Assembly: GCA_973895155.1 (NCBI GenBank)
Contig: OZ316896.1
Span: 3,448,738-3,512,737 of the forward strand
Direction: 5' to 3'
Origin: Marsupella aquatica
Taxonomy: Eukaryota; Plantae; Marchantiophyta
Length of the DNA stretch: 64,000 nucleotides
Below the pieces are notes generated by a model, which was not told the DNA's origin, did no database searches, and saw only the letters and a list, made by a program, of their open reading frames with translations. This document shows positions 1 to 64,000 of this stretch, piece after piece (positions within the stretch are counted from its first letter, which is position 1; the number at the start of each line of letters is the position of its first letter). The position numbers and the translations under genes were made by a program.

Positions 1-8
1 TGTTTGAG

Positions 9-1079
9 ATGGTGGGAAGTAGAGGTGGCTTTGTGAATATTCACGCTAAGCCAAAATGTATGCTGCAGAGTATTATTGAATTTTTTTCGGCTGAAGGGGA
101 GACTATACTTGACTTTTTCTCGGGAGGACAGGTTATGAAGGTGTCATTGTTGTGTTTCAGAGAATGCTTTGCGTATTCAGACACTGAGGATGAATATGAT
201 TTCACTCAGGCATATGGAAGGGTTCTCTGCGAGAAAGTTCCTTCCATAATGAGTGATCGGATGGGCGGTTCCAAATTTGGTAGAGCCCGTGATGGGGTTT
301 CCGCGCATGTTGGTGCCAAAGAAGGCGTAGACCAGGGCAAAGATGATATTGAGGAAGGAGAATTGGGTCACGACAGGGTCACCCGAAATTTGGATGAACT
401 TGGAACACAAGTGGTAGGTATTCCCTACTTTGGTGTGGGGTTGGCTGATGTTGTGGGTCGACCTGAGGGTGACCCACCAAGAAATCCCTTTGCCGGTGTA
501 GAGAATTGGATGCACCAATCGGACCCAGATCTTACATCGTCCACATCGGACGCACATTGGAAGGCAACCGCAGATGGTCTAGGCAATATTGACGCAGTAG
601 AATTGGGAGAAATGTCAGACATTGCGCTTGCAAAGGAGGATGATCGTCAAGTACCTGAGACCGCTGCAAATGAAGAAGAGAAGGCAGGTGCTTCAAATCC
701 TCCCCTGTCTCCTCTATATTGCTCATCAGAGACTAAATTGGTTTTTACAAGTGCTTCTACAGGAAGCCCCATAGTATTATCATTTTCACAAAATTCTGGA
801 TCCGAGATCGGTAGGACTGGATATATGAAAACAGTCCGTCCTGCAACTCATTTTATATGGAGAAATGGACCAAAGGTTGGAATGATAGAATCACTAGACG
901 ATGCTCCAAAGATAATGGCAAAATCAGATTACAAAAAACTGAACTTGAGACTGAGCCCAGTTTTTGCACCCCCATCCTTTGAAGAGCAACTTCCCAGTGG
1001 TATCAATTCCGAGATACAAAGTGTTCTAGGTGATCAAACAATAGATGAATTTGGGCATTTTAGCATTGGAAATTATTAG
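9..1079 (+). CDS. 3' part of a gene (probably starting upstream of the window): C-terminal SAM-binding half of a beta-class N6/N4 DNA methyltransferase-like domain, then an acidic low-complexity tail
   Basis: VNIHAKPKCMLQSIIEFFSAEGETILDFFSGG follows the beta-class pattern 'KP..L...I...S..G..ILD.F.G' and parallels VNPYQKPIALADWFIKHFSEEGDWIADLCAGSG in ORF 34237-35145. The catalytic motif is not in the window. Confidence 0.6.
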   Translation: MVGSRGGFVNIHAKPKCMLQSIIEFFSAEGETILDFFSGGQVMKVSLLCFRECFAYSDTEDEYDFTQAYGRVLCEKVPSIMSDRMGGSKFGRARDGVSAHVGAKEGVDQGKDDIEEGELGHDRVTRNLDELGTQVVGIPYFGVGLADVVGRPEGDPPRNPFAGVENWMHQSDPDLTSSTSDAHWKATADGLGNIDAVELGEMSDIALAKEDDRQVPETAANEEEKAGASNPPLSPLYCSSETKLVFTSASTGSPIVLSFSQNSGSEIGRTGYMKTVRPATHFIWRNGPKVGMIESLDDAPKIMAKSDYKKLNLRLSPVFAPPSFEEQLPSGINSEIQSVLGDQTIDEFGHFSIGNY

Positions 1080-1121
1080 CCCATTCTTTGGTTCTTGGTA
1101 TTTTAATGACAATCTAAGCTT

Positions 1122-1268
1122 TGTTATAACCCATAATATGACTTAACCCTAGTATAGGATAGGTTAACATTAACCCAACCATGTTAACCCTTCTGGACTA
1201 TATAAGTCCTTGGCATAATGGAAGTGAGTGGGGATTATTGACTACTATCATCTTGTGTATTCATAACA
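1122..1268 (+). repeat. 5' LTR of copia-1
   Basis: TGTTATAAC...CATAACA, direct repeat of 6768-6914. Confidence 0.97.
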
Positions 1269-1814
1269 CGTTATCAGCGCGACTTGCTCAATTACATTTT
1301 TTTTACATGTGCTCCCTCCCCAAAATCTGACAACTCAATAGATCGAGGTCCACACAAAGAAAACAACACAATGTTGTGTGTTTTTTGCTCTAATGGCGAG
1401 AATAACCGCCTAACTACCTCCCGAGAATAGAGAAAACAAGCTTATGATCGAAGAACAAAGAACTGGCCATAGAGCGTCGAGCCTAATCACGAGCGAAGAT
1501 TCTCAACCTTGAACGAAGGAGACAACGCGACGAGACGCGAAAAACAAAATAAAAGACATTGGCGAAAACTGAAAACTTTGAGGACCGCACACAAGGACAT
1601 ACGAACGAACTCCATCGGGGACAATTTGGATGCGATTCAAGGGGCAGATGAGTCCCGTGCCTTGAGCGAAAGGATCGCTATCGTTTCTCTTTCTTTTGGT
1701 TAACTTGATCCATCACAACAGCCGATCGATCGGGCGGGACAAGGCGAAAGTCATAGGCATTTGATACAAAGGAACACCATATATTTATAAGGCCCAAAAT
1801 CAGGCGAAATAGAC

Positions 1815-4800
1815 ATGGCGACATTGGAGAAGTTACATTTCCCAACCCTACTAGTAGACGGCAGCAACTACTTGACATGGGCCGTAGATGCGGAAACATA
1901 CTTCGCATCGTTGGAGCTTGAAGATACATTAATCACAGACCAAAATCTGACTCTACAACAGAAGGCCAAGGCCGTGTTCCTTTTGCGCCAGCACTTGGTT
2001 CCCTCACTAAAATCCCAATACATGAACGAAGTCAATCCACGACTCCTGTGGGACAAGTTAAAGGCCCGATTCGACCATATGCGCGAAATATGGCTTCCTG
2101 AGGCTCGCCGCGATTGGTACAACCTACGAGTGATGGATCATACTTCCATTGCTAACTACAACAGCGCTCTATTTAAAATTACCTCTCAACTAGAACTCTG
2201 CGGCCATCCAGTCCTAGACGCAGATAAGATCGACAAGACACTGAGTACATTCCCCGAATCAAACATTGCACTCGGTACACAGTACCGAAATATGCAATTC
2301 ACCACATATTCAGATCTTATCGCACATTTACTTGTAGAAGAGAAGCAACAGGTGGTCGCCATGCAAAACGCCCGAAAAAGACCTGCGGGAACAGAACCAC
2401 CACCACACAAACCAGAGATAAATTACTATCAGCGAGATAACACGGGACGAGGCCGACCAAGAGGCAGAGGCGGATACCAAGGCAGAGGTAGAAACCAATC
2501 CTACAGAGGTCGAGGATATCGACAATCATACAACACAAGAGGCAGGGGAGTAGGCGGCAGAGGCAGGATGAGTGATAATGCATCGGACAACACCAAAGAT
2601 GACAGGATGTGCTACCGATGCGGAAAAATAGGACACCTGAAGAAAAATTATTGGGCATCGGACCAAACAGCCAGGAAACATACAGAATCAAGAGCTAGAC
2701 TCAAACAAAACCCAGCAGGGAACTACATGGAGCTAGAAGAAGCAATAGCCACCTACAAAGACCCCGAACAACCTCATGAAGTGGAGACCCACATAGTAAC
2801 TCCAGCAAGAGGACCCTACACACTACAAGACCCCAATCTGGGCATAATTGACAGCGGTACGTCTCATACAATACTAAAGGACAAGAAATATTTCCACTCA
2901 ATTACCCCATCAGCCCGGCATATGACCACCATTTCAGGCACAAACCAGATTGAGGAGGGTAAAGGCACAGCCACGGTAATATTCCCAGGAGGCACTGCAC
3001 TCGCCATCGAAGCAGCGATATTCGCCCCGCGAGCTACAAGGAACCTCATCAGCTTCCGAGACATAGTCGCAAATAAATATCAACTGCGCACAGTGAAAAC
3101 AGACGAGGAAGATACCCTCCAAATCGTGGAGGTTACCGAACAAGGTATACATATTAAAGAAACCTTACCCCTTATACCACCAGGCCTCTACGCAACTCAA
3201 ATTCAAGCTCACTATGTCACTGCAGACTTACCTGATATCACATACTTATGGCACTGTCGACTGGGACACCCCGGAGTAAATATGTACCGCAGAATTATTC
3301 ATGACTCCTGTGGAATCCCCCAAGGAGTCAACCCATCAACAAAACAAAGGCAATGCCTGGCGTGCTCTCAGGGGAAGCTGATTACACACCCACAAATACA
3401 GAAGACAATCTATGCCATCCCGAACTTCCTGGAACACCTGAACGCAGATGTATGCGGCCCGATCCACCCACCAAGTGGACCGTTTAAGTATTTCCTGGCC
3501 ATCATCGACTCTTCGACCAAATGGCTGCAAGTATCTCTACTCTCTACACGCAACTTGGTCTTCGCTAGGATACTGGCCAACATTCTAAAGCTTAAAGCAC
3601 AATTCCCAGAACATCCAATTCGGAAACTGAGAGTGGATGGTGCAGGGGAATTCACCTCAAAAGCATTCGATGAGTTTTGCTGGGCAGCGGGCATTGACAC
3701 TGAATACTCAGTCCCATATGTCCATTTCCAAAACGGAATGGCAGAATCCGTTATCAAGCGTATACAGATGATAACCAGACCCCTGTTAATGAATTCAAAG
3801 TTACCCCTATCCACATGGGGACACGCAGTCCTCCATGCTGCCACACTGCTTCAATACAGACCATCGGCGTTCAACACAAAGACTCCACACCACTTAGCGT
3901 TCGGACTACCTCCAGACCTGTCACACCTGCGGGTATTTGGATGCAAAGTCATGGTCCCAATACTGGGACCCAAGCGTACAAAAATCGGACCTCAAAGACA
4001 AGAAGGAATCTACATCGGAAATGACTCATCCTCGATCATTCGCTACCTGGAACCGACAACAGCCGATGTGTTTAAGGCCAGACATACAGATTGTCATTTT
4101 TACGAAGACACTTTTCCCACCCTAAGCATAGACAAACAAATGACAGGGGACTTGCACCCACACCAGATCAACTGGAACAGCAGAAACTTACTCAACCAGG
4201 ACCCGAGGACGAAACAAACGGATGCAGAAGTTAGACGATTACTCCACCTCCACGAGATGCTGGATAAGATCCCAGATGCATTTAATGATGCAGCAAATGT
4301 TACAAAATCCCACAACGAGGCAACCAATGTACCAGCCAGAGTACAAATGAATACTCCTCCAGCAACAGTAGCTGCCCCTAAGGCGAAAAGAGGTAGGCCA
4401 CCAGGATCACATGATACCCGACCCCGCCAAAGACGCCCCCATCAGGTAATTCCTGAAACTACTTTTCACTTCATTAATAATGAATCCGAGACACCAGACA
4501 TATCGGGTAATGAGGAGATGTCAATTCAGTATAAGCATACAGGACAAATTTACACGAGACAAAACACTACTGTCGACGAACAATTTGCTTACCATATAGC
4601 TCAAGAAATAACCAATGATACTTTGGACCCTTTAACAATCAAAGAAGCACAAACAAGGTCAGATTGGCCACACTGGAAAGAGGCCATTGACACAGAAATG
4701 GATGCACTAATCCGTCGACAAGTCTTCGGACCAGTCAAACAAGTTGATCCTAACAATGACTATACAGACAGCCGATTTACGTTCATTAAAAAGCGAAATG

Positions 4801-6428
4801 CAAAAGGTGATGTTATCAGATACAGAGCGCGGTTAGTAGCAAAAGGATACACCCAGATCCCAGGCAGGGACTATGATCTAACATATTCACCAGTAATGGA
4901 CGTGACGACATTCAGGTATTTAATTGCTTTCTCTCGCAAACACCAGTTATGCAATATCCTTATGGACGTAGTAACGACATACCTATATGGAGTCTTAGAC
5001 TCCGAAATTCATATGAAAGCACCAAAGGAATTACTCGAAAGAGTGGCAGAACACATTCAGGGGAAGCAATACCCGAACCTGAGCAAGGATATGAAGTCGG
5101 GAATTGACCAGATTATCCCTAATGATGATTGTAAAGGCCTTGTGTTGAGCAGTGGCAACACACAGAAAGCACCACTCCAGTACCCCGGAAAACGAAGGAC
5201 TGGACAGCAGGCATTTGCTGTGCAAGTATTGAAATCCATAAACGGCCTGAAACAAAGCGGCCGTATATGGTACCAGAAATTTAAAACCGAAATACAAGCA
5301 CTCGGATTTATTATAGAAGACATAGCGCCCTGTATATTCATCAAAAGAGTAGACACAGAGTTCGTCGTGTTAGCGCTATATGTCGATGACATTAATCTCT
5401 TCGGTACACAACGACTATTACGACAAACAATCAACACAATGAAGGGCATTTTCGAGATGAAAGAACTGGGAGAACCGACTTACTGCCTCGGCCTTCAGTT
5501 CGATCACCTACAGACAGGCACATTCATTAGCCAGTCTACCTATACAAACAAAATCCTCCAACAATTCAATATGCAAAAGGCATACCCGGTATCAACACCA
5601 ATGGAGCTGAGATCCTTAGACACTGCGAAGGACATGTTCAGGCAAAGACAGGACAACGAACCAATACTAGATTCAGATAAGCCATACTTATCGGCTATCG
5701 GAGCCCTCCTTTACCTGGCCAACAACACCCGACCGGATATATCCTTTGCAGTGAGCCTCCTCGCACGACATAGCGCGCACCCGACAATACGCCACTAGAA
5801 CGGCATAAAACGAGTATTCCGATACCTCCAAGGAACAATTGACATGGGACTATTCTTCCCCAACGAAAGCGAGGATGAACTTACAGGATACGCGGACGCT
5901 GGATACCTCTCAGACCCCCAAGATTCAAAGTCGCAGACAGGATACGTCTTCTTGCAGGGTAAAACCGCCATATCTTGGAGAAGCACGAAGCAGAGCCTAA
6001 CCACAACGTCATCGAATCACGCCGAAGTAATTGCCCTCTATGAGGCATGCCGCGAAGCGATTTGGCTCCGTAGTATAATCACACATATACTCAAACAGAC
6101 AGGAAAAACCTTACTCACAAATCCAACCACCATCTACGAGGACAATAGGGCATGCGTCGACCAGATAGTTACAGGCTACATGAAGACCGATCGAACCAAG
6201 CACATAGACCCGAAATTTTTCTTTACGCACGAACACAGCGGAAAGCAAATACAAGTAAAGTGGATAAGCTCACAAGACAATTGCGCCGACCTCTTCACCA
6301 AGCCGCTACCAGCGACTACACATCGAAAGCACGTCAGCGCCATTGGAATGCATCGTCTCTCCTCCCTAACCTCCTCGACTAACGACAACTCCCGACACGA
6401 ACACACAGCCAACGCAAAATCGAAGTAG
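1815..6428 (+). pseudogene. copia-1 gag-pol polyprotein (gag, protease, integrase, RT, RNase H) with one in-frame TAG at 5796-5798
   Basis: LVDGSNYLTW gag start, IIDSGTSH protease, LWHCRLGHP, DVCGP/VDGAGEF integrase, ALYVDD RT, GYADAG/IYEDN RNase H. RH*NG replaces the conserved RHWNG. Confidence 0.95.
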
Positions 6429-6767
6429 AACCTCGACAAACTACTAAATCGTAGTATCTAACGAACAGTTTACAGAGAGACACATGTTCCCCCGTCATGA
6501 ATACAATACTACCCCGACTAGAGTAACAAATAAACGCTTACTTACTCTTAGCCCACTGGCTTAGACAGTAATAGGCTACTTTTAGACTTAGAGCATACAC
6601 ATTAGAGACTTTCTGAATTAGGGACCACAAATTGTAATGATGGTAGTACTCTTCCTTGAGAGGAAAGCAGCAAGGTTTGATGAGGCTACATCATAAGTGA
6701 CTCCCACTTTTAAACTAGGGTTAAATGTGTGGTTCCTTGACACCCCGTCCAAGTAACCAAGGGGAAG

Positions 6768-6914
6768 TGTTATAACCCATAATATGACTTAACCCTAGTA
6801 TAGGATAGGTTAACATTAACCCAACCATGTTAACCCTTCTGGACTATATAAGTCCTTGGCATAATGGAAGTGAGTGGGGATTATTGACTACTATCATCTT
6901 GTGTATTCATAACA
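6768..6914 (+). repeat. 3' LTR of copia-1
   Basis: Direct repeat of 1122-1268. Confidence 0.97.
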
Positions 6915-7215
6915 AGCTTTATCTTTGTAATAATATACTTTTTTACAGACCAAAGTTCCGTCGTAGAATCTCCTTCCTCAAAGGATTTTGTTGGCATTCC
7001 CTCGGAAAGCGTTGCTGTGGAGGAAGGGTTTGACCCAGGTATACTTTGGATCTAAAAAATGGCAATTGAATGTAATTAATGTTTTTCTAGGAGGGTCGCC
7101 CCAGGGTCGTTCCTCTCTACTTCAAATGCTATAACAAAGTTTGTTTGATTTCAAATTTTGAGAGTTTTCCTCCGTAGTAATTGTTTAAACTTTGAGTCGC
7201 ATTGACTAAGGGCTT

Positions 7216-7863
7216 ATGTTAATGTTTCCAGAATTCACTCCAATACTACACTCTTCGATTCGGCGAAAGCTCTTGGTTCTTGACCTTAACAAGATTTGTT
7301 GGGATTGCATTAAGACCAGAAGCTCAGGACCATGGCGAAATCAGACAAGTTTACGTGGTGTGCACTGGGGGAGACGTGGAGGGTTTAATTTCATGTATGT
7401 GGAGCGCCCATACCTCCACGAATTTCTATATGCAGCTTTCATGGTTTTTGACGTCGCAATTTGGACCTGTGCAAGGAGGCCAAAAACAATGGACTTAATG
7501 GAGTTGATTTTCACTAAGGAGGAGCGACAGAAGTTCAAGTTTGTCTTTACTCAAGAAGATACCTTTGATAGTTGCATCCAAAGGCCAGATATAACAGATG
7601 GGAAGGCCAATTTACTTCTGAAGAATTTGCAAACCATTTGGGACCGTTTTCCAGAAAAATATGATGCTTCTAATACAGTTCTTATTGATGATTCTCAATT
7701 GAAGGCATTTTTGAATTATGACGTGAATGGATTGTTTCCAAATCCATTTACTCACACAGCTTCAAATGACACTTTTTTGCCCGAGATATTATGGCCGTAT
7801 CTTTGCAAATTGAGAAAGGCTTACTGCGTTCAACATTATATCACTGTCAACAATCCAAAGTGA
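7216..7863 (+). CDS. FCP1/NIF-type (CTD-phosphatase-like) HAD-fold protein, intronless
   Basis: RKLLVLDLN, RPYLHEFL, DVAIWT, LLKNL..IW and NTVLIDDS..K...N motifs. The catalytic DxDxT is altered to DLNK. Confidence 0.8.
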   Translation: MLMFPEFTPILHSSIRRKLLVLDLNKICWDCIKTRSSGPWRNQTSLRGVHWGRRGGFNFMYVERPYLHEFLYAAFMVFDVAIWTCARRPKTMDLMELIFTKEERQKFKFVFTQEDTFDSCIQRPDITDGKANLLLKNLQTIWDRFPEKYDASNTVLIDDSQLKAFLNYDVNGLFPNPFTHTASNDTFLPEILWPYLCKLRKAYCVQHYITVNNPK

Positions 7864-8788
7864 TCTGTTTTCAATTTATTAACAAGCAAGGCGGATCATG
7901 CTGCCATCTATGCTCTTTTGGAACAGAAGTGGGGAGATTGTCGTTGTATCCATAGGGAGTTTGGAACCATCTTGGATGTGACTCCTGAAGAGATTCCTTG
8001 GGACGGAAAGAACGAGGTGCAGCATTACCCACCACTGGAGACGTGGACCACGGATGAGATCGAAGAAACTGCAAACGTAATACTTGGAGACAACTATTCT
8101 GGTCCTCATACACAAAATAGAAGGCATTTTATTTGGAAAGTTCTCAGAACTAGGGATCTCACCAATAAGTTTAAGAACCACCATGCGAGAGATACTTGCA
8201 ACCGTGACATCCGCTATGATAAATCAGGAAGCAGACTTTCTTGTTCAAATGAGTTTTGTCTTGATCATTAGGAGATAGGGTTGCTCTAGTGCCTACCCTA
8301 AATTGTACATTCATATTATGTCTTGAAAGGATATGTTTTGAACATGTAGGATAAAGTAAATAATTAGGATATATGCTTAGTGTGAGGCTCTCTCACTGGA
8401 CTGGACAATTTAATAATTATATAGTGGGTCAATCTCATTTTGACCCTTGATTTATGACCATCTATATTTTTTAATTTATAGATGGTCTGAGTGGTATTGG
8501 CCTCTGATTTTTGGACTAAATTAAATTACTCTAATTTTTAAATTAATTAGAATATATGATTTAAGTTATTATTAAACATTTGGGTGAAAAAAAACAAAAT
8601 TTTGGGCATTCAAAAGTGTATATTTGGGCTGAAAAAATTTAGCTTTTGGGAATGCTTTAATAGAAATTTGGCCTGAACAAAAATAACTTTAGGGTTCATC
8701 TTATGGACTTTTAAAAGTACAGTTTTAATGAATATAGTGATCTTCCTAAAATTTCAATTTTCTTGTCAGAATTCATCACATGTATAGG

Positions 8789-8893
8789 CCCATGAACGTG
8801 CATTCTCAAGTATTCTCACTTGTATTTTTTTATAACTTGTCCATGAACCTGCATTCTCAAGTATTCTCACAAGTTGTATTTTTTTTATAGCTT
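8789..8893. repeat. Tandem duplication, two imperfect units of ~52 bp
   Basis: CCATGAAC.TGCATTCTCAAGTATTCTCAC...TTGTATTTTTTT occurs twice. Confidence 0.75.
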
Positions 8894-8929
8894 GATTTCT
8901 CCCGCTTACACAAGTGTGCACATGTGGGA

Positions 8930-9500
8930 GAAACTACAAGAGAAAATGATTGCTGCTAGGGATGGTCGACTCAACATGTCAGCTGAGGCAATCAGGTAGA
9001 ATCAGGAAATCAGGTAGAATCAGATAGAATCAGGAAAACCATTTACAAATTTTTGCATTGACAAACGTATCCTTAGCATATCAGGCAAGAGATGAAGGAT
9101 CACCTGTACATTTTTTGACAAAATTGATCAAGGCTTCAACAACCCCGCCAACATGCAAAAATTGTGTCATGGAGATGCTTGTGGGACTCCCAATCCATGC
9201 CCCCTTCACTTGAATGAGCCAGGAGAAGGACAAGAGTCTACTAAGGTGGGATTTGACCTGGTTCAGATCAAGGTAGTAATCCTACTAACACTACCCCTCA
9301 GTCCACAAAATCATCCAAAAAAAGCAATTCAGATACGTATAGTATGTACATTAGTGAGATGGTGACCAACACTTCTAGCATGGCACAAGACATTCATGAG
9401 ACCATTGGTGTTCTCAAACCCGTTCTCAAAGAGCTCAAATCCAAAATTTCAAGACTCATTGACAAACTGTAAATGTGGTTGCAGATGAGTGGGCCTTTTG
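8930..9500 (+). pseudogene. Possible degenerate Myb/trihelix ORF of a PIF/Harbinger element
   Basis: Broken frame reading SGK...ITCTFFDKID resembles the trihelix 'FFD.LD' motif. It lies convergent to the Harbinger transposase. Heavily decayed. Confidence 0.3.
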
Positions 9501-10786
9501 TTATAGAAGTGAGCTACAATGGTGTCCCCCTAAAATATTTGAAATACTATAAACTGCCCACTGAGTTGTGCTATCCTCCCAATTTGCTTAATAGGTTTCA
9601 TTCTATGGACAAGTGAGTTCCTTGAAGTTGGGCATTCAATATAAAAAAGCTCGACTCCTAGAAGATCTCACATTTTGGATCAATTATGGTAGTTGTATCA
9701 TTCATTTTTGTTGTAGAATTGCACAATGTGTACAGATTGGGTGAGAATTTACTCATCTCTGTTCTAGACTATATTTGAACTTCAATTTCATGTTTGAATG
9801 CATTTTTCCTTGTCAATTTTGACTTGCCAAATTGGTGATTTTCAAAACTGCATTTTGCTTTTCACATGTATAACTATCAGTGAAATTGATTCAAGCTAAC
9901 TTAATTGTCTACTTAAATTGCAATAGCAAAGCATAGGCAAAATCAACCCATAGCCCAGAAACTGTTTTCAATTCCAAACTTAGACTTGGAGAATAGATTG
10001 CTTTTGAATTGTCAATTTCAACTTTAAGAATTGGAGCTCATCCGGGAGCTCATAACACTAGTACATTTTTGGTCTCTTTCCGATACTCAAATCACGGCTT
10101 CTTTTAGCCGTCCGAAACCAAACGCATCGGGCAACTTCCGATATTAAAACCATCGTAATTTCCGATTCATGATATATCGGAAATAAACGTACCGATGGAA
10201 AATGCTTCGCAAAAACTATCCCATACCAGAACTATCGAACAATGTCCGAAATTAATAGCATCGCAAAAAGACGACAAAAGTAAGGCTTTAGCTTCCGATG
10301 CAGTTACACTCGGACCTGAGGCTCGTTGGAAAAACAAACGGACATTGTCCGATATTTAAACCAACGGACATAATATTGGGAAAGACATTGCTTTGGAACC
10401 TACGTGCGATAGTTATAGTATCGGAAGTTGTCCGAAGGTAAGCATATCGGACCCCTCCTTCATCATTTTTGCCGAGGGGTCCGATGGTTTTTGGAACGGA
10501 AAAATGTGTCAGATAGGTTTTGAATCGCATGTGTCCCGTCACTTTCAATATCGGAAAGAGGTTTAGTTCTCCGGCCGAGTACCGATGCCTGTGCGATGTA
10601 GATTCCATGGGATTGACAATGGGACATTGTATTGTGGTCATGGTTTGATCCTGGATACTTGTAGCAATATAGTTTATGCAATGGTAGAGTGTGAGAACAC
10701 ATGAAATGTCGATAAATATGTAATGCCAATAAAATAGCCACAAATAAGATGGTAGGGGTTAGCTACGCCTTTGATGTACTAGATAT

Positions 10787-13700
10787 CTAACTAGTGGAGG
10801 GAATGTCAGTATCTTCCACTATAACTACGTTAGGTCTATCCTGGACAATGGATCGTGATCGTGGAATGTATGGCATGACAATGGACCAATCTGAGTCATC
10901 TGGATAGGGTAGGTAAAAACATTGTTCAAGGTGATGGGGGAACGCAAAGGGATCTGAGGACCTCCAGTTTGAGCTGATGACACTATTTGCGGTTGTCTTC
11001 AACCGGGTAAAACCGCATGCATCATCTTCACATGTCCGGTTGTGGCCCACAAGATTCATCTTGAACCATTTGCACTTTAATACCACTTCCTCCAAAGTAG
11101 TATGTGCATGGTACTTTATGGTAAGGATTTCCTCTATCTTTCCATAATGGGCGACGGTGGACCGAATGGGATTCCTGTCTGATGTGCTACTCTGTGAATC
11201 CTGGGTGAACCAACCCATCACCCCACAATCTTGTGTAGCTGCCCTCTTCTCATCAAGTCGTTCAACACGAAAATGTCTCCCCTTGGACCACATGGCTGTC
11301 CGAGTCGTGACTATAAGTAGTGGACCATGAATCAAGGTATGAAGCTTATCAGTCACCTTTGGGAAGTGTGATATGCTCTCCCCAATACCCACCAAGGCAT
11401 CCACTTCTAGCATCTTTGACTTCATGTATGGGTGAAACTTGGGAAATAATCATGGTCGCCGACTATTTTTCTTCTCCTCCTCATAAAATGTTGTCCACTC
11501 CCCTACAACCTCTGGTGAATTATACAACATAAATGTTGTGAGCTGCAAACGCTCCGCTGAGCTCAAGAGACGCTCTCCTGATGCCCCAGTGAGTCTATCA
11601 TCCTCATAGTCCGCCTCTCGTGCTGCCTCATGTATCCATCCCCTAGGAGCGTTAGGATCTAGTGTGGCAACTATGTTTGTACAATAAAACATACTCTCTG
11701 CTCCAAGATGACGCTCTGCAATGCTACCTTCCACCCTAGCGCGATTAGAGACGTACGACTTCATCACCCCCATATAACGCTCAACCCAATACATCCATCG
11801 ACAATGCACTGGGCCTGCAATTGCAACCTCCTGCACTAAATGTATGAGAAAATGAACCTGGCCATCAAAGAAAGAGGGAGGGAGTGCCTTCTCCAACTTA
11901 CAAATAACCTCTACTCCAAATATCTCCATTGCAGCAGTTTCATCCTCCTGTACCTCCTTCTGACATACCCATCTCAAAAGCTTTCCCAATGACCAAAGGG
12001 CATCACGAAGTTCCTCACTACCCAATCCAATAATCGCAACTGGAATGACATGTTCTAGTAACCGATGATAATCATGTGTTTTCAAGTAAGATGGCCATTT
12101 TGGAGAATCATCCCCCCCAAATGCTTTTCGGAGATTTGCGCCATAACCTGTGGGAAACCTCATTGACCCAATACGTCTGCGAAACTCAGTGCGCTCTGCC
12201 CTAGTCAAAACCCAAGGTGGATGGATGCTAGGGGGGTCTCCAGGGGGGTCCAAAGATGGCCAAAAACCAAGAAGACCATGCATCCCCATCTCCTCACAAC
12301 TTTCTCTCCAATTGTGGTTCTTCTCCCCATATAGATGACGAATCAATGACCTCCCCACATTCCCCTCAATGTGCATCGGATCTAACAAGTGATTAATGGG
12401 CATCTCTGACCAATATGGCAACTGTGATAATGCAGACAAACGGGTCATCCCACATCTGAGAAATTGTAATGGATCATCTGGGTCTTGAACTCTTTGCCAT
12501 ACCTCTCTCCAATATGCTGGATCCTTTCGCTGAGGTTGAGGACGGGTATCAGGTTGGCCCTCATTAGTGTCATACAGGAAGTGGTCACTCCTCCAAGGAT
12601 GGTCTGCTGGAAGATATTTAGTATGACCAATGTAAACTATCTTCCGCAAAGTAGTTGACTTGCGTCTTGCCACTCCCTCCAAATCTGGTCCACATGAAGG
12701 GCAAGCTCGATAGCCTGATGTTTGCAATCCAAAGATATATCCAAACCCTATGATTGGTCAAGGGACAGCCAGCCAATGAAAGAAGGTTAGAGAAAAGAAT
12801 ACAATTTTTAATTAAGTGCAAGATTGATGAAATAGGGTTAAATTAATTGCAAGGTTTACTGTGATTACCTGGTAAATCATGCATGGTCCACATAAGAATG
12901 GCCTTGAGGGTGAATGCGCGAGATAAACCTCCAGTGTTGCGACGTCCGTCATAACAATCCACTCCCCTCCAAAGTTGCAAAAGCTCATCAATCAAAGGTT
13001 GCAAGTAGATGTCAATCTTTTTTACTTGCTTAGGACCCGGGATGATCATTGAGAGTAGTAGATGACCTTTCTTCATGGCCATCCATGGAGGGATATTGTA
13101 GTTTGTTAGAACTACTGGCCATACTGAATATGGTTTTGCTTTACCTGCCAATGCAAAAGGGCTAATACCATCTGCTGCCAATCCAAGTCTCACATGTCGT
13201 GGGTCAGTTTTGAACTCACCCCATCTATCCTCTACAAATTGATTGGCAGGAGAGTCAACCATCATTCGCATGGCACTGGAGTCTGTACCCATATCAGAAC
13301 GATGTTGTGAGTGCCATACCATATACTCAGCCAACTCTGCACAACGGTATTGATTTCGCAATCGAGGGATGAGAGGAAAATACCGCATAACTTTTTGAGG
13401 CACCTTCCCTGTCAACATGTCATCACGGTACCGCGGCTTCTCACACTCAGGACATATGATTGCATTTTCATGCTCACCCCTAAAAAGAATGCAGTCATTT
13501 ACACATGCATGTATCACTTCATACTTTAGACCAATGGACTTCAACACCTGTTTAGCCTCCTTCCAAGACCTTGGCATGTTGTTGCCTGGTGGTAAAATGC
13601 GATCATGTAGGGTACGAAAAACATCATCCAAAAGTAGGTTGCTGGCCCCATGTCTTTGTTGCACATTCAACAATAACATTATTGCTGAGAGCCGAGATAA

Positions 13701-15428
13701 CCTACTCCCCTCAAATATGCGAGTACGAGCATGACGTTGAGCCTCTTCCCATTCCTTCTGCTGGCCCCCCCTAGAAGGATGAGTGGTGTTGTCGTCGGTG
13801 AAACCCATCTCCTCCATACCAATATCAGCATCATCTTCATAAAATTGGTTCATGAGCTCATCCATGGCCTCCTCATCTTCAAGCCGATCTTGGGTAGAGT
13901 CATCATCCTCATGTTGTACCTCATTCTCCTCCCCATCATTCGCCACCATGGCCTCAACAAGGTGTTGCCGCATAGCTCGTGATATTACCCCAATATCAGG
14001 CACCACATATTGATTCTATCATACAACATCAATGCATGCAATCTCATCAACATCAATATTGTGAACAACCAATTATCCAATGTTAAAAATGGAAAAGAAT
14101 CCGATATATATATGTATATATGTAAGTCCAAGAAACTATCTTGGACGGGAACGTAGGGACAATTTTGGTGCATCCCACTCATAATCACACAATAACTCCT
14201 CACCAGCTCTAATGGTCCTAACAGCGACCGTCATGATGTGATCATCCATATGTTTCACAAAATATGGAGCTCTAGGTGGACCAAACATCTGGATCCACTC
14301 TACATTAGCCTCCAAATCTCTACCTCTACCCGTGGTACTATTGATGTACCCTGCTAAATTACAATTCCGAACAGGGTCACCATCAATCATCCTACAATGC
14401 CACGGCCTAGTGAAGACCTCGTCTGGGTCTGAGTCCATCCTTAATGCGTACACCCCCCAACTTGGGTGTTGACGCAACAAAATGTTCCAACTCTTAGCGT
14501 TGTATACAGCTCCAATGTAAGGGAAAAGGTGCTCTCCATCATAGCCACGTCTCCATGGCTTTGGAGGGACAATAATGTCCTCCAAAGCATATAGACCATA
14601 TCCTATATCAGCACCAATGGAGGAATCTTTCACTATCCAAGAGTGACCCCATATCTCAACCGGTTCATTAATAGGAATGTAGTCTGGAAATTTGAAGAGA
14701 CTAGGATCAAAGTCTTTCAAAATGTCAGCTGCCCTACCAGTGAGATAAGATGCTCCAAACCGTCCATCAACCCCAATATAATCTACGTTGTTGGATGGTT
14801 GGGCACTGCCTAACACCTCCTCCCTGTTGTCTACCTGTTCCAGTGGCTCATATTGCCGTCTACATCTACGAGACCGTGGTCGTGTACGTAGGACTCTTGT
14901 ACACCCAACCTCCGGTCGAGAGACCGGTTCACCCTCTACATGCTCGACTATGGGGATAGGAGCAGGGGGGCTAAGAGGTGGATGGGCAAGGGGGGATGCA
15001 AGCAAGTCCCTTGCCCTTGCTAGAAACCCTTCTAGCCACACAGCATCATCAACCAAAGGAGGTGGGGGTCTACGAGGCACCTATTTCAACACACAATAAA
15101 TTAAGTAGTGTTATTTGAATGCAAGCTAATTATATACAATATTTCACCAATTGCCGTTTCATGAAATGAAAGGGGGGATGTATGTATAATTATTTACCTG
15201 GCTAGGCAAATAACCTGGCATATCACCCTCATGGCGACCATAGTTCTCAATGTGCTCACAAGTCTCCCAGGCATGTCGAACCACAAGTCCCTTGCATCTC
15301 ACACACCAGCAAGGTATGGGCCCTAGTGGAGCACGAGGACGGTCAAGAGGAGGGGGTGGAGGAACCTCCCCCTCGGACAAGCTTGTGTCAGAGTCTGAAT
15401 CCGATGTGGAACTATCGGATGTAGACAT
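10787..15428 (-). pseudogene. CACTA TnpD-like transposase (transposase-associated CxCxxC, Transposase_21, DUF4218, DUF4216). Predicted exons 15428-15198, 14015-12869, 12747-10787. In-frame TGA at 11452-11450.
   Basis: CWCVRC, IHACVNDCILF, RLGLAADG, YSVWPV, HDLPG, DPMH, KTHDYH, WMYWVER, KCKWF and DPFAFP motifs. GT/AG sites join the exons in frame. The stop is read through in frame into ORF 10787-11425. Confidence 0.9.
14136..15080 (-). CDS. SET-domain (lysine methyltransferase-like) exon inside the CACTA transposase gene
   Basis: GYGLYALEDI (SET motif I), YIG, DGDP...NLAGYINS (RFINH-like), ANVEW, VAVRTIRAGEELLCDY. AG acceptor directly before 15080. Open for 314 codons. Confidence 0.85.
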   Translation of the reverse strand: MPRRPPPPLVDDAVWLEGFLARARDLLASPLAHPPLSPPAPIPIVEHVEGEPVSRPEVGCTRVLRTRPRSRRCRRQYEPLEQVDNREEVLGSAQPSNNVDYIGVDGRFGASYLTGRAADILKDFDPSLFKFPDYIPINEPVEIWGHSWIVKDSSIGADIGYGLYALEDIIVPPKPWRRGYDGEHLFPYIGAVYNAKSWNILLRQHPSWGVYALRMDSDPDEVFTRPWHCRMIDGDPVRNCNLAGYINSTTGRGRDLEANVEWIQMFGPPRAPYFVKHMDDHIMTVAVRTIRAGEELLCDYEWDAPKLSLRSRPR

Positions 15429-16603
15429 CTACATACATATCCAACATGTAAGTTAGATTAAACAACTTCTTGTGTCGATGTATATACAAACATAATTAAG
15501 GAGATTTACATAGAGAGACATTGCCCTACGTACCTCAATGATACCCGCGCTTTGCTGTGCCTATTGGGCTATATTCTCGACACACAAAGTGTGGGATATC
15601 CAAAGTCTCTACAAGGTGGGCATTTCAATAGTGAGCTAAGTGAAAAAAGTGCACGACATGCACACCTCGGCAAACGATGTGTCAAACTTGCCAAAGTAAA
15701 CCTCTATGTTACAACCTGAGGAGAATACATGGATGGGTCAAGAAACATCATACCTCTTGGATGCGTGGTCTCACGCTATGCATAGTGCATTATCAAAAAA
15801 GACTACCAACCCCCCTCAAAAAAACTAATTAACCTACCCCTCCATGCCAAAATCAAGGTACTGCACATCATATCCAAACACAAACATTAGCCTAACAATG
15901 GCTTCATGTTATCATAAGAAAATGTACAACACTATCCTCATAAAAACCCTAAACCAATGTCTCAAGCAAGACTATATAAGAATTGCATCATTATAGCCTA
16001 ACATATTAGGTATGCACAACCAGAGTAAAATTATCCCCCAAAAAATGAAAATCAAGAACAAACCCAAAAATTGTATCCGTGAAGAAGGAACTAGTATGCA
16101 CAAGAGTCACATGCACGTCACGGTCACCCTCCCAGTGAGGTATGTATCACCCTACATCAAAAAACCTGTCAATTCAAATGGAAAGAAAATGTTAACACAA
16201 CCATACCCAACCCAAATTCAAAAAACCCCAAAACTCTAGAATCCATACCCAATTCAACCCATTTAACTAAACACATCACACCCCCTTAATTTGGGAAAGA
16301 AAAGGTGCATCCGAAAGAATTCTACGAGGGGTCCGATACTATAAGAAACGAACAAACCTTGGCAAACAAAAGGCAACCCATTAACAATGAGGGGTCCGAT
16401 GTCAAACATATCGGAAGGTCCGATACCAATACCGATGTTCTCGGCTTCGGAAAGTCCGAAGCAATTTGCATCGGACGCAACAGGCCAGATTTCAAAAAAG
16501 AAGTCCCGACGCTGGTGCGAAGACCTGCGAGTCGGGACAAGCTTCGCACTTGACACTTAGGCTATTGTCGAGGCTGGGAGGGGAGCTCAAAGGAGGAGGG
16601 GAG

Positions 16604-19115
16604 ATGGTGGGAGGTGAATCTGGTGGTGGGGATGGGGCTGGACCTTCTCGGGCATACGATGAGGTGATGAAGGAGATTTTTGTTGCTAGGGCCGGGTTGA
16701 GTGTGGAGGATGCAGCTAGAGTAGTCCCGCTTTTGCAGACCTTGTTTGATGCCTCAAAGATTGAGGCTGAGAAAGCTGCTGTAGCAGCCATTGCAGCTGC
16801 AAAGAAGAAGAAGAAGGAGGCAAAGAGAAGCAGGGCAGATGCAGAGGAGTCTCTCTCTCCTCGAAAACGAGAGAAGAAGCTTCGGAGGGAGGCTAGGGAA
16901 GCTGAGAAGGGGCGAGTAGAGGAGCTCAAGCGAAAGGAAGCAGAGAGAGTTTTGAGGCCTGAGCTACCCCTAAACTCAGGTGGCTCTCCATTACCCAGGG
17001 GCTACAATCTCTTTCGCAGCCAATTCAAACAAGTGGTGCGGGCCAATTTGGGGCCATTAGATTACTGGGGCAAGAAGAAGGAGAAAGAGAAATCCAGAAT
17101 TCGAGAGCAAGTGAAAGAACGATTCAAGAACGGGGCACACATTGATGATAGGTTCTTGAACAAGAGGATATCCGCCTCACTCTCAGACATGCGAAACCAT
17201 CAAAGAGAGAAATTCAGGAACTACCTTGCTGAGATGCCGATGGATGCAGAGGTGGTCAGGGAGCAGGGCTGTCCAGATGCGCTTTCCTCAGATGAGTGGG
17301 CAGCTTGGCTTGAGGAGGAACTAGCAGTCCGAGCCTGGCTGCAAAAATGTCACTACAATCTCGAAATCAGCCTGGCAGAGGAGAAGAGGAAAGCTGGAGA
17401 GGAAATTGACATCCTCCCCCTCCAACAGATGCTACGACAGTGGCATGCACAAGAGGTAAGACTCCCCAAGCCACCAAAGGACATCATAGCAGCTTTGCAG
17501 CGAGTGCAAGGTCGACCTGTGGTCACTCACCGGATGGGGCAAGGCGGCTCCAATCGACTGAAGGCCGAATTTGTAAGTCCCCTCTCCCTCCTCCCTAGCT
17601 CCTCCCCCCGACCACCTGACCTTCTGTTGTGAAGAGTGACCATTTTTTAGCCTCCAAATGCTTTAAACCCTTTGCGGCCCGATGGTGTAATTTGCTCTCG
17701 GCCCTGTGCTTTCCGATAGGTGTCGATTCTTTCTGCATCGGACCCGGCATCGGACCTCTTGTTATTCATTTTTTGGCACTAACGTTCTGAGGCAGTTCCG
17801 ATGCTAAGACAATCGGATGGAGAATCGGACCCCTCGTGGAAAGCTTAATTATCAGGTTTTGTGGCATTTTTAGGGGGCTTATAGCAATAACTGTTTAACT
17901 TTGGTATTAGGTTTTAGGGGTTTCATGATTGAGTAGCACTTTGTGGAGTTTTTTAAATTAGGGTTAAATTTGAGAACTAGTTTGATTAGGGGTTTATATA
18001 TAGGGTATAGGATATGTATGGGTATGTGGCAGGGGTCCTATTTTAAATTAGGGTTTACTATGATAACAGTTTTAATGAGGGGTATGTAGGGTGTGCATTA
18101 TGGGGTCCAAGATTGCTTGGTTTCATGCTAATGGGATATTTTGTTTGGGACTGTGAACTGCCAGGAAAGGGAGTGGGGTAGACCTATTGGGCCATCCGAG
18201 AGGGATTTGGCAAAGAGGAATGGACCCCGCGCTCTTAAGCGCCACCTTGAGGATGAGTTGGGAGAGGTTTGTGTTCCCCCTAGGTTATGAAAATGTTTTT
18301 GGTTATGGTGAATTTGTTAGAGTTTTGGAGGCCCTATATAAACTAATTTAACAACAATTTAATCCTAGCTATGTATTGCGTAGGAGGAGGAGTCAGGATC
18401 GGATGAGGAGTCAGGTGGGGCAGGTGATGAGGATGCAGGTGATGAGGACGGTGGTGATGAGGATGCTGGTGATGAGGATGCTGGTGATGAGAATGCAGGT
18501 GATGAGGATGCAGAGGATGCGGCAGGGTCGGCGAGAGTGGCCACGATTACCCCTATCCCTCATGTTGCCCCCACATCAGCAGAGGGTGCTGGTTCACATG
18601 ATGCTGATGGTGTGGGCTCCCATCATTCAGCAGCATCACGGGGTGGTAGGCCCGGGCCGTCAGGGGGTAGTAGAGGTTGTGTGGGACCAGGCCATCGGTC
18701 CGGGGTACATAGTGCACCAGCTGGCCCTCCACGACGAGGGACTAGTGACATACAGGATGGTGGTTCTAGGGGGCGAGCGCCATCTCGTGAGTCTGGTGGG
18801 AGTACAGCACGGCACGGGCCAGAGACAACACATGCAAGTGGAGCATCCCATCACTCGCGTAGGTCTACCGGAGAGGGCTCCTTCCACTCTGCTGTGTCGG
18901 GGGGTGGTGGGACATCTGTCTTGCCTGAGCACCGTAGTGGTGCATCTAGTGGTTCAGGGTCTAGACCTGCATCAGGCCAACCCACGCCATCCGCTGAGCA
19001 GGTGGCTACCACGGTTGTGGGCAGCCACCAACATGAGGGGTCTCGCGCTCCCGAACCTGTACCCCGCCCACGCTCTCGCCCAAAGAAGAAGAAGGGACGC
19101 AACACACCTTTTTAG
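16604..19115 (+). CDS. Second CACTA gene (TnpA-like/unknown), divergent from the transposase. Predicted exons 16604-17572, 18165-18266, 18384-19115.
   Basis: Three exons joined in phase 0 by GT..AG. Coiled-coil and basic NLS stretches, HRMGQGG motif, acidic GDEDA repeats, G/S-rich tail ending in PKKKKGR. Confidence 0.7.
18420..18520 (+). repeat. 15-bp coding tandem repeat GGTGATGAGGATGC(A/T), encoding GDEDA
   Basis: About 6 consecutive units visible. Confidence 0.85.
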
Positions 19116-20258
19116 AGGTTTGTGGTACATAGTGTCTGATAGCTTTGATTAGAGGTACCACATAGTGTAGGCCAGTTAGAGCCTCATTTTGGTGTTTCAT
19201 GTAGCCGTCACCGGCCATATGGCTCTACTGCCTACCTAGGCCCATTGTGAAAACCTGATATTTAATTCAACCACTACCTTGCTTTGAGCATGCTCTTTGG
19301 ACCCTATTTTGTCAATCTCAGCCTGAACCCTAAACCTAAACCCCCAAATGATTCCCATGAATCCAATATTAAACCCCCACAAACCCTAAATATCCATTAT
19401 TAGTCAAGCCGGTGACCCAGCTCATATCCGATACCATACGCTACGGAACTTCCGAAGTAAACTATTTCGGACCCCTCCTCCCAAATGTCCGATATTTTCA
19501 GCATCGCAATTTGCATTACACACCACTACGGATGTCCCGATACATATTGCTACGCAAACTCCGATATGTTTTACATCGGACTATCCCATATAAAATACAT
19601 CGGACCCTTGATATTACCTTTTGGTGGGCCTATAGTATCCGATGAAATTAGAATCGGACACAAATTATCCGAAACATTCAGTAACGGATGTACCGATTGT
19701 ATCAGAAATGGAAATTCCGATGGATGTCCGATTGTCGATATCCAATGGGTGAAGTATGGGAAAGTGCGAAGTAAATCACATCGGACGGGTCATTTTTCTG
19801 CGTCAAAATTTCTGAAGGGGTCCGATGTTGTTAGGATCGGAAAAAGGGCCGAAAATGTACTAGTGTAAGGACTGCATTTTGTCTTCTCAATTTTGACTTG
19901 AGAATGGGACCGAGCCTTTCAGGACTGCGTGTTGCTTTCAGTGATGTATTGTTGCTGTGAATTTTGAGTGAGATTGAGTACTTTGCACAATTTACATTTT
20001 GACTTTGTTCATTGTTGTGTACTGAAAGAAGACGATTGCACAGATCAAGTAATAAAAAAAAGTCAGCATTTACGTTGGACAAAACTTTCCAGTTCACAAA
20101 CAGCTAGACCAAACAACAATCCATGGCTTTAATAGATGTAGGGCATTGACCTAACAGAATTTAAAAAGTTACTAGAATCATTCTTTGACAGCATCGCTCG
20201 GAGAGTCTATGTCATCATCAAAGACACCTTCAGGCAATTCAACCTGTTCATGCAAGTG

Positions 20259-21520
20259 TCAGTGAAACAATGTCTTGGCCAGCTCCACATGCATTGAATG
20301 TGACCCCTGTATTTCATTTGTGAGTTCAATCACAGCATTGTCATTGTCATCTGCTAATCCAATTGTATGGATGAATTCTTCCATATCAATTGTAGCTCTA
20401 TTCACCTCAACTTGTGCATAATCATACATTTTCATAGTCCCAGCTTGTCTTAAATCCCCAAAACTTGCAAGGCATTGCTCCTGCAACCACAGTTTTGCAT
20501 CTGCTACGAGCTGCTCATCTCCAAAAACCTTGTGCATAATACATAAGTTATGCAGACATATATTGCTCCAACAACGTCAGCAACATGATCATTCTTCATT
20601 TCTATGCGTCTCAATACAATTTGCCACTTGCCTTTCAAAATGGAATATACATACAAGTTTGGATGGGATATGTAGCATCATCTATGAGTTTATACAGACA
20701 AAAATCTCCCCTTGGCTACTAGTTTTCCTTCCCATCACTGAGTTTACAAATAAGGTGTAGTCATGTAGAGAACCTGCCCATCCAAAGTCCCAATCCCAAA
20801 ATGTTGTTTCAGTGTCCACAATACCTTGCAAGTGAGCATAATAAAATCCCTTTCTGTTATGGAAAGGTGCCGGATCCCCCTCAGGGGCAATGATGAGAAT
20901 ATGAGAGCCATCTATGGCTCCCATAATAAAAGGCAACCCATGCTTATCTTCAAACTGGCTGCTAAAATTTTCAGAGATTCTTAAGTCCATTTCAGAACCA
21001 CAAGTGAATGAATGTATTTCAACACGGCTTGAGAGAATTGCCTCACAACAATACATGCCAAGCTTTCGCTCATTTCAAATAGGTCAGCACATCCAAGCCA
21101 GTAGAACTTTACTTGTACATAGTCTGTGCAATGATAAAGCAACCCTCTTTTTCAATGAAATTGCTCCACCCTTTTTTGACTTCTGCATGTCTTGGGCAAC
21201 TAGAGAACAGAGGTAAAAAATGTGGAAGGTTTGACTCGTAACCTTCTTGTGAACTCTTTCTGAGTACGGGAAGTCAACAACATTCTATCTACAAATGGAG
21301 ATTCACGGTCCAACCTCCAAATGGATCTAGAATGCAACGAGGGATGCAATCGCCAAAGACATTGGTCCCCAATGAGGCAATTTAATAGAATGATGCATTG
21401 TATTTGTTGTTGTGACCAAAGCAGCTTGCTGTCATTGGATAACTTTAGCCAAGATGACTTGCAACACCAGATTGAGGCAAATTATTACCAGAATTTTTGT
21501 TCTCCTCCTATGAGGCTGCA
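20259..21520 (-). pseudogene. PIF/Harbinger DDE transposase, degenerate
   Basis: EFTRRLRVKPSTF, GAIDGSHI, FHNRKGFY, LQGIVD, GWAGSLHD motifs, with several frameshifts. A candidate first exon (MEPREIL...ANGE) at 41687-41574 lies on the far side of the copia-2 insertion. Confidence 0.8.
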
Positions 21521-21638
21521 TCGTGATGAAAATAATTGATATTAAGAGTACAATTTTGCAATCTTAAAATGCATGAACAAAATTCCACAATTAAATTTGG
21601 CAGGGACAAGAACAACAAAAGCACACTTTTGACCTCTT

Positions 21639-22340
21639 TGTTGAGTATAGACGACAATCGCAACGGCAAGCCCATGAACCATCCAACGTACAAGAGTTGA
21701 CATAGAGAGATACGTGGTTCACCTGCACATGAGGCTACGTCCATGAGAACACACAAGAGCTTTATTGCACTCTAGGCCGACCGGCCATACCAAGCATCCA
21801 TAGCACAGGCTCTCCCTATCTCTCAACTAGCTCCATAACAATGAGCCTTAGTCCCCAAAGAGGCTGGCATTAGCCCATGCTATATACACAACAACACTAG
21901 GTGGATTGCATGATTGAGGACTACCATTTTAGTCCTTTTTTCTCCATAAGAAAGGACTCCATGAGCACTTAATAGGATTCCATGAGCACTGAATGTGCCA
22001 TATATCCCTTGATGGCTAGGATTGAGTAGTTGAGATTGAAAGGTTAGATCTTGCATGCCAAGTCTTTTGGAAGTGTGTCCACACTTTTCGAAAGTCCTTA
22101 CCTCTTGGAAGTGTGCCCAACATTTGTGGAAGTGTGTCATGAAGTATTTTTTTACCTAAGATGCTAATCTTGGTCGTTGACAGTCCTTGGATTAGTGAAA
22201 GGACTGGAGACTTTTTTGCCTCCTTTGGTAGTTCTCAATCATGCAATCCACCACTACCGCTAACCTTAGCTAAGTCTCAACCCGAGTTAGCCTAACTATG
22301 GTTAGCTCATGAGTCACAAGACTAAGAGCAATACCTAACA
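21639..22340 (-). repeat. 3' LTR of copia-2 (contains a MITE)
   Basis: TGTTGAGTATAG...CCTAACA matches 41046-41573. Confidence 0.93.
21900..22252. mobile_element. MITE, 353 bp, ~26-bp TIR, 4-bp TSD ACTA
   Basis: GGTGGATTGCATGATTGAGGACTACCA ... TGGTAGTTCTCAATCATGCAATCCACC. ACTA on both sides. Absent from the sister LTR. Confidence 0.92.
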
Positions 22341-22548
22341 AACTCCCCCTTGACTCTTGTCTTGGGGACTGGACTAATTGCTACCATGTGGAATCCTCAG
22401 CGGGAAGTTCTAGACAATCACCTAAACAGGTCTCCCCCTAAAAACCACAAGGGTTAACTAAGAGTTAACTAGAACTAAGCCGTAGCCAAATTGGAATGAG
22501 TAATCCATATACAAATACTCACAACATTGCTAAATAACTCTACTTGCA

Positions 22549-23628
22549 CTACAACTGCAAAACCTGCAAAGTAGCACGCTGTCTTGAGAAACTCTCCAAA
22601 GGAATCACTTTGGTAAAGACATCAGAGGGATTGAGCTTTCCATCAATCTTGACTAGCTCAAAAGTTTTATCAGACACTGCTTGCCTGATAAAATGGTACC
22701 TAATATCAATGTGCTTCACCCTGCTATCCATCACCTGGTTAGCAGCCAAGTGAAGAGCACTCTGACTATCACAGTTTAGAGACATTTTGCTATGCTCTAA
22801 CCCATCTCTGTGATCAACCTGTCCAACAAAATTGCTTTTTTTGCCGCTTCTGCTGTTGCAACATACTCTGCTTCTATAGTAGACTGAGAGATACACTTTT
22901 GCTAGGTAGATTTCCAATTGATACATCCTCCTCCAAGAGTAAATACATATCCAGTTGTAGATCTCCTTGTATCAAGATAGCCTCCATAGTCAGAATCTAC
23001 ATAGCCAATCAACGTCCTATCTGATCTAGGATCAAATAGCAATCCATAGTCCAGTGTTCCCTTCAGATACTTGAGAATCCATTTCACAGCTTCTGAATGT
23101 ACCTTCCTTGGATTTGACATGAATCTGCTAACCTTGCCTATTGCTAGGGCCAAGTGAGGCCTAGTACAAGTCATCAAATACATCAGATTGCCTATTGCCT
23201 TCTCATAAGGAATCTTAGCCATCAGACCTTTCTCCACAGCATCCGTAGGAGAGAATGTCGATGATAACTTGAAATGTGAAGCTAAAAGAATACTCACTAG
23301 CTTACAATTTTCCATGTTGAATCGTGCAAGTACCTTCCTCGCATACTTGCCTTGATTCTAGCACAACTGTCCAATATCAGAGTTCCTAAAAATCTCCATC
23401 CCTAAGATCCTCTTGGCCTTACCAAGATCCTTCATCTTGAATTCAGAACTCAATTTCGCCTTGAGTTTGTCAACCTCAAATTGATTTTTACCCACAATTA
23501 GCATGTCATCCACATAGAGAACCAAAATGATGAAACCAAACACATCATTCTTGACTGATTTTGTATACACACAAGGGTCTACACCATCCTTGTAAAACCT
23601 TGAGCAAACATGAAATCATCAAACCGTT
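22549..23628 (-). pseudogene. copia-2 RT/RNase H remnants
   Basis: LVLYVDDML, MKDLG, TRP.LA, GYVDSD..G, KHIDIRYHFIR, with stops and frameshifts. Confidence 0.9.
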
Positions 23629-25095
23629 TGTTTTTATGACACGGGTAACGTGTCACCCCGCGTGTCACTTAACAGAACACGGGTCCTAGATTAGGACTTA
23701 TACTGTCATTAGGACCGTAGCTGTAGCGTAGAGTAGTACAAATAAGTGGTGGACCTTGCCACCCAGTGCCCTCACCAATCCCAGCACTCGCGCCTAAATG
23801 CCCTTGGTGCTCAAACGCCTCCACAGAATATCTCGAGCAAGCACCCTAGTGCCCCTTGCACTACCAACGGCCCCTCCCATATAAAGCCACACTTGCTCTC
23901 CTACACAACCGCTACTCAACGGTCCTCACTATCTACACAAGCAACCAAGCATCTCGGTAAGTATCCTTCTGGATCTAGAACTTGCCAAGTCTAGCATCCT
24001 AACTCAAGCTCAACAGACGTTGGTAAATAGGTCAGCGATAGGTCCTCCCGATGCCATAAGCCAGAACCAGAACCCACGCCCACTGTTCGTCCAGGACAGC
24101 TCCTTCCTTGGGTGCGGCCCGGGTTCCCCCTCGTACCTATCCATCACCAACTGACCACCCTGACCTTAGGACATGCTCATGGCCCAAGTAGCGTAGCTTG
24201 TTCTAAAGCTTGTCCCAAGCTTGTCTCAACACGTCGGGACCCGAACGGCCCTGACTCTAACACCCACTCTCGGTTCGCCCCACTGATGGTCTAGGGACCG
24301 AACACTCTTGGGACTCAACCTCCACACCTACTTGGCCTTGCCTCCCCAACGCAAGCTCCCTTGGGAGGCTGAACGTAGCTTGGCTGCTGTTCGACAGGAT
24401 TTGGCAAGCGGGCGAGCTAACACCCGCAAACCATGAGAACCCATGGCACCCCCAGACCCATGGTTTTCCTTAGTGTTGCGACCGCCGCGGCTCACAACTT
24501 TGGCTCGCCCTTAGCCCCCAGGAAGACATCACTCCCCTCATATATGCTTCAAGAGACCTGCCACCCCCGGACCAGCTTTGGTCCCCAAACATTTGGCCCC
24601 CAATCCGGATCCCATCGCGCATAATGGGCGCGCCACCAATTGGCAATGCCCATAACTTCATTGGTAGGCATCCGCAAGCGGAGTGCCTTACCCCGTTGTG
24701 ACCGGGCCGACCCCGTGCTCTGCCTAGGCCCTCAGGTCTGATCGCCGCTTGGGGCCCCCGACCAGCCCAAACCTGGATCAGGTTACAACTTACGCCCCAA
24801 GCGTCCGTTGCCAATGGCATCAACTCCATTGGCCTTGGGCCCAAGAGACGCTCACTCCCAAGCCCTCAAAACTTGGAGCCCTTCCGACGGTCCGGACGGC
24901 CATCCTTGAGCCCGGCCCATTTCTCCTTGACCCTACCAGCCATAGGCTAGTCCATGTCCTTAGTGTGTGTCCCCAGCTTAGCCCCTTGCCTTGCTAGTGC
25001 CACATCTCATTGCTCACAAGTCTCCCCATGCTAAGTCCTCCCCGGATGGCCTATCCAGGCCTGGACCATAAGGGAGCTCGTCGTCGGAGTCAGCA
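23629..25095 (-). mobile_element. Solo LTR (~1.47 kb) of an unrelated retrotransposon, replacing part of copia-2 pol
   Basis: Minus strand runs TGCTGACTCC...CATAAAAACA. GC-rich and non-coding. Copia coding stops at KLESK on one side and resumes at KRFDDFM on the other. Flanks CCGTT/ACTTG do not match. Confidence 0.65.
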
Positions 25096-26863
25096 ACTTG
25101 GACTCCAATTTGGATCAAAGCTGGGAAGGTGTAAGTACATAAGCATCACATCCAAAAATCCTCAGATGTGAGTAATCTGCCAGACACCCGTACCTCATTT
25201 CAAATGACGTCTTGAATCCAATAGAACTTGATGGAGAGAAATTTACCAAATAAGCTGTAGTGTTGACAGCTTCAGCCCAAAACTCATGTGGTAAGCATGA
25301 TTGACTCAACATACTCCTTGAGCGTTCCAATAGTGTTTGGTTGAGCCTCTCAGAAACACCATTTTGTTGAGGAGTATAACTTGTTGTGAGATGGCGTGTA
25401 ATCCCCTGCTCCTTACAATATGTTCCAAATTCCCGGAACTGTATTCACCGCCGTTATCCGATCAAAGATATCTCACCTTATGACCAGTCTGATTCTCAAC
25501 TTGGGCTTTCCACTGCTTAAAAGTGGCAAAAACATTAGACTTATTGTGTAGAAAGTATATCCACACATACCTTGAGTAATCGTCTATGAACGTGACATAG
25601 TATAACCGTCTAGAGTGTGAGGGAGTAGGGGGTGGTCCCCACACATCACTATGTACATACTCAAGTACCTTCTTGCTGGTGTGAGTTTCAACTCCAAAGG
25701 GTTTCCTGTGCTGCTTCCCAAGCACACAATGCTCACAAAATTCTAACTTACAAGATTGTAAATTAGAAAGTAATTCCTTTTTTTTAAGAACAGTCAAACC
25801 TTTTTCACTCATGTGGCCCAAATAGCAGTGCCATACTGCCGTCTCCTCATGAGATAAGGTTACATTGGCTTCATCACAAACTACATTGCCCTCCAAAATG
25901 TATAGATTTGTATGTCTCTTTCCCTTCAATACAACTTTAGTACCAGTTGAAACCTGAAGGACACCATTAGCAGAACTCCACCGATGGCCATTTACTTCTA
26001 AAACTCCAAATGAAATGAGATTTTTCTTCATGCTGGGAATATGTCTCACATTCCTCAACGTTCTCACAACACCATCAAACATCTGAAATCTAAGAGATCC
26101 AAGTCCAACTACTTGGATCCATTAGATCGCGATTTTCCTCTGGATTTAGATCTGCCCCGTGATGTAAATCTAAATCTGTTCTACCCATTCGTGCGCTGCA
26201 CTGGTCTTCCATGGTTCACATTCAACGCAGTACCAAAAGAAGATGTTGTGTGTGCTTGATCCAGCTTCTTCTGCATGTGCATCATCAAACAGTAGAGAAC
26301 TCACCACCTCATCATACGAAATGGACTTCAAATCTTTGTACAAGAGCACCTATTTTAAGCCCTGATAAGATGGGGGTAAGGAGCTTAATTAGCAGAAGCA
26401 AGGCCTTATCCTCATCTTCAACTTCCTTACTCAGGTTTGACAGATCCACCGCCAGGCTGTCAAACTCATCCAGGTGATCCTGCAGCCTCGCCTGTAGCTT
26501 GCTCCCTTCCTTGAGCCTGAGGCTCATCAAGAGAGACTTCTTGTACAGTCGGTCTGATGCATCTTCCCGATAGTACTTCTCTCTAAGGGCCTTGAAGAAT
26601 GATGTGCAATCTGCATAATCATCCAGCTTCTTGATGATATGAGGCTTGAGGTATAGCATTACCGCATTGACAACAATCACCTGCTCTTGTCTCCACTGCT
26701 TCACATAAATCTCCTCCTCTCCATCATACTGCTCTCGCAAAGAGAGCATATGAGCTAAGTCCATGGCCCAAAGAACACCCTTCACTTGCTTCTCCCAAAG
26801 CAAGTAGTCAGTACGGCCATCGTACTTCTCTACCTCAAACTTCACTCCTTCGAATCTCGCCAT
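25096..26863 (-). pseudogene. copia-2 gag, GAG-pre-integrase and integrase remnants; zinc knuckle and protease core deleted
   Basis: VEKYDGRTDYLLW gag, DEDKALLLL, WH..LGHMSEKGL, VHSDVWGP, FIDDYSR, FWAEAV motifs. Confidence 0.9.
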
Positions 26864-28968
26864 CTCTCTCTTCTTCCCAACTACCAACAGGTCTAGTAGT
26901 AGAACAGTTTTCTCCATTGCACGCCGCACCGGTGATCGTACCGGTGTTACTTGTTCCTCCTCAAATGGTATCAGCTCTTCCTCAGACTCTCCGTTTAACT
27001 GTTGCAAACCTAAAGCTCCACCGACGTCAATTCTTCCAGTATTCTCCGAGTCACTCTGAATATGAGAAAATCATGAAAAAATGTCTTTTTTCAAAAATTC
27101 TCATAAAACTCAAAATTTAACACCGCCGCGTAGCCCACAAAGCTAGGAGTCCAACGTTGAAAGTCAAAATCAAAATTGAAAATTGACGGAAAAGTTATTC
27201 AAATTTTGGTTGGGGTGGGTAAAATCTTGGGAAACTCCCCCGTTTTAACCACCTTAGGGAATAACCAAAATACCTAGTATAACCCGTCATCGGAATTGAG
27301 ATTTGATTGGTGCGCCGCATTGCTAACTTGAATGGCTACGACCTCGCCAAAAAAGAACCAAAATAATTATTGTTTGGCGCACAGAATCTTTGTTGGATGG
27401 CCAAAAAAAAGCTCTATGTTTTTTGGGAATAATCCTGCACAGTTTGACAGGGCTCAAAGGGGGCCGGTCCCCCTGTCAAAGCGGTTAAAATGGAGGGCGG
27501 CATGTCCCGGCACAAGGGAGAACCAATAAGAGGGAAAAAAAGGTAAAAAGTGGGCCGTAAAGGGGGTGTTTAAGCCTCTTACCAAAAGGTGGTATAAATG
27601 GTCAGGGATACATAGTGGGCGAGGAGTAGGGGGCATAAAGGGGGTGGCGTGCGTGCAGCTACAGCTACGTATGCAGTTGGATACAGGGTGGCGGGGCATA
27701 CCATCTCCGTGCGTTGGAGAGGGGCGCCAGCAGGAGGCGGTCGCAAAGGGGCAGGGCATGGCAGGGCCGATCGGAGGGAGAAACCAGCCCCTGGTGAGCG
27801 CACGGTCACGCGTAAGCGCCGGCCGGCGCTCGTGACCAGCCGAAGGGAGAAACGGGGGTGAAAATGGGGGAGTATCGGGGGAAACACGCTGACCAACCAA
27901 ACAAGAAGTGTGACGACCAAACGAGAAGTGTGTTTTGATTTTCGCAAAAAAATGGCAAAAAATATCTTAAATTGATATCAAAAACACAAATTCTTAGATA
28001 TATGCAAAATTGGATCCAACATCAAATTCCAAATTGAGATACTTTTTGACAAAAAATGGAAAATCACTAAAATCTTGGATTTTAGAACAATTGATCCCAA
28101 AAATATTTGTCAAACAGAAAACCCATAAAACAATGATTTTCAAGTCCTATTTCCGCACACTAAATCAATTCGCCCGGAAAAACTTGAATAACACAAATCT
28201 CCATTTGACAAGCAAATCATTCAAACCCAAAATGGGATACGCCGTATCCCGTTTTAGATTCATCCGTTGAAAATCAAACAAAAACACGCTAAGTTGATCA
28301 TTTGGGGCCTTTAGTTATCATATCGGCTAAACTAGATTTGAATGTTTATCAAAGGTAAAACGATGTATTGCATAAACTTTACTAGCGACCACGGTTGACC
28401 AACGCAGTCAATTAAGTTAACTCAAGTAGATGGTTGGACATATTGTAGACCGTTTATTTCCCAACCGCCAACCTCCATCTAACAAATTAGAGATATGAAT
28501 ACCAACAAGGATCCATGGATCCCATTTTATTTCCCAAGTCCAAAAAGAACTTAGCCAAAAGTCGGGGTGAATACGAAATGGGATCCACGGATCCCATTTG
28601 GTATTCACCCTTCCAAATTTGCCATTGTCGAACCCCCGCGTTGCTAAATCAACGTTTGAATACCAATCGGGATCCATGGATCCCATTGTCCGATCCAACT
28701 CAAGAAACAAACAATTTTGGAATACTCTTTTCTCTCAAAGATCAATTTTCTTCTCGTTTAAAGATTTGTACGGACCAATGAATGGAAGCCACGTGGACAC
28801 ATTCCCAAAAACTATATAAGAACAAGCTTGCATATGATTCTGTCTTCAGTTTTTACAACTCATTTTAGGTTCTCAAATAGTGAGTCTCTATTTTCCTAGA
28901 TTGGAGTCACCGGAACGTTCCACTCCCCATAGGAATCCTTAGTCTTATAGAACCTTGATACTATCTCA

Positions 28969-31900
28969 ATGGCGTCTTCAGGTGACAAGTCTATTTACAG
29001 TTCTGATGCATCTTTGCCAGATGTTGTTCGCAAATTCATTCCATCTCGTTTGATGAAGGAGCTTCCAGTTTCACAAAGAGTTTTGTCAGAGATGTCATTT
29101 TCATCAGATTCAGAGAGTTCAGGGTCTGATTCCGAGTCTGGGAGAAGTGTTGTTGGAGCTCCAACATCTTATTATGTTTCTCCAAGTAAACCACTTATAC
29201 AACATTTGCTTGGGAGAAAAGCCACTGTCATACCCTTAGGTCAGACTAGCTCACCGCAAACCCCTCCAGATGCACCCAAATGTCGGCCTCAGTTTCTAAT
29301 GCCAAGAACAATGTTGCCATGTAGGCCCGCCAAGAGATCTCCTCTAGTTTTCCCGATGTCGCGTCCTCTTGGAGTCCAGATAGCTTTGTCTAGTGTGCAA
29401 TCGTAGTTTGAGCGAATGAGAAGTTCGACGGTGCTAGAAGTGTCGGCCGCACGAAGAATATCCAGAGGGATCCCTACTCGAAGTTTGTGGAATGGAGAGC
29501 GGGAATTGCCAATTTCATCTCCTTCGCTACCAAATTCCATTAGTGGAATACCAAGTGGGATCCGTGGATCCCATTTGGTATTCCCTCCTGGAATTTTACT
29601 AAATGGCGAGCCAAAATTGCAAATCGAGCAACCTTCGCCTACTGATTTGGTGGGAGGAATGCAAAATGGGATCCGTGGATCCCACTTGGTATCCCCTCCT
29701 GGAATTTTACCAAATGTTGAGCCCGAATTGCGAAGCAATCAAACTTCGTTAGTCGCTTTGGGCGGAGGAATGAGACAAGGGATCCGTGGATCCCACTTTG
29801 TTTTACCCAATGGAAAATTGTCAAGCGCTGCCATAGAACCACAAGTGGGGCAGCTCTCACTTTGAAGTCCAAGTGGACGAATACGAGTTGGGATCCACGG
29901 ATCCCATTCTGTGTTCCCATCGGTGATTTTGCCTAGTGGTCAATCAAACGTCAACTTTGGGCTTCGAAGCCCTTTGGCTTGAATGCAGTGTGAGGTTGCT
30001 GGATCTTTGGTAGCCCTTTGGCTTGAATGCAGCATTTGTGATCTCCTTCCTCCCTTTTGATCAAGTGTCACAAATGCTGCAGGTGTCCATCAAATTCCTC
30101 ACAGATTGTTGCGAAGTGCGTTGCCACAAACTTGCCCAAAAAATTCAAGGCTAGAGGAAAATTGAAGGTTGTTCAGAGACTATTCAATGGTCAGGATGAT
30201 CCGTCTAGTCGAGAGACACCAAGGCAAGGAGTACATTCTCAGAGACAAGTGGGGAATACTCATGTAGAAGCAAGGAATATCGGTAGAAGATTTCAGAGAA
30301 GAAATCTTCGGGTACCAATTTCTTTTCCAGAAGAATCTAAAGAAGAATCAGAGGTACCAGCCAATGCCGGGGAGATGCCATAGGGACTGTTGAAATCTCA
30401 AATATTGTTAAAGAGGTCCTTGGTCGCGAGAGTGCTCACGAACCAGTCTTAGAAAGTGTAGAGAGTGAAAGTAATACCGGAGAAGATCAAGATACTTTTG
30501 TTTTAAGTTCAATGAGTCCCATGGAAAGTAGTGGAGGAGTGAATTCTCCCGACACAATACAGGATAGAGTAGAGGTGAGAAGACCAAGCAAAAAAATTAG
30601 AGACCAGATGATTTGTAAAGATAGGCTTATCAATACGAACTTGAAAAAACAAAAAATTAAAGATATTTTTAAGTATTCCTGTTGTGACAAGTTTTGCTTG
30701 AGGTCTTTAGGTCTAGAAGAATGTTGGAAACAATGTAAGTATTATTTTGGTCTCTCACACTCACAAAAAAGCATTCTTTTGCGAGGATGTATTATGAGTA
30801 ATTATAATACTTCCCGTGGATATAGTGTGAATGGACAAACTATTTGTAGAGGAGGTTCAAGAAACTATATTCCATAGGGAATAATAGGCTACAATCCATG
30901 CAAACATGTTCACCAGGATTGAACGAGATACATTTTGTAAGGAAGACTCGCCTTCATTTCTCAACTTGGTGGAATGGTTGAAAGATTTCTTTCAAAAAAA
31001 CATGGATAGTCTTCCCCATAAAGAAATTCATCACTTGCCAGACAATTAGACAAAGCAAGAGATTCATGAAATCTTTCTCGCCGAAACAATCTTGCGGGAA
31101 GAGCAATATGTTACATATTCTTATTTCTTGCGCATTTGGAAGAAGAAGTTTTCAAATGTTTGGATTCCCAAAAGGAGTCGTTTTTCCACTTGTTGTCCAT
31201 GTACCGAATTCAAGGCTCTTCGAGACAAAGCAACGACAGAAGAAGATAAAAGTAAGTTCATTGTAACCTTACATTTGTGTCTAACTAAGATAGTGATAAG
31301 TTAGACACAATGATGAATAGATAATTTATTGATTACGCATGATTGTATTATTGCAAGAAAGTATATCAACGCTCTTATGGAGCATCGAAGAGTACAATCA
31401 CTCGAGAGGATGAAGTTGGCAAAGCATCGAAAGAAATGCTATGATGAACCCAACAAGTATTTGGGTATTTGTATTGACGGTATGGATCAAAAGAAAACTG
31501 AGCTACCACATTTTATTCGATGTCCAAAGAACATGGATGAGAAATATTTCATCCCTATACATGTTGTGGGTTGTCTTATCTTTAATAGAAAGCTTGCGGC
31601 AAAGTTTTTCTAACTTACCCCAACATCCACAATGATGCAAATCTCACCATTCATGTTATTCAAAATATTTTGAATACATGGGATGGGATATTGCCACGGG
31701 TATTATATCTTCAATTGGATAATACCACTAGGGAGAACAAGAATAAGTTCTTGATGGCTTATCTACACATGTTGGTAGATTTAAAGGTTTTTGACAAGAT
31801 AAAAGTTGGCTTTTTGTTGGTTGGTCATATGCATGACCAAATAGATCAGATGTTTAGCAAGTTCTCATCTAGATTAAATAAGCATAAAGCATTTTGCTTA

Positions 31901-32952
31901 GATACTCTTGTGGATATTCTACAACGGACATATTCTCCTCAAGCAGATGTAATTTTTGTGGATGAAGTTGTGGACTTCAGAAAATTTGTGAATGAGACCG
32001 ACCAACCAAATGACAACAGAGTTTCAGGTCGAGTTTTGAGAGATCTCAACCTCATAACTTTTCAAAGACAATTCAGATTCAAGCGAGGCATTGTAGATGA
32101 CAACGAAGTGACCATGTTTCATGGGAAACATCTATCTACAACCTTTGATTGGGGAGACGTGGTAGCATTTGTCAACTACATCCCCACTTCAAGAATGTGG
32201 GTTGTAGCACAAATGTCACTAAAGTCAGCAAAAGGTGTTGAACGGGATGATGATTTGATGGACTCAAATGGTGCATTATCCATTCTGGTGAAATATCAAA
32301 AAGCAATTCAAGAGGGATTCAATTACTTTGACGATGAAGATAAACTATGGTGGATGACATTCTTTGAGAAGCAAATGATGTTATCAAAAACCACTTAGAG
32401 GAGGGTGAGTGGTTATTTGAATGGGTTTGGCCACAACAAAATGAAAGGCGTGGACTTGGTGGTGTGTCAAAAAATCAGATTTCGAAGTTCGAAGATGTTG
32501 ACCCAACTCTAGTTGATAAGGTTGTAGGACCACAGAGGATTATTTACTCAGGTCCTCGGCGAAAGCAACCTGAACTTGGAGATTTCAAAGATATGAAAGT
32601 GAACAACAAATGGTCAATGATATGCGTAGCAGCACACAAAGATCCAGAAGGCAAGTTATTTTGGATGGCAAAGGTGTCAAAGATTTTGACAAAAAGAGAA
32701 AACATTCCGGAAAGAATCAAAATCACGTGGTACACAACTGAGGCAAGTGCTGAGACTGCAATTGATGGAAAATATTTTCCAGAAAAAGATAATGTATCTA
32801 ATAGACTTTGTCAAGATGAACTTGTTTTGTCGTCAACAGCAATATATGCATACAATTTTGCGCTTTTGACAAATAACCAAATAGTAGCAAAAACAAAGAA
32901 GATTATAGAGGCTGCTATTTTAGAGCGAGGTTCTGTATCTTCAGAAGATTGA
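28969..32952 (+). pseudogene. DDD/E transposase, Sola-like (DUF7869-type), frameshifted, with a repetitive N-terminus and a Tudor/PWWP-like C-terminal segment
   Basis: YSCCDKFCL, WKKKF..V.IPKRSRFSTCCPC, ICIDGMDQ, LYLQLDNTTRENKN and FLLVGHMHDQIDQMFS motifs. FWMAKV...ITWY in 32464-32952. Probable intron near 31251-31356. Confidence 0.75.
29557..29905 (+). repeat. Four 16-bp palindromes GGGATCC-NN-GGATCCC at a 111-bp period
   Basis: Starts at 29557, 29668, 29779, 29890. The first three are read in frame as GIRGSH in ORF 29416-29865. Confidence 0.9.
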
Positions 32953-32966
32953 GTTTCATTTACTAA

Positions 32967-33926
32967 TTAGACTAGTAATGCTGATACATGCATTAATTTA
33001 ATAACTCTATCTCTGATCACCTTTCGCAAGTGGCATGCTTGGGTGGGGTTGTACCAATCTCTTGTAAATAAAGACTCTGCGGATATAGATTTTGAATTAT
33101 TCCATTGAACTCTAATTTGATCCATGTTGTGTAGGACAAATAAACCACAATCTGTGGTATTTGGTTGTTGTGGCACCTGAAAAAAACATGGTGTATTTTA
33201 GTATAATTCATAAATATGTTTTTCAACCCAAAAAGAATTAAAAATCAAATAAATCACATACCTTTGGATTCCATATCTCCATAACACCCAATGACACTTT
33301 TCCAAAAAATAGTTCCCATTCTATTGTGAAATATCTGCAAGTCATTGAAAGCGATTCCTTAGTCAGTAGCATTTATAATCACATGAATTAAATAATCTCA
33401 TTTGAAAAACAAATAGTAGAAGATAAAGTTAAGTCTTTCACCTTTTCAGTGCCGATTCAATTACACAAGTTTCATGTAGACCAACAAGTGAGTCTAGATG
33501 ATACATTTGGATCAAAGATTGAGATCGATCCAAACATATGACAACCAAACTCCAATGGCCACTCATGTGAATTGGCATAAGAATAACCTCAATCTTGGAA
33601 AACGGTGGCTTGTAATAAGCTCGCATTTTCTATAAAGATTCTTTAAGGGATTCATGTGTTGGTTCTTTTTCAATCCTTGAAACCATCCAAGGATAAAAAA
33701 AGGAGGATAACGTGTTTACCATTGGAGCAAGATCTCCCTGTTCTTCTATTTGGGACTTTGGGTAAAATTCCATAATTTTGTCACCCAAATATTGGTCGGG
33801 TTCAAGTTGTTCCAATGTTTCTTGATTGAGGAGATGACCAACAAAAGGATTGTGCAAAAATCTATGAAGAACACTTTTCAATTCAATAACCTCCTTTGAT
33901 GGATCCTGCAAGGACATTATTGTCAC
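32967..33926 (-). pseudogene. Ulp1/SENP (C48) SUMO-protease domain; last exons of the cargo gene
   Basis: YLGDKIMEFY, LSSFFY, MPIHMSGHWSLVVI, YHLDSL, PQQPNTTDCGLFVL give an intact H-D-(Q)-C set. GT/AG introns near 33441/33336 and 33262/33176. In-frame TAG at 33630. Confidence 0.88.
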
Positions 33927-34236
33927 ATAAGACTTAACATATAAATCTATTTCAATATTTCCGGAAGTTCATATACATTTTGGGGGAAATCTCAATTGCA
34001 GCAAACTAATCTCAAAATAATCTCTACACCTCAAGGAATGAGCCAAGATCTAATGCCGGAGCTTCTGCTTCCTCTTCCTCCTACTCCTCGTCTTCATCTG
34101 CATCATCATCATTCTCGGCCGTGGTTGTAATGATGCAAGGTCCGGTGGTGAGAGTGCTTGTCATACCACCAATCGGTGGTTGTATCTCAAAACTCATCGG
34201 CCCTGTACCCTCCTCAATTGCTTCCTCATTCAAGTC

Positions 34237-35145
34237 TCATGATTCATCTAGCGTGACTAGTCGAGTCTGGATACAGTCTATCTGTTGAGCACTCAACTCC
34301 ACAGCTGTAACATGTCGCTTTGCCAATGAAGCCCCACACGAAGTGGACCCACTTCCGGCGCATAAATCAGCAATCCAATCTCCTTCTTCACTAAAATGCT
34401 TGATGAACCAATCTGCAAGGGCTATCGGCTTCTGGTACGGATTCACTATGTCCCCTAAGGGTGTTACACATTTTTTGGTAACGCAAGGTACCTTGATGAT
34501 GTTGATTCTTTTCTCATCATGCTCAAAATTGTACATTTCCCTGGTCCTGATACCACCTTCATTATAATATCCAATGGACCAGTTCTCAAACGCCCAAGCT
34601 AGCCTATTCCCGGAGGGGTGTGCATGTACATTTGGCTTCTCCCAAATTCCTGCCTCAACTCCAGCGTTGCAAGTCTTTCCCAAAGCATTCAAAACGGAGA
34701 CACTTTGTTGCAACGAATGAATAACAACAAACCTCCACATAGGTGAAGTAGTCACCTTAGCAAAACATTTCACCATATCAATAATATCTTTCTCCAAAAA
34801 TGGAACTTCATCATTCTCAGAGCCGACGGCATTGAATCCATAAGGAATGTCGGCGATTACAAGTGTGTAAGGCCGTTTCTCCAAGAACCTATCAAGCGCC
34901 TGGACATCTCCACAGTGGAGAGTATAGTTGATGAAATTTCCATCAGAATTTTTCCAACGGTGGTCACTTGATTTTGCTTGAACAATGTCGATGCCAATCC
35001 GACAATTATAATTCTCAATAGCTTCCTGAACCATATTCTTAAAACCAGGGGGGATAATATCGGAACTAAGCTCCTCCTCTACCGTCTCCTCGCCATCATT
35101 TGACACTTGAACCATTTTGTTCTTCTTCTTCAAGAAGGCTTTCAA
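34237..35145 (-). CDS. Beta-class N6-adenine/N4-cytosine DNA methyltransferase domain (exon of the cargo gene)
   Basis: LHCGD, VIADIPYG (DPPY-like motif IV), IWEKP, NPYQKP, then EGDWIADLCAGSGST...VTAVE (motif I). This is the beta permutation order. AG acceptor at 35147-46. Confidence 0.88.
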   Translation of the reverse strand: MKAFLKKKNKMVQVSNDGEETVEEELSSDIIPPGFKNMVQEAIENYNCRIGIDIVQAKSSDHRWKNSDGNFINYTLHCGDVQALDRFLEKRPYTLVIADIPYGFNAVGSENDEVPFLEKDIIDMVKCFAKVTTSPMWRFVVIHSLQQSVSVLNALGKTCNAGVEAGIWEKPNVHAHPSGNRLAWAFENWSIGYYNEGGIRTREMYNFEHDEKRINIIKVPCVTKKCVTPLGDIVNPYQKPIALADWFIKHFSEEGDWIADLCAGSGSTSCGASLAKRHVTAVELSAQQIDCIQTRLVTLDES

Positions 35146-35510
35146 CTACAAAACATCAAGGCACCAGTCAGAGTTAAATGATAAAACTATGCATTGAATA
35201 CCAAGAGGGATACCAAGTATCCCATTTGGTATCCGACTAAATAAATCCGGTGAATCATGCTTCTAACCCTCAAACTCCAACTTGAATCCCGAATGGGATA
35301 CGGGGTATCCCATTTCGGATTCCACCTAGGGAAAATCAAAGGAACAACACTAACATAGCCAAACCAGGGATACCTAGAGAAAAAGAAAGAAACAACTTGA
35401 ATAGAGCCAAAATTGATTGTGAATCCCAAATGGGATACACGTATCCATTTTTGAATTCAACCTTTGAAAACACAAAATGAAAACATCCAATGCAAGCTGA
35501 ATCAACTTAC

Positions 35511-36443
35511 CACATCCGAGAGTTTGCCACTCCATCTTTCGAGCTCCGCAGACTGGGTCTCCTTGGGAAACATCTGTTTACAAGTCGCCAGACAATTGCA
35601 CAATTGCACAAACAGTTTACTAATCTTCACAAGCTTCTTGTAACTTTTGGCCTCTTTGGCCATCTGCTCTAGACTGATCATTCGATCCTTAACTCGAAGG
35701 AGAAGGGATTCCAAAAACCGGTCCTGCTCAATCCCTTGGATCCCTCTCCAAGGTGTCAACGCTAGCCCATTTGCTAGCTTGTTCAAAGGTTTCACAATGG
35801 GCATGGCCTTTTGCTTGGACCCTTTTTTCACTATTTTCACAGGGGATTTTTGTTTGTTCTGCCCTTTGATCTCAAATCTGTTCCACATGTCAAAGATCTG
35901 GTCTTGGAGGTCCCAAACTTTTCCAGATCTAAATGATATCTGGAAATGTGGTTCGTGCTTCTTCAATGTTTTCCCAACCCCTAGAATGAAGCCATCAAGA
36001 CACACCTCCGAAGCACAGGCCTCTCTAGTCTCTTTCATTTTTTGCATACCTCTGGCAATGAAGACCTTATGCATTGTTCGGATTTGATCGATATTGTTCA
36101 TCTTTTTCTGATAATCCTGGTCAATATTGTGTTGAATACTGAGTTTCTGGACGTCAGCCCTTGTAAGCCCTGCATAGACCCAGGCTTGAAGTTTGTTGAA
36201 GATTTCCCGACCATAAGCCTCAAACAATTCTCTCTTGGCTAGCGCTCCGTGATTACCCCCAATTACCCGGTATCTCCAGGTCGATGCCTTGGCCGGGTCC
36301 CAATCTTCAACGGACGGACAATCTTCAGGGATAACAAACAGCACAAATGGCGTCGTGAAATTTGTTGGATTCAGCTTCATCAAAGTCTTGATATTTTTTA
36401 CGTGCAAACGATCAACAGTCTGAAACCAACGTGGAGTTTTCAT
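35511..36443 (-). CDS. ParB/Srx-like domain exon, spliced in frame to the MTase exon
   Basis: VD..HV..IK..M, PFVLFV, YRVIGGNHGALA (ParB 'y.vidG.HR..A'-like), AWVY, L...HN. Donor GTG|GTAAG at 35511/35510 is phase 0, matching acceptor 35145. Confidence 0.65.
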
Positions 36444-36522
36444 CCTTCATGTCATCGACCAGGAGGAGGTTTGTTGTTTTTAGAATGACTGTGGTCTTCT
36501 GAACTCTTTTTGTCTCCATTAA

Positions 36523-37467
36523 TCAAGACACTTCTTCCCTTAGAACTGACGTCTCTTCACGTTGTAGGGCTGTAGTCAGTTCATTCGTTGAATCTTCCTT
36601 GCTCTCAACAATCATCGGACCCTTCCCCTTGGATGCGACGGATGGCCCACCTTGTGAAGTTGGAGGAATCTCACCTACCGATCTCAAAGGTAAAGGAGGA
36701 GCTGTTGACACTACTCTCTTCTGGATTTCTCGTCGATCCAACTTAGTCTTCTCTTTGGCAGGATCTTCTGAGACAGTGGCACCTGATCCTTCCCCAGATT
36801 TTCCAACAGATGTTGCTGGTGCTTTCTTCTTGTTCTTTGGCTCGGAAACTGCCTTCTCTTTTGTTGTGGTTGTCTCCGAATCCTCCACTGTCCCAGACGG
36901 ATTAGTTGGCCTGTGTATCTTCAACTTCAATGGAGTTCTTTCCGGACCCTTAAAGTCTTCTCCAACCACTGAGCGATACACAATTCTGGTGAAGTCCTGC
37001 ACGACCTTCCACAACGTTAAGGCATAATTCAAGCACCAAAAACAAAATGTATCCACATCAGGCACCTCCGCCACAAGCTGAGTGATTGAGTCCTCTGGAA
37101 ATGTATTCATGGAGACTCGATCAAGTTTCTCATAGTTCAAAACCAACATAGAGAAGGTCTTGTCAACACCAATGTAAAGAAACATTGGTACCATCTTAAC
37201 TTTCTTGGTTTTTGTATCAACGATGTCCGCCTTGGCTGTGTCAATCACCAATCCTTGGTGGCAATGCTTTTTACCCTTCATGACAATCAACCATAACGCT
37301 GCCCAGCCTGAATATGCTCGATGAAGATCAAGCTCACGAGCATCACGCAAATACCACTTGTTCCTGAGGAATTTCTCCTCAACATAGAGATCTTTTTTCC
37401 AGATCTCATTGATGATGGCTTGTCGGGAAGAGCCAGAAGAACCCAAAGCACTTGACTTGTTCGACAT
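36523..37467 (-). CDS. N-terminal segment of the cargo gene (unknown domain plus K/S/T-rich linker), separated from the ParB part by a stop and a frameshift
   Basis: 314-codon ORF, collinear with and just upstream of the ParB-like ORF. Confidence 0.55.
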   Translation of the reverse strand: MSNKSSALGSSGSSRQAIINEIWKKDLYVEEKFLRNKWYLRDARELDLHRAYSGWAALWLIVMKGKKHCHQGLVIDTAKADIVDTKTKKVKMVPMFLYIGVDKTFSMLVLNYEKLDRVSMNTFPEDSITQLVAEVPDVDTFCFWCLNYALTLWKVVQDFTRIVYRSVVGEDFKGPERTPLKLKIHRPTNPSGTVEDSETTTTKEKAVSEPKNKKKAPATSVGKSGEGSGATVSEDPAKEKTKLDRREIQKRVVSTAPPLPLRSVGEIPPTSQGGPSVASKGKGPMIVESKEDSTNELTTALQREETSVLREEVS

Positions 37468-37546
37468 TTTGCGTAGAATAAACCACCTGTTAGAATTTCA
37501 AGCCTCATATGGTCCAATTAGGCAACAAGTCCATAATCCAATGTGT

Positions 37547-37945
37547 GAATGCAAGATGGGATACACGGTATCCCTCTTCGTATCCAACCGCTCCTATTTC
37601 GGCTCTTTCAGAGAGAAAGCATGAAATCTTGGAGATGAATGCGAAATGGGATACCGCGTATCCCACTTCGTATCCAACCGCTCCTATTCCAACTCTTTCA
37701 TAGAGAAAGCATGAAATCTGGGAGATGAATCGGAAGTGGGATACCGCGTATCCCACTTCCGATTCAACCCCTTAGTTGCGCTGAGAAATATGAAAACCTT
37801 TGAAGATTTTCATGTTGAATGCAAAGTGGGATACAGGGTATCCCACTTCGTATTCATCCCCAAATCTCAGTGCGTTTTCCTTCTCAAACAAGAATTTGGC
37901 CAAAGTGAATGCGAAGTGGGATACGCGGTATCCCACTTCGGATTC
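37547..37945. repeat. Five-unit, 90-bp-period array of a ~39-bp palindrome GAATGCGAAGTGGGATAC-NNN-GTATCCCACTTCGNATTC
   Basis: GGGATAC cores start at 37558, 37648, 37738, 37828, 37918. Confidence 0.92.
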
Positions 37946-38709
37946 ATCCTCCCAATTTGTCTCAAAATGGAGTGTAGACTGTATTCTCACCTAGTGAAGG
38001 ATTGTCTGCCGAGCGAATACAAATGTCTATAGATATCAAGGATTTGGAAAGAGTGAGAGGTGGCGCAAGCGATAAGAAATGAGCGTACCTTTTCGGGGGG
38101 GGGGCACTCTTATTTATACTTTTTCCCCTCACTACGTAACAAGGGTCGGAGTTAGTTACTCGCAATAGTCGTATGAAATACTCAAGGCAAATCTAGACTT
38201 ATGCATTACGACCATTTCATTTTACCATGTTTGAAGAATGTTTTACGGAAAAATATAGTGGGGTAATCCGATATGGGATACCCTCATTCGGATGCTATTG
38301 GCAACGAGAAACTAAAGGTTTGGAAGCCAGCCAGGGCAATATGTTGAGAATCTGAGTTTGGCCCAAAGATGTGCCACAAAAGATAGTAAATATTGATTCA
38401 TGAAAAAAAAATTTACAAGTAGCTCACCATGAGCACACATAAACATGAATGATAGAACATGAATCAAGCTAACCCTCAAGTCTGTCCATATATTTCCACT
38501 AGGCTGGCTTGCTGATCTTTCTCTAGATTTACCTAGTCCCTTTGAAATCGACTTAGTTCTGATGTCGAAAACAAACCAAGGAAATCAATTGAGGGAAGAT
38601 TCGAAATTTCCATCCTAAAAAAGTTTGCGAGATGAACATTCTGAAGAGGGTCTCCATGGGGAACGCTATCAAGCAATTCATTTAATCCCTCAAACTGGCT
38701 TCGTGCTAG

Positions 38710-39036
38710 TCAAAGGAGACCCCATACTCGTGTACAAACTACAAGTTGGTTCCATTTTTTTGAGGAGGATCCCAGCCAAATCATTTCTTTTAGTCGGCTG
38801 AGTCTGTCTTCAGCGGAGATCTTGGAAGAATCAAATTCATCCTCGATGCAAGAAACTTTCAAAATTGGCCATATGAATGTTTCAACAATCTCATTAGGAA
38901 GTCCATCCAAAAGTAGTCCGGATTCTCTTTGGCCCTGTTTCTGCTCAATTTGTTTCTTCTTCTCTTTCTCAAATATGGTCGCTAACCTTCCGAAGATAAG
39001 GTTTTGAGGGATGGCCATTCCAAACCAGTTTGACAC
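38710..39036 (-). CDS. F-box-like small ORF (probably truncated)
   Basis: LLDGLPNEIVETFIWPIL ... LGSSSKKWNQLV matches the F-box LP.EI...I / L..V.K.W..L pattern. Confidence 0.55.
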   Translation of the reverse strand: MSNWFGMAIPQNLIFGRLATIFEKEKKKQIEQKQGQRESGLLLDGLPNEIVETFIWPILKVSCIEDEFDSSKISAEDRLSRLKEMIWLGSSSKKWNQLVVCTRVWGLL

Positions 39037-39258
39037 AAAAAAAGAAATACCTCGAGTGATAGAGAAAATGGAGAAGTTCTCTTTTTGAAGAACCTACAAA
39101 ACCGGGATCAAAAGATTCAATTACTTTATTTCTTTGATCAAAAGAAAAACATCATGTCTAAATCTTTGTGAGCCAAGAATACTGAACAAGACTCCAAATA
39201 TTTGTGAGCCAAGAATCAAAAAGATTCAATGGGAAGAGTTAACCCAAGGATCTTCGTT

Positions 39259-39582
39259 TCAAATTCGACAACACAAGTATGCCAATCGATGATACTTGTT
39301 TTGATCATCACGACAATAATTACACGAAGAATCAACAGAATGCAGACAACCACTCAAATAAATTCTTGACCGAATTGGAACTCCTTGCTCATTCTTTTTG
39401 CAAAACTCAATTTGGAGCGGATTGAGACTATCTCGAGGATCTACGCCTCCCATCCAAAGCGCTCCTAATCCAACAGGAAGCACTTTGAGTTCAACTAATC
39501 TCTTATACAATCGATGGGCACGTTTATCTTGGTTTTGAATCTGGATTGTCATTGAACTCACGGTTGAAAATGTAAGTCTCAA
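39259..39582 (-). CDS. Small Cys/His-containing ORF of unknown function, inside the element
   Basis: 107-codon ORF with C.H....C..C...CC; no family recognised. Confidence 0.3.
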   Translation of the reverse strand: MRLTFSTVSSMTIQIQNQDKRAHRLYKRLVELKVLPVGLGALWMGGVDPRDSLNPLQIEFCKKNEQGVPIRSRIYLSGCLHSVDSSCNYCRDDQNKYHRLAYLCCRI

Positions 39583-41045
39583 AGAAAGCTAAAGCTTTAA
39601 TAGTTTGTCACTCCAAAATGGCGGGCTCGAAGGAAGCAAGAGCTTTTGTCAAAGTTGATTAGAACCTAGCCTGCAAAACCATCACCAATACTTGAGATAT
39701 CTTTTGCCATCGCAAAAAAGCTATTGCTGAATACCCAAAGGGATACGCCGTATCCCACTTCGCATTCAAACTTTGCCTTTCGGACCTAACCTGATTGATA
39801 TTCAGAGGTTGAATACCATATGGGATACCGGGTATCCCACTTCGCATTCAACATTGAAATTTCCTGCATTTTCAACCAAGAGCTTCTTAGTATGTAGAGG
39901 TTGGATGCGAAGTGGGATACCGGGTATCCCACTTGGCATACCTATTTATAGTTTCCCCCCGACCATGGTCAGTTTCTAACCATAGTTTCGTCGTAGTCAA
40001 TTAAAAGTGACCATTAAAAGGAATCCTCTAGGAATATTCTTGATGGGTAAACTGTACTCACCCCTTTTACTGCGTTTGTTGGTTTTTTTTTTGAAAATTG
40101 CGGTGGGATCCGAAATGGGATACGCCGTATCCCTGCTTCGGATTCAAGTCATTTTTTCCCGTTTTAAAAATAAAAAATCTGGGTTATTAGAGGGAATACT
40201 AATTCAGTATCCAACACATTTTTCCTTTTGAATTTTTTTCCGCTGCGGGCAAAACGAGAAGTCCGTCACTATGTTGGGAGTATGAGGGGGGGCGGGTGTG
40301 TGTATACACACACAAGGCACAAATGACCCCCTTAAAACGGAAAAAATAACCCTAAAGCAAAAAATTCCGAATTCTCACCTGACCAGCCGCGATTTACATG
40401 AAGAAAAAAATGATCGCCAATGGGTAAAGTGCCAAAATTTCACCGAGAAGGTCTGCTAGCTCCATAGTGGAAAAACTTTCTGTCGTGTCACACTCACTCC
40501 ACGTCAAGTGCCAATCCCAGACTCAAAACAACCCCCTCGCCGCGATCAAACCGTTGAGCTATAGCACTTCACGTTTCTTTCTCCGAGTTGGTCGTCACAA
40601 AGAGAAACCCGATTCAGATGGGAACAAGCTCCATAGCTTGTGAAAAAACCTGAACGCTTCCTTCACTCGTCACGACGCACTCGGTAACAACTTGACAGCA
40701 ATTCAGCTACCAAAATGATCAGCTTGCTTCAACCTCCAACTTGAGCTACAACATGCGACACCTCCCGCACTGCACAGCTCACACCATTGAAAACACAAAC
40801 TCTGTTCTCTCCCTAGAAAAACCGTCGAACATGTATAAATACGATGCAAACTGTGATTCCTTCGCACCATGGATACCGCTCAGCGAGTTCTAACCACCGT
40901 TAGAGAGCCCTCTCACTAGCCTATCCGCTCAGCCACACACATTCAAGTTTCATGCAACGAAACTCCAAATGTAACACCAACAATGAACGCTAGAAAACTG
41001 TCACGAAAAAACCTCATCACCTCCCAGACATGCTCTGATACCAAT

Positions 41046-41573
41046 TGTTGAGTATAGATGACAATCGCAACGGCGAGCCCATGAACCATCCAACGTACAA
41101 GAGTCGACACAGAGAGATACGTGGTTCACCTCCACATGAGGCTACGTCCACAGGAACACACAAGAGCTTTACTGCACTTTAGGCCGACCGGCCATACCAA
41201 GCATCCACAACACAAGCTCTCACTATCTTTCAACTAGCTCCGTAACAATGAGCCTTAGTCCCCAAAGAGGCTGGCATCAGCTCAGGCTATATACACAACA
41301 GCACTACTGCTAACCTTTTATTATTTTTTTAATTTTAATTTTTTAAAAGGAGAAATCTGTGAAACCCCACAGAAAGGGAAGAGTCAACCACAATAGTTGG
41401 GAAGTGTCAGCCACAACAGTTGAACCCAAGACCTATCAGTCTCAATTCAAGTGAGCTACCATAAAGTCATGCCTCTCTGGGCAGCACTACTGCTAACCTT
41501 AGGTAAGTCCTAACCCGAGTTAGCCTAACTATGGTTAGCTCGTGAGTCACAAGACTAAGAGCAATACCTAACA
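41046..41573 (-). repeat. 5' LTR of copia-2 (contains a SINE)
   Basis: Matches 21639-22340; adjacent PBS GCTCTGATACCA. Confidence 0.93.
41318..41481 (-). mobile_element. tRNA-derived SINE, 164 bp, 19-bp TSD
   Basis: TSD CAGCACTACTGCTAACCTT at 41299-41317 and 41482-41500. A-rich tail on the minus strand. A-box-like TGACTTTATGG and B-box-like GGTTCAACT. Confidence 0.8.
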
Positions 41574-44169
41574 CTCTCCATTGGCATATTCATGAGTACG
41601 TTGGTCTTCTTTGTCAAACATTCCTTCTGCCTCAATTTCTTTGTACAAATCATGGCTCTCACTTGACAAAATTTCTCTAGGTTCCATGATTCAATGTTGC
41701 TATGTGCGCCTGTATGAGCGTCTTCCAAAGTTGAACAAAAATGAACAGGTGAAGTTTGATTTTTCTATTTTTTGGCTATAGTACATCTCAGTCTATGTAT
41801 GGGTCCATAAACAAAAAGACTTGTTTGCTGAAGCTCTCTTGTGTTTGGCGCTTGAAGATACACCATTGATTGAAAGAAAGGATAAGCTAAGTTTCGATAT
41901 ATCTTCTCCTGCATGCTCAATCACATATTTACTCCCCGTGAAATTTGGGAGCTATCAAACAACTTTCTGTCTTTTCTGTGTCCCATCCCTCAAAGTGGGT
42001 GTTGTTAACTTTACATGAGGCTGGGCACGTTTGCTCCAGCCTGGTAGTATGTTTCCCGGGTTTATTAATTTTAGATAATGAAGTGGCCCCTGGTGTTGCT
42101 TTGGAAGAGGAGAGACTGAACTGCCCTCACGGTTTTGTGAAGCCCCCCTCGGAATACAGACATACCATCAGCGTCAGGTTTTGGAAGACTTAAAGAACTC
42201 AAAACATCACACATATCATCATTGATTTTGTCCAAAAGGGGAAATGTACACATGCAGTACTAAGGCAAGTAGGACAAGCAAAATTTGCCAAGATGGGCCC
42301 CACTCTATGGGCCTGCGTATGCAGGGAGAGAGAACATTAATTGATAAAGGGAGAGGTCAAACAGAGAACTCTAAGCGCATGTCTATGAAGGAAGAAAAGA
42401 ACGTCAGTAGATACTGGGAGACTGGGAATTACTCTGTGTTTGAATGAGTATTTATAAAGTTTCAATGGTTTGCTTGTTTTTTGGGGTCCACTAAAAGTGT
42501 CGCCTAACCTAAACCTGCAATTTCTAACCCTGTACACCTGATATCCGTGGTACTTTACACAAAAAAATGTATTCTTTACTTATAAATATAGGAAATGAAG
42601 TATGATGTATATAACATTTTATGTGGGTATTTGATTTAGGGGTTGTTTTTAAAGAAGTTTTTACAAGGAACAATGTTGTATCCCAAAGTTGTCCAGAGAG
42701 CGAGAGACAAGCTTCCCCCTCTTCTCCTGGTGCTCCTCTTGTGCAGTGCAAATAGGTCAAAAACTCTCCTACTCTGGTGATGACAGTATGATAGACAGTG
42801 TGGAGTTCTTAAATGTTTTAGTGTACGTAATCATCAAGTCAGAGAACTTACTCACGTTTTTGTTCAGATTTTGCCCAATCAAGATATATGTTCAGATTGA
42901 TAACCTGCATGGCATGATGCGATATTGCGAGGACTTACTGACCTTGTATGCCATCCTTGGTTTTACTATAGTGGAGCTTGTTCCTTGGTTCTATCCGGTC
43001 CCAGTTGAATTGACATCACTGTAGAACCCTCGTATCTTCTCCTTTTCTACTTTCATGGATGGGGTTGTACATAAAGCAGCGTTTGATTTACATCAATGAT
43101 TAGTCAACAACGTTTCTCCCTCAGTCTGCCAGGAGACGGGATGCCAGGCTTAATTTCATTGGCGTTTGCTATCCTGATATATAAGAGTGGCAGAAAGTGT
43201 CATTATATTTGAATGAAAGGTCGAATATATGTAAGTGGTTCTAATTAATTTTGTGCGAACCCAGTTTTTCTTTCTGGCAATTGTTGGTAGACATGTGACA
43301 CGCTCTCGAACCTTCTCCCTAGAATTTCATGTATGTTTTTCATAGAGCTTTTCATGCTGCAATTTTTGAGAGGTGGGGATGACATCTGCAAATTGAAGTC
43401 AAGAAGATGCCAGAACACTTCATGTTCTCAGCTTTCAAGTTGGTTTTCTCTCGTTTAGGCCGTGCTACTGTGAAGGCTTGAGTCAAGCTATCGAAAATTT
43501 ATGACTTTGCAATCCATCAAAGTTGCACTAAAGTTAGCATGCATCCGCTTTCAAGGGAATTCCGTGTGTGCACTTTTCCATTATCATCTCACGGCCTTCG
43601 CGAAATTTTGTTGGACAGCAAGTAGTTCATGTGTGATGTTGACACTTCATGTTTACTTTGTTTCTCTGACCGACATGTGTTCCAGACTGGAGACTTTTTG
43701 GATGTAGCAATTTATCGCTAAGCCCCACACATTGATTCTCATCAATACATGTCACGATTCAACAGATTTACGTCGGTTGATTTGTCGCTCTGGTGATACG
43801 CTTTGCGCTTGTAGTAGCGTTAGTATGTTAAAGCTATTTGATCCGTTCTGGGAGCCCAGTACAACAATTTCAAATGAAGTGCAATTGTACCTGCTCTGAA
43901 CAGTTGTTGGTATTCTTCTTATCAGCAAAATTATACCCTGGCTATAATTCGATCAGTTCGTTCATGTAACTGTCCTGCGTTCTACTCTGAGGATCTTTTG
44001 TTTAATATAACAGACTTTTGCTCATTGGGTGAGTGTTTGTTTCAACACTCCCTTGCACCAGGCAATAGTTTGGTCTGAAATTTAATTTTGTTACTAGCTA
44101 CCTGTTTGCGAAATTTCGGGAAGAAGAAGGGACAAACGAGAGGACAGAAGGAAAAGACAGAGAACTCAT

Positions 44170-47100
44170 TAGAGGAGTGCGATTTCTTAGACTTGGAGGA
44201 AGATCCCAGTCTCTGTGGAAGCAAGATTCACTCACCTAGCTTGCAGACACTTCCCTGAATTGGTCGACAGTTTCAGGACGGGAAGCATAGAGGCCAAAAA
44301 TTGCTGAGATTCAACTGAACTAAAATTGCTCTCTCATAGTGATTTGGAATTAATGATCTTTTCGTTTGCCCGTCCCGCTGAACTGCATTAAACATGAAAG
44401 CTAGAGCCGGAGAACTCTTATCGGAGTACTTGAGTCGTCTCCTATACTGCTCGCCCAACTTCAATGTTCGCAACTGTTTTCACGGGCTACGATGAGACGT
44501 CCTCCTTCAACTGTACAAGTACATAGGTCACGACGACCCACGATCAGATCCCAAAAGCTTTCGTGAACGTCGCCGATGACTTTCTAAAACTTTCGAACAA
44601 CGAACGTACAGTTATACCTTCCCAGATCGCAATCCCAGTTAATTCGTTGCTTCGTTCCATATTTCAACTCCTTTCTGTCCAAGAACAAAGCAAACTCGAA
44701 AGTAACCTCTTGGCGGCCGTTCAGGCCGAGCCACATGTAATTTCCGGAAGTCAGAGAGAACTTACTTTCGACCTTGTGAATGCGTCTCTATAATTACGCG
44801 GCGTACCTAGACCACGTCGTTGCATTGCAAAAGATCGATGACCGTGAACTAAAGTGAATCTCAAATGTGACCGCTTTTTCTTTGATTCAGCCAGGAACGT
44901 GACAGAGGCACGAATTGACAGTTCTATCTTCCCAGATCTCAATCTCAGTTGGTTGCTTCGTTCCATCATTCCTTTCTATCCAAGAGCAAAGCAAAATCGA
45001 AAGTAACCTAGCTAGCTCTGGTGGCCGTTCAGGCCGAGCAGTATTTCATTTTCCGGAGAGAGGTAATTAACTTTTCCGACCTAATTGTGAATGTGTCCTG
45101 CCTATCACGTGGCGAGCATTTCAAGGACGTTTCGATCGAGGTTCCGATCACTCAAAATTCACCACGTCGTTGCCAAAGGATGAATGTGAACTAAAGTGAA
45201 TCTCAAATGAACGATCGCTTTTTCTTGGATTTAACGAATAATTAACGTGAGCCCCATTCCCTGGACAAAATGGGGAGATTACATTCTAACAAGCATATAT
45301 CGGGGTAACAAGCATCGGGCCACAAAAGGAAAGATTTCGTAGTCAGAGTACAGAGCGGAAGATACGAACCCCTGAAGTCCTCCGATCTCCGAGAAAATAT
45401 TCTCAGAATTTAGACCAACTGGCTCTAGTCAGTTGGCTAATCATTAGCCTGGAACTCAGAGGTCCTAGGTTTACCCTCCCCTTCACACACAGGGACACAA
45501 AACTCCTCTTCCTCGTATCTGTTCAAGAAAAAAGGACAGATATAGTTTGAGTCTCCGTGCATTTATGAGACGACAAATATCTATCGAGACCGCTAACGAC
45601 CATGTTTGTCTATCACTTTTGTTCATGAACTTGGGTATAAGGAGAAAAGGCAGACTTGAGAACCAACATAACAGGAAAGCCACAGCTGGAAAAAGGCAGC
45701 CCGGGCGAATATTGAGAAGAGGATCGTGGCAGGTCGCACTCGAATTGTCTGGAAAGCGTCAACAAACTGGATCATGGCATTAGTTTACACCAGAAATCAC
45801 GTAGATTCTCGCTAAAGCAAAAAGCGCGCGATGCCGGGGCGTGGTTCGGACTCCAGGAATGTTTAAAAGCCGCAGCACTTCGACAGGGAAGCTCATCGAT
45901 CTCAAGCTCAGTCCCAGCACAGTAGCCATATATCGCACCCTGTCACCTGAGGATCTAGTAAGTACTTAAACCTTACTACGGATCTACTCCAGCATCGCTA
46001 CTGTACACCGGGATTGAACGCCAAGTCTCTCTCGATCTCTTCCTCTCGCTACTCGCTAGCTCCATCCAATCAATCGTCCAATGGCCTACCGCGGGACGCT
46101 GCTATCTCTCCTGCTCGTGGCACTTGCGGCAGGCGTGGTCATAGATGGTGTGAACGGCGACTCTTCGTTTGTCCGGCGCCGACTGGCTGGACAGGAGACT
46201 GGTGTGCCAGGTGCAGCGTCCACTAACTGCCTTATTCCATGCCTATCGCCCTTCTCCTGCTGCAAACTTCCAAACACCGGAATTCTCCCAGGCCTTTGCA
46301 TTAACACCGGGACCGACCCGTTGAACTGCGGAATCTGCGGTAATGTTTGCCCTCTCGGTTCAATTTGCTGCAAAGGTAAGTGCACGAATTTGCTCAACGA
46401 CCCCAACAACTGTGGAGGTTGCGGCGACAAGTTCAAGTGCCCATTGAAGGACGTATGCAAGTTTGGCATGTGCAAGTATGCAGCATAGGCTCGCAGGATG
46501 CATCCAAGCTGCAGCGTGGGTTCATAGACTACGTGTACCGAGCAGGAAAAGATTCGAACAAAGTTGGAGCTGTGTCGCGTCGATGAAGCTGTAAGGGTGG
46601 TACAAATACCAATAAATGGTCACGGGACGACATGGCAAGAAGGGCAGCTAGAACTATCAAATTAAACCTGAAGTAGGGCATGAGTCAGATCATTTTCTAC
46701 AATTAGGCGATATGACAATGAAAGCTAGCGATTTAGTCATCAGTGGATAAGGCAGTCACAAGTTTCCCACCAGGCCATATGTAGACGAGTTGTATGAGTA
46801 AATTCTCATGAATAACGATACGTAAGAATCCGGTCGCTGTTTGGCAATGAATCAATGAATCCTTGATTTACTAGAAGACAGTTCCTGTGTCCCAGCTCGT
46901 TTGTTCAATGCAGTCAGCTACATTGACTGACGATTGAATGATTGATAAACTGCACGCGAATTTGTGTGTAGGGGTAGAAGTAAGATATGGCCTCTTCTGC
47001 ATTCTGCTCAGCCTTGCGATTTGCCGCTAGCATGATACCTGTCCAACTCGTCAATAAAGTATGAAATCTGATTCCCTTGTCTGACTCTACGCTGAGTTCT

Positions 47101-49170
47101 TGTGAAATTTAATTTGCATTGGTTGTAATCCGAGTTCACACTAACCTCTCAGACAGGTTAATGGGGACGTCTCACGCATCAGTGGTGATGATGATTAGAG
47201 TTTATGTGCGTGACGAAGCATGCTTGAATCAGGAAATTACAATCCTACCTACGAAGTCCATTCAAGAACCAGGACCCAGGTCGCACCATGCTAGCTGGAA
47301 CCCTGGTGGACGATCTCACAAAATTCAGACTGTGACTGTTGGATTTGAAGCCCTTGACGCTTTAATTAGATCTACTGAGTTCATATTCTTAGCGGGCAAA
47401 GAAATACTCTACAGCTAAATCACACTACGTACGTACAGTTTAATTTCACAAGCTTAGATCGAAGGATTCCTTTAGCTTCTCTTTTCATTGCTCTCGTCAT
47501 TGCTTTCAATTTTCAGACGATTGGAGGTCAATTACGACAAATTAAGACGTTGATGGCTAGGCCTATAAATGTGAACTTCTTCAATACTGTTTACTTCGGG
47601 CTGAAGTGAACATTTCCTAGAATTCTCTCGTACATTACATACCATGAGCTCGATCGTAATCATTAATTCCAGTCCATGACCTTGGTCGTGGCGTCTGAGC
47701 GTTGCAGTGAGCCCGGCCAATGCTCGATTTCTACCTACACCCAGGCACCACGGTAGCTTTCGATCACGACGAGTGGGGTCTTTGATGCGACTCTGTTTTG
47801 TTGATTCTCATCGTGGAAGCAAAATGAATGGCTTCTGTCACGGCTACTATTTCACTCCCCTCAGCTCAGCAACTTGCGGTGTTCGCAATATAACCTCTAA
47901 CAATTTTCTCAGTTGTATCAAAATATATCCGACATCATCATTCTACCAACCCCCCTCAATTCGATGATGTTTGGAGAACACGAGTGATTCTTAGGAAAAC
48001 TGGACTTGTTCAATATTCAGACTGTGACACAAGCAGACCTCGGACGTACTGAAGAATGAATCATTTTCAAGTTCCTCAGACCCAATCTGGGCCGTAGCAG
48101 AATGGAAGAAAAAGGAACCGGGTTGGGTATTGGGAGATAGCAAGACAGTCCAAGTTTAGGGAAGTTCGTCACTTGAATGACAGGTTACTCTACTTCCCAA
48201 TGTTCAGAGTACATCGATCTATATGTGATCTATCCACGCAAGATAGAAAGCACCTCGATAGAGCCTTAAAATACATTATAGGATGTGGGGTTACTGCAAG
48301 AGATTACATTACTGATCATACAAAATGATTGTTGAAGTTCCAATTCCCTTGAGGAAGTGTATTGTCTTATTACTTACATCCTAAGCAACGTGCTTGTCTT
48401 ATTACTTACATCCTAAGCAAAAACTTAAAGTATGTCAGATGCATGGCTCCCAACGTCTGGAAAAGCCACCCTCAGTTGTAAGTTGTTTTTTCATGTGAAA
48501 CAGTAGCTCAAAAGACATACTAAACCCTGAGCCGCGACCAACGGGAATCAGTGCTCTTTAAGATTTTCCAGCTTTGGGGAAAGCATTAATGTCACAAGAA
48601 TTAACTATTTTAGACGCCAGCGAGGGAATGCTTGGTATGAATAATTTGTCTGTGAAGTCACCAATTAATTACCTTGCTGACTTACATAGAGGACCATCCA
48701 GTCTTGAACGACAACGTACATTTTTCATGAACTTACAGGCGACACGCAACCATCATGTCTTCTTTCAATCGCGTATCGTGCCTAGCTAGAGCCCAAGCGT
48801 TAAATTGATAGAGCAGATCGAATGATGAACCGGCCGATTTCCAGATATTTCCATCGAGCAATATATTTCTGATGGGACTGAGGAAAAACTCGAAACAGTC
48901 GATGCTGGCTGAATAGTGAATCGAGGTCTCGAAAAAACTCCAAACACTCAATGGAGAAAACGTGTTCGATCTGGAGAAATCGTTTTGAGCTGCTTTGATA
49001 GATGATTGATAAAAAAGTTCAAATGCTGAACTCCCCAAATCGAACACAATGCCGTTGTGAATAGGATGGTGCTGAGAAAAAAATGACACAATACAACAAT
49101 AATCTAGACACTGAGTTGGAACGGGCCAATGTGGTGGGCGGACCAAGGTATCTTTACGGTAAAGTTCCAA
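44170..49170 (+). repeat. Left arm of a ~5-kb inverted segmental duplication
   Basis: Collinear reverse-complement matches to 58660-63280, e.g. TTTCTTAGACTTG (44182) and GGTATCTTTACG.TAAAGTTCCAA (49147). Confidence 0.9.
46081..46488 (+). CDS. STIG1-family secreted cysteine-rich peptide
   Basis: Signal peptide; CC...C, DPLNCGICGNVC, CCKGKC, DPNNCGGCG..C, CKFGMCKYA, the typical Stig1 domain. Confidence 0.93.
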   Translation: MAYRGTLLSLLLVALAAGVVIDGVNGDSSFVRRRLAGQETGVPGAASTNCLIPCLSPFSCCKLPNTGILPGLCINTGTDPLNCGICGNVCPLGSICCKGKCTNLLNDPNNCGGCGDKFKCPLKDVCKFGMCKYAA

Positions 49171-49899
49171 ATAAGAATCGGATGTGGGAAGTCCACTTAC
49201 TCCTGCAAGTGACGAAGACACTCAAACTTTTCGAGGTAATTGGTTGGGGCGGTTGTCGAGGGAGAAATTAAATATTTAATTACGTTCAACTCTAGCTAGA
49301 GGGGCTTATATAAACCAAACTAGGCTATTCTTTTTATAAGCTGAACATATATGTATGATCAGGAGTATCAAACGAGGTAAAGTGCACACGGAAGTAAGTG
49401 AAGAGAATACACGTGAGGAACTCAATGTTGTGAGAATTGGAGACAGAAAATAGTAAACATCGAGTCCATGAGTTCCAGTGAATAAGCTTCGAATCCTCTA
49501 TTGAATATTGAACTCTGAGTTCCCCGAGAATCAAACCAGACATAAGTACTTCAACCAAGAGCATTGCTCGCCCGGGGAGAAAAGCTAGTTTGAATTCTTA
49601 ACAGGATAAACATGAGGATCGAGCATCCACTAGACAGGAGCGGGGAGAGCAGAGCACAACATGTGTTGAGTCCCCGCTGTCAAAACACCCCGCGTCCTTT
49701 TACATGTAAGGACAGTAAGCGGTGCAGGAAAATTCACAAAACGATAGAAAGAACGTCGAGACAAAGAACAGTAAAGGGATAAAATCCCTTTCACACACAC
49801 CCCGGATCGACGATCTTCTGTGTGTTTGGTGCAGAAGGAAACAAAACCAGAACAAGGAGTTCAATGAATTGTTGGGAACGTATTCCAGCAGGCGGTTTC

Positions 49900-52800
49900 A
49901 TTAAACCATCAGCAGGCATAATTTCAGTAGACAAATATTTGATCTGCACATGCCCTTGGCGACCCTGTTCACGTACATAATGCCATTGGATTTCAATGTG
50001 TTTGGTCCGAGCGTGATGCTAAGGATTGATGGTTAATGCAATTGCTGGTTTATTGTCACCATAGATCACAACCTCGTAATGTCTGAAGTGCAGAGATCGA
50101 GCTGCTGTAGAAGCTGCCGCAACCAGATAGCTTCCTTGCAAGCAATTGAGTAGGCGACGTATTCAGCCTCCGTACTGCTGGTGGTGATGATTGGCTGCTT
50201 CCGAGATTTCCAGCTGATGGCACCGCCTGCTAATTTGAAGAGATAACCAGATGTAGACTTTCGATCCACACTGTTATCAGCGAAAGATGCATCACAATAG
50301 CCCTGAAAATTCATTGAATGAATTTCAATGCCAGGAGAAGAAACAGCTTCATACTTGAGGCCAAGATTAACAGTGCCTCAAAGATAACCAAGAATGTGCC
50401 TGACACAACTCTGATGTTCGGAGGCCGGATTATGAGCAAACTGGCCAAGTCGAGAACAACGCTCAGAAAGATCAGGTCTCGTCCATACTGCAAGGTACAT
50501 GAGAGAGCCAATCATGGCTTGATACAACTGCTGGGATTTCACTTGGGAGCAGGCGATCAGTGCCGCTAGAAGGAGCAGACAAAGGAAGAGCCGACTCCAT
50601 ATGAAAACGAGAAAGAACCTTAAGAGCATATTTCTGTTGGGCAAGGTAAAGGACACCTTGGTTACGATCACGATAGATGGCAAGCCCTAAATACTCAGTC
50701 AGATCTCCGAGCTCATGAACCTCATACTTCCAGGAGGAGAGGATGGACTTCATAGACGCAGTGCCGCTAAGAGTTTTTGAAACGGTAATAATATCATCCA
50801 CCCATAAGACAATAAGATCGCCATCAGAATTCTTAAGAACACAAGGATCTGAGGGTAAGGGAAAGAAGCCCTGCAAAGCTAAGTATGCGGTGATTTCAAT
50901 GTACCAAAGGCGTGGAGACTGGCACAAGCCATACAAAGCTCGTAAAAGCAGCCAAACAAGAAGCTGGCCAAGATGATCGTAGGTTTCGTAGCCAGGAGGT
51001 GGTCGAACATAGATTGGAGCTTGACCAGCCATTAGAGCATTCAAAAAATCCGTAACAATATCATAACACTTAGCCTCAAGATTTAATGCAACAACATTAG
51101 CCATGATAGCACAGAAAGTCTCAGGACGGACCACTGATGCAAAAGTATCCCCGTAATCCTCCCCTGGTCGTTGTTTATCGCCACGAGCTACAAAACGTGC
51201 CTTGTAGATGCCCGCTGCTTTCTGTGTGTACACCCATTTTGATGGGAGAAGACGTGCACCAACAGGTAAAAGGATGAAACATGCAACATTCAACTTCGTA
51301 AGTTGATTAAACTCTCTCTTCTCTGTAGCTTGCCATAAATCAGCATCCGGCCTAGACATGGCCTCCTTGTGTGTCTTAGGCACCTCAGAGGAGGCTGGAA
51401 AAAGTGCAACCGAATAAGAATAAAGCAGCGTGGATGGAATGCGTGTCAGCAAAGAAGTAGAAATTTGAGGCGGAGGGATTCCCCGCGTACATCGCTCTGA
51501 ACGTCGAGGAGCTGAAGGTATATTAGATATTGCAGCTGTGAGGTCTACTGTCAATGCTTGGGGCGAGATTGCACCCAAAGGGGGAAAGATAGAAGGAATT
51601 AAATTGTTATTGTCAAAACATTCCATAGAGTCAAGAGTATTGGCCATAGACGAAGGGCCGGATTGTGACTGGCCATCAATGAGAGATGGAACAAATGGAG
51701 TGCTCAACAGAATAGAACCCGCAATTGCAAGTGGAGGAATAAGAGAAGTAATATCATATGGGACGTCGAGATGAATGAAACTTGAATCAGATTGAAGATG
51801 TACTCGCCTCTAATGGAGAGGTGGTGCATGGCGTTTCATCAATGGAAACGTATGCAGACACCGCAAACTCATTTGTATCCGAAAACCATATACGGTAATT
51901 CAAGCCATCACCGTATCCAACCAAGTATCCCTTCTTAGCTCGAGCAGCAAACTTCTCACCACGAGGTCGAGTCTCTGGGGGTATATGAACGTAAGCAAGT
52001 GCTCCAAAGACGCATAGATGGGAAATATTTGAATTGAACTGGCGATGAAATGGTTCATTCAAGGCAACAATTGGGGATAAAGAAAGCGTGTCTGCAGTTG
52101 TCGGGGGTCTCACTACATGGGGACCTCCCATCACCTACGACGTTTTTAGGCCTTGGATCCCCTAAAATGTAAGAAAAAAATATTATTTTTTAACCCCTAT
52201 AAAGTTAGAATATTCTTGGAATATTCCAAAAACTGGTTTAAAAAGGCCCTAATGTTCTTATAAGTCTCAAAATTGAATTTAAAATACCCTATTGTTCTTC
52301 TACAAAAATTCTTAAGTCTTCCCTTACAACCAATAAAATGACCCTATCATTCGTCGCACGTGATATGCCATTTTTGTGGAAGTGAAACCCCCGAGGATTG
52401 GTCAAGGACACTACAGCATTAATAGCCTTTGGCCAGAGTCGGGGTGGAAGATGAGAGTCAAGCAGCATCGCATGAGCCCGCTCTGTAATGACACCATTAG
52501 ATCGTTCAACAATACCATTCTGAGTATGGTGGTATGGAGCCGAATGGGTGATGGTACACCCTTGGGTTGATAAGAAAGTCAGAAACTGCTGACTGCCAAA
52601 CTCAGTGCCATTGTCGCAATGAAGAGATGCAATGATTGTGGCATAGTGAGTTTGAATGGCCGTAAAAAATTGTTGGACAATAGGGACAGCTTGACTCTTA
52701 CTCTGAATAGAGTAGACCCAACGAAAACGTGAGTGATCATCAGTAAGAAGAAGAAAATACTTCTGATTTTGAATGCCAACAGTAGTGATGGGACCACACA

Positions 52801-54352
52801 GGTCGAAATGGATTTTCTGAGAAGGGGCAGAAGCCCGAGTGTGAGTTTCGCGAGAAATCACACGAGAAGATTTGGCCAAAGCGCATACTTCACAGGATGG
52901 CAAAGTGTGAGAACCAGAAAGCATAATGTGTTCCTGTTGGATGATTTTCTGGAGGCCATCAGAATGAAGATGTGCAAATCTTCGATGAAGGAGAGGTAGA
53001 GTAACTGTTTGGGCATAAAAATGGCTCTTATCAGGGACACAAGAAAAATGTAGATTGAATCGTCAAGACCTTAAGACCATCAAGCCATTTTGTGGTGGCA
53101 AATTCGTGACCAGTAACCTGTATGATAAAGCGAGACTCCCAGCCATGCCAATAGACTCCCTTCTTTTCAAGAAGATGCTCTGAGATAGTATTCAATTCGC
53201 TGCTAGGCATGTATCGAACATTGTGTAAACGAATATGTCAAAAGGATTGGTCAGTGCATCGTAATGAGAGATCAACAATGCCATATCCAGGAGAAATGAT
53301 TTGACCAGCACCCGTATTGATGGAAAGCGGATCGGCAGTGTAGTCATGAAAAAGCTTCTGGTTATTACAGAAGTGATGATTGGCGCCTGAATCTACAATC
53401 CATGTGCCCGTATCAACTGCTTGAAGCTCTGTCAATTGTGCTGAATGAGAGCATTGCACAAAATTAAAGAGATCAAGATCTGGAGAAGAGTCGTGTTCAA
53501 GAGCAGAAGAAGGAGAAGCCTGAACATTATTGGTCCCTGAAGACGCTATTGAATGCGCTCCATAACAAGTGTATTTGGCTGCCAACCCGGACGTTGCAAG
53601 TGTAAATGTTTGTAGTAGCAGGTCTCCTCCTTGTGATGAGGTAAACGGCAATACTTGCAATTTTCCTTGGAGAGCGACGTCGAAGGAGGCCGGGGATTGG
53701 ACGTTGTCACATTGAGCTGCATCGGAGTGGGAGCAATCACAGCCAGATGATATTCGTCCTTGGCTTCTTGTAACAAAGAATCAAGAGATGGAGAAGCGGT
53801 TGGATTGCGCCGAAGGTGATCTCGCACATTGGCTGTCCAATGCGCATAATGCTTATCCAAACTGTGTATGAATTGCATGGTTTGGACAGCAGAATCAACA
53901 ACAATTCCAACGGCAGCACACCGATCAAGAGCATCTCGGTATTTTGTAGTAAAAATCTCCATATCTTCACCACGGTATTGAAGTTTGACGAAAGTCACCC
54001 AAGTGTTGTGCTTCTGAATGATGCCCTGAGGCTGGTATGTCTGCTTCAACTTATCCCAGCAAGCGGCCGCAGTGAGCACAGATGCTAGCGTACTTTGAAT
54101 GTGTGGTTTGCACATAGAGAGAATAATCATACGAGCATGTGCAGCTTGAGCATTGTAAGATTCTAAACGAGCTTGAAACTGATAGGCCTTCTCGTCCACT
54201 TCTTGTACCGGAGGAACTGCAGTACCATCAACAAATTTCCACCCACCTGAAGATGCAAGACTAGAGGAGACAAGTAAATTCCACTGCTCATAGTTTGAGC
54301 CTCCTTCAAGTTTAGGCAGCAGATGACTAGAATCGCGATATGTGAATGCCAT
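49900..54352 (-). pseudogene. copia-3 gag-pol remnants
   Basis: LEGGSNYEQW gag, CKYCRLPHHKEETC, WIVDSGA, IHFDLCGP, HCDNGTEF, KARFVARG, LWVDD, GYCDASFA, KHIEIQWH, with frameshifts. Confidence 0.9.
52103..52392. mobile_element. MITE (~290 bp) inserted in the copia-3 integrase
   Basis: TIR GGGGGTCTCACT / AGTGAAACCCCC, AT-rich interior, interrupts LTN...PTTA. TSD ambiguous. Confidence 0.75.
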
Positions 54353-57263
54353 GAGAAACCTCAAAAGAGGGAAGCCGGGAGAGGTAAAATGATGAGAGTA
54401 TTGATCAATTAAAGGCCCGTAACCTATGATCAGGAGTATCAAACGAGGTAAAGTGCACACGGAAGTAAGTGAAGAGAATACACGTGAGGAACTCAATGTT
54501 GTGAGAATTGGAGACAGAAAATAGTAAACATCGAGTCCATGAGTTCCAGTGAATAAGCTTCGAATCCTCTATTGAATATTGAACTCTGAGTTCCCCGAGA
54601 ATCAAACCAGACATAAGTACTTCAACCAAGAGCATTGCTCGCCCGGGGAGAAAAGCTAGTTTGAATTCTTAACAGGATAAACATGAGGATCGAGCATCCA
54701 CTAGACAGGAGCGGGGAGAGCAGAGCACAATTAACACGTGTTGAGTCCCCGCTGTCAAAACACCTCGCGTCCTTTTACATGTAAGGACAGTAAGCAGTGC
54801 AAGAAAATTCACAAAATGACAGAAAGAACATCGAGACAAAGAACAGTAAAGGGAGAAAATCCCTTTCACAATATGTGATGAGGGCCTCAAAAAAGCCCCC
54901 AACATATTTTTGTCAAAAATATACAAGTACTGGACTGCAATGCAATACTGGACTTCTACATAGTTTCCCCTTGACTTTAAAGAGACCAAAACAAAATCCA
55001 ATGTATTGCATACACAAGATCATGATGGCTTAAATCACACCCGTCACTATAAAAGCCTCATTCCATGTCTCATTACTCACCACAAAAGGTGGAAACCTAG
55101 CACCTTTCATTTGTGGACTACTTGCCAAAAAAAGGTTTTGCAGTCAGCACCTTTTGTGGAGCTCAAAACCCATTTTAGAACTTATACTCTTTAGAATGAG
55201 AGCTACGGGTTACCCGTAGCCCTTTATAGGGCCTTTCTAGGGGCAGGTGTGATTTAAGTAGGGAGAGGACAGAGACAATGAAGGGAACATTTACTATTTG
55301 TCTTTCTGTTTTTTGTTAAGATACCATAGTTAAGTCTCAACCTAACCATGGTTAGGAACCTTGTACCCCTTCCCACTATATATAAAACACCCCAGGGAGA
55401 AGTTGGGATTCAGTTGGATTTACATTCAACATTTTCTTCAATCTTTTGTTCTTTTCCACTTTGTTCAGTCAATGTGACCAAACCCCCTTTGGTCACAGAC
55501 CTGGTTATCTCTGTCCTGTTAATTAAAGGTACAGGGATAAACGACAACCCTCTTGTAGTGAAAGTTGGCGTTACCAGCTAATGCCACCTTGTGTCTTGTG
55601 TGCAAGGACAAGATGCTAGGAATGGTCGTGTTCTTCAGTTTTTTAGGTTTGCACTTTTTCTTTTCTTTGTTTGGTTTTTGTCCACTGTGAACCTCTTTTT
55701 CTTTGGACCACTTTTTCTTGCCTTTCACTGTACTTCATTTTTTTCCAGTATAAAAACTTTGGTGACTTGTTAAGAAACGTTTGTGACTGTTATTGTAGAT
55801 CTCCACTAGCTCGATTTAAGAAGAATGATTAGATACTGGCTAACAAAAGAAAAAAAAGAAGCAAAGTTTTTGCTATTAAGCTGCCAATTATTTGGAACGT
55901 TAATAATTGGTGAATCTAGTGATTTGCTAGTAATAACCAACCTAGCTCGAGTTTTAAGGGGCTACTATAGCCCATGATGCCCTGGTAAAGGGAGTCCCCT
56001 AGTGCAGTTGAGAACCAAAAGTTTCATAGTGCTCCAAATCCAAATGTTTACTCTGCATCTTGAGTGAGGCCCCATTTCAGGCGCGTTTGTTATCAAAAAA
56101 AATTTGTATAGTTCTTAAAAGTCTCAAAATTATATTAAAACAGTCACTCATACACTTCTTCAACAAATTTGTTAAAGTATTTGGAATAATTGAATTAAAA
56201 AATCTCTAATTTACTTACTTGTGCCTTATGGGTTGGAAGAAAAGAAATGAGTACTAGTATCCCAAGCTCTCCATTGGTTTTTGCAAAAAGAGAAAAAAAA
56301 AATGATAATGAAAGTGCATGAAGTTAACGATTGAACACCAGCTGCCACAAAGCATCCAAAAACATTCAACGTACGTGGCCCAACACGAGACGCTCTAATT
56401 ATTGTAGCCCTCGGTTTCCTGGAACTACAGGCGCAGACCAACGACAGCGAGGGGCACAGCGGCCTGAGGTGTACATAGTAAAGTTCATAGGCTGATTCTC
56501 CAATTTCTACCTCGACGAATAGCGCACCGGTAGATTTCCTCGAAAAGGCTGAGAGGCGTCATCACTTTGCAGTAGGTGACTTCCTCCCCAAAGTCCACTT
56601 CTCTAGCTTGCGGGGTTGCTTTGCTTTAATTAGCGCGAAGCCTCTACGATGAAGCCCCCTCTCGACTTCACAGCGTCTATTTCTTTCTTCCCTTCCGGGA
56701 ATCTGCAGTGACCAATACGTCCATGAAGCAAGCGTACTAGATCTCAGAGGGTAGACTTATCATTATAGACGTGTTCTGCGAGTGTTTGCTCCGCATTATC
56801 TGCGTACCAGGCGTTTTGTCGGTCTTGGGGCAGGGATGCTCGTACACCTGGACCAGCCAAGGGCAGTGAAGTTTCGTCAATAGCCCTGGGCACGGTGCCT
56901 GCGGGCAATGAAGTGTACTGAATTGGACCAAAGAGTTTAAATACCAGGCTTCATTTTGTCCAACTCATATCATCATTCGCTCATAGTGCAGCAGCTTCAA
57001 GTCAACTCTCAGTTCATCTTGCTCTCAATCCAATTTGATCGTGAGTGTCACTTGACAATCTATCAGTGTGCCCTCGTGACATAATTTATCTATATAGCTA
57101 GTTAGAATAGACAAAGTCTGTGATTGATAATTTCCAGCGCGCGCTGAGAGTTCTGTATGAGCTGTGGCATTCGGACTCAGAGTGCACACGATCTAGTTTT
57201 AGTATTCGCGCACTGGACCGAGAGCTTAGTCGTCCTTGGAATTAAACCTTTCTGTGTTTCAGA

Positions 57264-57974
57264 ATGGCTTTTACAGTTTCAGCCCCGCTCCGCCTAAGAC
57301 TCTTCGTCACGGTCCTAGCGGTGGCATCCGTTTGCATTGGAGTCAGAGCAAGTGATCCTGACCCACTGCAAGATTTTTGTGTGGCCGATCTGGCAGCAGG
57401 AGGCCCTGTATCCAATGGCTACCTTTGCAAAGCTGCACAGTCTGTCACAACGGAAGACTTCGCATTCTCTGGATTGGCCAAAGCTGCCAATCTATCAGGC
57501 AACCCCGTCAACGGTACCGCAACATTTGGATTTGTTCGGGATTGGCCTGCACTGAACACACTGGGATTGGGTCTAGCTCGATTGGACATCAATCCCGGCG
57601 GGATCATCATGCCACACACCCACAACTTGGCCACCGAGATTCTCTTCTGCCTAGAGGGCGAGATATACACGGGTTTCGTGACCAATAGCGACAACCCTGC
57701 AGTCCCCAACAAGCTATTCGCTAAGATCGTCAAGAAGGGGGAGGCATTCATTTTCCCCAGAGGTCTTCTGCACTTCCAGCTCAACAAGGGCACGGTGCCG
57801 GCAGTGAGCTTGAACGTGCTGAACAGTCAGAATCCCGGGATTCAGCTCATGCCCGTGGGTTTATTTGGGGTTGGAGTCGACCCTGAGCTTCTGGCGAAAT
57901 CGTTCTTCATCACAGAGACTGAGGTGGCAGGCTTGGAAACCATCTTGTCGAAATTCGTCCATGTCTTTGGCTAG
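57264..57974 (+). CDS. GLP: Germin-like protein (cupin), secreted
   Basis: Signal peptide, SDPDPLQDFCVAD, germin box GIIMPHTHNLATE, FPRGLLHFQ. Confidence 0.95.
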   Translation: MAFTVSAPLRLRLFVTVLAVASVCIGVRASDPDPLQDFCVADLAAGGPVSNGYLCKAAQSVTTEDFAFSGLAKAANLSGNPVNGTATFGFVRDWPALNTLGLGLARLDINPGGIIMPHTHNLATEILFCLEGEIYTGFVTNSDNPAVPNKLFAKIVKKGEAFIFPRGLLHFQLNKGTVPAVSLNVLNSQNPGIQLMPVGLFGVGVDPELLAKSFFITETEVAGLETILSKFVHVFG

Positions 57975-58659
57975 GCTTAGTCCCAATTTTTCCAGCGATA
58001 TTACAGGATGCCATAATGGGCATGATATAGCTAGTTCAGTTTCAGTTTCAATTCGTAATCGATCGATAGTATCAGTTCGTGATCGACCCTGTGCTGACAA
58101 ATTAGTGCGAGAACTGAAAATTGTTTAGTCCTATTCTCCCGGTAGTAGAGATAATTGCAGCGGCTGGAGGGGGTCGATCAGAGGTGCGCGCAGGTGGCCA
58201 ACTCCTTCATCAGTCTCAAGAACCATAGCTTGCTTAGGTAACATCATGTGGCACTTCGCGAATGTGTTCGGAGTGACACACTTTGTATTAATTAGCATTT
58301 GGAACATTGAATCAGACATTGAATCCAGGCAGACATCATTTAAGTGCTCAGAATTTCTTTTTCCAGAGACACTGTTTTAGATCTTCCGAGCCCCCAATTT
58401 AAGAAACGGCATTCAATTCGGTCTTCTAAGTTTTTCCTCAGTCCAATCCAGAATCTGTTGTTGCGAGATAAACAGGACATAATACGGTGACTGTTCCTTT
58501 TTTCTCGACTCCAAACATACGAAGGAAGCTTTACAAACGTACACAATCTGGAACTACCCTGGAGATTGAGGAACAGTCACGAGTGATTCCAGGTGGAAAA
58601 CTTTACTTGTTCAAAAGTACATTTGTAACGCAAGGTCGATGGAATGAAGACTGAATCAG

Positions 58660-61600
58660 AATTGGAACTTTAGCGTAAAGATACCTCCGCCAATTCAACC
58701 AGCCACATTGGCTCGTTCCATCTAAGAATCTAGAATATCGTATAATACAGTATTTTGTCATTTTTATCTCAGCACCATTCACTTCAAATGGAATTGTGTT
58801 CGATTGGGGAGTTCTGCTCTGGGGGAGTTTAGCATCTGACCTTTTTCATCAATCATTTATCAAGGCAGCCATGATAATTGCTCAAAGCGATTTTCTCCAA
58901 AGAACGTTTTTTGAGCCCTCGATTCAATAGTCAGCATTGAGTGTTCGGAGTTTTTCCTCAGTCTTATCAGATCTCTATTGCTCGACATATCTGTAAGTGG
59001 GCCAGTTAATCATTCCATCTTTTCTATCAATCGAACGCTTGGGCTCTAGCTAGGCACGTTGCGTGATTAACAGAAGACATGATAATTGTCTGTCGCCTCT
59101 AAGTTCAATGAAAATGTACACATTCAAGACTGGAAGGTCCTCTATGTAAGTCAGTAAGGTGATTGGTGACTTCACACAGAGATCATTCATACCAAGCATT
59201 CCCTCCCTGACGTCTAAAGGAGTTTTTGTGGCTTCAAAGAATGCATTCCCCAAACCTGGAAAATATTAAAGAGCACTGATTCCCGTTTCATTGTCGCGCC
59301 TCAGGGTTAAGTGTCGTTGGGAGACATTGGGAGACATGCATCTCACCAAACTTTAAGTTTTTGCTTAGGATGTAATTAATGGGACAAGTAACTGAGTTTC
59401 CAAGCGGCAAAAGCACTACAATGCAGTTGTCAAGGGAATCGGAATTTCAAGAATCATTTTGTATTATCAGTAACGTACGTAATCTCGTGCAGTGACCCCA
59501 CATCCTATAATGGATTTTAAGTCTCTCTCGACGTGCTTTCTATCTTGGGTGGATAGTTCATTTATAGTTCATTGAAGTGACAAGCTGCCCTAAACTCGGA
59601 GTGTCCTGCTATCTCCCAATACCCAACCTGGTTCCTTTTTCTTCCATTCTTGATGCTACAGCTACGGCCCGGCCAACTTGGGTCTGAGTAAATTGAAAAT
59701 GCTTCATTATTCAGTCCTCCGCTTGTACGTGTCACAGTATGAATATTGAACCAGTCCAGTTTCCCAGGAATCACTCACCAGTTCTCGATCCAAACCTCAT
59801 CCAATTGAGGAAGGGGGTTAAAGTAGAATATTAATGATATATGGTCGCGGATATATTTTGATGCAAGGAAATTGTCATAGGACATTTTGCGCACACCATA
59901 CGTACGTTGCTGAGCTTAGGGGAGTGAAATAGTAGACAGGAGCCATTGATTTTGTTTCCACGGTGAGAATCAACAAAACTGAGCCGCATCAAAGAACCCC
60001 ATCGTCGTGATCGAAAGTTATCTAGCGCCTGGATCTCGGGAGAAATCGAGCATTGGCCGGGGCTGACTGCAAGACTCTGACGCCACAACCAAGGTCATGG
60101 ACTGGAATTAATAATTGTAAGAGAGAATTGAAGTAAATGCTCACTTCAGCCCCAAGTAAACAGTACTGAAGAAGTCCACATTTATAGGCCTAGCCATCAA
60201 CGTCTTAATCTGTCGTAATTGATCTCGCGATCCAATCGTCGGAAAATTGAAAGCGATGCAAAGAAGCTAAAGACGCCCTTCGATCTAAACTTGTGGGATC
60301 AAGCTGTACGTACGTATTGTGTTTTAGCTGTAGAGAATTTCTTTGCCCGCTAAGAATATGAACTCAGTAGATCTAATTAAAGCGTCAATGGCTTCAAATC
60401 CAACAATCACAATCTATTCGAGTGTCATATCGCTAACTCAACTTCTTGCTGGTACTATACGCGGTTTATGTGTGAGATCGTCCACCAGGGTTCCAGCTAG
60501 CATGGTGCGACCTGGGTCCTGGTTCTGGAATGGACTTCGTAGGTAGGATTGTATTTTCCAGACCCGTTTCCAGATTCAAGCATACTTCGTCAGGCACATA
60601 TTAAACTCTAATCATCATCACCACTGATGCGTGAGACGTCCCCATTAACCTGTCTGAGAGGTTAATGTGAACTCGGATTACAACCAGTGCAAAGAAATTT
60701 CATAACAATTCCGCGTAAATTAAGTCAAGGAAATCAGATTTCATACTTTATTGACGAGTTGGACAGGTACAATGTTAGCGGCAAATCGCAAGCTGAGTAG
60801 AATGCAAAAGAGGCCACATCTTACTTCTATAAATCATTCAATCGTCAGTCAATGTAGCTGACTGCATTCAACAAACGAACTTATTTTTTACTGGGACACA
60901 GGAATTGTCTTCTAGTAAATCAACGATTTTTTTATTCATTGCCAAACAGCGACCAGATTCCTACGTATCGTTCTTCATGAGAATCTACTCATACAACTCG
61001 TCTACGTATGGCCTGGTGGGAAATTGGTGACTGGCTTATCCACTGATGACTAAATCGCTAGCTTTCATTGTCATATCGCCTAATTGTAGAAAATTATCTG
61101 ACTCGTTCCTACTTCAGGTTTGTTTTGATAGTTCTAGCTGCCCTTCTTGCAATGTCGTCCCGTGACCATTTATTGGTATTTATACCACCCAATGTTGACA
61201 GCTTCATCGACGCGACATAGCTCCGACTTTGTTCGAATCTTCTCCTGCTCGGTACACGTAGTCTATGAACTTAACCCACGCTGCAGCTTGGATGCATCCT
61301 GCGAGCCTATGCGGCATACTTGCACATGCCAAACTTGCATACGTCCTTCAATGGGCACTTGAACTTGTCGCCGCAACCTCCACAGTTGTTGGGGTCGTTG
61401 AGCAAATTCGTGCACTTACCTTTGCAGCAAATTGAACCGAGAGGGCAAACATTACCGCAGATTCCGCAGTTCAACGGGTCGGTCCCGGTGTTAATGCAAA
61501 GGCCTGGGAGAATTCCGGTGTTTGGAAGTTTGCAGCAGGAGAAGGGCGATAGGCATGGAATAAGGCAGTTAGTGGACGCTGCACTTGGCACACCAGTCTC

Positions 61601-63280
61601 CTGTCCAGCCAGTCGGCGCCGGACAAACGACGAGTCGCCGCTCACGCCATCTATGACAACGCCTGCCGCAAGTGCCACGAGCAGGAGAGATAGCAGCGTC
61701 CCGCGGTAGGCCATTGGACAATCGATTGGATGGAGCTAGCGAGTAGCGAGAGGCAGAGATCGAGAGAGACCTGGCGCTCAATCCCGGTTTGCAGCTAGTA
61801 GCGATGCTGGGGTAGATCCTTGGTAAAGTTCAAGCAATTACTAGATCCTCAGGTCATAGGGTGCTATTGCTACTGAACTGGGAGTCAGCTTGAGATCTGA
61901 GAGCTTCCCTGTCGAAGTGCTGCCGCCTTTCGTTCATGGAGTCCTGGACAACGCCACGGCATCGCGCGCTTTTTGCTTTAGCGAAAATCTACGTGATTTC
62001 TGGTACAAACGCCACGATCGTTGTTGTGGACGCTGTCCAGACAATTCGAGTACGACCTGCCACGATCAACTTCTCAATGTCCGCCCGGGCTACCTTTGCC
62101 GTCTCTGGCTTTCCTGTTATTTTCGTACTCAAGTCTGCCTTTTCTGCCTAATTATACCCAATTCATGAATGAAAGTGAGAGACGAATGTAGTCGTTAGCG
62201 TCTCGATAGATATTTGTCGGTCGCATAAATCCATGTCGACGCATACTAATTAATAATACTTATGAGTATCTACACGTAATTGATTTTCTTGGCACTCGGT
62301 GGACTTTAGGGGTACATCGTACCTTCAGCTCTTTACTCTGACTAAGAAATGTTTCCTTTCCTCGCGCGATGCTTGTTAGAATGTAGTCTCCCCATCTTGT
62401 CCGGGGAATGGGGCTGACGTTATTCGTCAAGTCAAAGAAAAAACGATCATTCATTTGAGATTCACTTTAGTTCACATTCATCCTTTCGACGTGATGAATC
62501 TCGACGTGGTGAATCTCGAGTGATCTCGACGTCTCAACGTCTCCGCTGCCCGTTCACAAGGTCGAGAAAAGTACGTTCTCTCTTTCCGAAATTAAATGTG
62601 GCTCGGCCTGAACGGCTGCCAGACGTTACTTTTGAGTTAGTTTCGCTCCTGGACAGAAAGAAACTGGAACGAAGCGATGATCTGGGGATTGGGATCTGGG
62701 AAAGTAAAACTTCTTGGACAGAAAGGAGCTCTATGACGCGGGCTATGACGGAACCAAGCAACGATCTGGGATCTCGACCTGGGAAAGTATAACTTTTCGT
62801 ATTCGAAATTCTATAAGGTTTTGGCGAAGAAGGCTTTTGTGATCGTGGGATGTATTGACGTATTTACGTCTTGAAGGAGGAAGTCTCATTGTAGTCCGTG
62901 ACTAAAGAAATCTGCGAACGTTTAACTGGCGTGAGCAGCATATATAGTAGACTCACGTCTCCTTATAGATCTCTTTCTTCATGAAGTTCAAGCCCGAGTT
63001 CAAGGGGTCGGAGTATTCCAGAGTCTCTCATATTGACGGCCAGCCCTTAGGAAGGAGGCTGTGGCCCGGCCTTCGCAGTAAGAGGATGAGGCAAACGAAG
63101 AGAATGTTCCCAAGCCCCAAGAAATGTGGTCCATTTGAATCTCAGCTGATTCCCCGCTTCCATGACAAATTACCGTCCTGAATTTGTCGACCAGTTCAAG
63201 GAAGTGTCTGCAAGGTGAGGCAATCTTTCTGCCCCTGACTGGGATATCCCTTCAAGTCTAAGAAACCCCACTCCTCAGTA
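58660..63280 (-). repeat. Right arm of the inverted duplication
   Basis: Reverse complement of 44170-49170 with many indels. Confidence 0.9.
61307..61714 (-). CDS. STIG1-family secreted cysteine-rich peptide, paralog of 46081-46488
   Basis: 135 aa; differs from the first copy at two residues (N/S, G/S). Confidence 0.93.
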   Translation of the reverse strand: MAYRGTLLSLLLVALAAGVVIDGVSGDSSFVRRRLAGQETGVPSAASTNCLIPCLSPFSCCKLPNTGILPGLCINTGTDPLNCGICGNVCPLGSICCKGKCTNLLNDPNNCGGCGDKFKCPLKDVCKFGMCKYAA

Positions 63281-64000
63281 TAGACTCCCCTGATGTCGAT
63301 TTCTCTGTCTTACCCTTCCGTGCTCTAACTCCTTGATCATTTCTTCGTCCTTATTTCTAGATTGGTTACACGACTTTCAGATCCAGCAGACAGAATTTCA
63401 CGACCCAAATCCGATTCGTCTGACGACAATTGAAGTCTTACATGCATTGTTTGGGTCGCAGGGAGGGGTTAGGTCTGTAGAGATAGGTACGTACTGTGCT
63501 TAGAAAATATTCCTGCTCAAAACAATGTCAAGATGCGGGCGGTTCCGGAGAACGCTAGCTTAAGTTACGAAGCATGACAATTATGAACCTGTCATTGACA
63601 AAGAATTCTTCTATCGACCAAATTGACAGTAGTTAATATGGTCGATATGCTTAAACTTCCGAGATGTACTGGAGAGAAATTGCTTCCGGAGACTTCAAAT
63701 TGTGCTCTATGAACAGTCAACCAATTGAACGCAATCCATCCTGCACGACATCCTCTGTAACTTCACATCTTTGGACCAAATTTGTGCTCTCAATTACAGT
63801 TACCAGCAAAGACATTTTTAGAATTTTTGGATTTACTGTCAACTGTTCGGTGTGAAGTGGCTGTTAACCAACCAGTTTCCTTTCAATGGTTCATCCACTG
63901 TGGAGCTGAATTACAACGAGCTCCTATAATGCGCGCACACTCAAAGAGACGTCATATCTCACGTACTGCAACTCCGATGGTCATGGCTTTACAGCTGTAC

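Follow-up and report, generated by a model that had tools for sequence, protein, structure and literature searches.

The window, that is, the whole analysed stretch of 64,000 nucleotides from the liverwort Marsupella aquatica (contig OZ316896.1), contains a complete CACTA (En/Spm) element of 9810 bp (positions 10056-19865), while the surrounding sequence is repeat-rich plant DNA. The element begins with CACTA at 10056 and ends with TAGTG at 19865, such terminal inverted repeats being part of the definition of the superfamily as given in PMC4158355; the repeats share 14 identical bases and are flanked on both sides by the 3-bp target site duplication TAA (10053-10055 and 19866-19868). The pentamer TCCGA/TCGGA is clustered both in the left terminal repeat with its subterminal region (10056-10600; 14 motifs, 25.7 per kb) and in the right one (19400-19865; 15 motifs, 32.2 per kb), the two ends being enriched 17- to 22-fold over the background of 1.5 per kb outside the element. 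In the middle of the element two genes start in opposite directions, a minus-strand SET/transposase gene and a plus-strand gene designated here ORF2. A third cluster of the same motif (16290-16500; 8 motifs, 37.9 per kb) lies between them, and a fourth (17700-17830; 6 motifs, 45.8 per kb) falls within the first intron of ORF2. The CpG observed/expected ratio reaches 1.05 over 16290-16600, as compared to 0.41-0.48 in the exons, and the stretch 16290-16500 is likely the promoter region common to both divergent genes.

The first coding exon of the minus-strand gene (15428-15198; 231 nt, 77 codons) has a serine/proline-rich start, followed by a putative zinc site of the form CxCxxC-x15-H (C-W-C-V-R-C in the window), and ends with the donor CAG|GTAAAT in phase 0. 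An AG stands immediately before its ATG, which suggests, as far as splice signals can be read from the DNA, an intron in the 5' untranslated region. The initial annotation had placed two phase-0 acceptors behind this donor, one leading to an intact SET-domain exon and the other to an interrupted transposase, and these structural claims were all confirmed. The proximal acceptor, AAATAG| at 15080, closes a predicted first intron of 117 nt (15081-15197, minus strand; GT...AG, 72% AT) and opens 314 codons which run without interruption to a TAG stop at 14138-14136. The SET exon so delimited (14136-15080, minus strand) consists of a proline-rich linker and a SET domain with an N-terminal extension (approximately 14789-14170), and when spliced to the zinc-site exon it gives a predicted product of 391 amino acids ending at 14136. 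The distal acceptor, GATAG| at 14015, corresponds to a first intron of 1182 nt and opens the transposase frame; a third phase-0 AG, at 15125, meets a stop after four codons. Between the SET stop and the distal acceptor lies a spacer of 120 nt (14016-14135, minus strand), 72% AT and 44% T and thereby resembling the introns, which is predicted to carry the 3' end of the SET message together with the distal acceptor region; no AATAAA was seen in its sequence.

The transposase exon behind the distal acceptor (12869-14015, minus strand) matches Transposase_21 (PF02992) with E 3.8e-40 and starts at an AG|AAT junction common to the related loci. A predicted second intron in phase 1 (12868-12748, CAG|GTAATC ... 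CATAG|GG) restores a single frame across Transposase_21, and the frames of related loci break at the same place. The last exon (10787-12747, minus strand) carries the end of Transposase_21, DUF4218 and DUF4216, the latter scoring just below the Pfam cut-off (29.1 bits vs 30.6). The spliced transposase frame comprises 1112 codons with one internal stop, the in-frame TGA at 11452-11450 (codon 892), and with this interruption the copy lacks the unbroken transposase frame of an autonomous CACTA element.

The initial annotation had ascribed the first coding exon to the transposase-associated domain of CACTA transposases, and this ascription calls for a qualification. Pfam makes no call of the domain (PF13963) in the exon, where the cysteine-histidine core alone of the PF13963 region is present, and a search of 15429-16600 for an upstream coding exon with the missing N-terminal half found no conserved peptide (best E 0.9). 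The CxCxxC core itself does align: a profile of eight CxCxxC exons matched the N-termini of 91 CACTA transposases with an hhalign probability of 86% (E 5e-6, 31 columns), the comparison being partly circular, as the templates were selected for CPCxxC. In the ENA protein P0168 the CxCxxC motif stands immediately ahead of the transposase, with SET absent between them. Given this alignment and this layout, the exon would most simply be the transposase's own start, the SET exon sitting in the intron behind it. The closest homologs of the transposase are CACTA transposases, the nearest named relative being from Riccia sorocarpa. In a midpoint-rooted tree of 34 rows the SET-linked transposases, the other Riccia sequences and P0168/P0169 form one clade of 10 with 100/100 support, outside of which are 22 rows of the angiosperm set and two unnamed ones.

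Both downstream exons appear to depend on an exon in front of them. In the SET exon, Met first appears at residue 215 of 314, past the GxG motif (residue 160) and hence inside the domain, so an upstream exon is needed; likewise, the start of the transposase exon, V-P-D-x(3)-[ILM]-x-R-x-[LM]-R, which is common to Riccia and, more loosely, to the metagenome family, precedes the first Met of this exon in the window (residue 15), so that here, too, an upstream exon is needed. Alternatively, there may be no either/or choice at all, SET and transposase being translated from separate starts or as a fusion through a donor inside the SET exon. Indeed, in locus L001 and the L002 family a Met occurs within a few codons after the SET acceptor, the L002 family having one behind the transposase acceptor as well; four Riccia gene models (P0062, P0084, P0088, P0167) fuse part of the SET exon to the transposase; and Spm elements have switched between spliced and separate genes, as described in PMC13547354. 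Nevertheless, the window differs from those loci in having no SET Met before residue 215, each of the Riccia fusions loses part of the domain, no phase-0 donor GT was found in the window after the last conserved SET Tyr, a stop closes the domain in all 15 loci read for it, and only 120 nt separate this stop from the distal acceptor, so we regard such an arrangement as quite improbable. A SET-transposase fusion with SET as a cassette exon was rejected for the same lack of a phase-0 donor behind the domain in the window.

The layout recurs in related elements, beyond what chance would give. A metagenome scan confirmed 24 of 204 candidates, mostly copies of one family, with L001 representing a second lineage and L022 being short and more distant; since the loci are largely copies of one family, the independent lineages available with DNA number about three. 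SET followed by transposase was found in 12 of the 24 loci and the CxCxxC exon before SET in nine, most of the others being too short to show the layout; in L016, 10 kb behind a partial SET carry no transposase match. The donor pattern is present in 11 loci and the SET acceptor lies upstream of SET in 15, four further pattern matches having been discarded for their position behind SET. The transposase acceptor, AG|AAT, was found in 17, in one of them mutated to AA and in another at the contig end. Wherever the phases were read, they are 0. The first intron up to the SET acceptor measures 111 nt in L001 and 117 nt in L006, and the intron and spacer sequences align to those of the window at only about half of the positions. 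L006 and L008 share a CACTA end and have different flanks, which places SET inside the mobile unit.

At the protein level, the profile of the family finds matches in 135 clusters (50% identity); of the 30 proteins looked up, those with a name belong to Calypogeia (3), Riccia (6) and Adiantum (1), and a Ginkgo-style identifier occurs among the SET relatives as well, the fern and Ginkgo members being more distant and known here from proteins alone. The nearest named SET relative, from the leafy liverwort Calypogeia fissa, is 72% identical over the domain, and in its gene model P0001 the junction between the zinc and SET exons is the one seen in the window; the two exons are likewise joined in Riccia P0026 and P0038 and in Logan P0029, all four being gene predictions seen as proteins alone. 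In an unrooted FastTree phylogeny of 67 SET rows, computed with no outgroup, the window sequence adjoins P0001.

Selection on the SET exon was estimated from the metagenome loci. Between these and the window, identity amounts to 40-47% in the SET core and 52-55% in the transposase, and synonymous sites are saturated. Between L001 and ten copies of the second family in the comparison, dN/dS of SET is 0.26-0.36 at dS 0.46-0.58, and for the pair L001-L002 it equals 0.26 (bootstrap 95% interval 0.16-0.40), whereas the interval for the zinc exon is 0.13-0.90. The SET exon is under purifying selection between element lineages, and the case, named beforehand, of an ORF confined to this copy or evolving neutrally is thereby refuted. 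A chance capture of a host gene fragment decaying neutrally, as in Pack-CACTA elements, would find some footing within the abundant metagenome family, where dN/dS of SET ranges from 0.22 to 1.41 and stops interrupt 5 of 11 SET stretches; such decay is, however, expected of dead inserted copies, the transposase of the same family behaves alike (0.43-0.86), no host SET class is close, and the values between lineages refute this explanation unless L001 proves to lie outside an element. We consider it very unlikely indeed. The feature is a real, old and selected part of a CACTA lineage seen in liverworts.

The identification of the domain, likewise proposed in the initial annotation, is upheld by profile and structure. 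PF00856 is the sole Pfam match in the exon (E 3.5e-5; 24.6 bits at a cut-off of 22.4), and the structure model built from 78 sequences (pLDDT 90.8), which superseded an earlier one from 11 sequences (pLDDT 63), has the SET fold. A single-sequence search of the PDB with the exon returned nothing below E 0.78, while the best whole-domain profile match in the PDB was LegAS4 of Legionella (E 8e-6). In Foldseek the top ranks were taken by SETD8, LegAS4 and MLL1 (E 2e-7 to 7e-7); in the structural alignment with 628 chains Set1, SETD8, EZH2, SET7/9, ASH1L and LegAS4 tied at Z 11-12 (rmsd approximately 2.2-3.7, 16-29% identity), so that structure picks no substrate class. In the Atlas, the SET clade has haptophyte and giant-virus SET clusters as neighbours (score 0.95-0.97); viral structures match the model at E 1e-6 or weaker, that is, not better than host enzymes, and pattern scans, which reach close relatives only, confirmed none of 92 candidate stretches in viral contigs and none of 100 in prokaryote genomes. 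A viral or bacterial, i.e., non-host, origin of the clade is a lead only.

The exon retains the GxG, YxG and GEELxxxY motifs, the last with its terminal Tyr. In the alignment of 78 rows (numbering from 14789) the glycines G63, G65 and G93 are kept in 69 of 73, 74 of 74 and 74 of 76 rows, respectively, the aromatic residue Y/F91 of YxG in 75 of 76 (Phe instead of Tyr in 18), and N150, E198 and Y203 in 70 of 77, 66 of 68 and 64 of 67; these residues presumably serve cofactor and lysine binding. In the Asn-His-Ser motif, the usual cofactor motif of SET enzymes, Asn is present in 70 of 77 rows and His is replaced by Ser in 75 of 77. Mono-methylases have a Tyr at a position which in this family is mostly occupied by Cys, Ala, Val or Ile, and a small residue there allows more than one methyl group. 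In 65 of 67 rows the chain stops 2-28 residues past the last Tyr, with a reader domain and a post-SET extension absent. On the basis of these motifs and of the model, the zinc-SET product is predicted to methylate lysines.

The loss of the His does not imply a dead enzyme, since LegAS4 (RomA), described as a histone H3K14 methyltransferase, is active without it (bioRxiv 10.64898/2026.05.29.728679). The LegAS4 structures (PDB 5czy, 8swi) share with the family a His-less motif, YIN, and have no post-SET cysteines in the aligned part. The identity is only 22-26%, however, and LegAS4 reads H3 with ankyrin repeats of its own; as its structure scores tie with those of the host classes, its H3K14 specificity is not transferable to the liverwort protein.

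The substrate may be considered from two sides. With the same splice choice and an active enzyme, the target could be a non-histone protein, either the element's own transposase or ORF2 product or a host silencing protein, the modification tuning transposition. SET7/9, which ties with the histone enzymes in structure, has non-histone substrates; the lack of a reader domain and post-SET extension, with the end so close behind the last Tyr, would suit such a role, and the common first exon would place zinc-SET beside the transposase. On the other hand, the closest profile match, LegAS4, is a histone enzyme, and transposon accessory genes elsewhere modify chromatin or DNA, as described in PMC12730594 and bioRxiv 10.1101/2025.02.11.637652. 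We thus hold the non-histone substrate to be possible though rather unlikely.

The reading that we prefer is a choice between zinc-SET and transposase in which zinc-SET marks a histone lysine on copies of its own family and favours their expression; taken as a whole chain, we believe it to have slightly better than an even chance. One promoter between the divergent genes would drive the minus-strand gene. Splicing of the zinc-site exon to the near acceptor (117-nt intron) would yield the 391-residue zinc-SET, its message ending in the 120-nt spacer, while skipping of the near acceptor in favour of the far one (1182-nt intron) would yield the transposase; the near acceptor probably acts as the default, with zinc-SET the commoner product and transposase the rarer one. 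The protein would use SAM and might add more than one methyl group. The least secure steps are those that follow: that zinc-SET would mark a lysine of a histone tail on own-family copies, that it would be recruited there through the shared zinc exon together with ORF2 protein sitting on the TCCGA clusters, and that the mark would keep the element transcribable against host silencing. As regards the initial annotation, which had seen here a transposon-encoded methyltransferase directed at its own chromatin, the interpretation as a whole is partly supported.

The same splice choice could, conversely, serve self-restraint, the near acceptor drawing transcripts away from transposase production. 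The protein would then either write a repressive mark or, being inactive, bind methyl-lysine or compete with the transposase via the zinc site that both share. The context of the near acceptor is the better one (AG|GT, with a CTTAAT branch-like site), the His of the Asn-His-Ser motif is missing, and P elements and Ac are known to control their transposition by splicing (PMC4158355). Yet the residues of the cofactor site and the catalytic positions are among the best conserved, for which a mere splice sink would have no need, and LegAS4 is active in spite of the same His loss; we therefore find self-restraint improbable.

For the preferred reading, the sequence-specific component would be sought in ORF2 (plus strand; about 601 amino acids in three predicted exons, 16601-17572, 18165-18266 and 18384-19115), in which no break was seen. 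Six of the 24 loci have a homolog with matching position and orientation, most others being too short, and the product is 31% identical to that of L023. No usable match to ORF2 was found in the family, PDB and Atlas databases, profile comparison with TnpA-type sequence stayed below 1% probability, and none of 106 candidates in viral contigs was confirmed by the pattern scan, which reaches close relatives only. A likeness to TnpA noticed by eye (Trp, a helical stretch, HxxGxGG) was unconfirmed by the profile comparisons and was dropped. By position, ORF2 is nonetheless a candidate, unproven, for the equivalent of TnpA. In Arabidopsis Spm, TnpA is a sequence-specific binder with two helix-turn-helix motifs and clustered targets, and it switches on cognate copies through the host DNA demethylases that it recruits (bioRxiv 10.64898/2026.08.24.746577); TnpA-TnpD complexes have been predicted (PMC13547354). 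As the Spm binder is this helix-turn-helix protein and the window has a separate divergent gene, ORF2 may be a better candidate for sequence-specific binding than the zinc exon.

The comparison with En/Spm shows both kinship and divergence. CACTA ends, a 3-bp duplication, a Transposase_21 gene and clustered subterminal motifs are shared, the TCCGA clusters at the ends and inside the element resembling the TnpA target clusters of Arabidopsis Spm (bioRxiv 10.64898/2026.08.24.746577). So, too, are two products per transcription unit, predicted here and described for En/Spm of maize and Arabidopsis SPM3, where alternative splicing of one gene gives both TnpA and TnpD (bioRxiv 10.64898/2026.08.24.746577; PMC13547354). 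The alternative product in the window is, however, a SET protein rather than a helix-turn-helix binder, the second ORF forms a gene of its own in divergent orientation, and TnpA acts via host demethylases instead of a catalytic domain of its own.

SET as transposon cargo is known from other groups. The accessory gene PAG2 of red-algal Plavaka elements, which belong to the EnSpm superfamily, represents long-lived SET (PF00856) cargo with untested function (bioRxiv 10.1101/2025.02.11.637652). To judge from the published description, PAG2 differs in being a separate gene with an N6-adenine DNA methylase fused to SET, in elements of 17-19 kb; the SET exon of the window has no methylase partner, being nested in the transposase gene, and the methylase domain (PF01555) was absent in the 39 relatives scanned. 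A protein with a SET domain is also encoded in HarbingerS and MuDR elements of Phytophthora (PMC12730594), and proto-Helentron-Pi carries SET as its own intronless ORF, described as Clr4-like (PMC4067079). These are also DNA transposons encoding SET, but they belong to other superfamilies with oomycete hosts, and a shared first exon is not described in the available text of these sources. Nor does that text describe a tested function for the SET genes of any of these transposon groups. The VANC protein of VANDAL elements, described as an element-encoded anti-silencing factor acting on cognate copies, resembles zinc-SET in being an accessory protein proposed to relieve silencing of such copies; it belongs to the Mutator superfamily, is not a SET enzyme, and its activity has been shown, whereas that of zinc-SET is predicted. 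SETMAR/Metnase likewise unites SET and transposase exons in one gene, but that gene is fixed in its host and makes one fused protein, whereas the SET exon of the window is mobile, terminal and alternative and brings its own stop.

The words 'SET', 'methyltransferase' and 'bryophyte' do not occur in a 2026 review devoted to gene capture in plant transposons (PMC13317346), the available text of PMC11982613 and bioRxiv 10.1101/2022.10.24.513474 does not describe a SET exon in CACTA, and in the literature searched, with Repbase, subscription journals and supplements (such as that of a 962-structure Spm survey) outside its scope, no report of a SET exon in a land-plant CACTA was found. It appears that, while SET cargo as such is known, a land-plant SET exon lodged within the transposase gene and sharing the first exon of that gene is undescribed.

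In liverworts and hornworts, H3K27me3 serves in addition to H3K9 methylation to silence many transposons, as reported in bioRxiv 10.1101/2022.10.24.513474, so that a lysine methyltransferase carried by an element would counter the host directly at the histone level. A bolder version, which is tentative and to which we give clearly less than an even chance, is that of an old liverwort CACTA lineage with its own SET histone writer from a non-host clade, switched against the transposase by the choice of 3' splice site, delivered to cognate copies by the zinc exon and possibly writing a non-canonical mark that overrides H3K9/H3K27 silencing. The exons of this copy are CpG-depleted (0.41-0.48), an observation that counts against an escape scenario, indicating that the family has not escaped body methylation. 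The plant anti-silencing proteins worked out so far, VANC and TnpA, are not histone writers. The SET family is compact (about 210 amino acids) with a confident model and occurs in genera related to the transformable model Marchantia, which makes the role of transposon-borne SET domains directly testable. If the proposal is true, the element would be the first plant transposon demonstrated to place histone methylation on its own copies, and switching by splicing between an enzyme for mobility and one acting on chromatin would represent a new form of transposon self-control.

Within the 9810-bp CACTA element (10056-19865), the observed/expected CpG ratio was 1.05-1.50 in the TCCGA/TCGGA motif clusters (16290-16600, 10056-10600 and 19400-19865), as against 0.41-0.48 in all exons. 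This elevated level could reflect selection on the motif, which would account for it because the motif itself includes CG; alternatively, methylation could be locally kept off the clusters.

The region 28200-40200 appears to be a second element, one carrying a DNA methylase cassette. Palindromic repeats (GGGATAC/GTATCCC and GGGATCC) form arrays in it, and it contains a DUF7869 ORF (31589-32395, E 9e-42), an N6/N4 DNA methylase ORF on the minus strand (34240-35145, PF01555, E 2e-8) and an ORF (35505-36446) which gave no match in the Pfam search and whose GGNH motif is reminiscent of ParB-like domains. The cassette is also reminiscent of the PAG2/PAG3 genes of the red-algal Plavaka elements (PAG2 being an N6-adenine DNA methylase fused to SET). 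A further copy of the methylase cassette is perhaps represented by a plus-strand ORF at 3-1076, which opens with the C-terminal portion of a DNA methylase motif (PF01555, a sub-threshold hit at E 0.01) and ends immediately ahead of a copia-type retrotransposon (1122-6914). The latter is a recent insertion; its two 147-nt LTRs are identical, and a single stop at about 5796 interrupts the pol frame.

The plus-strand NIF-type phosphatase ORF at 7210-8271 (PF03031, E 1e-16) may be cargo of another element. A second ORF continues it in frame, with one stop between them. Farther along, an inverted duplication with arms of about 3.5 kb (45175-48851 and 58984-62486, matching at 79-98% in pieces) contains a STIG1-like gene. 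The interval between its arms includes an LTR element at 49354-54870 and, at 57246-57971, a cupin/germin-like gene.

Distant members of the SET exon's family have differing N-termini (P0079, P0299, P0087, P0300 (Calypogeia), P0142 (Adiantum) and P0152), and those of Calypogeia occur as near-identical copies on separate scaffolds. The SET clade may be carried by other elements too.

Follow-up and report, generated by a model that had tools for sequence, protein, structure and literature searches.

A decayed Sola-like transposon in a liverwort carries a likely ParB-like methyltransferase gene and palindromes that may be its targets

Background

Can a DNA transposon of a land plant carry the enzyme that marks its own DNA? 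The question is raised by a stretch of 64,000 nucleotides of Marsupella aquatica contig OZ316896.1 (the window), in which an earlier note described a giant transposon with a transposase and a convergent gene that would fuse a ParB-like domain, an amino-methyltransferase (MTase) and a Ulp1 SUMO protease. We read the locus as a decayed Sola-like copy whose likely ParB plus MTase protein would dock on the element's own palindromes, write N6-methyladenine (6mA) and thereby resist silencing, and we give this reading about even odds (a probability near 0.5). The features are listed in Table 1.

Table 1. Coordinates of features in the window
Feature	Position	Strand	Remarks
Host Ty1/copia element	21638..41579	-	transposon sits within its 5' leader
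Candidate left-end zone	27890..27932	+	two 20-bp tandem units; 12-bp inverted repeat arm 27909-27920; AAG 27906-27908
Palindromes (20)	28234..40133		clusters 28234-28684, 29557-29906, 35207-35448, 37558-37934, 39740-40133
Sola-like transposase gene	28970..32952	+	broken by frameshifts and stops
Ulp1/C48 exons	33905-33442, 33334-33262, 33176-32967	-	introns of phase 2 and 0
Proposed phase-0 intron to Ulp1	33906..34029	-	GAG/GTGTAG ... TTGCAG/, 124 nt, GC 0.31
Accessory exon 2, beta-class amino-MTase and acidic tail	34030..35145	-	DIPY precedes DLCAGSG
GT-AG intron, phase 0	35146..35510	-	houses 3 palindromes
Accessory exon 1	35511..37467	-	N-terminal domain, low-complexity linker, ParB-like domain
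Decayed third reading region	38500..39588	-	multi-copy, as the rest of the element
Candidate right end	40565..40602	-	12-bp inverted repeat arm 40588-40599; AAG 40600-40602

Results and Discussion

Transposase and its linkage to the accessory gene

The plus-strand gene matches DUF7869 (PF25273) in Pfam at E=1.2e-41, with a core at about 31604-31996, and contains the motifs DGMD, LDN and GH-x-H-D. We take DUF7869 to be the link to Sola; the term itself was absent from the literature retrieved for it. The 5' part of the gene is of low complexity with 111-bp repeats, an intron is probable near 31252-31357, and neither a Pfam match for the C-terminus nor a PDB relative was found. The earlier identification of a transposase tail to tail with a minus-strand gene is upheld, and its likeness to Sola makes membership of that superfamily plausible.

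A metagenome alignment scan yielded 11 loci from 49 stretches, six of which were kept as close relatives (L001-L006). L007-L010 were classed as distant, with the transposase out of view and the palindrome absent, and L011 was dropped as a relative, being a bacterial PKS locus with a 28-aa match. Neither a single-protein metagenome scan nor a viral-contig scan gave a match. The convergent arrangement of transposase and MTase gene, first seen in the window, recurs in four of the six close loci (L001, L003, L005 and L006); in L002 and L004 the sequence stops about 0.3 kb beyond the MTase stop codon, so that linkage holds in 4/4 loci reaching far enough. The window transposase is 45-71% identical to those of L001, L003 and L006. 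Values of dN/dS are about 0.07 for the MTase (L003/L004), 0.06 for the ParB-like part and 0.08 for the transposase (L001/L006), the remaining pairs being saturated at synonymous sites. Transposase and accessory gene are carried along as a pair, and purifying selection acts on both.

Ends, insertion site and copy number

The 12-bp terminal inverted repeat (TIR) with AAG flanks reported before is present and is a candidate for the ends of the element. TGTGACGACCAA stands at 27909 and its complement ends at 40599, both flanked by AAG and with a single occurrence within the window. A second match to the left end (11/12) lies at 40565-40576, after a 13-bp offset, and the left AAG belongs to a 20-bp tandem unit that begins at about 27890. 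There are 152 pairs of 12-bp inverted repeats in the whole window, one of them with a 3-bp flank. When a 25-kb stretch was shuffled 20 times, three of the shuffles also gave a 12-bp repeat with such a flank, which is near chance. Sola elements have TIRs of 11 bp or more and produce a target site duplication (TSD) of 4 bp (PMC10741241), with which the 3-bp AAG does not agree; neither end zone, when scanned, held a convincing TIR accompanied by a 4-bp repeat. The GC content changes from 0.64 to 0.29 at 27900. In the DNA runs, contigs confined to the single locus break near 27892 on the left, with ends at 27919-27951, while at the right side they run across about 40185-40520, which counts against the candidate right end. 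One alternative boundary, an 11-bp direct repeat (27919-27929 and 40252-40262), agrees with the contig breaks; we know of no TSD class that matches it. The true ends may lie elsewhere or have decayed.

The element is multi-copy in 4/4 DNA runs, where each of the 23 interior bins exceeded the depth of the single-locus flank contig 6- to 366-fold; these are summed depths and do not read as copy number. The surrounding Ty1/copia element has LTR pieces at 21638-22346 and 41045-41579 that are 92% identical, and a gag at 27070-26312. The third reading region, which by eye looks F-box-like, gave no Pfam match and no meaningful PDB match.

The accessory gene and its probable ParB-like domain

The extent of the exon called ParB-like had been drawn too short: it starts at the ATG at 37467 and includes an N-terminal domain (about 37467-36900) that is shared with L002 and L005 and has no Pfam match. 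The junction 35511>35145, as predicted, corresponds to an intron kept at the same position in 5/5 relatives that span it. The introns are of phases 0, 0, 2 and 0 and not, as was stated, all of phase 0. The copy is indeed disabled. Exon 1 contains one stop (36525-36523) and a frameshift near 36430, and exon 2 has stops at 34239-34237 and 34083-34081. When 35145-34030 is joined to the three Ulp1 exons, the product is in frame over 621 codons with 3 internal stops. Sibling contigs have sense codons at two stops of the window copy.

Exon 1 probably encodes a ParB-like domain, a label to which several weak signals point in concert; the domain contains GGNH and a helical, HTH-like part. HTH_ParB matches L005 at E=8e-4, below the cut-off, and Spo0J matches at E=0.15. 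In the structure comparison (VIA) the best hit was KorB (Z 5.5, 97 aligned, rmsd 4.0), Spo0J reached Z 4.8 (163 aligned, rmsd 4.1) and ParB-family entries were 5 of the 15 top matches, and Atlas gave 0.91 for ParB_N and 0.94 for DUF3723. The thresholds of Pfam, PDB profiles and fold were all missed: the window exon has no Pfam match, its model (pLDDT 65, pTM 0.48) no Foldseek match at E<=1e-3, and ParB exons no match among PHROGs profiles. Members of the family read GGNHGARA or GGGHxREA. At the corresponding position canonical ParB carries an arginine patch, and the presence of GGNHGARA in its place makes CTP clamping doubtful.

The profile of the ParB exon matches 24/147 MTase representatives, including proteins annotated in Chara, Ginkgo, Adiantum and Riccia, and one homologue (P0032) is a contiguous ORF from ParB through MTase across the junction. 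No homologue extending beyond the ParB exon turned up when looked for, although this was a weak test.

The methyltransferase

Exon 2 had been assigned to a beta-class MTase (DIPY ... DLCAGSGS), and profile and fold agree. It matches PF01555 at E=2.3e-8, which passes the Pfam cut-off, and its model matches the folds of CcrM, RsrI and N4CMT (E 5e-11 to 1e-8; CcrM E=5e-11). Motif IV stands ahead of motif I, which together with the fold defines the beta class. Phage MTase families (PHROG 498, 67) match at E=9e-17, the best phage record is 25% identical (E=2e-3), and the sequence of N4CMT matches at E=0.024. A quick midpoint-rooted tree (83 rows, each a domain covering 170 profile positions or more, with 14 listed cluster members left out) made no donor visible, and no transfer claim is drawn from it.

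The target base cannot be read from motif IV with certainty, and exceptions exist. SPPY is typical of most N4C enzymes and DPPY of bacterial N6A enzymes (PMC8885841). D-x-P-Y was found in 100/125 aligned MTase domains and SPPY in 0/125, and from this motif the mark is predicted to be 6mA rather than 4mC.

The MTase fold might instead be a non-catalytic DNA-binding or scaffold module that occupies motifs as VANC does. Motif IV is DIPY instead of DPPY, 25/125 homologues deviate from D-x-P-Y, and the MTase domains borne by DIRS1 are considered inactive (PMC4738411). However, 16/16 aligned close homologues keep the D, P and Y residues of motif IV and 15/16 the SAM motif D-x-x-x-G-x-G, and given also the low dN/dS we hold a non-catalytic role to be unlikely.

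Palindromes and the proposed self-marking

The palindromes of 16-17 bp are of two types, GGGATAC-N(2-3)-GTATCC(C/A) (n=13) and GGGATCC-N2-GGATCCC-like (n=7). The 20 matches in the window are all within the element, and 20 Markov controls gave 0-1, with the pattern derived from the same sequences in which it was counted. Five of the six close loci contain the palindrome (36 matches), and L005, from a separate subclade, has 12 copies of a different palindrome, likewise non-coding. An adjacent CACTA element also has palindrome arrays with no ParB-like gene detected, so that such arrays may simply be transposase sites.

The palindrome is a plausible candidate for the cis site of self-marking, and a self-marking role of the accessory protein is likewise plausible. 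The first two steps of the series are observed: transposase and accessory gene move together under selection, and in the relatives the ParB-like and MTase parts form a single polypeptide. The ParB/HTH part would then bind the palindrome at introns, promoters and ends, in the manner of ParB-parS, and the MTase would deposit 6mA there.

An active and self-targeted enzyme may also serve a different purpose, its mark gating transposition (end licensing, self-recognition or target immunity) and not silencing. Adenine methylation gates IS10/Tn5 ends in bacteria, palindromes occur near both ends besides introns, and the transposase and MTase genes are linked in every testable locus. Most palindromes, however, lie deep within the element, where they occupy introns and upstream regions, as in the layout of VANC motifs (PMC13317346), and the capture of Ulp1 suggests chromatin factors as targets; we consider gating unlikely. 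Resistance to silencing is the reading that we retain.

The Ulp1 protease

The C48 protease proposed before, with intact catalytic motifs, is well supported: its exons, which have one internal stop, match PF02902 (E=1.6e-12 and 5e-4) and SENP7 (E=3.8e-7), and the residues H, D, Q and C are all present. The three-way fusion with ParB and MTase did not find support among relatives, as 0/207 homologous proteins contain Ulp1 and the MTase-transposase gap of 0.3-0.5 kb has none in the 4 relatives that reach the transposase. In the window copy a splice from MTase to Ulp1 is proposed.

It is quite possible, if not favoured, that one lineage carries Ulp1 as a gene apart or as a passenger, with the MTase ending at 34024 and the protease either translated from an ATG of its own or never produced. 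The homologous MTase proteins have their stop codon at the place of the proposed donor, readthrough past this donor (GTGTAG, which is weak) leads to V-stop at 34029-34024, and an in-frame ATG stands at 33917, just upstream of the Ulp1 exons. On the other side, Ulp1 and MTase share a strand with 124 nt between them, the AT-rich spacer has a textbook acceptor and keeps phase 0 exactly, multi-copy depth extends to the Ulp1 bin in 4/4 runs, and the catalytic residues are preserved. Under the reading preferred here, the captured Ulp1 would be spliced onto the C-terminus in the window lineage, in at least some transcripts, and would remove SUMO from silencing factors at the palindromes, as in VANC/KAONASHI (KIU).

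Implications

A stronger version, in which the land-plant Sola element is a complete self-addressed writer with a ParB-like reader of a lineage-specific palindrome, an active 6mA MTase and, in the window lineage, a fused deSUMOylase, is tentative and rather doubtful. If true, anti-silencing of the VANC/KIU type would have arisen a second time and independently, with a mark added rather than removed, and the writer, present from Chara to Ginkgo, would place 6mA on transposons in plants. An active enzyme would give plant-transposon 6mA a concrete enzyme and address, and the Ulp1 add-on would mean that deSUMOylation was recruited repeatedly by unrelated counter-defence proteins of transposons. 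The family offers unbroken natural MTase exons with the conserved motif, the annotated genomes of Riccia, Adiantum and Chara contain members of it, and the candidate binding site varies among lineages, so that reader and site may be swappable.

Comparison with known systems

ParB plus MTase cargo, with the hypothesis of self-modification, is already published for Sola1-1_Ec32 of Ectocarpus (PMC12477816). This too is a giant Sola element, compared here by description, whose accessory gene is opposite to the transposase strand and encodes a ParB-like domain and an N4/N6 MTase within a single 1104-aa protein; its best blastp match is the moss Sola1-1_PPa transposase (PMC12477816). The window element fits this type in having a ParB-like domain and amino-MTase in one protein, opposite a DNA transposase, with the ParB label weakly supported. 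Sola1-1_Ec32 differs in its brown-algal host, length of 21.5 kb, 282-bp TIR and 4-bp TSD, and its main text contains neither 'Ulp1' nor 'C48' (PMC12477816).

In Bostrychia, the Plavaka accessory genes PAG2/PAG3 likewise encode a PF01555 MTase and a ParB-like domain, with tandem inverted repeats suggested as ParB sites; they differ in the EnSpm/Plavaka transposase and in having MTase-SET and ParB-2OG oxygenase in separate genes, and the text does not mention Ulp1 (bioRxiv 10.1101/2025.02.11.637652). The VANC/KIU proteins of VANDAL MULEs read short non-coding motifs of their own family, and some have captured a Ulp1 domain. VANC, however, is reported as an inducer of hypomethylation, resides in non-TIR MULEs of eudicots, and is described without any MTase or ParB domain (PMC13317346). 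The window transposase, a DUF7869 protein, matches no MULE family in Pfam, and the likeness is one of layout only.

Bacterial-type amino-MTases are known in eukaryotes from Marchantia DN4MT1 and bdelloid N4CMT, which are encoded by the host, have a (T)SPPY motif and produce 4mC (bioRxiv 10.1101/2021.02.12.428880, PMC8885841), whereas the window gene is transposon cargo with DIPY; N4CMT moreover marks transposons for silencing (PMC8885841). Phage beta-class enzymes (PHROG 498, 67) and CcrM/RsrI share the order of IV before I, the fold and motifs, and the window MTase differs from them in being split by an intron, in its long N-terminal part and in its acidic tail. Among the titles and abstracts covered, we found no land-plant ParB plus MTase transposon and no MTase-Ulp1 fusion. 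The Sola cargo and the self-marking idea are thus already known (PMC12477816); what appears to be new is the land-plant setting, the Ulp1 add-on that parallels VANC/KIU, and the conserved candidate binding site.

Selection and spread of the accessory gene

The minus-strand accessory gene of the Sola-like element is selected transposon cargo. The earlier note had joined a methyltransferase (MTase) and a transposase in one element, and the pairing recurs elsewhere. Of 11 metagenome loci retrieved, six are close (53-58%); in four of these the transposase and the MTase gene stand tail-to-tail, and the other two stop ~0.3 kb past the MTase stop codon. The first two domains are fused: the ParB-like exon lies upstream of the MTase in five of the six close loci, with a GT-AG intron at the identical place, and the homologous protein P0032 reads uninterrupted across the ParB-MTase junction. 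Homologues of the MTase exon number 23 at 54-72% identity, and 656 representatives were found at E<=0.001. Of 147 new MTase representatives, 24 were matched by the ParB-exon profile, some of them proteins annotated in plants and in Chara. Accessory-protein homologues with a named source belong to Chara, Riccia, Adiantum and Ginkgo, which points to a land plant as host. Where synonymous sites were unsaturated, dN/dS was alike for MTase, ParB and transposase (0.06-0.08). In four DNA runs, every interior bin (23/23) exceeded the single-locus contig of the flank in depth, by a factor of 6 to 366; these are summed depths and not copy numbers. Two of the stops of the window copy are sense codons in sibling contigs. 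The element family therefore outlived the window copy.

One Chara braunii homologue (P0060, GBG86584.1) is annotated with 1825 aa and holds two ParB-like + MTase units in tandem; four further Chara family proteins were present among the 20 representatives examined, and this suggests that the family has expanded there. Distant ParB-like + MTase ORFs of 900-1000 aa (P0111, P0134, P0180 and L010) are uninterrupted on 3-10 kb metagenome contigs, and are possibly good intron-free enzymes for assay.

Domains of the encoded proteins

Features of the window (window positions)
Feature	Position	Strand	Evidence or content
NIF/FCP1-like phosphatase ORF, adjoining copia element	7210-7863	+	E=1.4e-16
CACTA/EnSpm element	10100-19850		Transposase_21, DUF4218, DUF4216
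SET-domain ORF in CACTA/EnSpm element	14139-15077		E=3.5e-5
412-aa ORF in CACTA/EnSpm element	16394-17629		
copia LTR pieces	21638-22346 / 41045-41579		92% identical
Flanks of multi-copy core	27500-27890 and 40215-40490		single-locus contigs in DNA runs
Left end of Sola-like element	near 27890-27930
Transposase gene, broken	~28970-32952	+	core matches DUF7869, E=1.2e-41
Ulp1/C48 exons (three)	33905-32967	-	PF02902 E=1.6e-12; SENP7 E=3.8e-7
Accessory gene exon 2 (MTase)	35145-34030	-	PF01555 over cut-off
Accessory gene exon 1	from ATG 37467	-	N-terminal domain, linker, GGNH-containing region; 1 stop + 1 frameshift
Third reading region, decayed	38500-39588	-	cysteine-rich piece upstream
Right end of Sola-like element	between ~40190 and 40600
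Inverted duplication, ~5 kb	44170-49170 / 58660-63280		3.8 kb at ~80% identity, in parts as high as 98%
Germin-like gene	57246-57974

The MTase exon proposed earlier was confirmed by Pfam. It also matched phage MTase families (E=9e-17), and its structure model (pLDDT 57) retrieved CcrM first (E=5e-11), followed by N4CMT and RsrI. Of the 125 domains aligned, 100 carry D-x-P-Y as motif IV and not one carries SPPY; because of this motif, the target base leans to 6mA (PMC8885841). A scaffolding, non-catalytic MTase appears improbable.

The ParB exon of the earlier note is present, but its extent had to be revised, since the gene begins at an ATG further upstream than was seen there. The N-terminal domain thus added gave no match in Pfam and shares 19-22% identity with two of the close loci (L002 and L005). 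The GGNH-containing region is probably a ParB-type domain, every test being below threshold. Pfam gave no match for window exon 1, and HTH_ParB matched L005 under the cut-off (E=8e-4). The family profile of the region led to Spo0J at E=0.15, below threshold, and Foldseek with the region's model returned nothing at E<=1e-3. In a wide structural search KorB came out on top (Z 5.5, 97 aligned, rmsd 4.0). Spo0J was in fourth place (Z 4.8, 163 aligned, rmsd 4.1), and five of the top 15 rows were ParB-family entries; Z values in this range are common by the tool's own warning. Atlas scores were 0.94 for DUF3723 and 0.91 for ParB_N.

The motifs of the window transposase presumably resemble those of Sola transposases. 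The third region, which lies inside the Sola-like element, is, as we take it by eye, F-box-like; database searches gave no match in Pfam and nothing meaningful in PDB.

The Ulp1 protease

The C48 protease was verified in three further exons, catalytic residues included. The joins, earlier given as all phase 0, do keep the frame, but the computed phases are 0,0,2,0. The predicted splice that fuses MTase and Ulp1 is the weak link of our reading, although we somewhat favor it. MTase and Ulp1 lie on one strand, separated by an AT-rich 124-nt spacer with a good acceptor and exact phase, and the Ulp1 region is multi-copy in depth. Against this, Ulp1 is absent from all 207 homologous proteins (44 of them Pfam-scanned too) and from the four loci spanning the MTase-transposase gap, and homologues terminate at the site of the proposed donor, GAG|GTGTAG. 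Ulp1 may be a separate gene, a reading that we find less probable and that is compatible with the other alternatives. Two runs each gave one low-depth contig in which Ulp1 and MTase sequence meet via deletions (short side, only 22 letters), a faint hint of a second locus in which they are linked.

Element ends and genomic setting

The 12-bp inverted repeat with AAG flanks, earlier taken as the terminal repeat, exists. It is the best pair with a 3-bp flank across both end zones, and is prolonged by an 11/12 match beyond a 13-bp offset. That it marks the ends of the element is made doubtful by the 4-bp TSDs that Sola transposons produce (PMC10741241) and by the contigs: the left AAG is part of a tandem unit beginning near 27890, where contigs are already shared, and single-locus contigs cover ~40185-40520. 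The two flanks of the multi-copy core share short direct-orientation motifs, TGACCAGCCG and, at the borders, AAACGAGAAGT.

The window DNA is eukaryotic and rich in transposons, with copia elements, a CACTA element and a cupin (germin-like) gene. The Sola-like element interrupts the 5' leader of the copia element to which the two tabulated LTR pieces belong. The CACTA element is a second transposon bearing chromatin-modifier cargo, within 10 kb of the Sola-like one; a TCCGA...TCGGA palindrome (24 matches) is grouped at its ends and in its interior. An LTR retrotransposon and the germin-like gene lie between the arms of the inverted duplication.

Palindrome arrays

A degenerate palindrome has 20 matches in the window, all within the element, while Markov controls (n=20) give 0-1; the pattern was derived from the very sequences in which matches were counted. 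Four fall in the repeat-rich 5' portion of the transposase ORF, and the other 16 in introns, upstream regions or close to the ends. In five close loci (L001-L004 and L006) this pattern has 36 matches, and it has none in L005, which sits in a separate subclade of the tree. L005 has instead 12 copies of CCGATCCAAACATCGG, all outside its coding exons (L005:375-4750); their arms, CCGAT...ATCGG, are similar to those of the window CACTA element. Judged from sequence, the layout is that expected of a ParB/parS-like or VANC-like address, and the palindrome is a candidate site. As a caution, palindrome arrays of another kind occur in the CACTA neighbor, where no ParB gene could be detected.

Proposed function and known systems

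In the reading that we prefer, with a probability of about one half, the ParB/HTH part would bind the element's own palindromes, the MTase part would write 6mA on the element, and the Ulp1 part, if spliced on, may take SUMO off local silencing factors. Linkage, selection, the joining of ParB-like and MTase parts, fold, motifs and palindrome arrays are shown by the data, whereas binding, catalysis, the methylated base, the purpose and the Ulp1 splice are inferred. That such a mark gates transposition seems unlikely.

Our literature search, which did not reach Repbase, subscription journals and preprint supplements, found no land-plant ParB+MTase transposon and no MTase-Ulp1 fusion. Red-algal Plavaka elements have MTase+SET and ParB+2OG genes next to inverted-repeat arrays (bioRxiv 10.1101/2025.02.11.637652), and VANC/KIU combines motif recognition with Ulp1 (PMC13317346). 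In Ectocarpus, the opposite strand of Sola1-1_Ec32 bears a gene of 1104 aa with ParB-like and N4/N6 MTase parts, for which self-modification has been proposed (PMC12477816). The window accessory gene is like it in having ParB-like and MTase domains in one gene on the opposite strand. The kind is therefore already known from Ectocarpus, where its function is still a proposal.

Follow-up and report, generated by a model that had tools for sequence, protein, structure and literature searches.

The window analyzed here, the whole stretch of 64,000 nucleotides (64 kb) from Marsupella aquatica, contains a Sola1-like DNA transposon of 12,393 bp (27883..40275). It is a degraded member of a multicopy family and interrupts a minus-strand Copia element in its 5' leader. 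Contigs of other copies begin aligning at 27883, which sets the left end independently, and cover all 30 bins of the element in 4/4 runs; the right end, at 40275, was read from the single copy in the window. The termini read AACA...TGTT and a 4-bp target duplication, GGGA, flanks the element (27879-27882 and 40276-40279), a combination of 4-bp duplication and AAC...GTT-type ends that is a trait of Sola1, as in Sola1-1_Ec32. A search for a long inverted repeat at the ends found none, inverted bases amounting to 10/15. The subterminal word AAACRAGAAGT has two plus-strand copies at 27899..27929 and a third at 40252, its only three matches in the window; it is distinct from the palindromes described below and may represent the transposase end sites. 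A neighboring CACTA element has internal CCGA-N11-TCGG sites, and no ParB gene was seen in it.

The plus strand carries a DUF7869 transposase gene (28970..32952; PF25273, E 9e-42), whose frame is broken by stops and frameshifts. Its conserved part, as delimited by the alignments, spans about 30575-32922; 68 relatives were found, and no homolog was found for its 5' part. The DUF7869 transposase has invariant aspartates and presumably resembles Sola motifs; we found no paper linking DUF7869 to a transposon superfamily. On the minus strand, ORF fragments at 38710..39588, with a TATA box at 39950-39943, may represent a third gene; they have no Pfam match above the cut-off. No ParA-like gene was seen.

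On the strand opposite the transposase lies a single long gene encoding ParB-like, methyltransferase and Ulp1 domains (32970..37467, minus strand). The window copy has stops and a frameshift; at 36523 and 34237, where it has stops, the reading frame stays open in other copies. The product comprises an N-terminal domain without assigned family plus a linker (37467-36523), the ParB-like domain with a helical region (36446-35511), a beta-class amino-methyltransferase with motif DIPY (35145-34240) followed by an acidic linker, and a Ulp1/C48 protease (33629-33441 and an exon below 33177). What a preliminary description of the locus called a 'cargo gene' is in reality the 5' part of this reading frame. 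A predicted phase-0 intron (35146..35510), with a GTAAGT donor and the acceptor TTTTGTAG, separates the ParB exon from the methyltransferase exon and keeps the frame. Splice and TATA signals in the sequence further predict a 5'-leader intron (37487..37990, minus strand) and a TATA box at 38118-38112.

The methyltransferase domain matches PF01555 (E 2e-8) and forms one protein with the ParB-like domain across the phase-0 intron; the two are also fused in relatives, and the order of both parts is unchanged in Chara and Ginkgo proteins. The catalytic and SAM-binding motifs show conservation. The catalytic motif is DIPY rather than SPPY in the window and D-x-P-Y in most relatives, and the family profile is nearer to adenine enzymes (E 1e-14) than to the alternative (E 1e-5). 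The ParB-like region has no Pfam sequence match; Atlas leads for it are ParB_N (0.93) and DUF3723 (0.94). For an AlphaFold model of 35505-36446 (mean pLDDT 78), the first 17 Foldseek matches listed are ParB/Spo0J/Noc/KorB chains only (best E 3.7e-3), and the top VIA matches listed are all of the ParB family. KorB (8qa9) aligns over 187 residues (Z 7.8, rmsd 4.1; model 4-279 to KorB 64-259) and the Spo0J-parS chain 4umk over 99 residues (Z 5.5, rmsd 4.5; model 116-274, the DNA-binding part). With middling scores (every Z below 8, no Foldseek E below 0.001), the model suggests a ParB N-terminal fold followed by a helical DNA-binding domain. CTP-binding ParBs carry GxxRxxA and ENxxR boxes. Here, these are replaced by GGxH[G/S/T]xxA and HN (GGNHGALA and HN in the window), and no aligned relative has the arginine of the first box.

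Strict matches to the palindrome GGGATMC-N2/3-GKATCCC number 18 in the window, all within 28234-40133, compared with 0 in dinucleotide shuffles (n=100). Relaxing the core by one base per side yields 20 copies, the extra two (28508 and 35432) each being one base off the strict pattern. This bears out the initial count of about 20, and the positions first given are correct except for 39739, which is actually 39740. The palindrome had been reported as absent outside the terminal inverted repeats; it is indeed confined to this one element, with 0 copies in the remaining 51.6 kb of the window, but the element has no long repeats, only the short imperfect ones. The two motif versions recognized at the outset were both recovered and occupy separate stretches: a 16-bp form (GGATCC, N2) with 7 copies, all at 28508-29905, and the GATAC form, first described as 17 bp long, with 13 copies, one of them at 28234 and the others within 35207-40133. 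The spacer of the GATAC form is N3 in 12 copies and N2 in the copy at 35432. The conserved arms extend well beyond the 7 bp proposed earlier: the full unit is a bipartite palindrome of 38-39 bp, with arms of about 18 bp, a 2- or 3-bp spacer and the half-site GRATVCVAARTGGGATMC. An inner GA[T/G].C on both arms has the most conserved letters, in the window as in two relative groups. Several copies arose by tandem duplication of 90-bp and 111-bp units, of which the flanks have diverged and the motif has been kept; motif-bearing contigs include a unit with flanks not present in the window. CpG near the motifs is not raised after GpC normalization (0.74, 0.71, 0.69). At variable arm positions, the window copies have 126 within-copy matches versus 124.6 +/- 4.3 when permuted (p=0.42). 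This absence of covariation is what a protein site, as opposed to a hairpin, would show, and supports the original idea of a symmetric (dimeric) binding protein.

Most copies adjoin TATA boxes or fall in predicted introns, and for 16/20 no gene-assigned reading frame covers the site. A left subterminal palindrome of the 17-bp form (28222..28262, core 28234-28250) is followed by three of the 16-bp form (28496..28696; cores 28508, 28580 and 28669) just upstream of a TATA box at 28813, itself ahead of the transposase gene; a promoter role may be envisaged for this array. Four further 16-bp-form copies, at 111-bp spacing (29545..29917), lie within the 5' stretch of the transposase gene that is not conserved; since they precede all transposase homology, which starts at about 30575, their supposed location in the transposase ORF is not established. 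Differences between these 111-bp repeats distribute as 78/87/115 by codon position (six non-independent pairs). Three palindromes (35207, 35295 and 35432) sit in the phase-0 intron, where contigs of 4 runs have one additional repeat, and five of the 17-bp form, at 90-bp spacing (37558-37934), in the 5'-leader intron. Three more 17-bp-form copies (39740, 39822 and 39914, within 39728..39942) come immediately downstream of the TATA box that lies at 39950 on the minus strand. The right subterminal palindrome (40105..40145, core 40117-40133) has 20 bp identical to the copy at 28230.

Arrays also accompany related genes. The closest loci (L001-L003 and L010; methyltransferase identity 53-58%) have a homologous half-site, GAAtgcnngGAGCGAKAC-N2. 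In L001-L003, arrays stand directly before the methyltransferase exon, matching the intron site of the window at 55-58% protein identity; L001 is without the Ulp1 protease. A DUF7869 transposase is linked to the ParB-methyltransferase, on the opposite strand, in L001, L003 and L010; because its divergence parallels that of the methyltransferase, these loci do not tell the two candidate binders apart. In a group further removed, the arrays upstream of the gene consist of AAYTCGATRC-N3. The distant loci L028/L044 carry another 38-bp palindrome, with within-copy covariation of the arms (p=0.003); no within-array covariation is seen in the two relative groups nearest to the window (p=0.65 and 0.63). 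Between families, the motif changes and the layout is kept. A related motif also stands beside ParB-methyltransferase genes on contigs, all short, without a transposase match. In a de novo scan, 11 of 60 loci had a family of at least three palindromes, versus at most two in shuffles, many of the remaining loci being short or within coding regions. The clade closest to the Ginkgo protein showed no array, L037 being its only locus with about 1 kb of upstream DNA, and L046 no clear palindrome family. The predicted helix-turn-helix segment is near-constant inside the group sharing one motif and different between groups, an agreement that is no test of co-evolution because these groups are few and related.

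Among 14 prokaryotic loci obtained with the methyltransferase domain alone as query, 13 had families of at most two palindromes and one had an AT-rich trio. Three phages with ParB-methyltransferase fusions have no annotated transposase, and the phage proteins keep visible canonical GxxRxxA and ENxxR boxes. Phage OP947158 has 7-8 dispersed copies of one 25-bp palindrome, versus 1-2 in shuffles; MF497422 has 3-4 copies, near shuffle level, and no palindrome family was found in PP438425.

We propose that the palindromes are probably docking sites for the element's own ParB-methyltransferase, through which the element's genes would be controlled. The predicted ParB/KorB-like fold and the diverged palindromes beside the gene in relatives point to this protein, one of the options named in the preliminary description, as the best binder candidate, with the transposase as a possible competitor. 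The ParB-like/helix-turn-helix/amino-methyltransferase protein would dock at promoters and introns, either as one symmetric dimer or as two dimers together. It would likely mark the DNA of the element itself, or regulate it. The mark may be an exocyclic-amino methylation, N6-adenine more likely than N4-cytosine, and its purpose may be family-specific control, most likely the maintenance of expression against host silencing, as for VANC and TnpA. The fused SUMO protease might act on chromatin proteins at the palindrome sites. A literal parS/CTP-clamp reading is weakened by the bipartite 38-39 bp unit, in place of the compact 16-bp palindrome of parS, and by the replaced arginine of the CTP box, and CTP-driven sliding is left out of the model.

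Alternatively, the transposase may bind the palindromes, or just the 16-bp form near its promoter, for end pairing or self-activation. Two copies are indeed close to the ends (within 350 and 150 bp), no 16-bp-form copy occurs beyond the transposase 5' region, the same transposase is linked in L001, L003 and L010, the neighboring CACTA element has its own sites with no ParB gene seen, and Sasaki 2026 (bioRxiv 10.64898/2026.08.24.746577) reports sequence-specific activation by transposase and TnpA. We nevertheless consider this rather unlikely: 18/20 copies are internal, 8 of them in predicted introns of the ParB-methyltransferase gene, both ends bear the separate word AAACRAGAAGT, and the related motif on short contigs without a transposase match and the analogous palindrome of the OP947158 fusion phage argue against it. 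The two spatially separate motif forms could also mean two binders.

A role as catalytic target of the methyltransferase alone (GAT.C on each strand), with no ParB docking, would fit the conservation of the inner GA[T/G].C and of the catalytic and SAM-binding motifs. However, amino-methyltransferase targets usually span 4-8 bp, compared with a 38-39 bp unit at fixed head-to-head spacing; with GGATCC and GGATAC also present singly throughout the window, and no arrays at methyltransferase-only prokaryotic loci, we regard it as very unlikely. It seems highly improbable that the units are DNA cruciforms, RNA stem-loops or relics of a tiny repeat multiplied within the element. Each unit is able to fold, tandem duplication gave several copies, some flanks on contigs are foreign to the window and the L028/L044 arms covary, but covariation is absent from the window and the two nearest groups, flanks diverge while the motif is kept, and relatives with 55-58% protein identity have their arrays at the same intron site. 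Arrays at TATA boxes and first introns might also be host transcription factor sites exploited by the element, an explanation we find hard to credit given a motif that changes from family to family under a constant layout and has no copy elsewhere in the window.

Under the docking reading, the element would give a proposed self-marking transposon system its first concrete candidate DNA target. Transposon-borne ParB-methyltransferases are on record from brown, red and green algae. For ParB-like/N4C-N6A methyltransferase proteins, Dinatale 2025 (PMC12477816) proposes binding to, and modification of, the transposon that carries them; 'palindrom' has 0 occurrences in the main text of that paper, and we found no report in the literature of binding sites for this class. 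The 38-bp candidate site exists in three related sequence versions matching three protein groups, so that binding, specificity swaps and base modification are directly testable. Should the enzyme write 6mA or 4mC at these sites, land-plant genomes would contain, next to 5mC, a DNA mark made by a transposon, and an anti-silencing route with no relation to VANC or TnpA. The reading would also link these elements to a common phage enzyme lacking an assigned role. More tentatively, and with some doubt, we may hypothesize that DNA transposons of eukaryotes took up a ParB-methyltransferase of phage origin together with its operator palindrome, and that the pair has since dispersed across streptophyte algae and land plants. 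Each family's enzyme would then dock on its own arrays and write a non-5mC mark, likely 6mA, on the element's promoters to escape host silencing, which would amount to a DNA-marking system of land plants that is transposon-encoded and sequence-programmed.

Among known systems, Sola1-1_Ec32 of Ectocarpus is alike in layout, domains and ends: it is described as a large DNA transposon with a ParB-like plus amino-methyltransferase accessory gene opposite the transposase, termini AAC...GTT and a 4-bp target duplication ending in A. It differs in length (21.5 kb versus 12.4 kb for the land-plant-type element here) and in its 282 bp imperfect TIR, versus short 10/15 ends; the present element has the additional N-terminal domain and Ulp1 protease, and candidate binding sites were identified in it. 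The parallel with VANDAL/VANC drawn from the start extends to dense, family-specific arrays in introns and upstream regions, and to tandem-duplication origin, two motif variants per family and varying copy number, as described by Hosaka et al. 2017 (PMC5735166). It does not extend to the motif itself, since VANC motifs there are 8-9 bp in one orientation, unlike the 38-39 bp palindrome; the transposase superfamily is another one and the candidate binder here is a bacterial-type enzyme fusion. KorB of plasmid RK2, the best structural match over the N-terminal and DNA-binding parts, is, as proposed here, a ParB-family protein that regulates its own element's genes from dispersed operators, as in ParB/parS systems (McLean et al. 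2025, PMC11790492), but OB is 16 bp, and our protein has the changed CTP box, the methyltransferase and protease fusion and no visible ParA partner gene. The phage ParB-helix-turn-helix-methyltransferase fusions (for example WBK39746 of OP947158) have equal domain order, and OP947158 has a dispersed 25-bp palindrome; the phage proteins keep canonical ParB boxes, and the phage sites are dispersed singly rather than in intronic arrays. Phage ParB-terminase loci are treated in Iyer et al. 2016 (PMC4738411). Finally, N4CMT of bdelloid rotifers (PMC8885841) and MpDN4MT1 of Marchantia (bioRxiv 10.1101/2021.02.12.428880) are also bacterial beta-class PF01555 amino-methyltransferases in eukaryotic genomes; these are described as host genes with SPPY that make 4mC, whereas the protein described here is transposon-borne, with DIPY and an adenine-like profile.

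The palindrome GGGATMC-N2/3-GKATCCC matches 18 times in the 64-kb window, always within 28234-40133, and dinucleotide shuffles of the window gave 0 matches in 100 of 100 cases. Two additional copies, at 28508 and 35432, each lie one base off the strict pattern, so that the count of 20 in the preliminary description holds as 18 strict copies and two one-base variants. The two forms distinguished there also exist: the 16-bp GGATCC form (seven copies) is limited to 28508-29905, and the GATAC form (13 copies) is found once at 28234 and otherwise from 35207 onward. The palindrome itself stands, but its unit is longer than had been described. Alignment of the 40 arms gives an overall length of 38-39 bp and an 18-bp half-site, GRATVCVAARTGGGATMC, made of two like hexamers 12 bp apart. 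Arm agreement at variable positions was 126 within copies versus 124.6 +/- 4.3 for arms taken from different copies (p=0.42), and p=0.57 when tested within clusters of window copies. Each arm matches the consensus independently, which fits recognition by a protein rather than a selected hairpin.

Promoters and introns in the element were placed by sequence signals alone. On this basis, three palindromes lie shortly upstream of a predicted TATA box at 28813, and four, at 111-bp spacing, occupy the transposase gene's 5' portion, which is unconserved; differences between these four by codon position (78/87/115) show only a weak third-position bias. Three more lie in a predicted phase-0 intron of the ParB-methyltransferase gene (35510-35146, minus strand). 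A predicted leader intron (37990-37487), situated below a TATA box at 38118, holds five that are spaced 90 bp apart, and another three come immediately after a predicted TATA box at 39950, ahead of a possible third gene. One copy is found near each end of the element.

The region is present in four DNA runs from two studies, with 30 of 30 bins covered; most contigs match the window at 90-99% or less, and the element is therefore one copy of a family. On contigs from other copies, the alignment starts at 27883. A search pairing left starts at 27879-27891 with right ends at 40150-40520, and requiring a target duplication of at least three bases and matching termini, yielded two candidate pairs. 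The pair 27883/40275, with a GGGA duplication and AACA...TGTT termini (10 of 15 bases inverted), delimits an element of 12,393 bp inside the leader of a minus-strand Copia, the LTRs of which match (41045-41306 and 21638-21899). The alternative, 27885/40469 (GAAA duplication), was rejected (terminal match 5 of 15; end regions aligned at 67 versus 75 +/- 10 for shuffles), as was a contig joint at 27497-40471, which belongs to a different Copia copy. No long TIR was found at the element ends. A word distinct from the palindrome, AAACRAGAAGT, occurs three times, each less than 50 bp from these ends. CpG content, taken as a proxy for shielding from 5mC, was uninformative, and a raised raw CpG ratio at the arrays was gone once compared with GpC. 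The ends resemble those of Ectocarpus Sola1-1_Ec32, for which the supplement of Dinatale 2025 (PMC12477816) gives AACCG...CGGTT ends and a 4-bp duplication biased toward a terminal A. We accordingly describe the element as Sola1-like, an assignment made by its ends.

Other elements share the window. A CACTA element (about 10057-19866) has as its cargo a gene with a SET domain (14136-15080; PF00856). Its 13 paired CCGA-N10/11-TCGG sites are found in subterminal positions and also internally, close to where genes start. A long duplication in inverted orientation (43900-49170 and 58662-63276; about 3.8 kb, 80% identity) flanks a nested LTR element and a presumably germin-like ORF (57246-57974). 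At 3-1070 on the plus strand, resuming at 7210-7863, we observed the end of another frame resembling N6/N4-methyltransferases (PF01555, E 0.01), the second in the window and the more distant one. This frame, possibly another methyltransferase-carrying transposon, is cut by a Copia (1122-6914) whose LTR sequence is identical over 147 bp, and is followed by a NIF-type phosphatase ORF (PF03031, E 1e-16).

On the plus strand of the element lies a broken DUF7869 transposase gene (E 9e-42), with homology at about 30575-32922 and named relatives in Ceratopteris, Riccia and Chara; its profile gave no match to solved structures, and scans of viral contigs found no relative. The long ParB-methyltransferase gene starts at 37467 on the minus strand and is a single gene encoding, in order, an N-terminal domain, a ParB-like domain, a helical region, a methyltransferase (PF01555, E 2e-8) and a Ulp1 protease (E 2e-9), with the predicted intron at 35510-35146 falling between the helical region and the methyltransferase. 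What had been set apart as a 'cargo gene' proves to be the start of this frame, since in other copies the frame stays open across the stops at 36523 and 34237, and L002, a related locus, carries the same N-terminal domain ahead of its ParB exon. The N-terminal domain found no match in a word-index search, reached no Atlas score of 0.9 or above and, by profile, did not match the N-terminal parts of two other groups; its predicted model has a pLDDT of 47. The possible third gene appears in the sequence as ORF fragments on the minus strand (38710-39588), including a stretch (38713-38916) with some resemblance to an F-box, to which Pfam gives no support.

The candidate binder is the region at 35505-36446, for which an AlphaFold model reached a pLDDT of 78. 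The first 17 Foldseek matches listed are all ParB, Spo0J, Noc or KorB chains, none of these 17 reaching E<=0.001. KorB aligns with the model over 187 residues spanning both domains (Z 7.8, rmsd 4.1), and the DNA-binding part of Spo0J-parS aligns with residues 116-274 (Z 5.5). Homodimer prediction scored 0.01. CTP-binding ParB proteins have an arginine CTP box and an ENxxR box; family-wide, GGxH[G/S/T]xxA and HN stand in their place, so that CTP-gated sliding is not to be assumed. An Atlas search with the same region also returned fungal DUF3723 (0.94), as well as unnamed clusters from a sponge (0.97) and a mollusc (0.95), hinting that the ParB-like family is wider than plants and algae. The methyltransferase has a DIPY motif and an intact SAM-binding motif, and its family profile is nearer to adenine enzymes (E 1e-14 to 2e-12) than to rotifer N4CMT (1e-5). 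For Marchantia DN4MT1 (bioRxiv 10.1101/2021.02.12.428880) and N4CMT (PMC8885841), these sources give SPPY.

A profile search retrieved 655 methyltransferase relatives at E<=0.001, among them Chara and Ginkgo proteins in which ParB and then methyltransferase exons were both matched, in order; a word-index search for the methyltransferase among longer proteins gave no match. These Chara and Ginkgo relatives make it likely that the host is a streptophyte, and probably a plant of the land. One metagenome scan provided 80 loci, and the exact motif of the window is absent from all eukaryote-type loci of that scan. The closest four, L001-L003 and L010, share a half-site homologous to that of the window, GAAtgcnngGAGCGAKAC, the spacer being 2 bp long; L001-L003 have the arrays immediately before the methyltransferase exon, and L001, L003 and L010 carry the same transposase, convergently. 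In a second group the arrays are of AAYTCGATRC-N3 type and precede the gene; those of L008 are placed between a TATA box and the first coding exon. Both L002 and L006 have two motif versions at separate places, like the window. The distant ParB-methyltransferase loci L028 (45-1430) and L044 (29-390) have an unrelated 38-bp palindrome, GGTCGATTGG-N3-AATCTGCAGATT-N3-CCAATCGACC, in six copies at about 83-bp spacing, which in L028 lie inside an apparent intron; the arms of these copies covary (p=0.003). In the two near groups, arms do not covary within arrays (p=0.65 and 0.63), a pooled signal in the AAYTCGATRC group being an artefact of mixed families that vanished within arrays.

Of the 80 loci, 60 were searched de novo for palindromes, and 11 of these hold a family of at least three, with shuffles giving at most two; many loci lacking a family are short or confined to coding exons, and L007 has lost its upstream region. 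The clade nearest the Ginkgo protein has no palindrome family, about 1 kb of upstream DNA being present in L037 only. A tree built from 16 ParB regions places the window, which has a long branch, together with L002/L003 (100/100), and the predicted helix-turn-helix segment is near-constant in the AAYTCGATRC group and different between groups. As the related groups are few, the match of motif and protein is an agreement and not a test of co-evolution.

Prokaryotic loci fetched via the methyltransferase domain served as control: a palindrome family above two appeared in only one of 14, as an AT-rich trio, and none on the 6.9 kb of L046, a ParB-methyltransferase fusion. Three phages, taken from 55 records matching L046 near full-length, each have ParB_N plus PF01555 and no annotated transposase; scans of viral contigs gave stand-alone methyltransferases only. 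In OP947158 the 25-bp palindrome GCTATGTCCCAA-N-TTGGGACATAGC is present 7-8 times (shuffles 1-2), dispersed and evenly spread at 250, 2252, 7694, 15475, 23060, 29971, 37119 and 41282. MF497422 has 3-4 copies of a weaker palindrome, near shuffle level; its five AATTACATAATT-type palindromes, at 3160, 3183, 23224, 36989 and 42181, are likewise near shuffle level, several of them intergenic, and are possible repressor operators. PP438425 has no palindrome family.

The protein class is already known. Dinatale 2025 (PMC12477816) reports it from Sola1-1_Ec32, points to cases in red and green algae and proposes that such proteins bind and modify their own transposon; its main text does not mention palindromes. 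Iyer 2016 (PMC4738411) describes ParB-linked adenine methyltransferases in algae and fungi, and ParB does not occur in the available text of a survey of active TIR elements across 1007 plant genomes (PMC12973397). We found no literature on palindromic sites in ParB-methyltransferase transposons; the sites are apparently undescribed, an earlier description in other sources being possible.

We consider it fairly probable that the ParB-helix-turn-helix region of the element's protein recognises the palindrome; the bound protein would then carry its methyltransferase and SUMO protease parts to promoters and introns of the element, and the outcome would be family-specific control of the element's own genes. 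The main rival, that the palindromes are transposase sites, draws on Sasaki 2026 (bioRxiv 10.64898/2026.08.24.746577), where transposases and TnpA are stated to be capable of activating copies of themselves, on the internal paired sites that the neighbouring CACTA also possesses, and on the clustering of the 16-bp form at the predicted transposase promoter. We judge it rather unlikely. As to the effect of binding by the ParB-methyltransferase protein, the element may repress itself in the manner described for KorB (McLean 2025, PMC11790492). By analogy with VANC, we favour an activating, anti-silencing role, because VANC motif arrays, as described in Hosaka 2017 (PMC5735166), occupy introns and upstream sequence and vary along with the protein.
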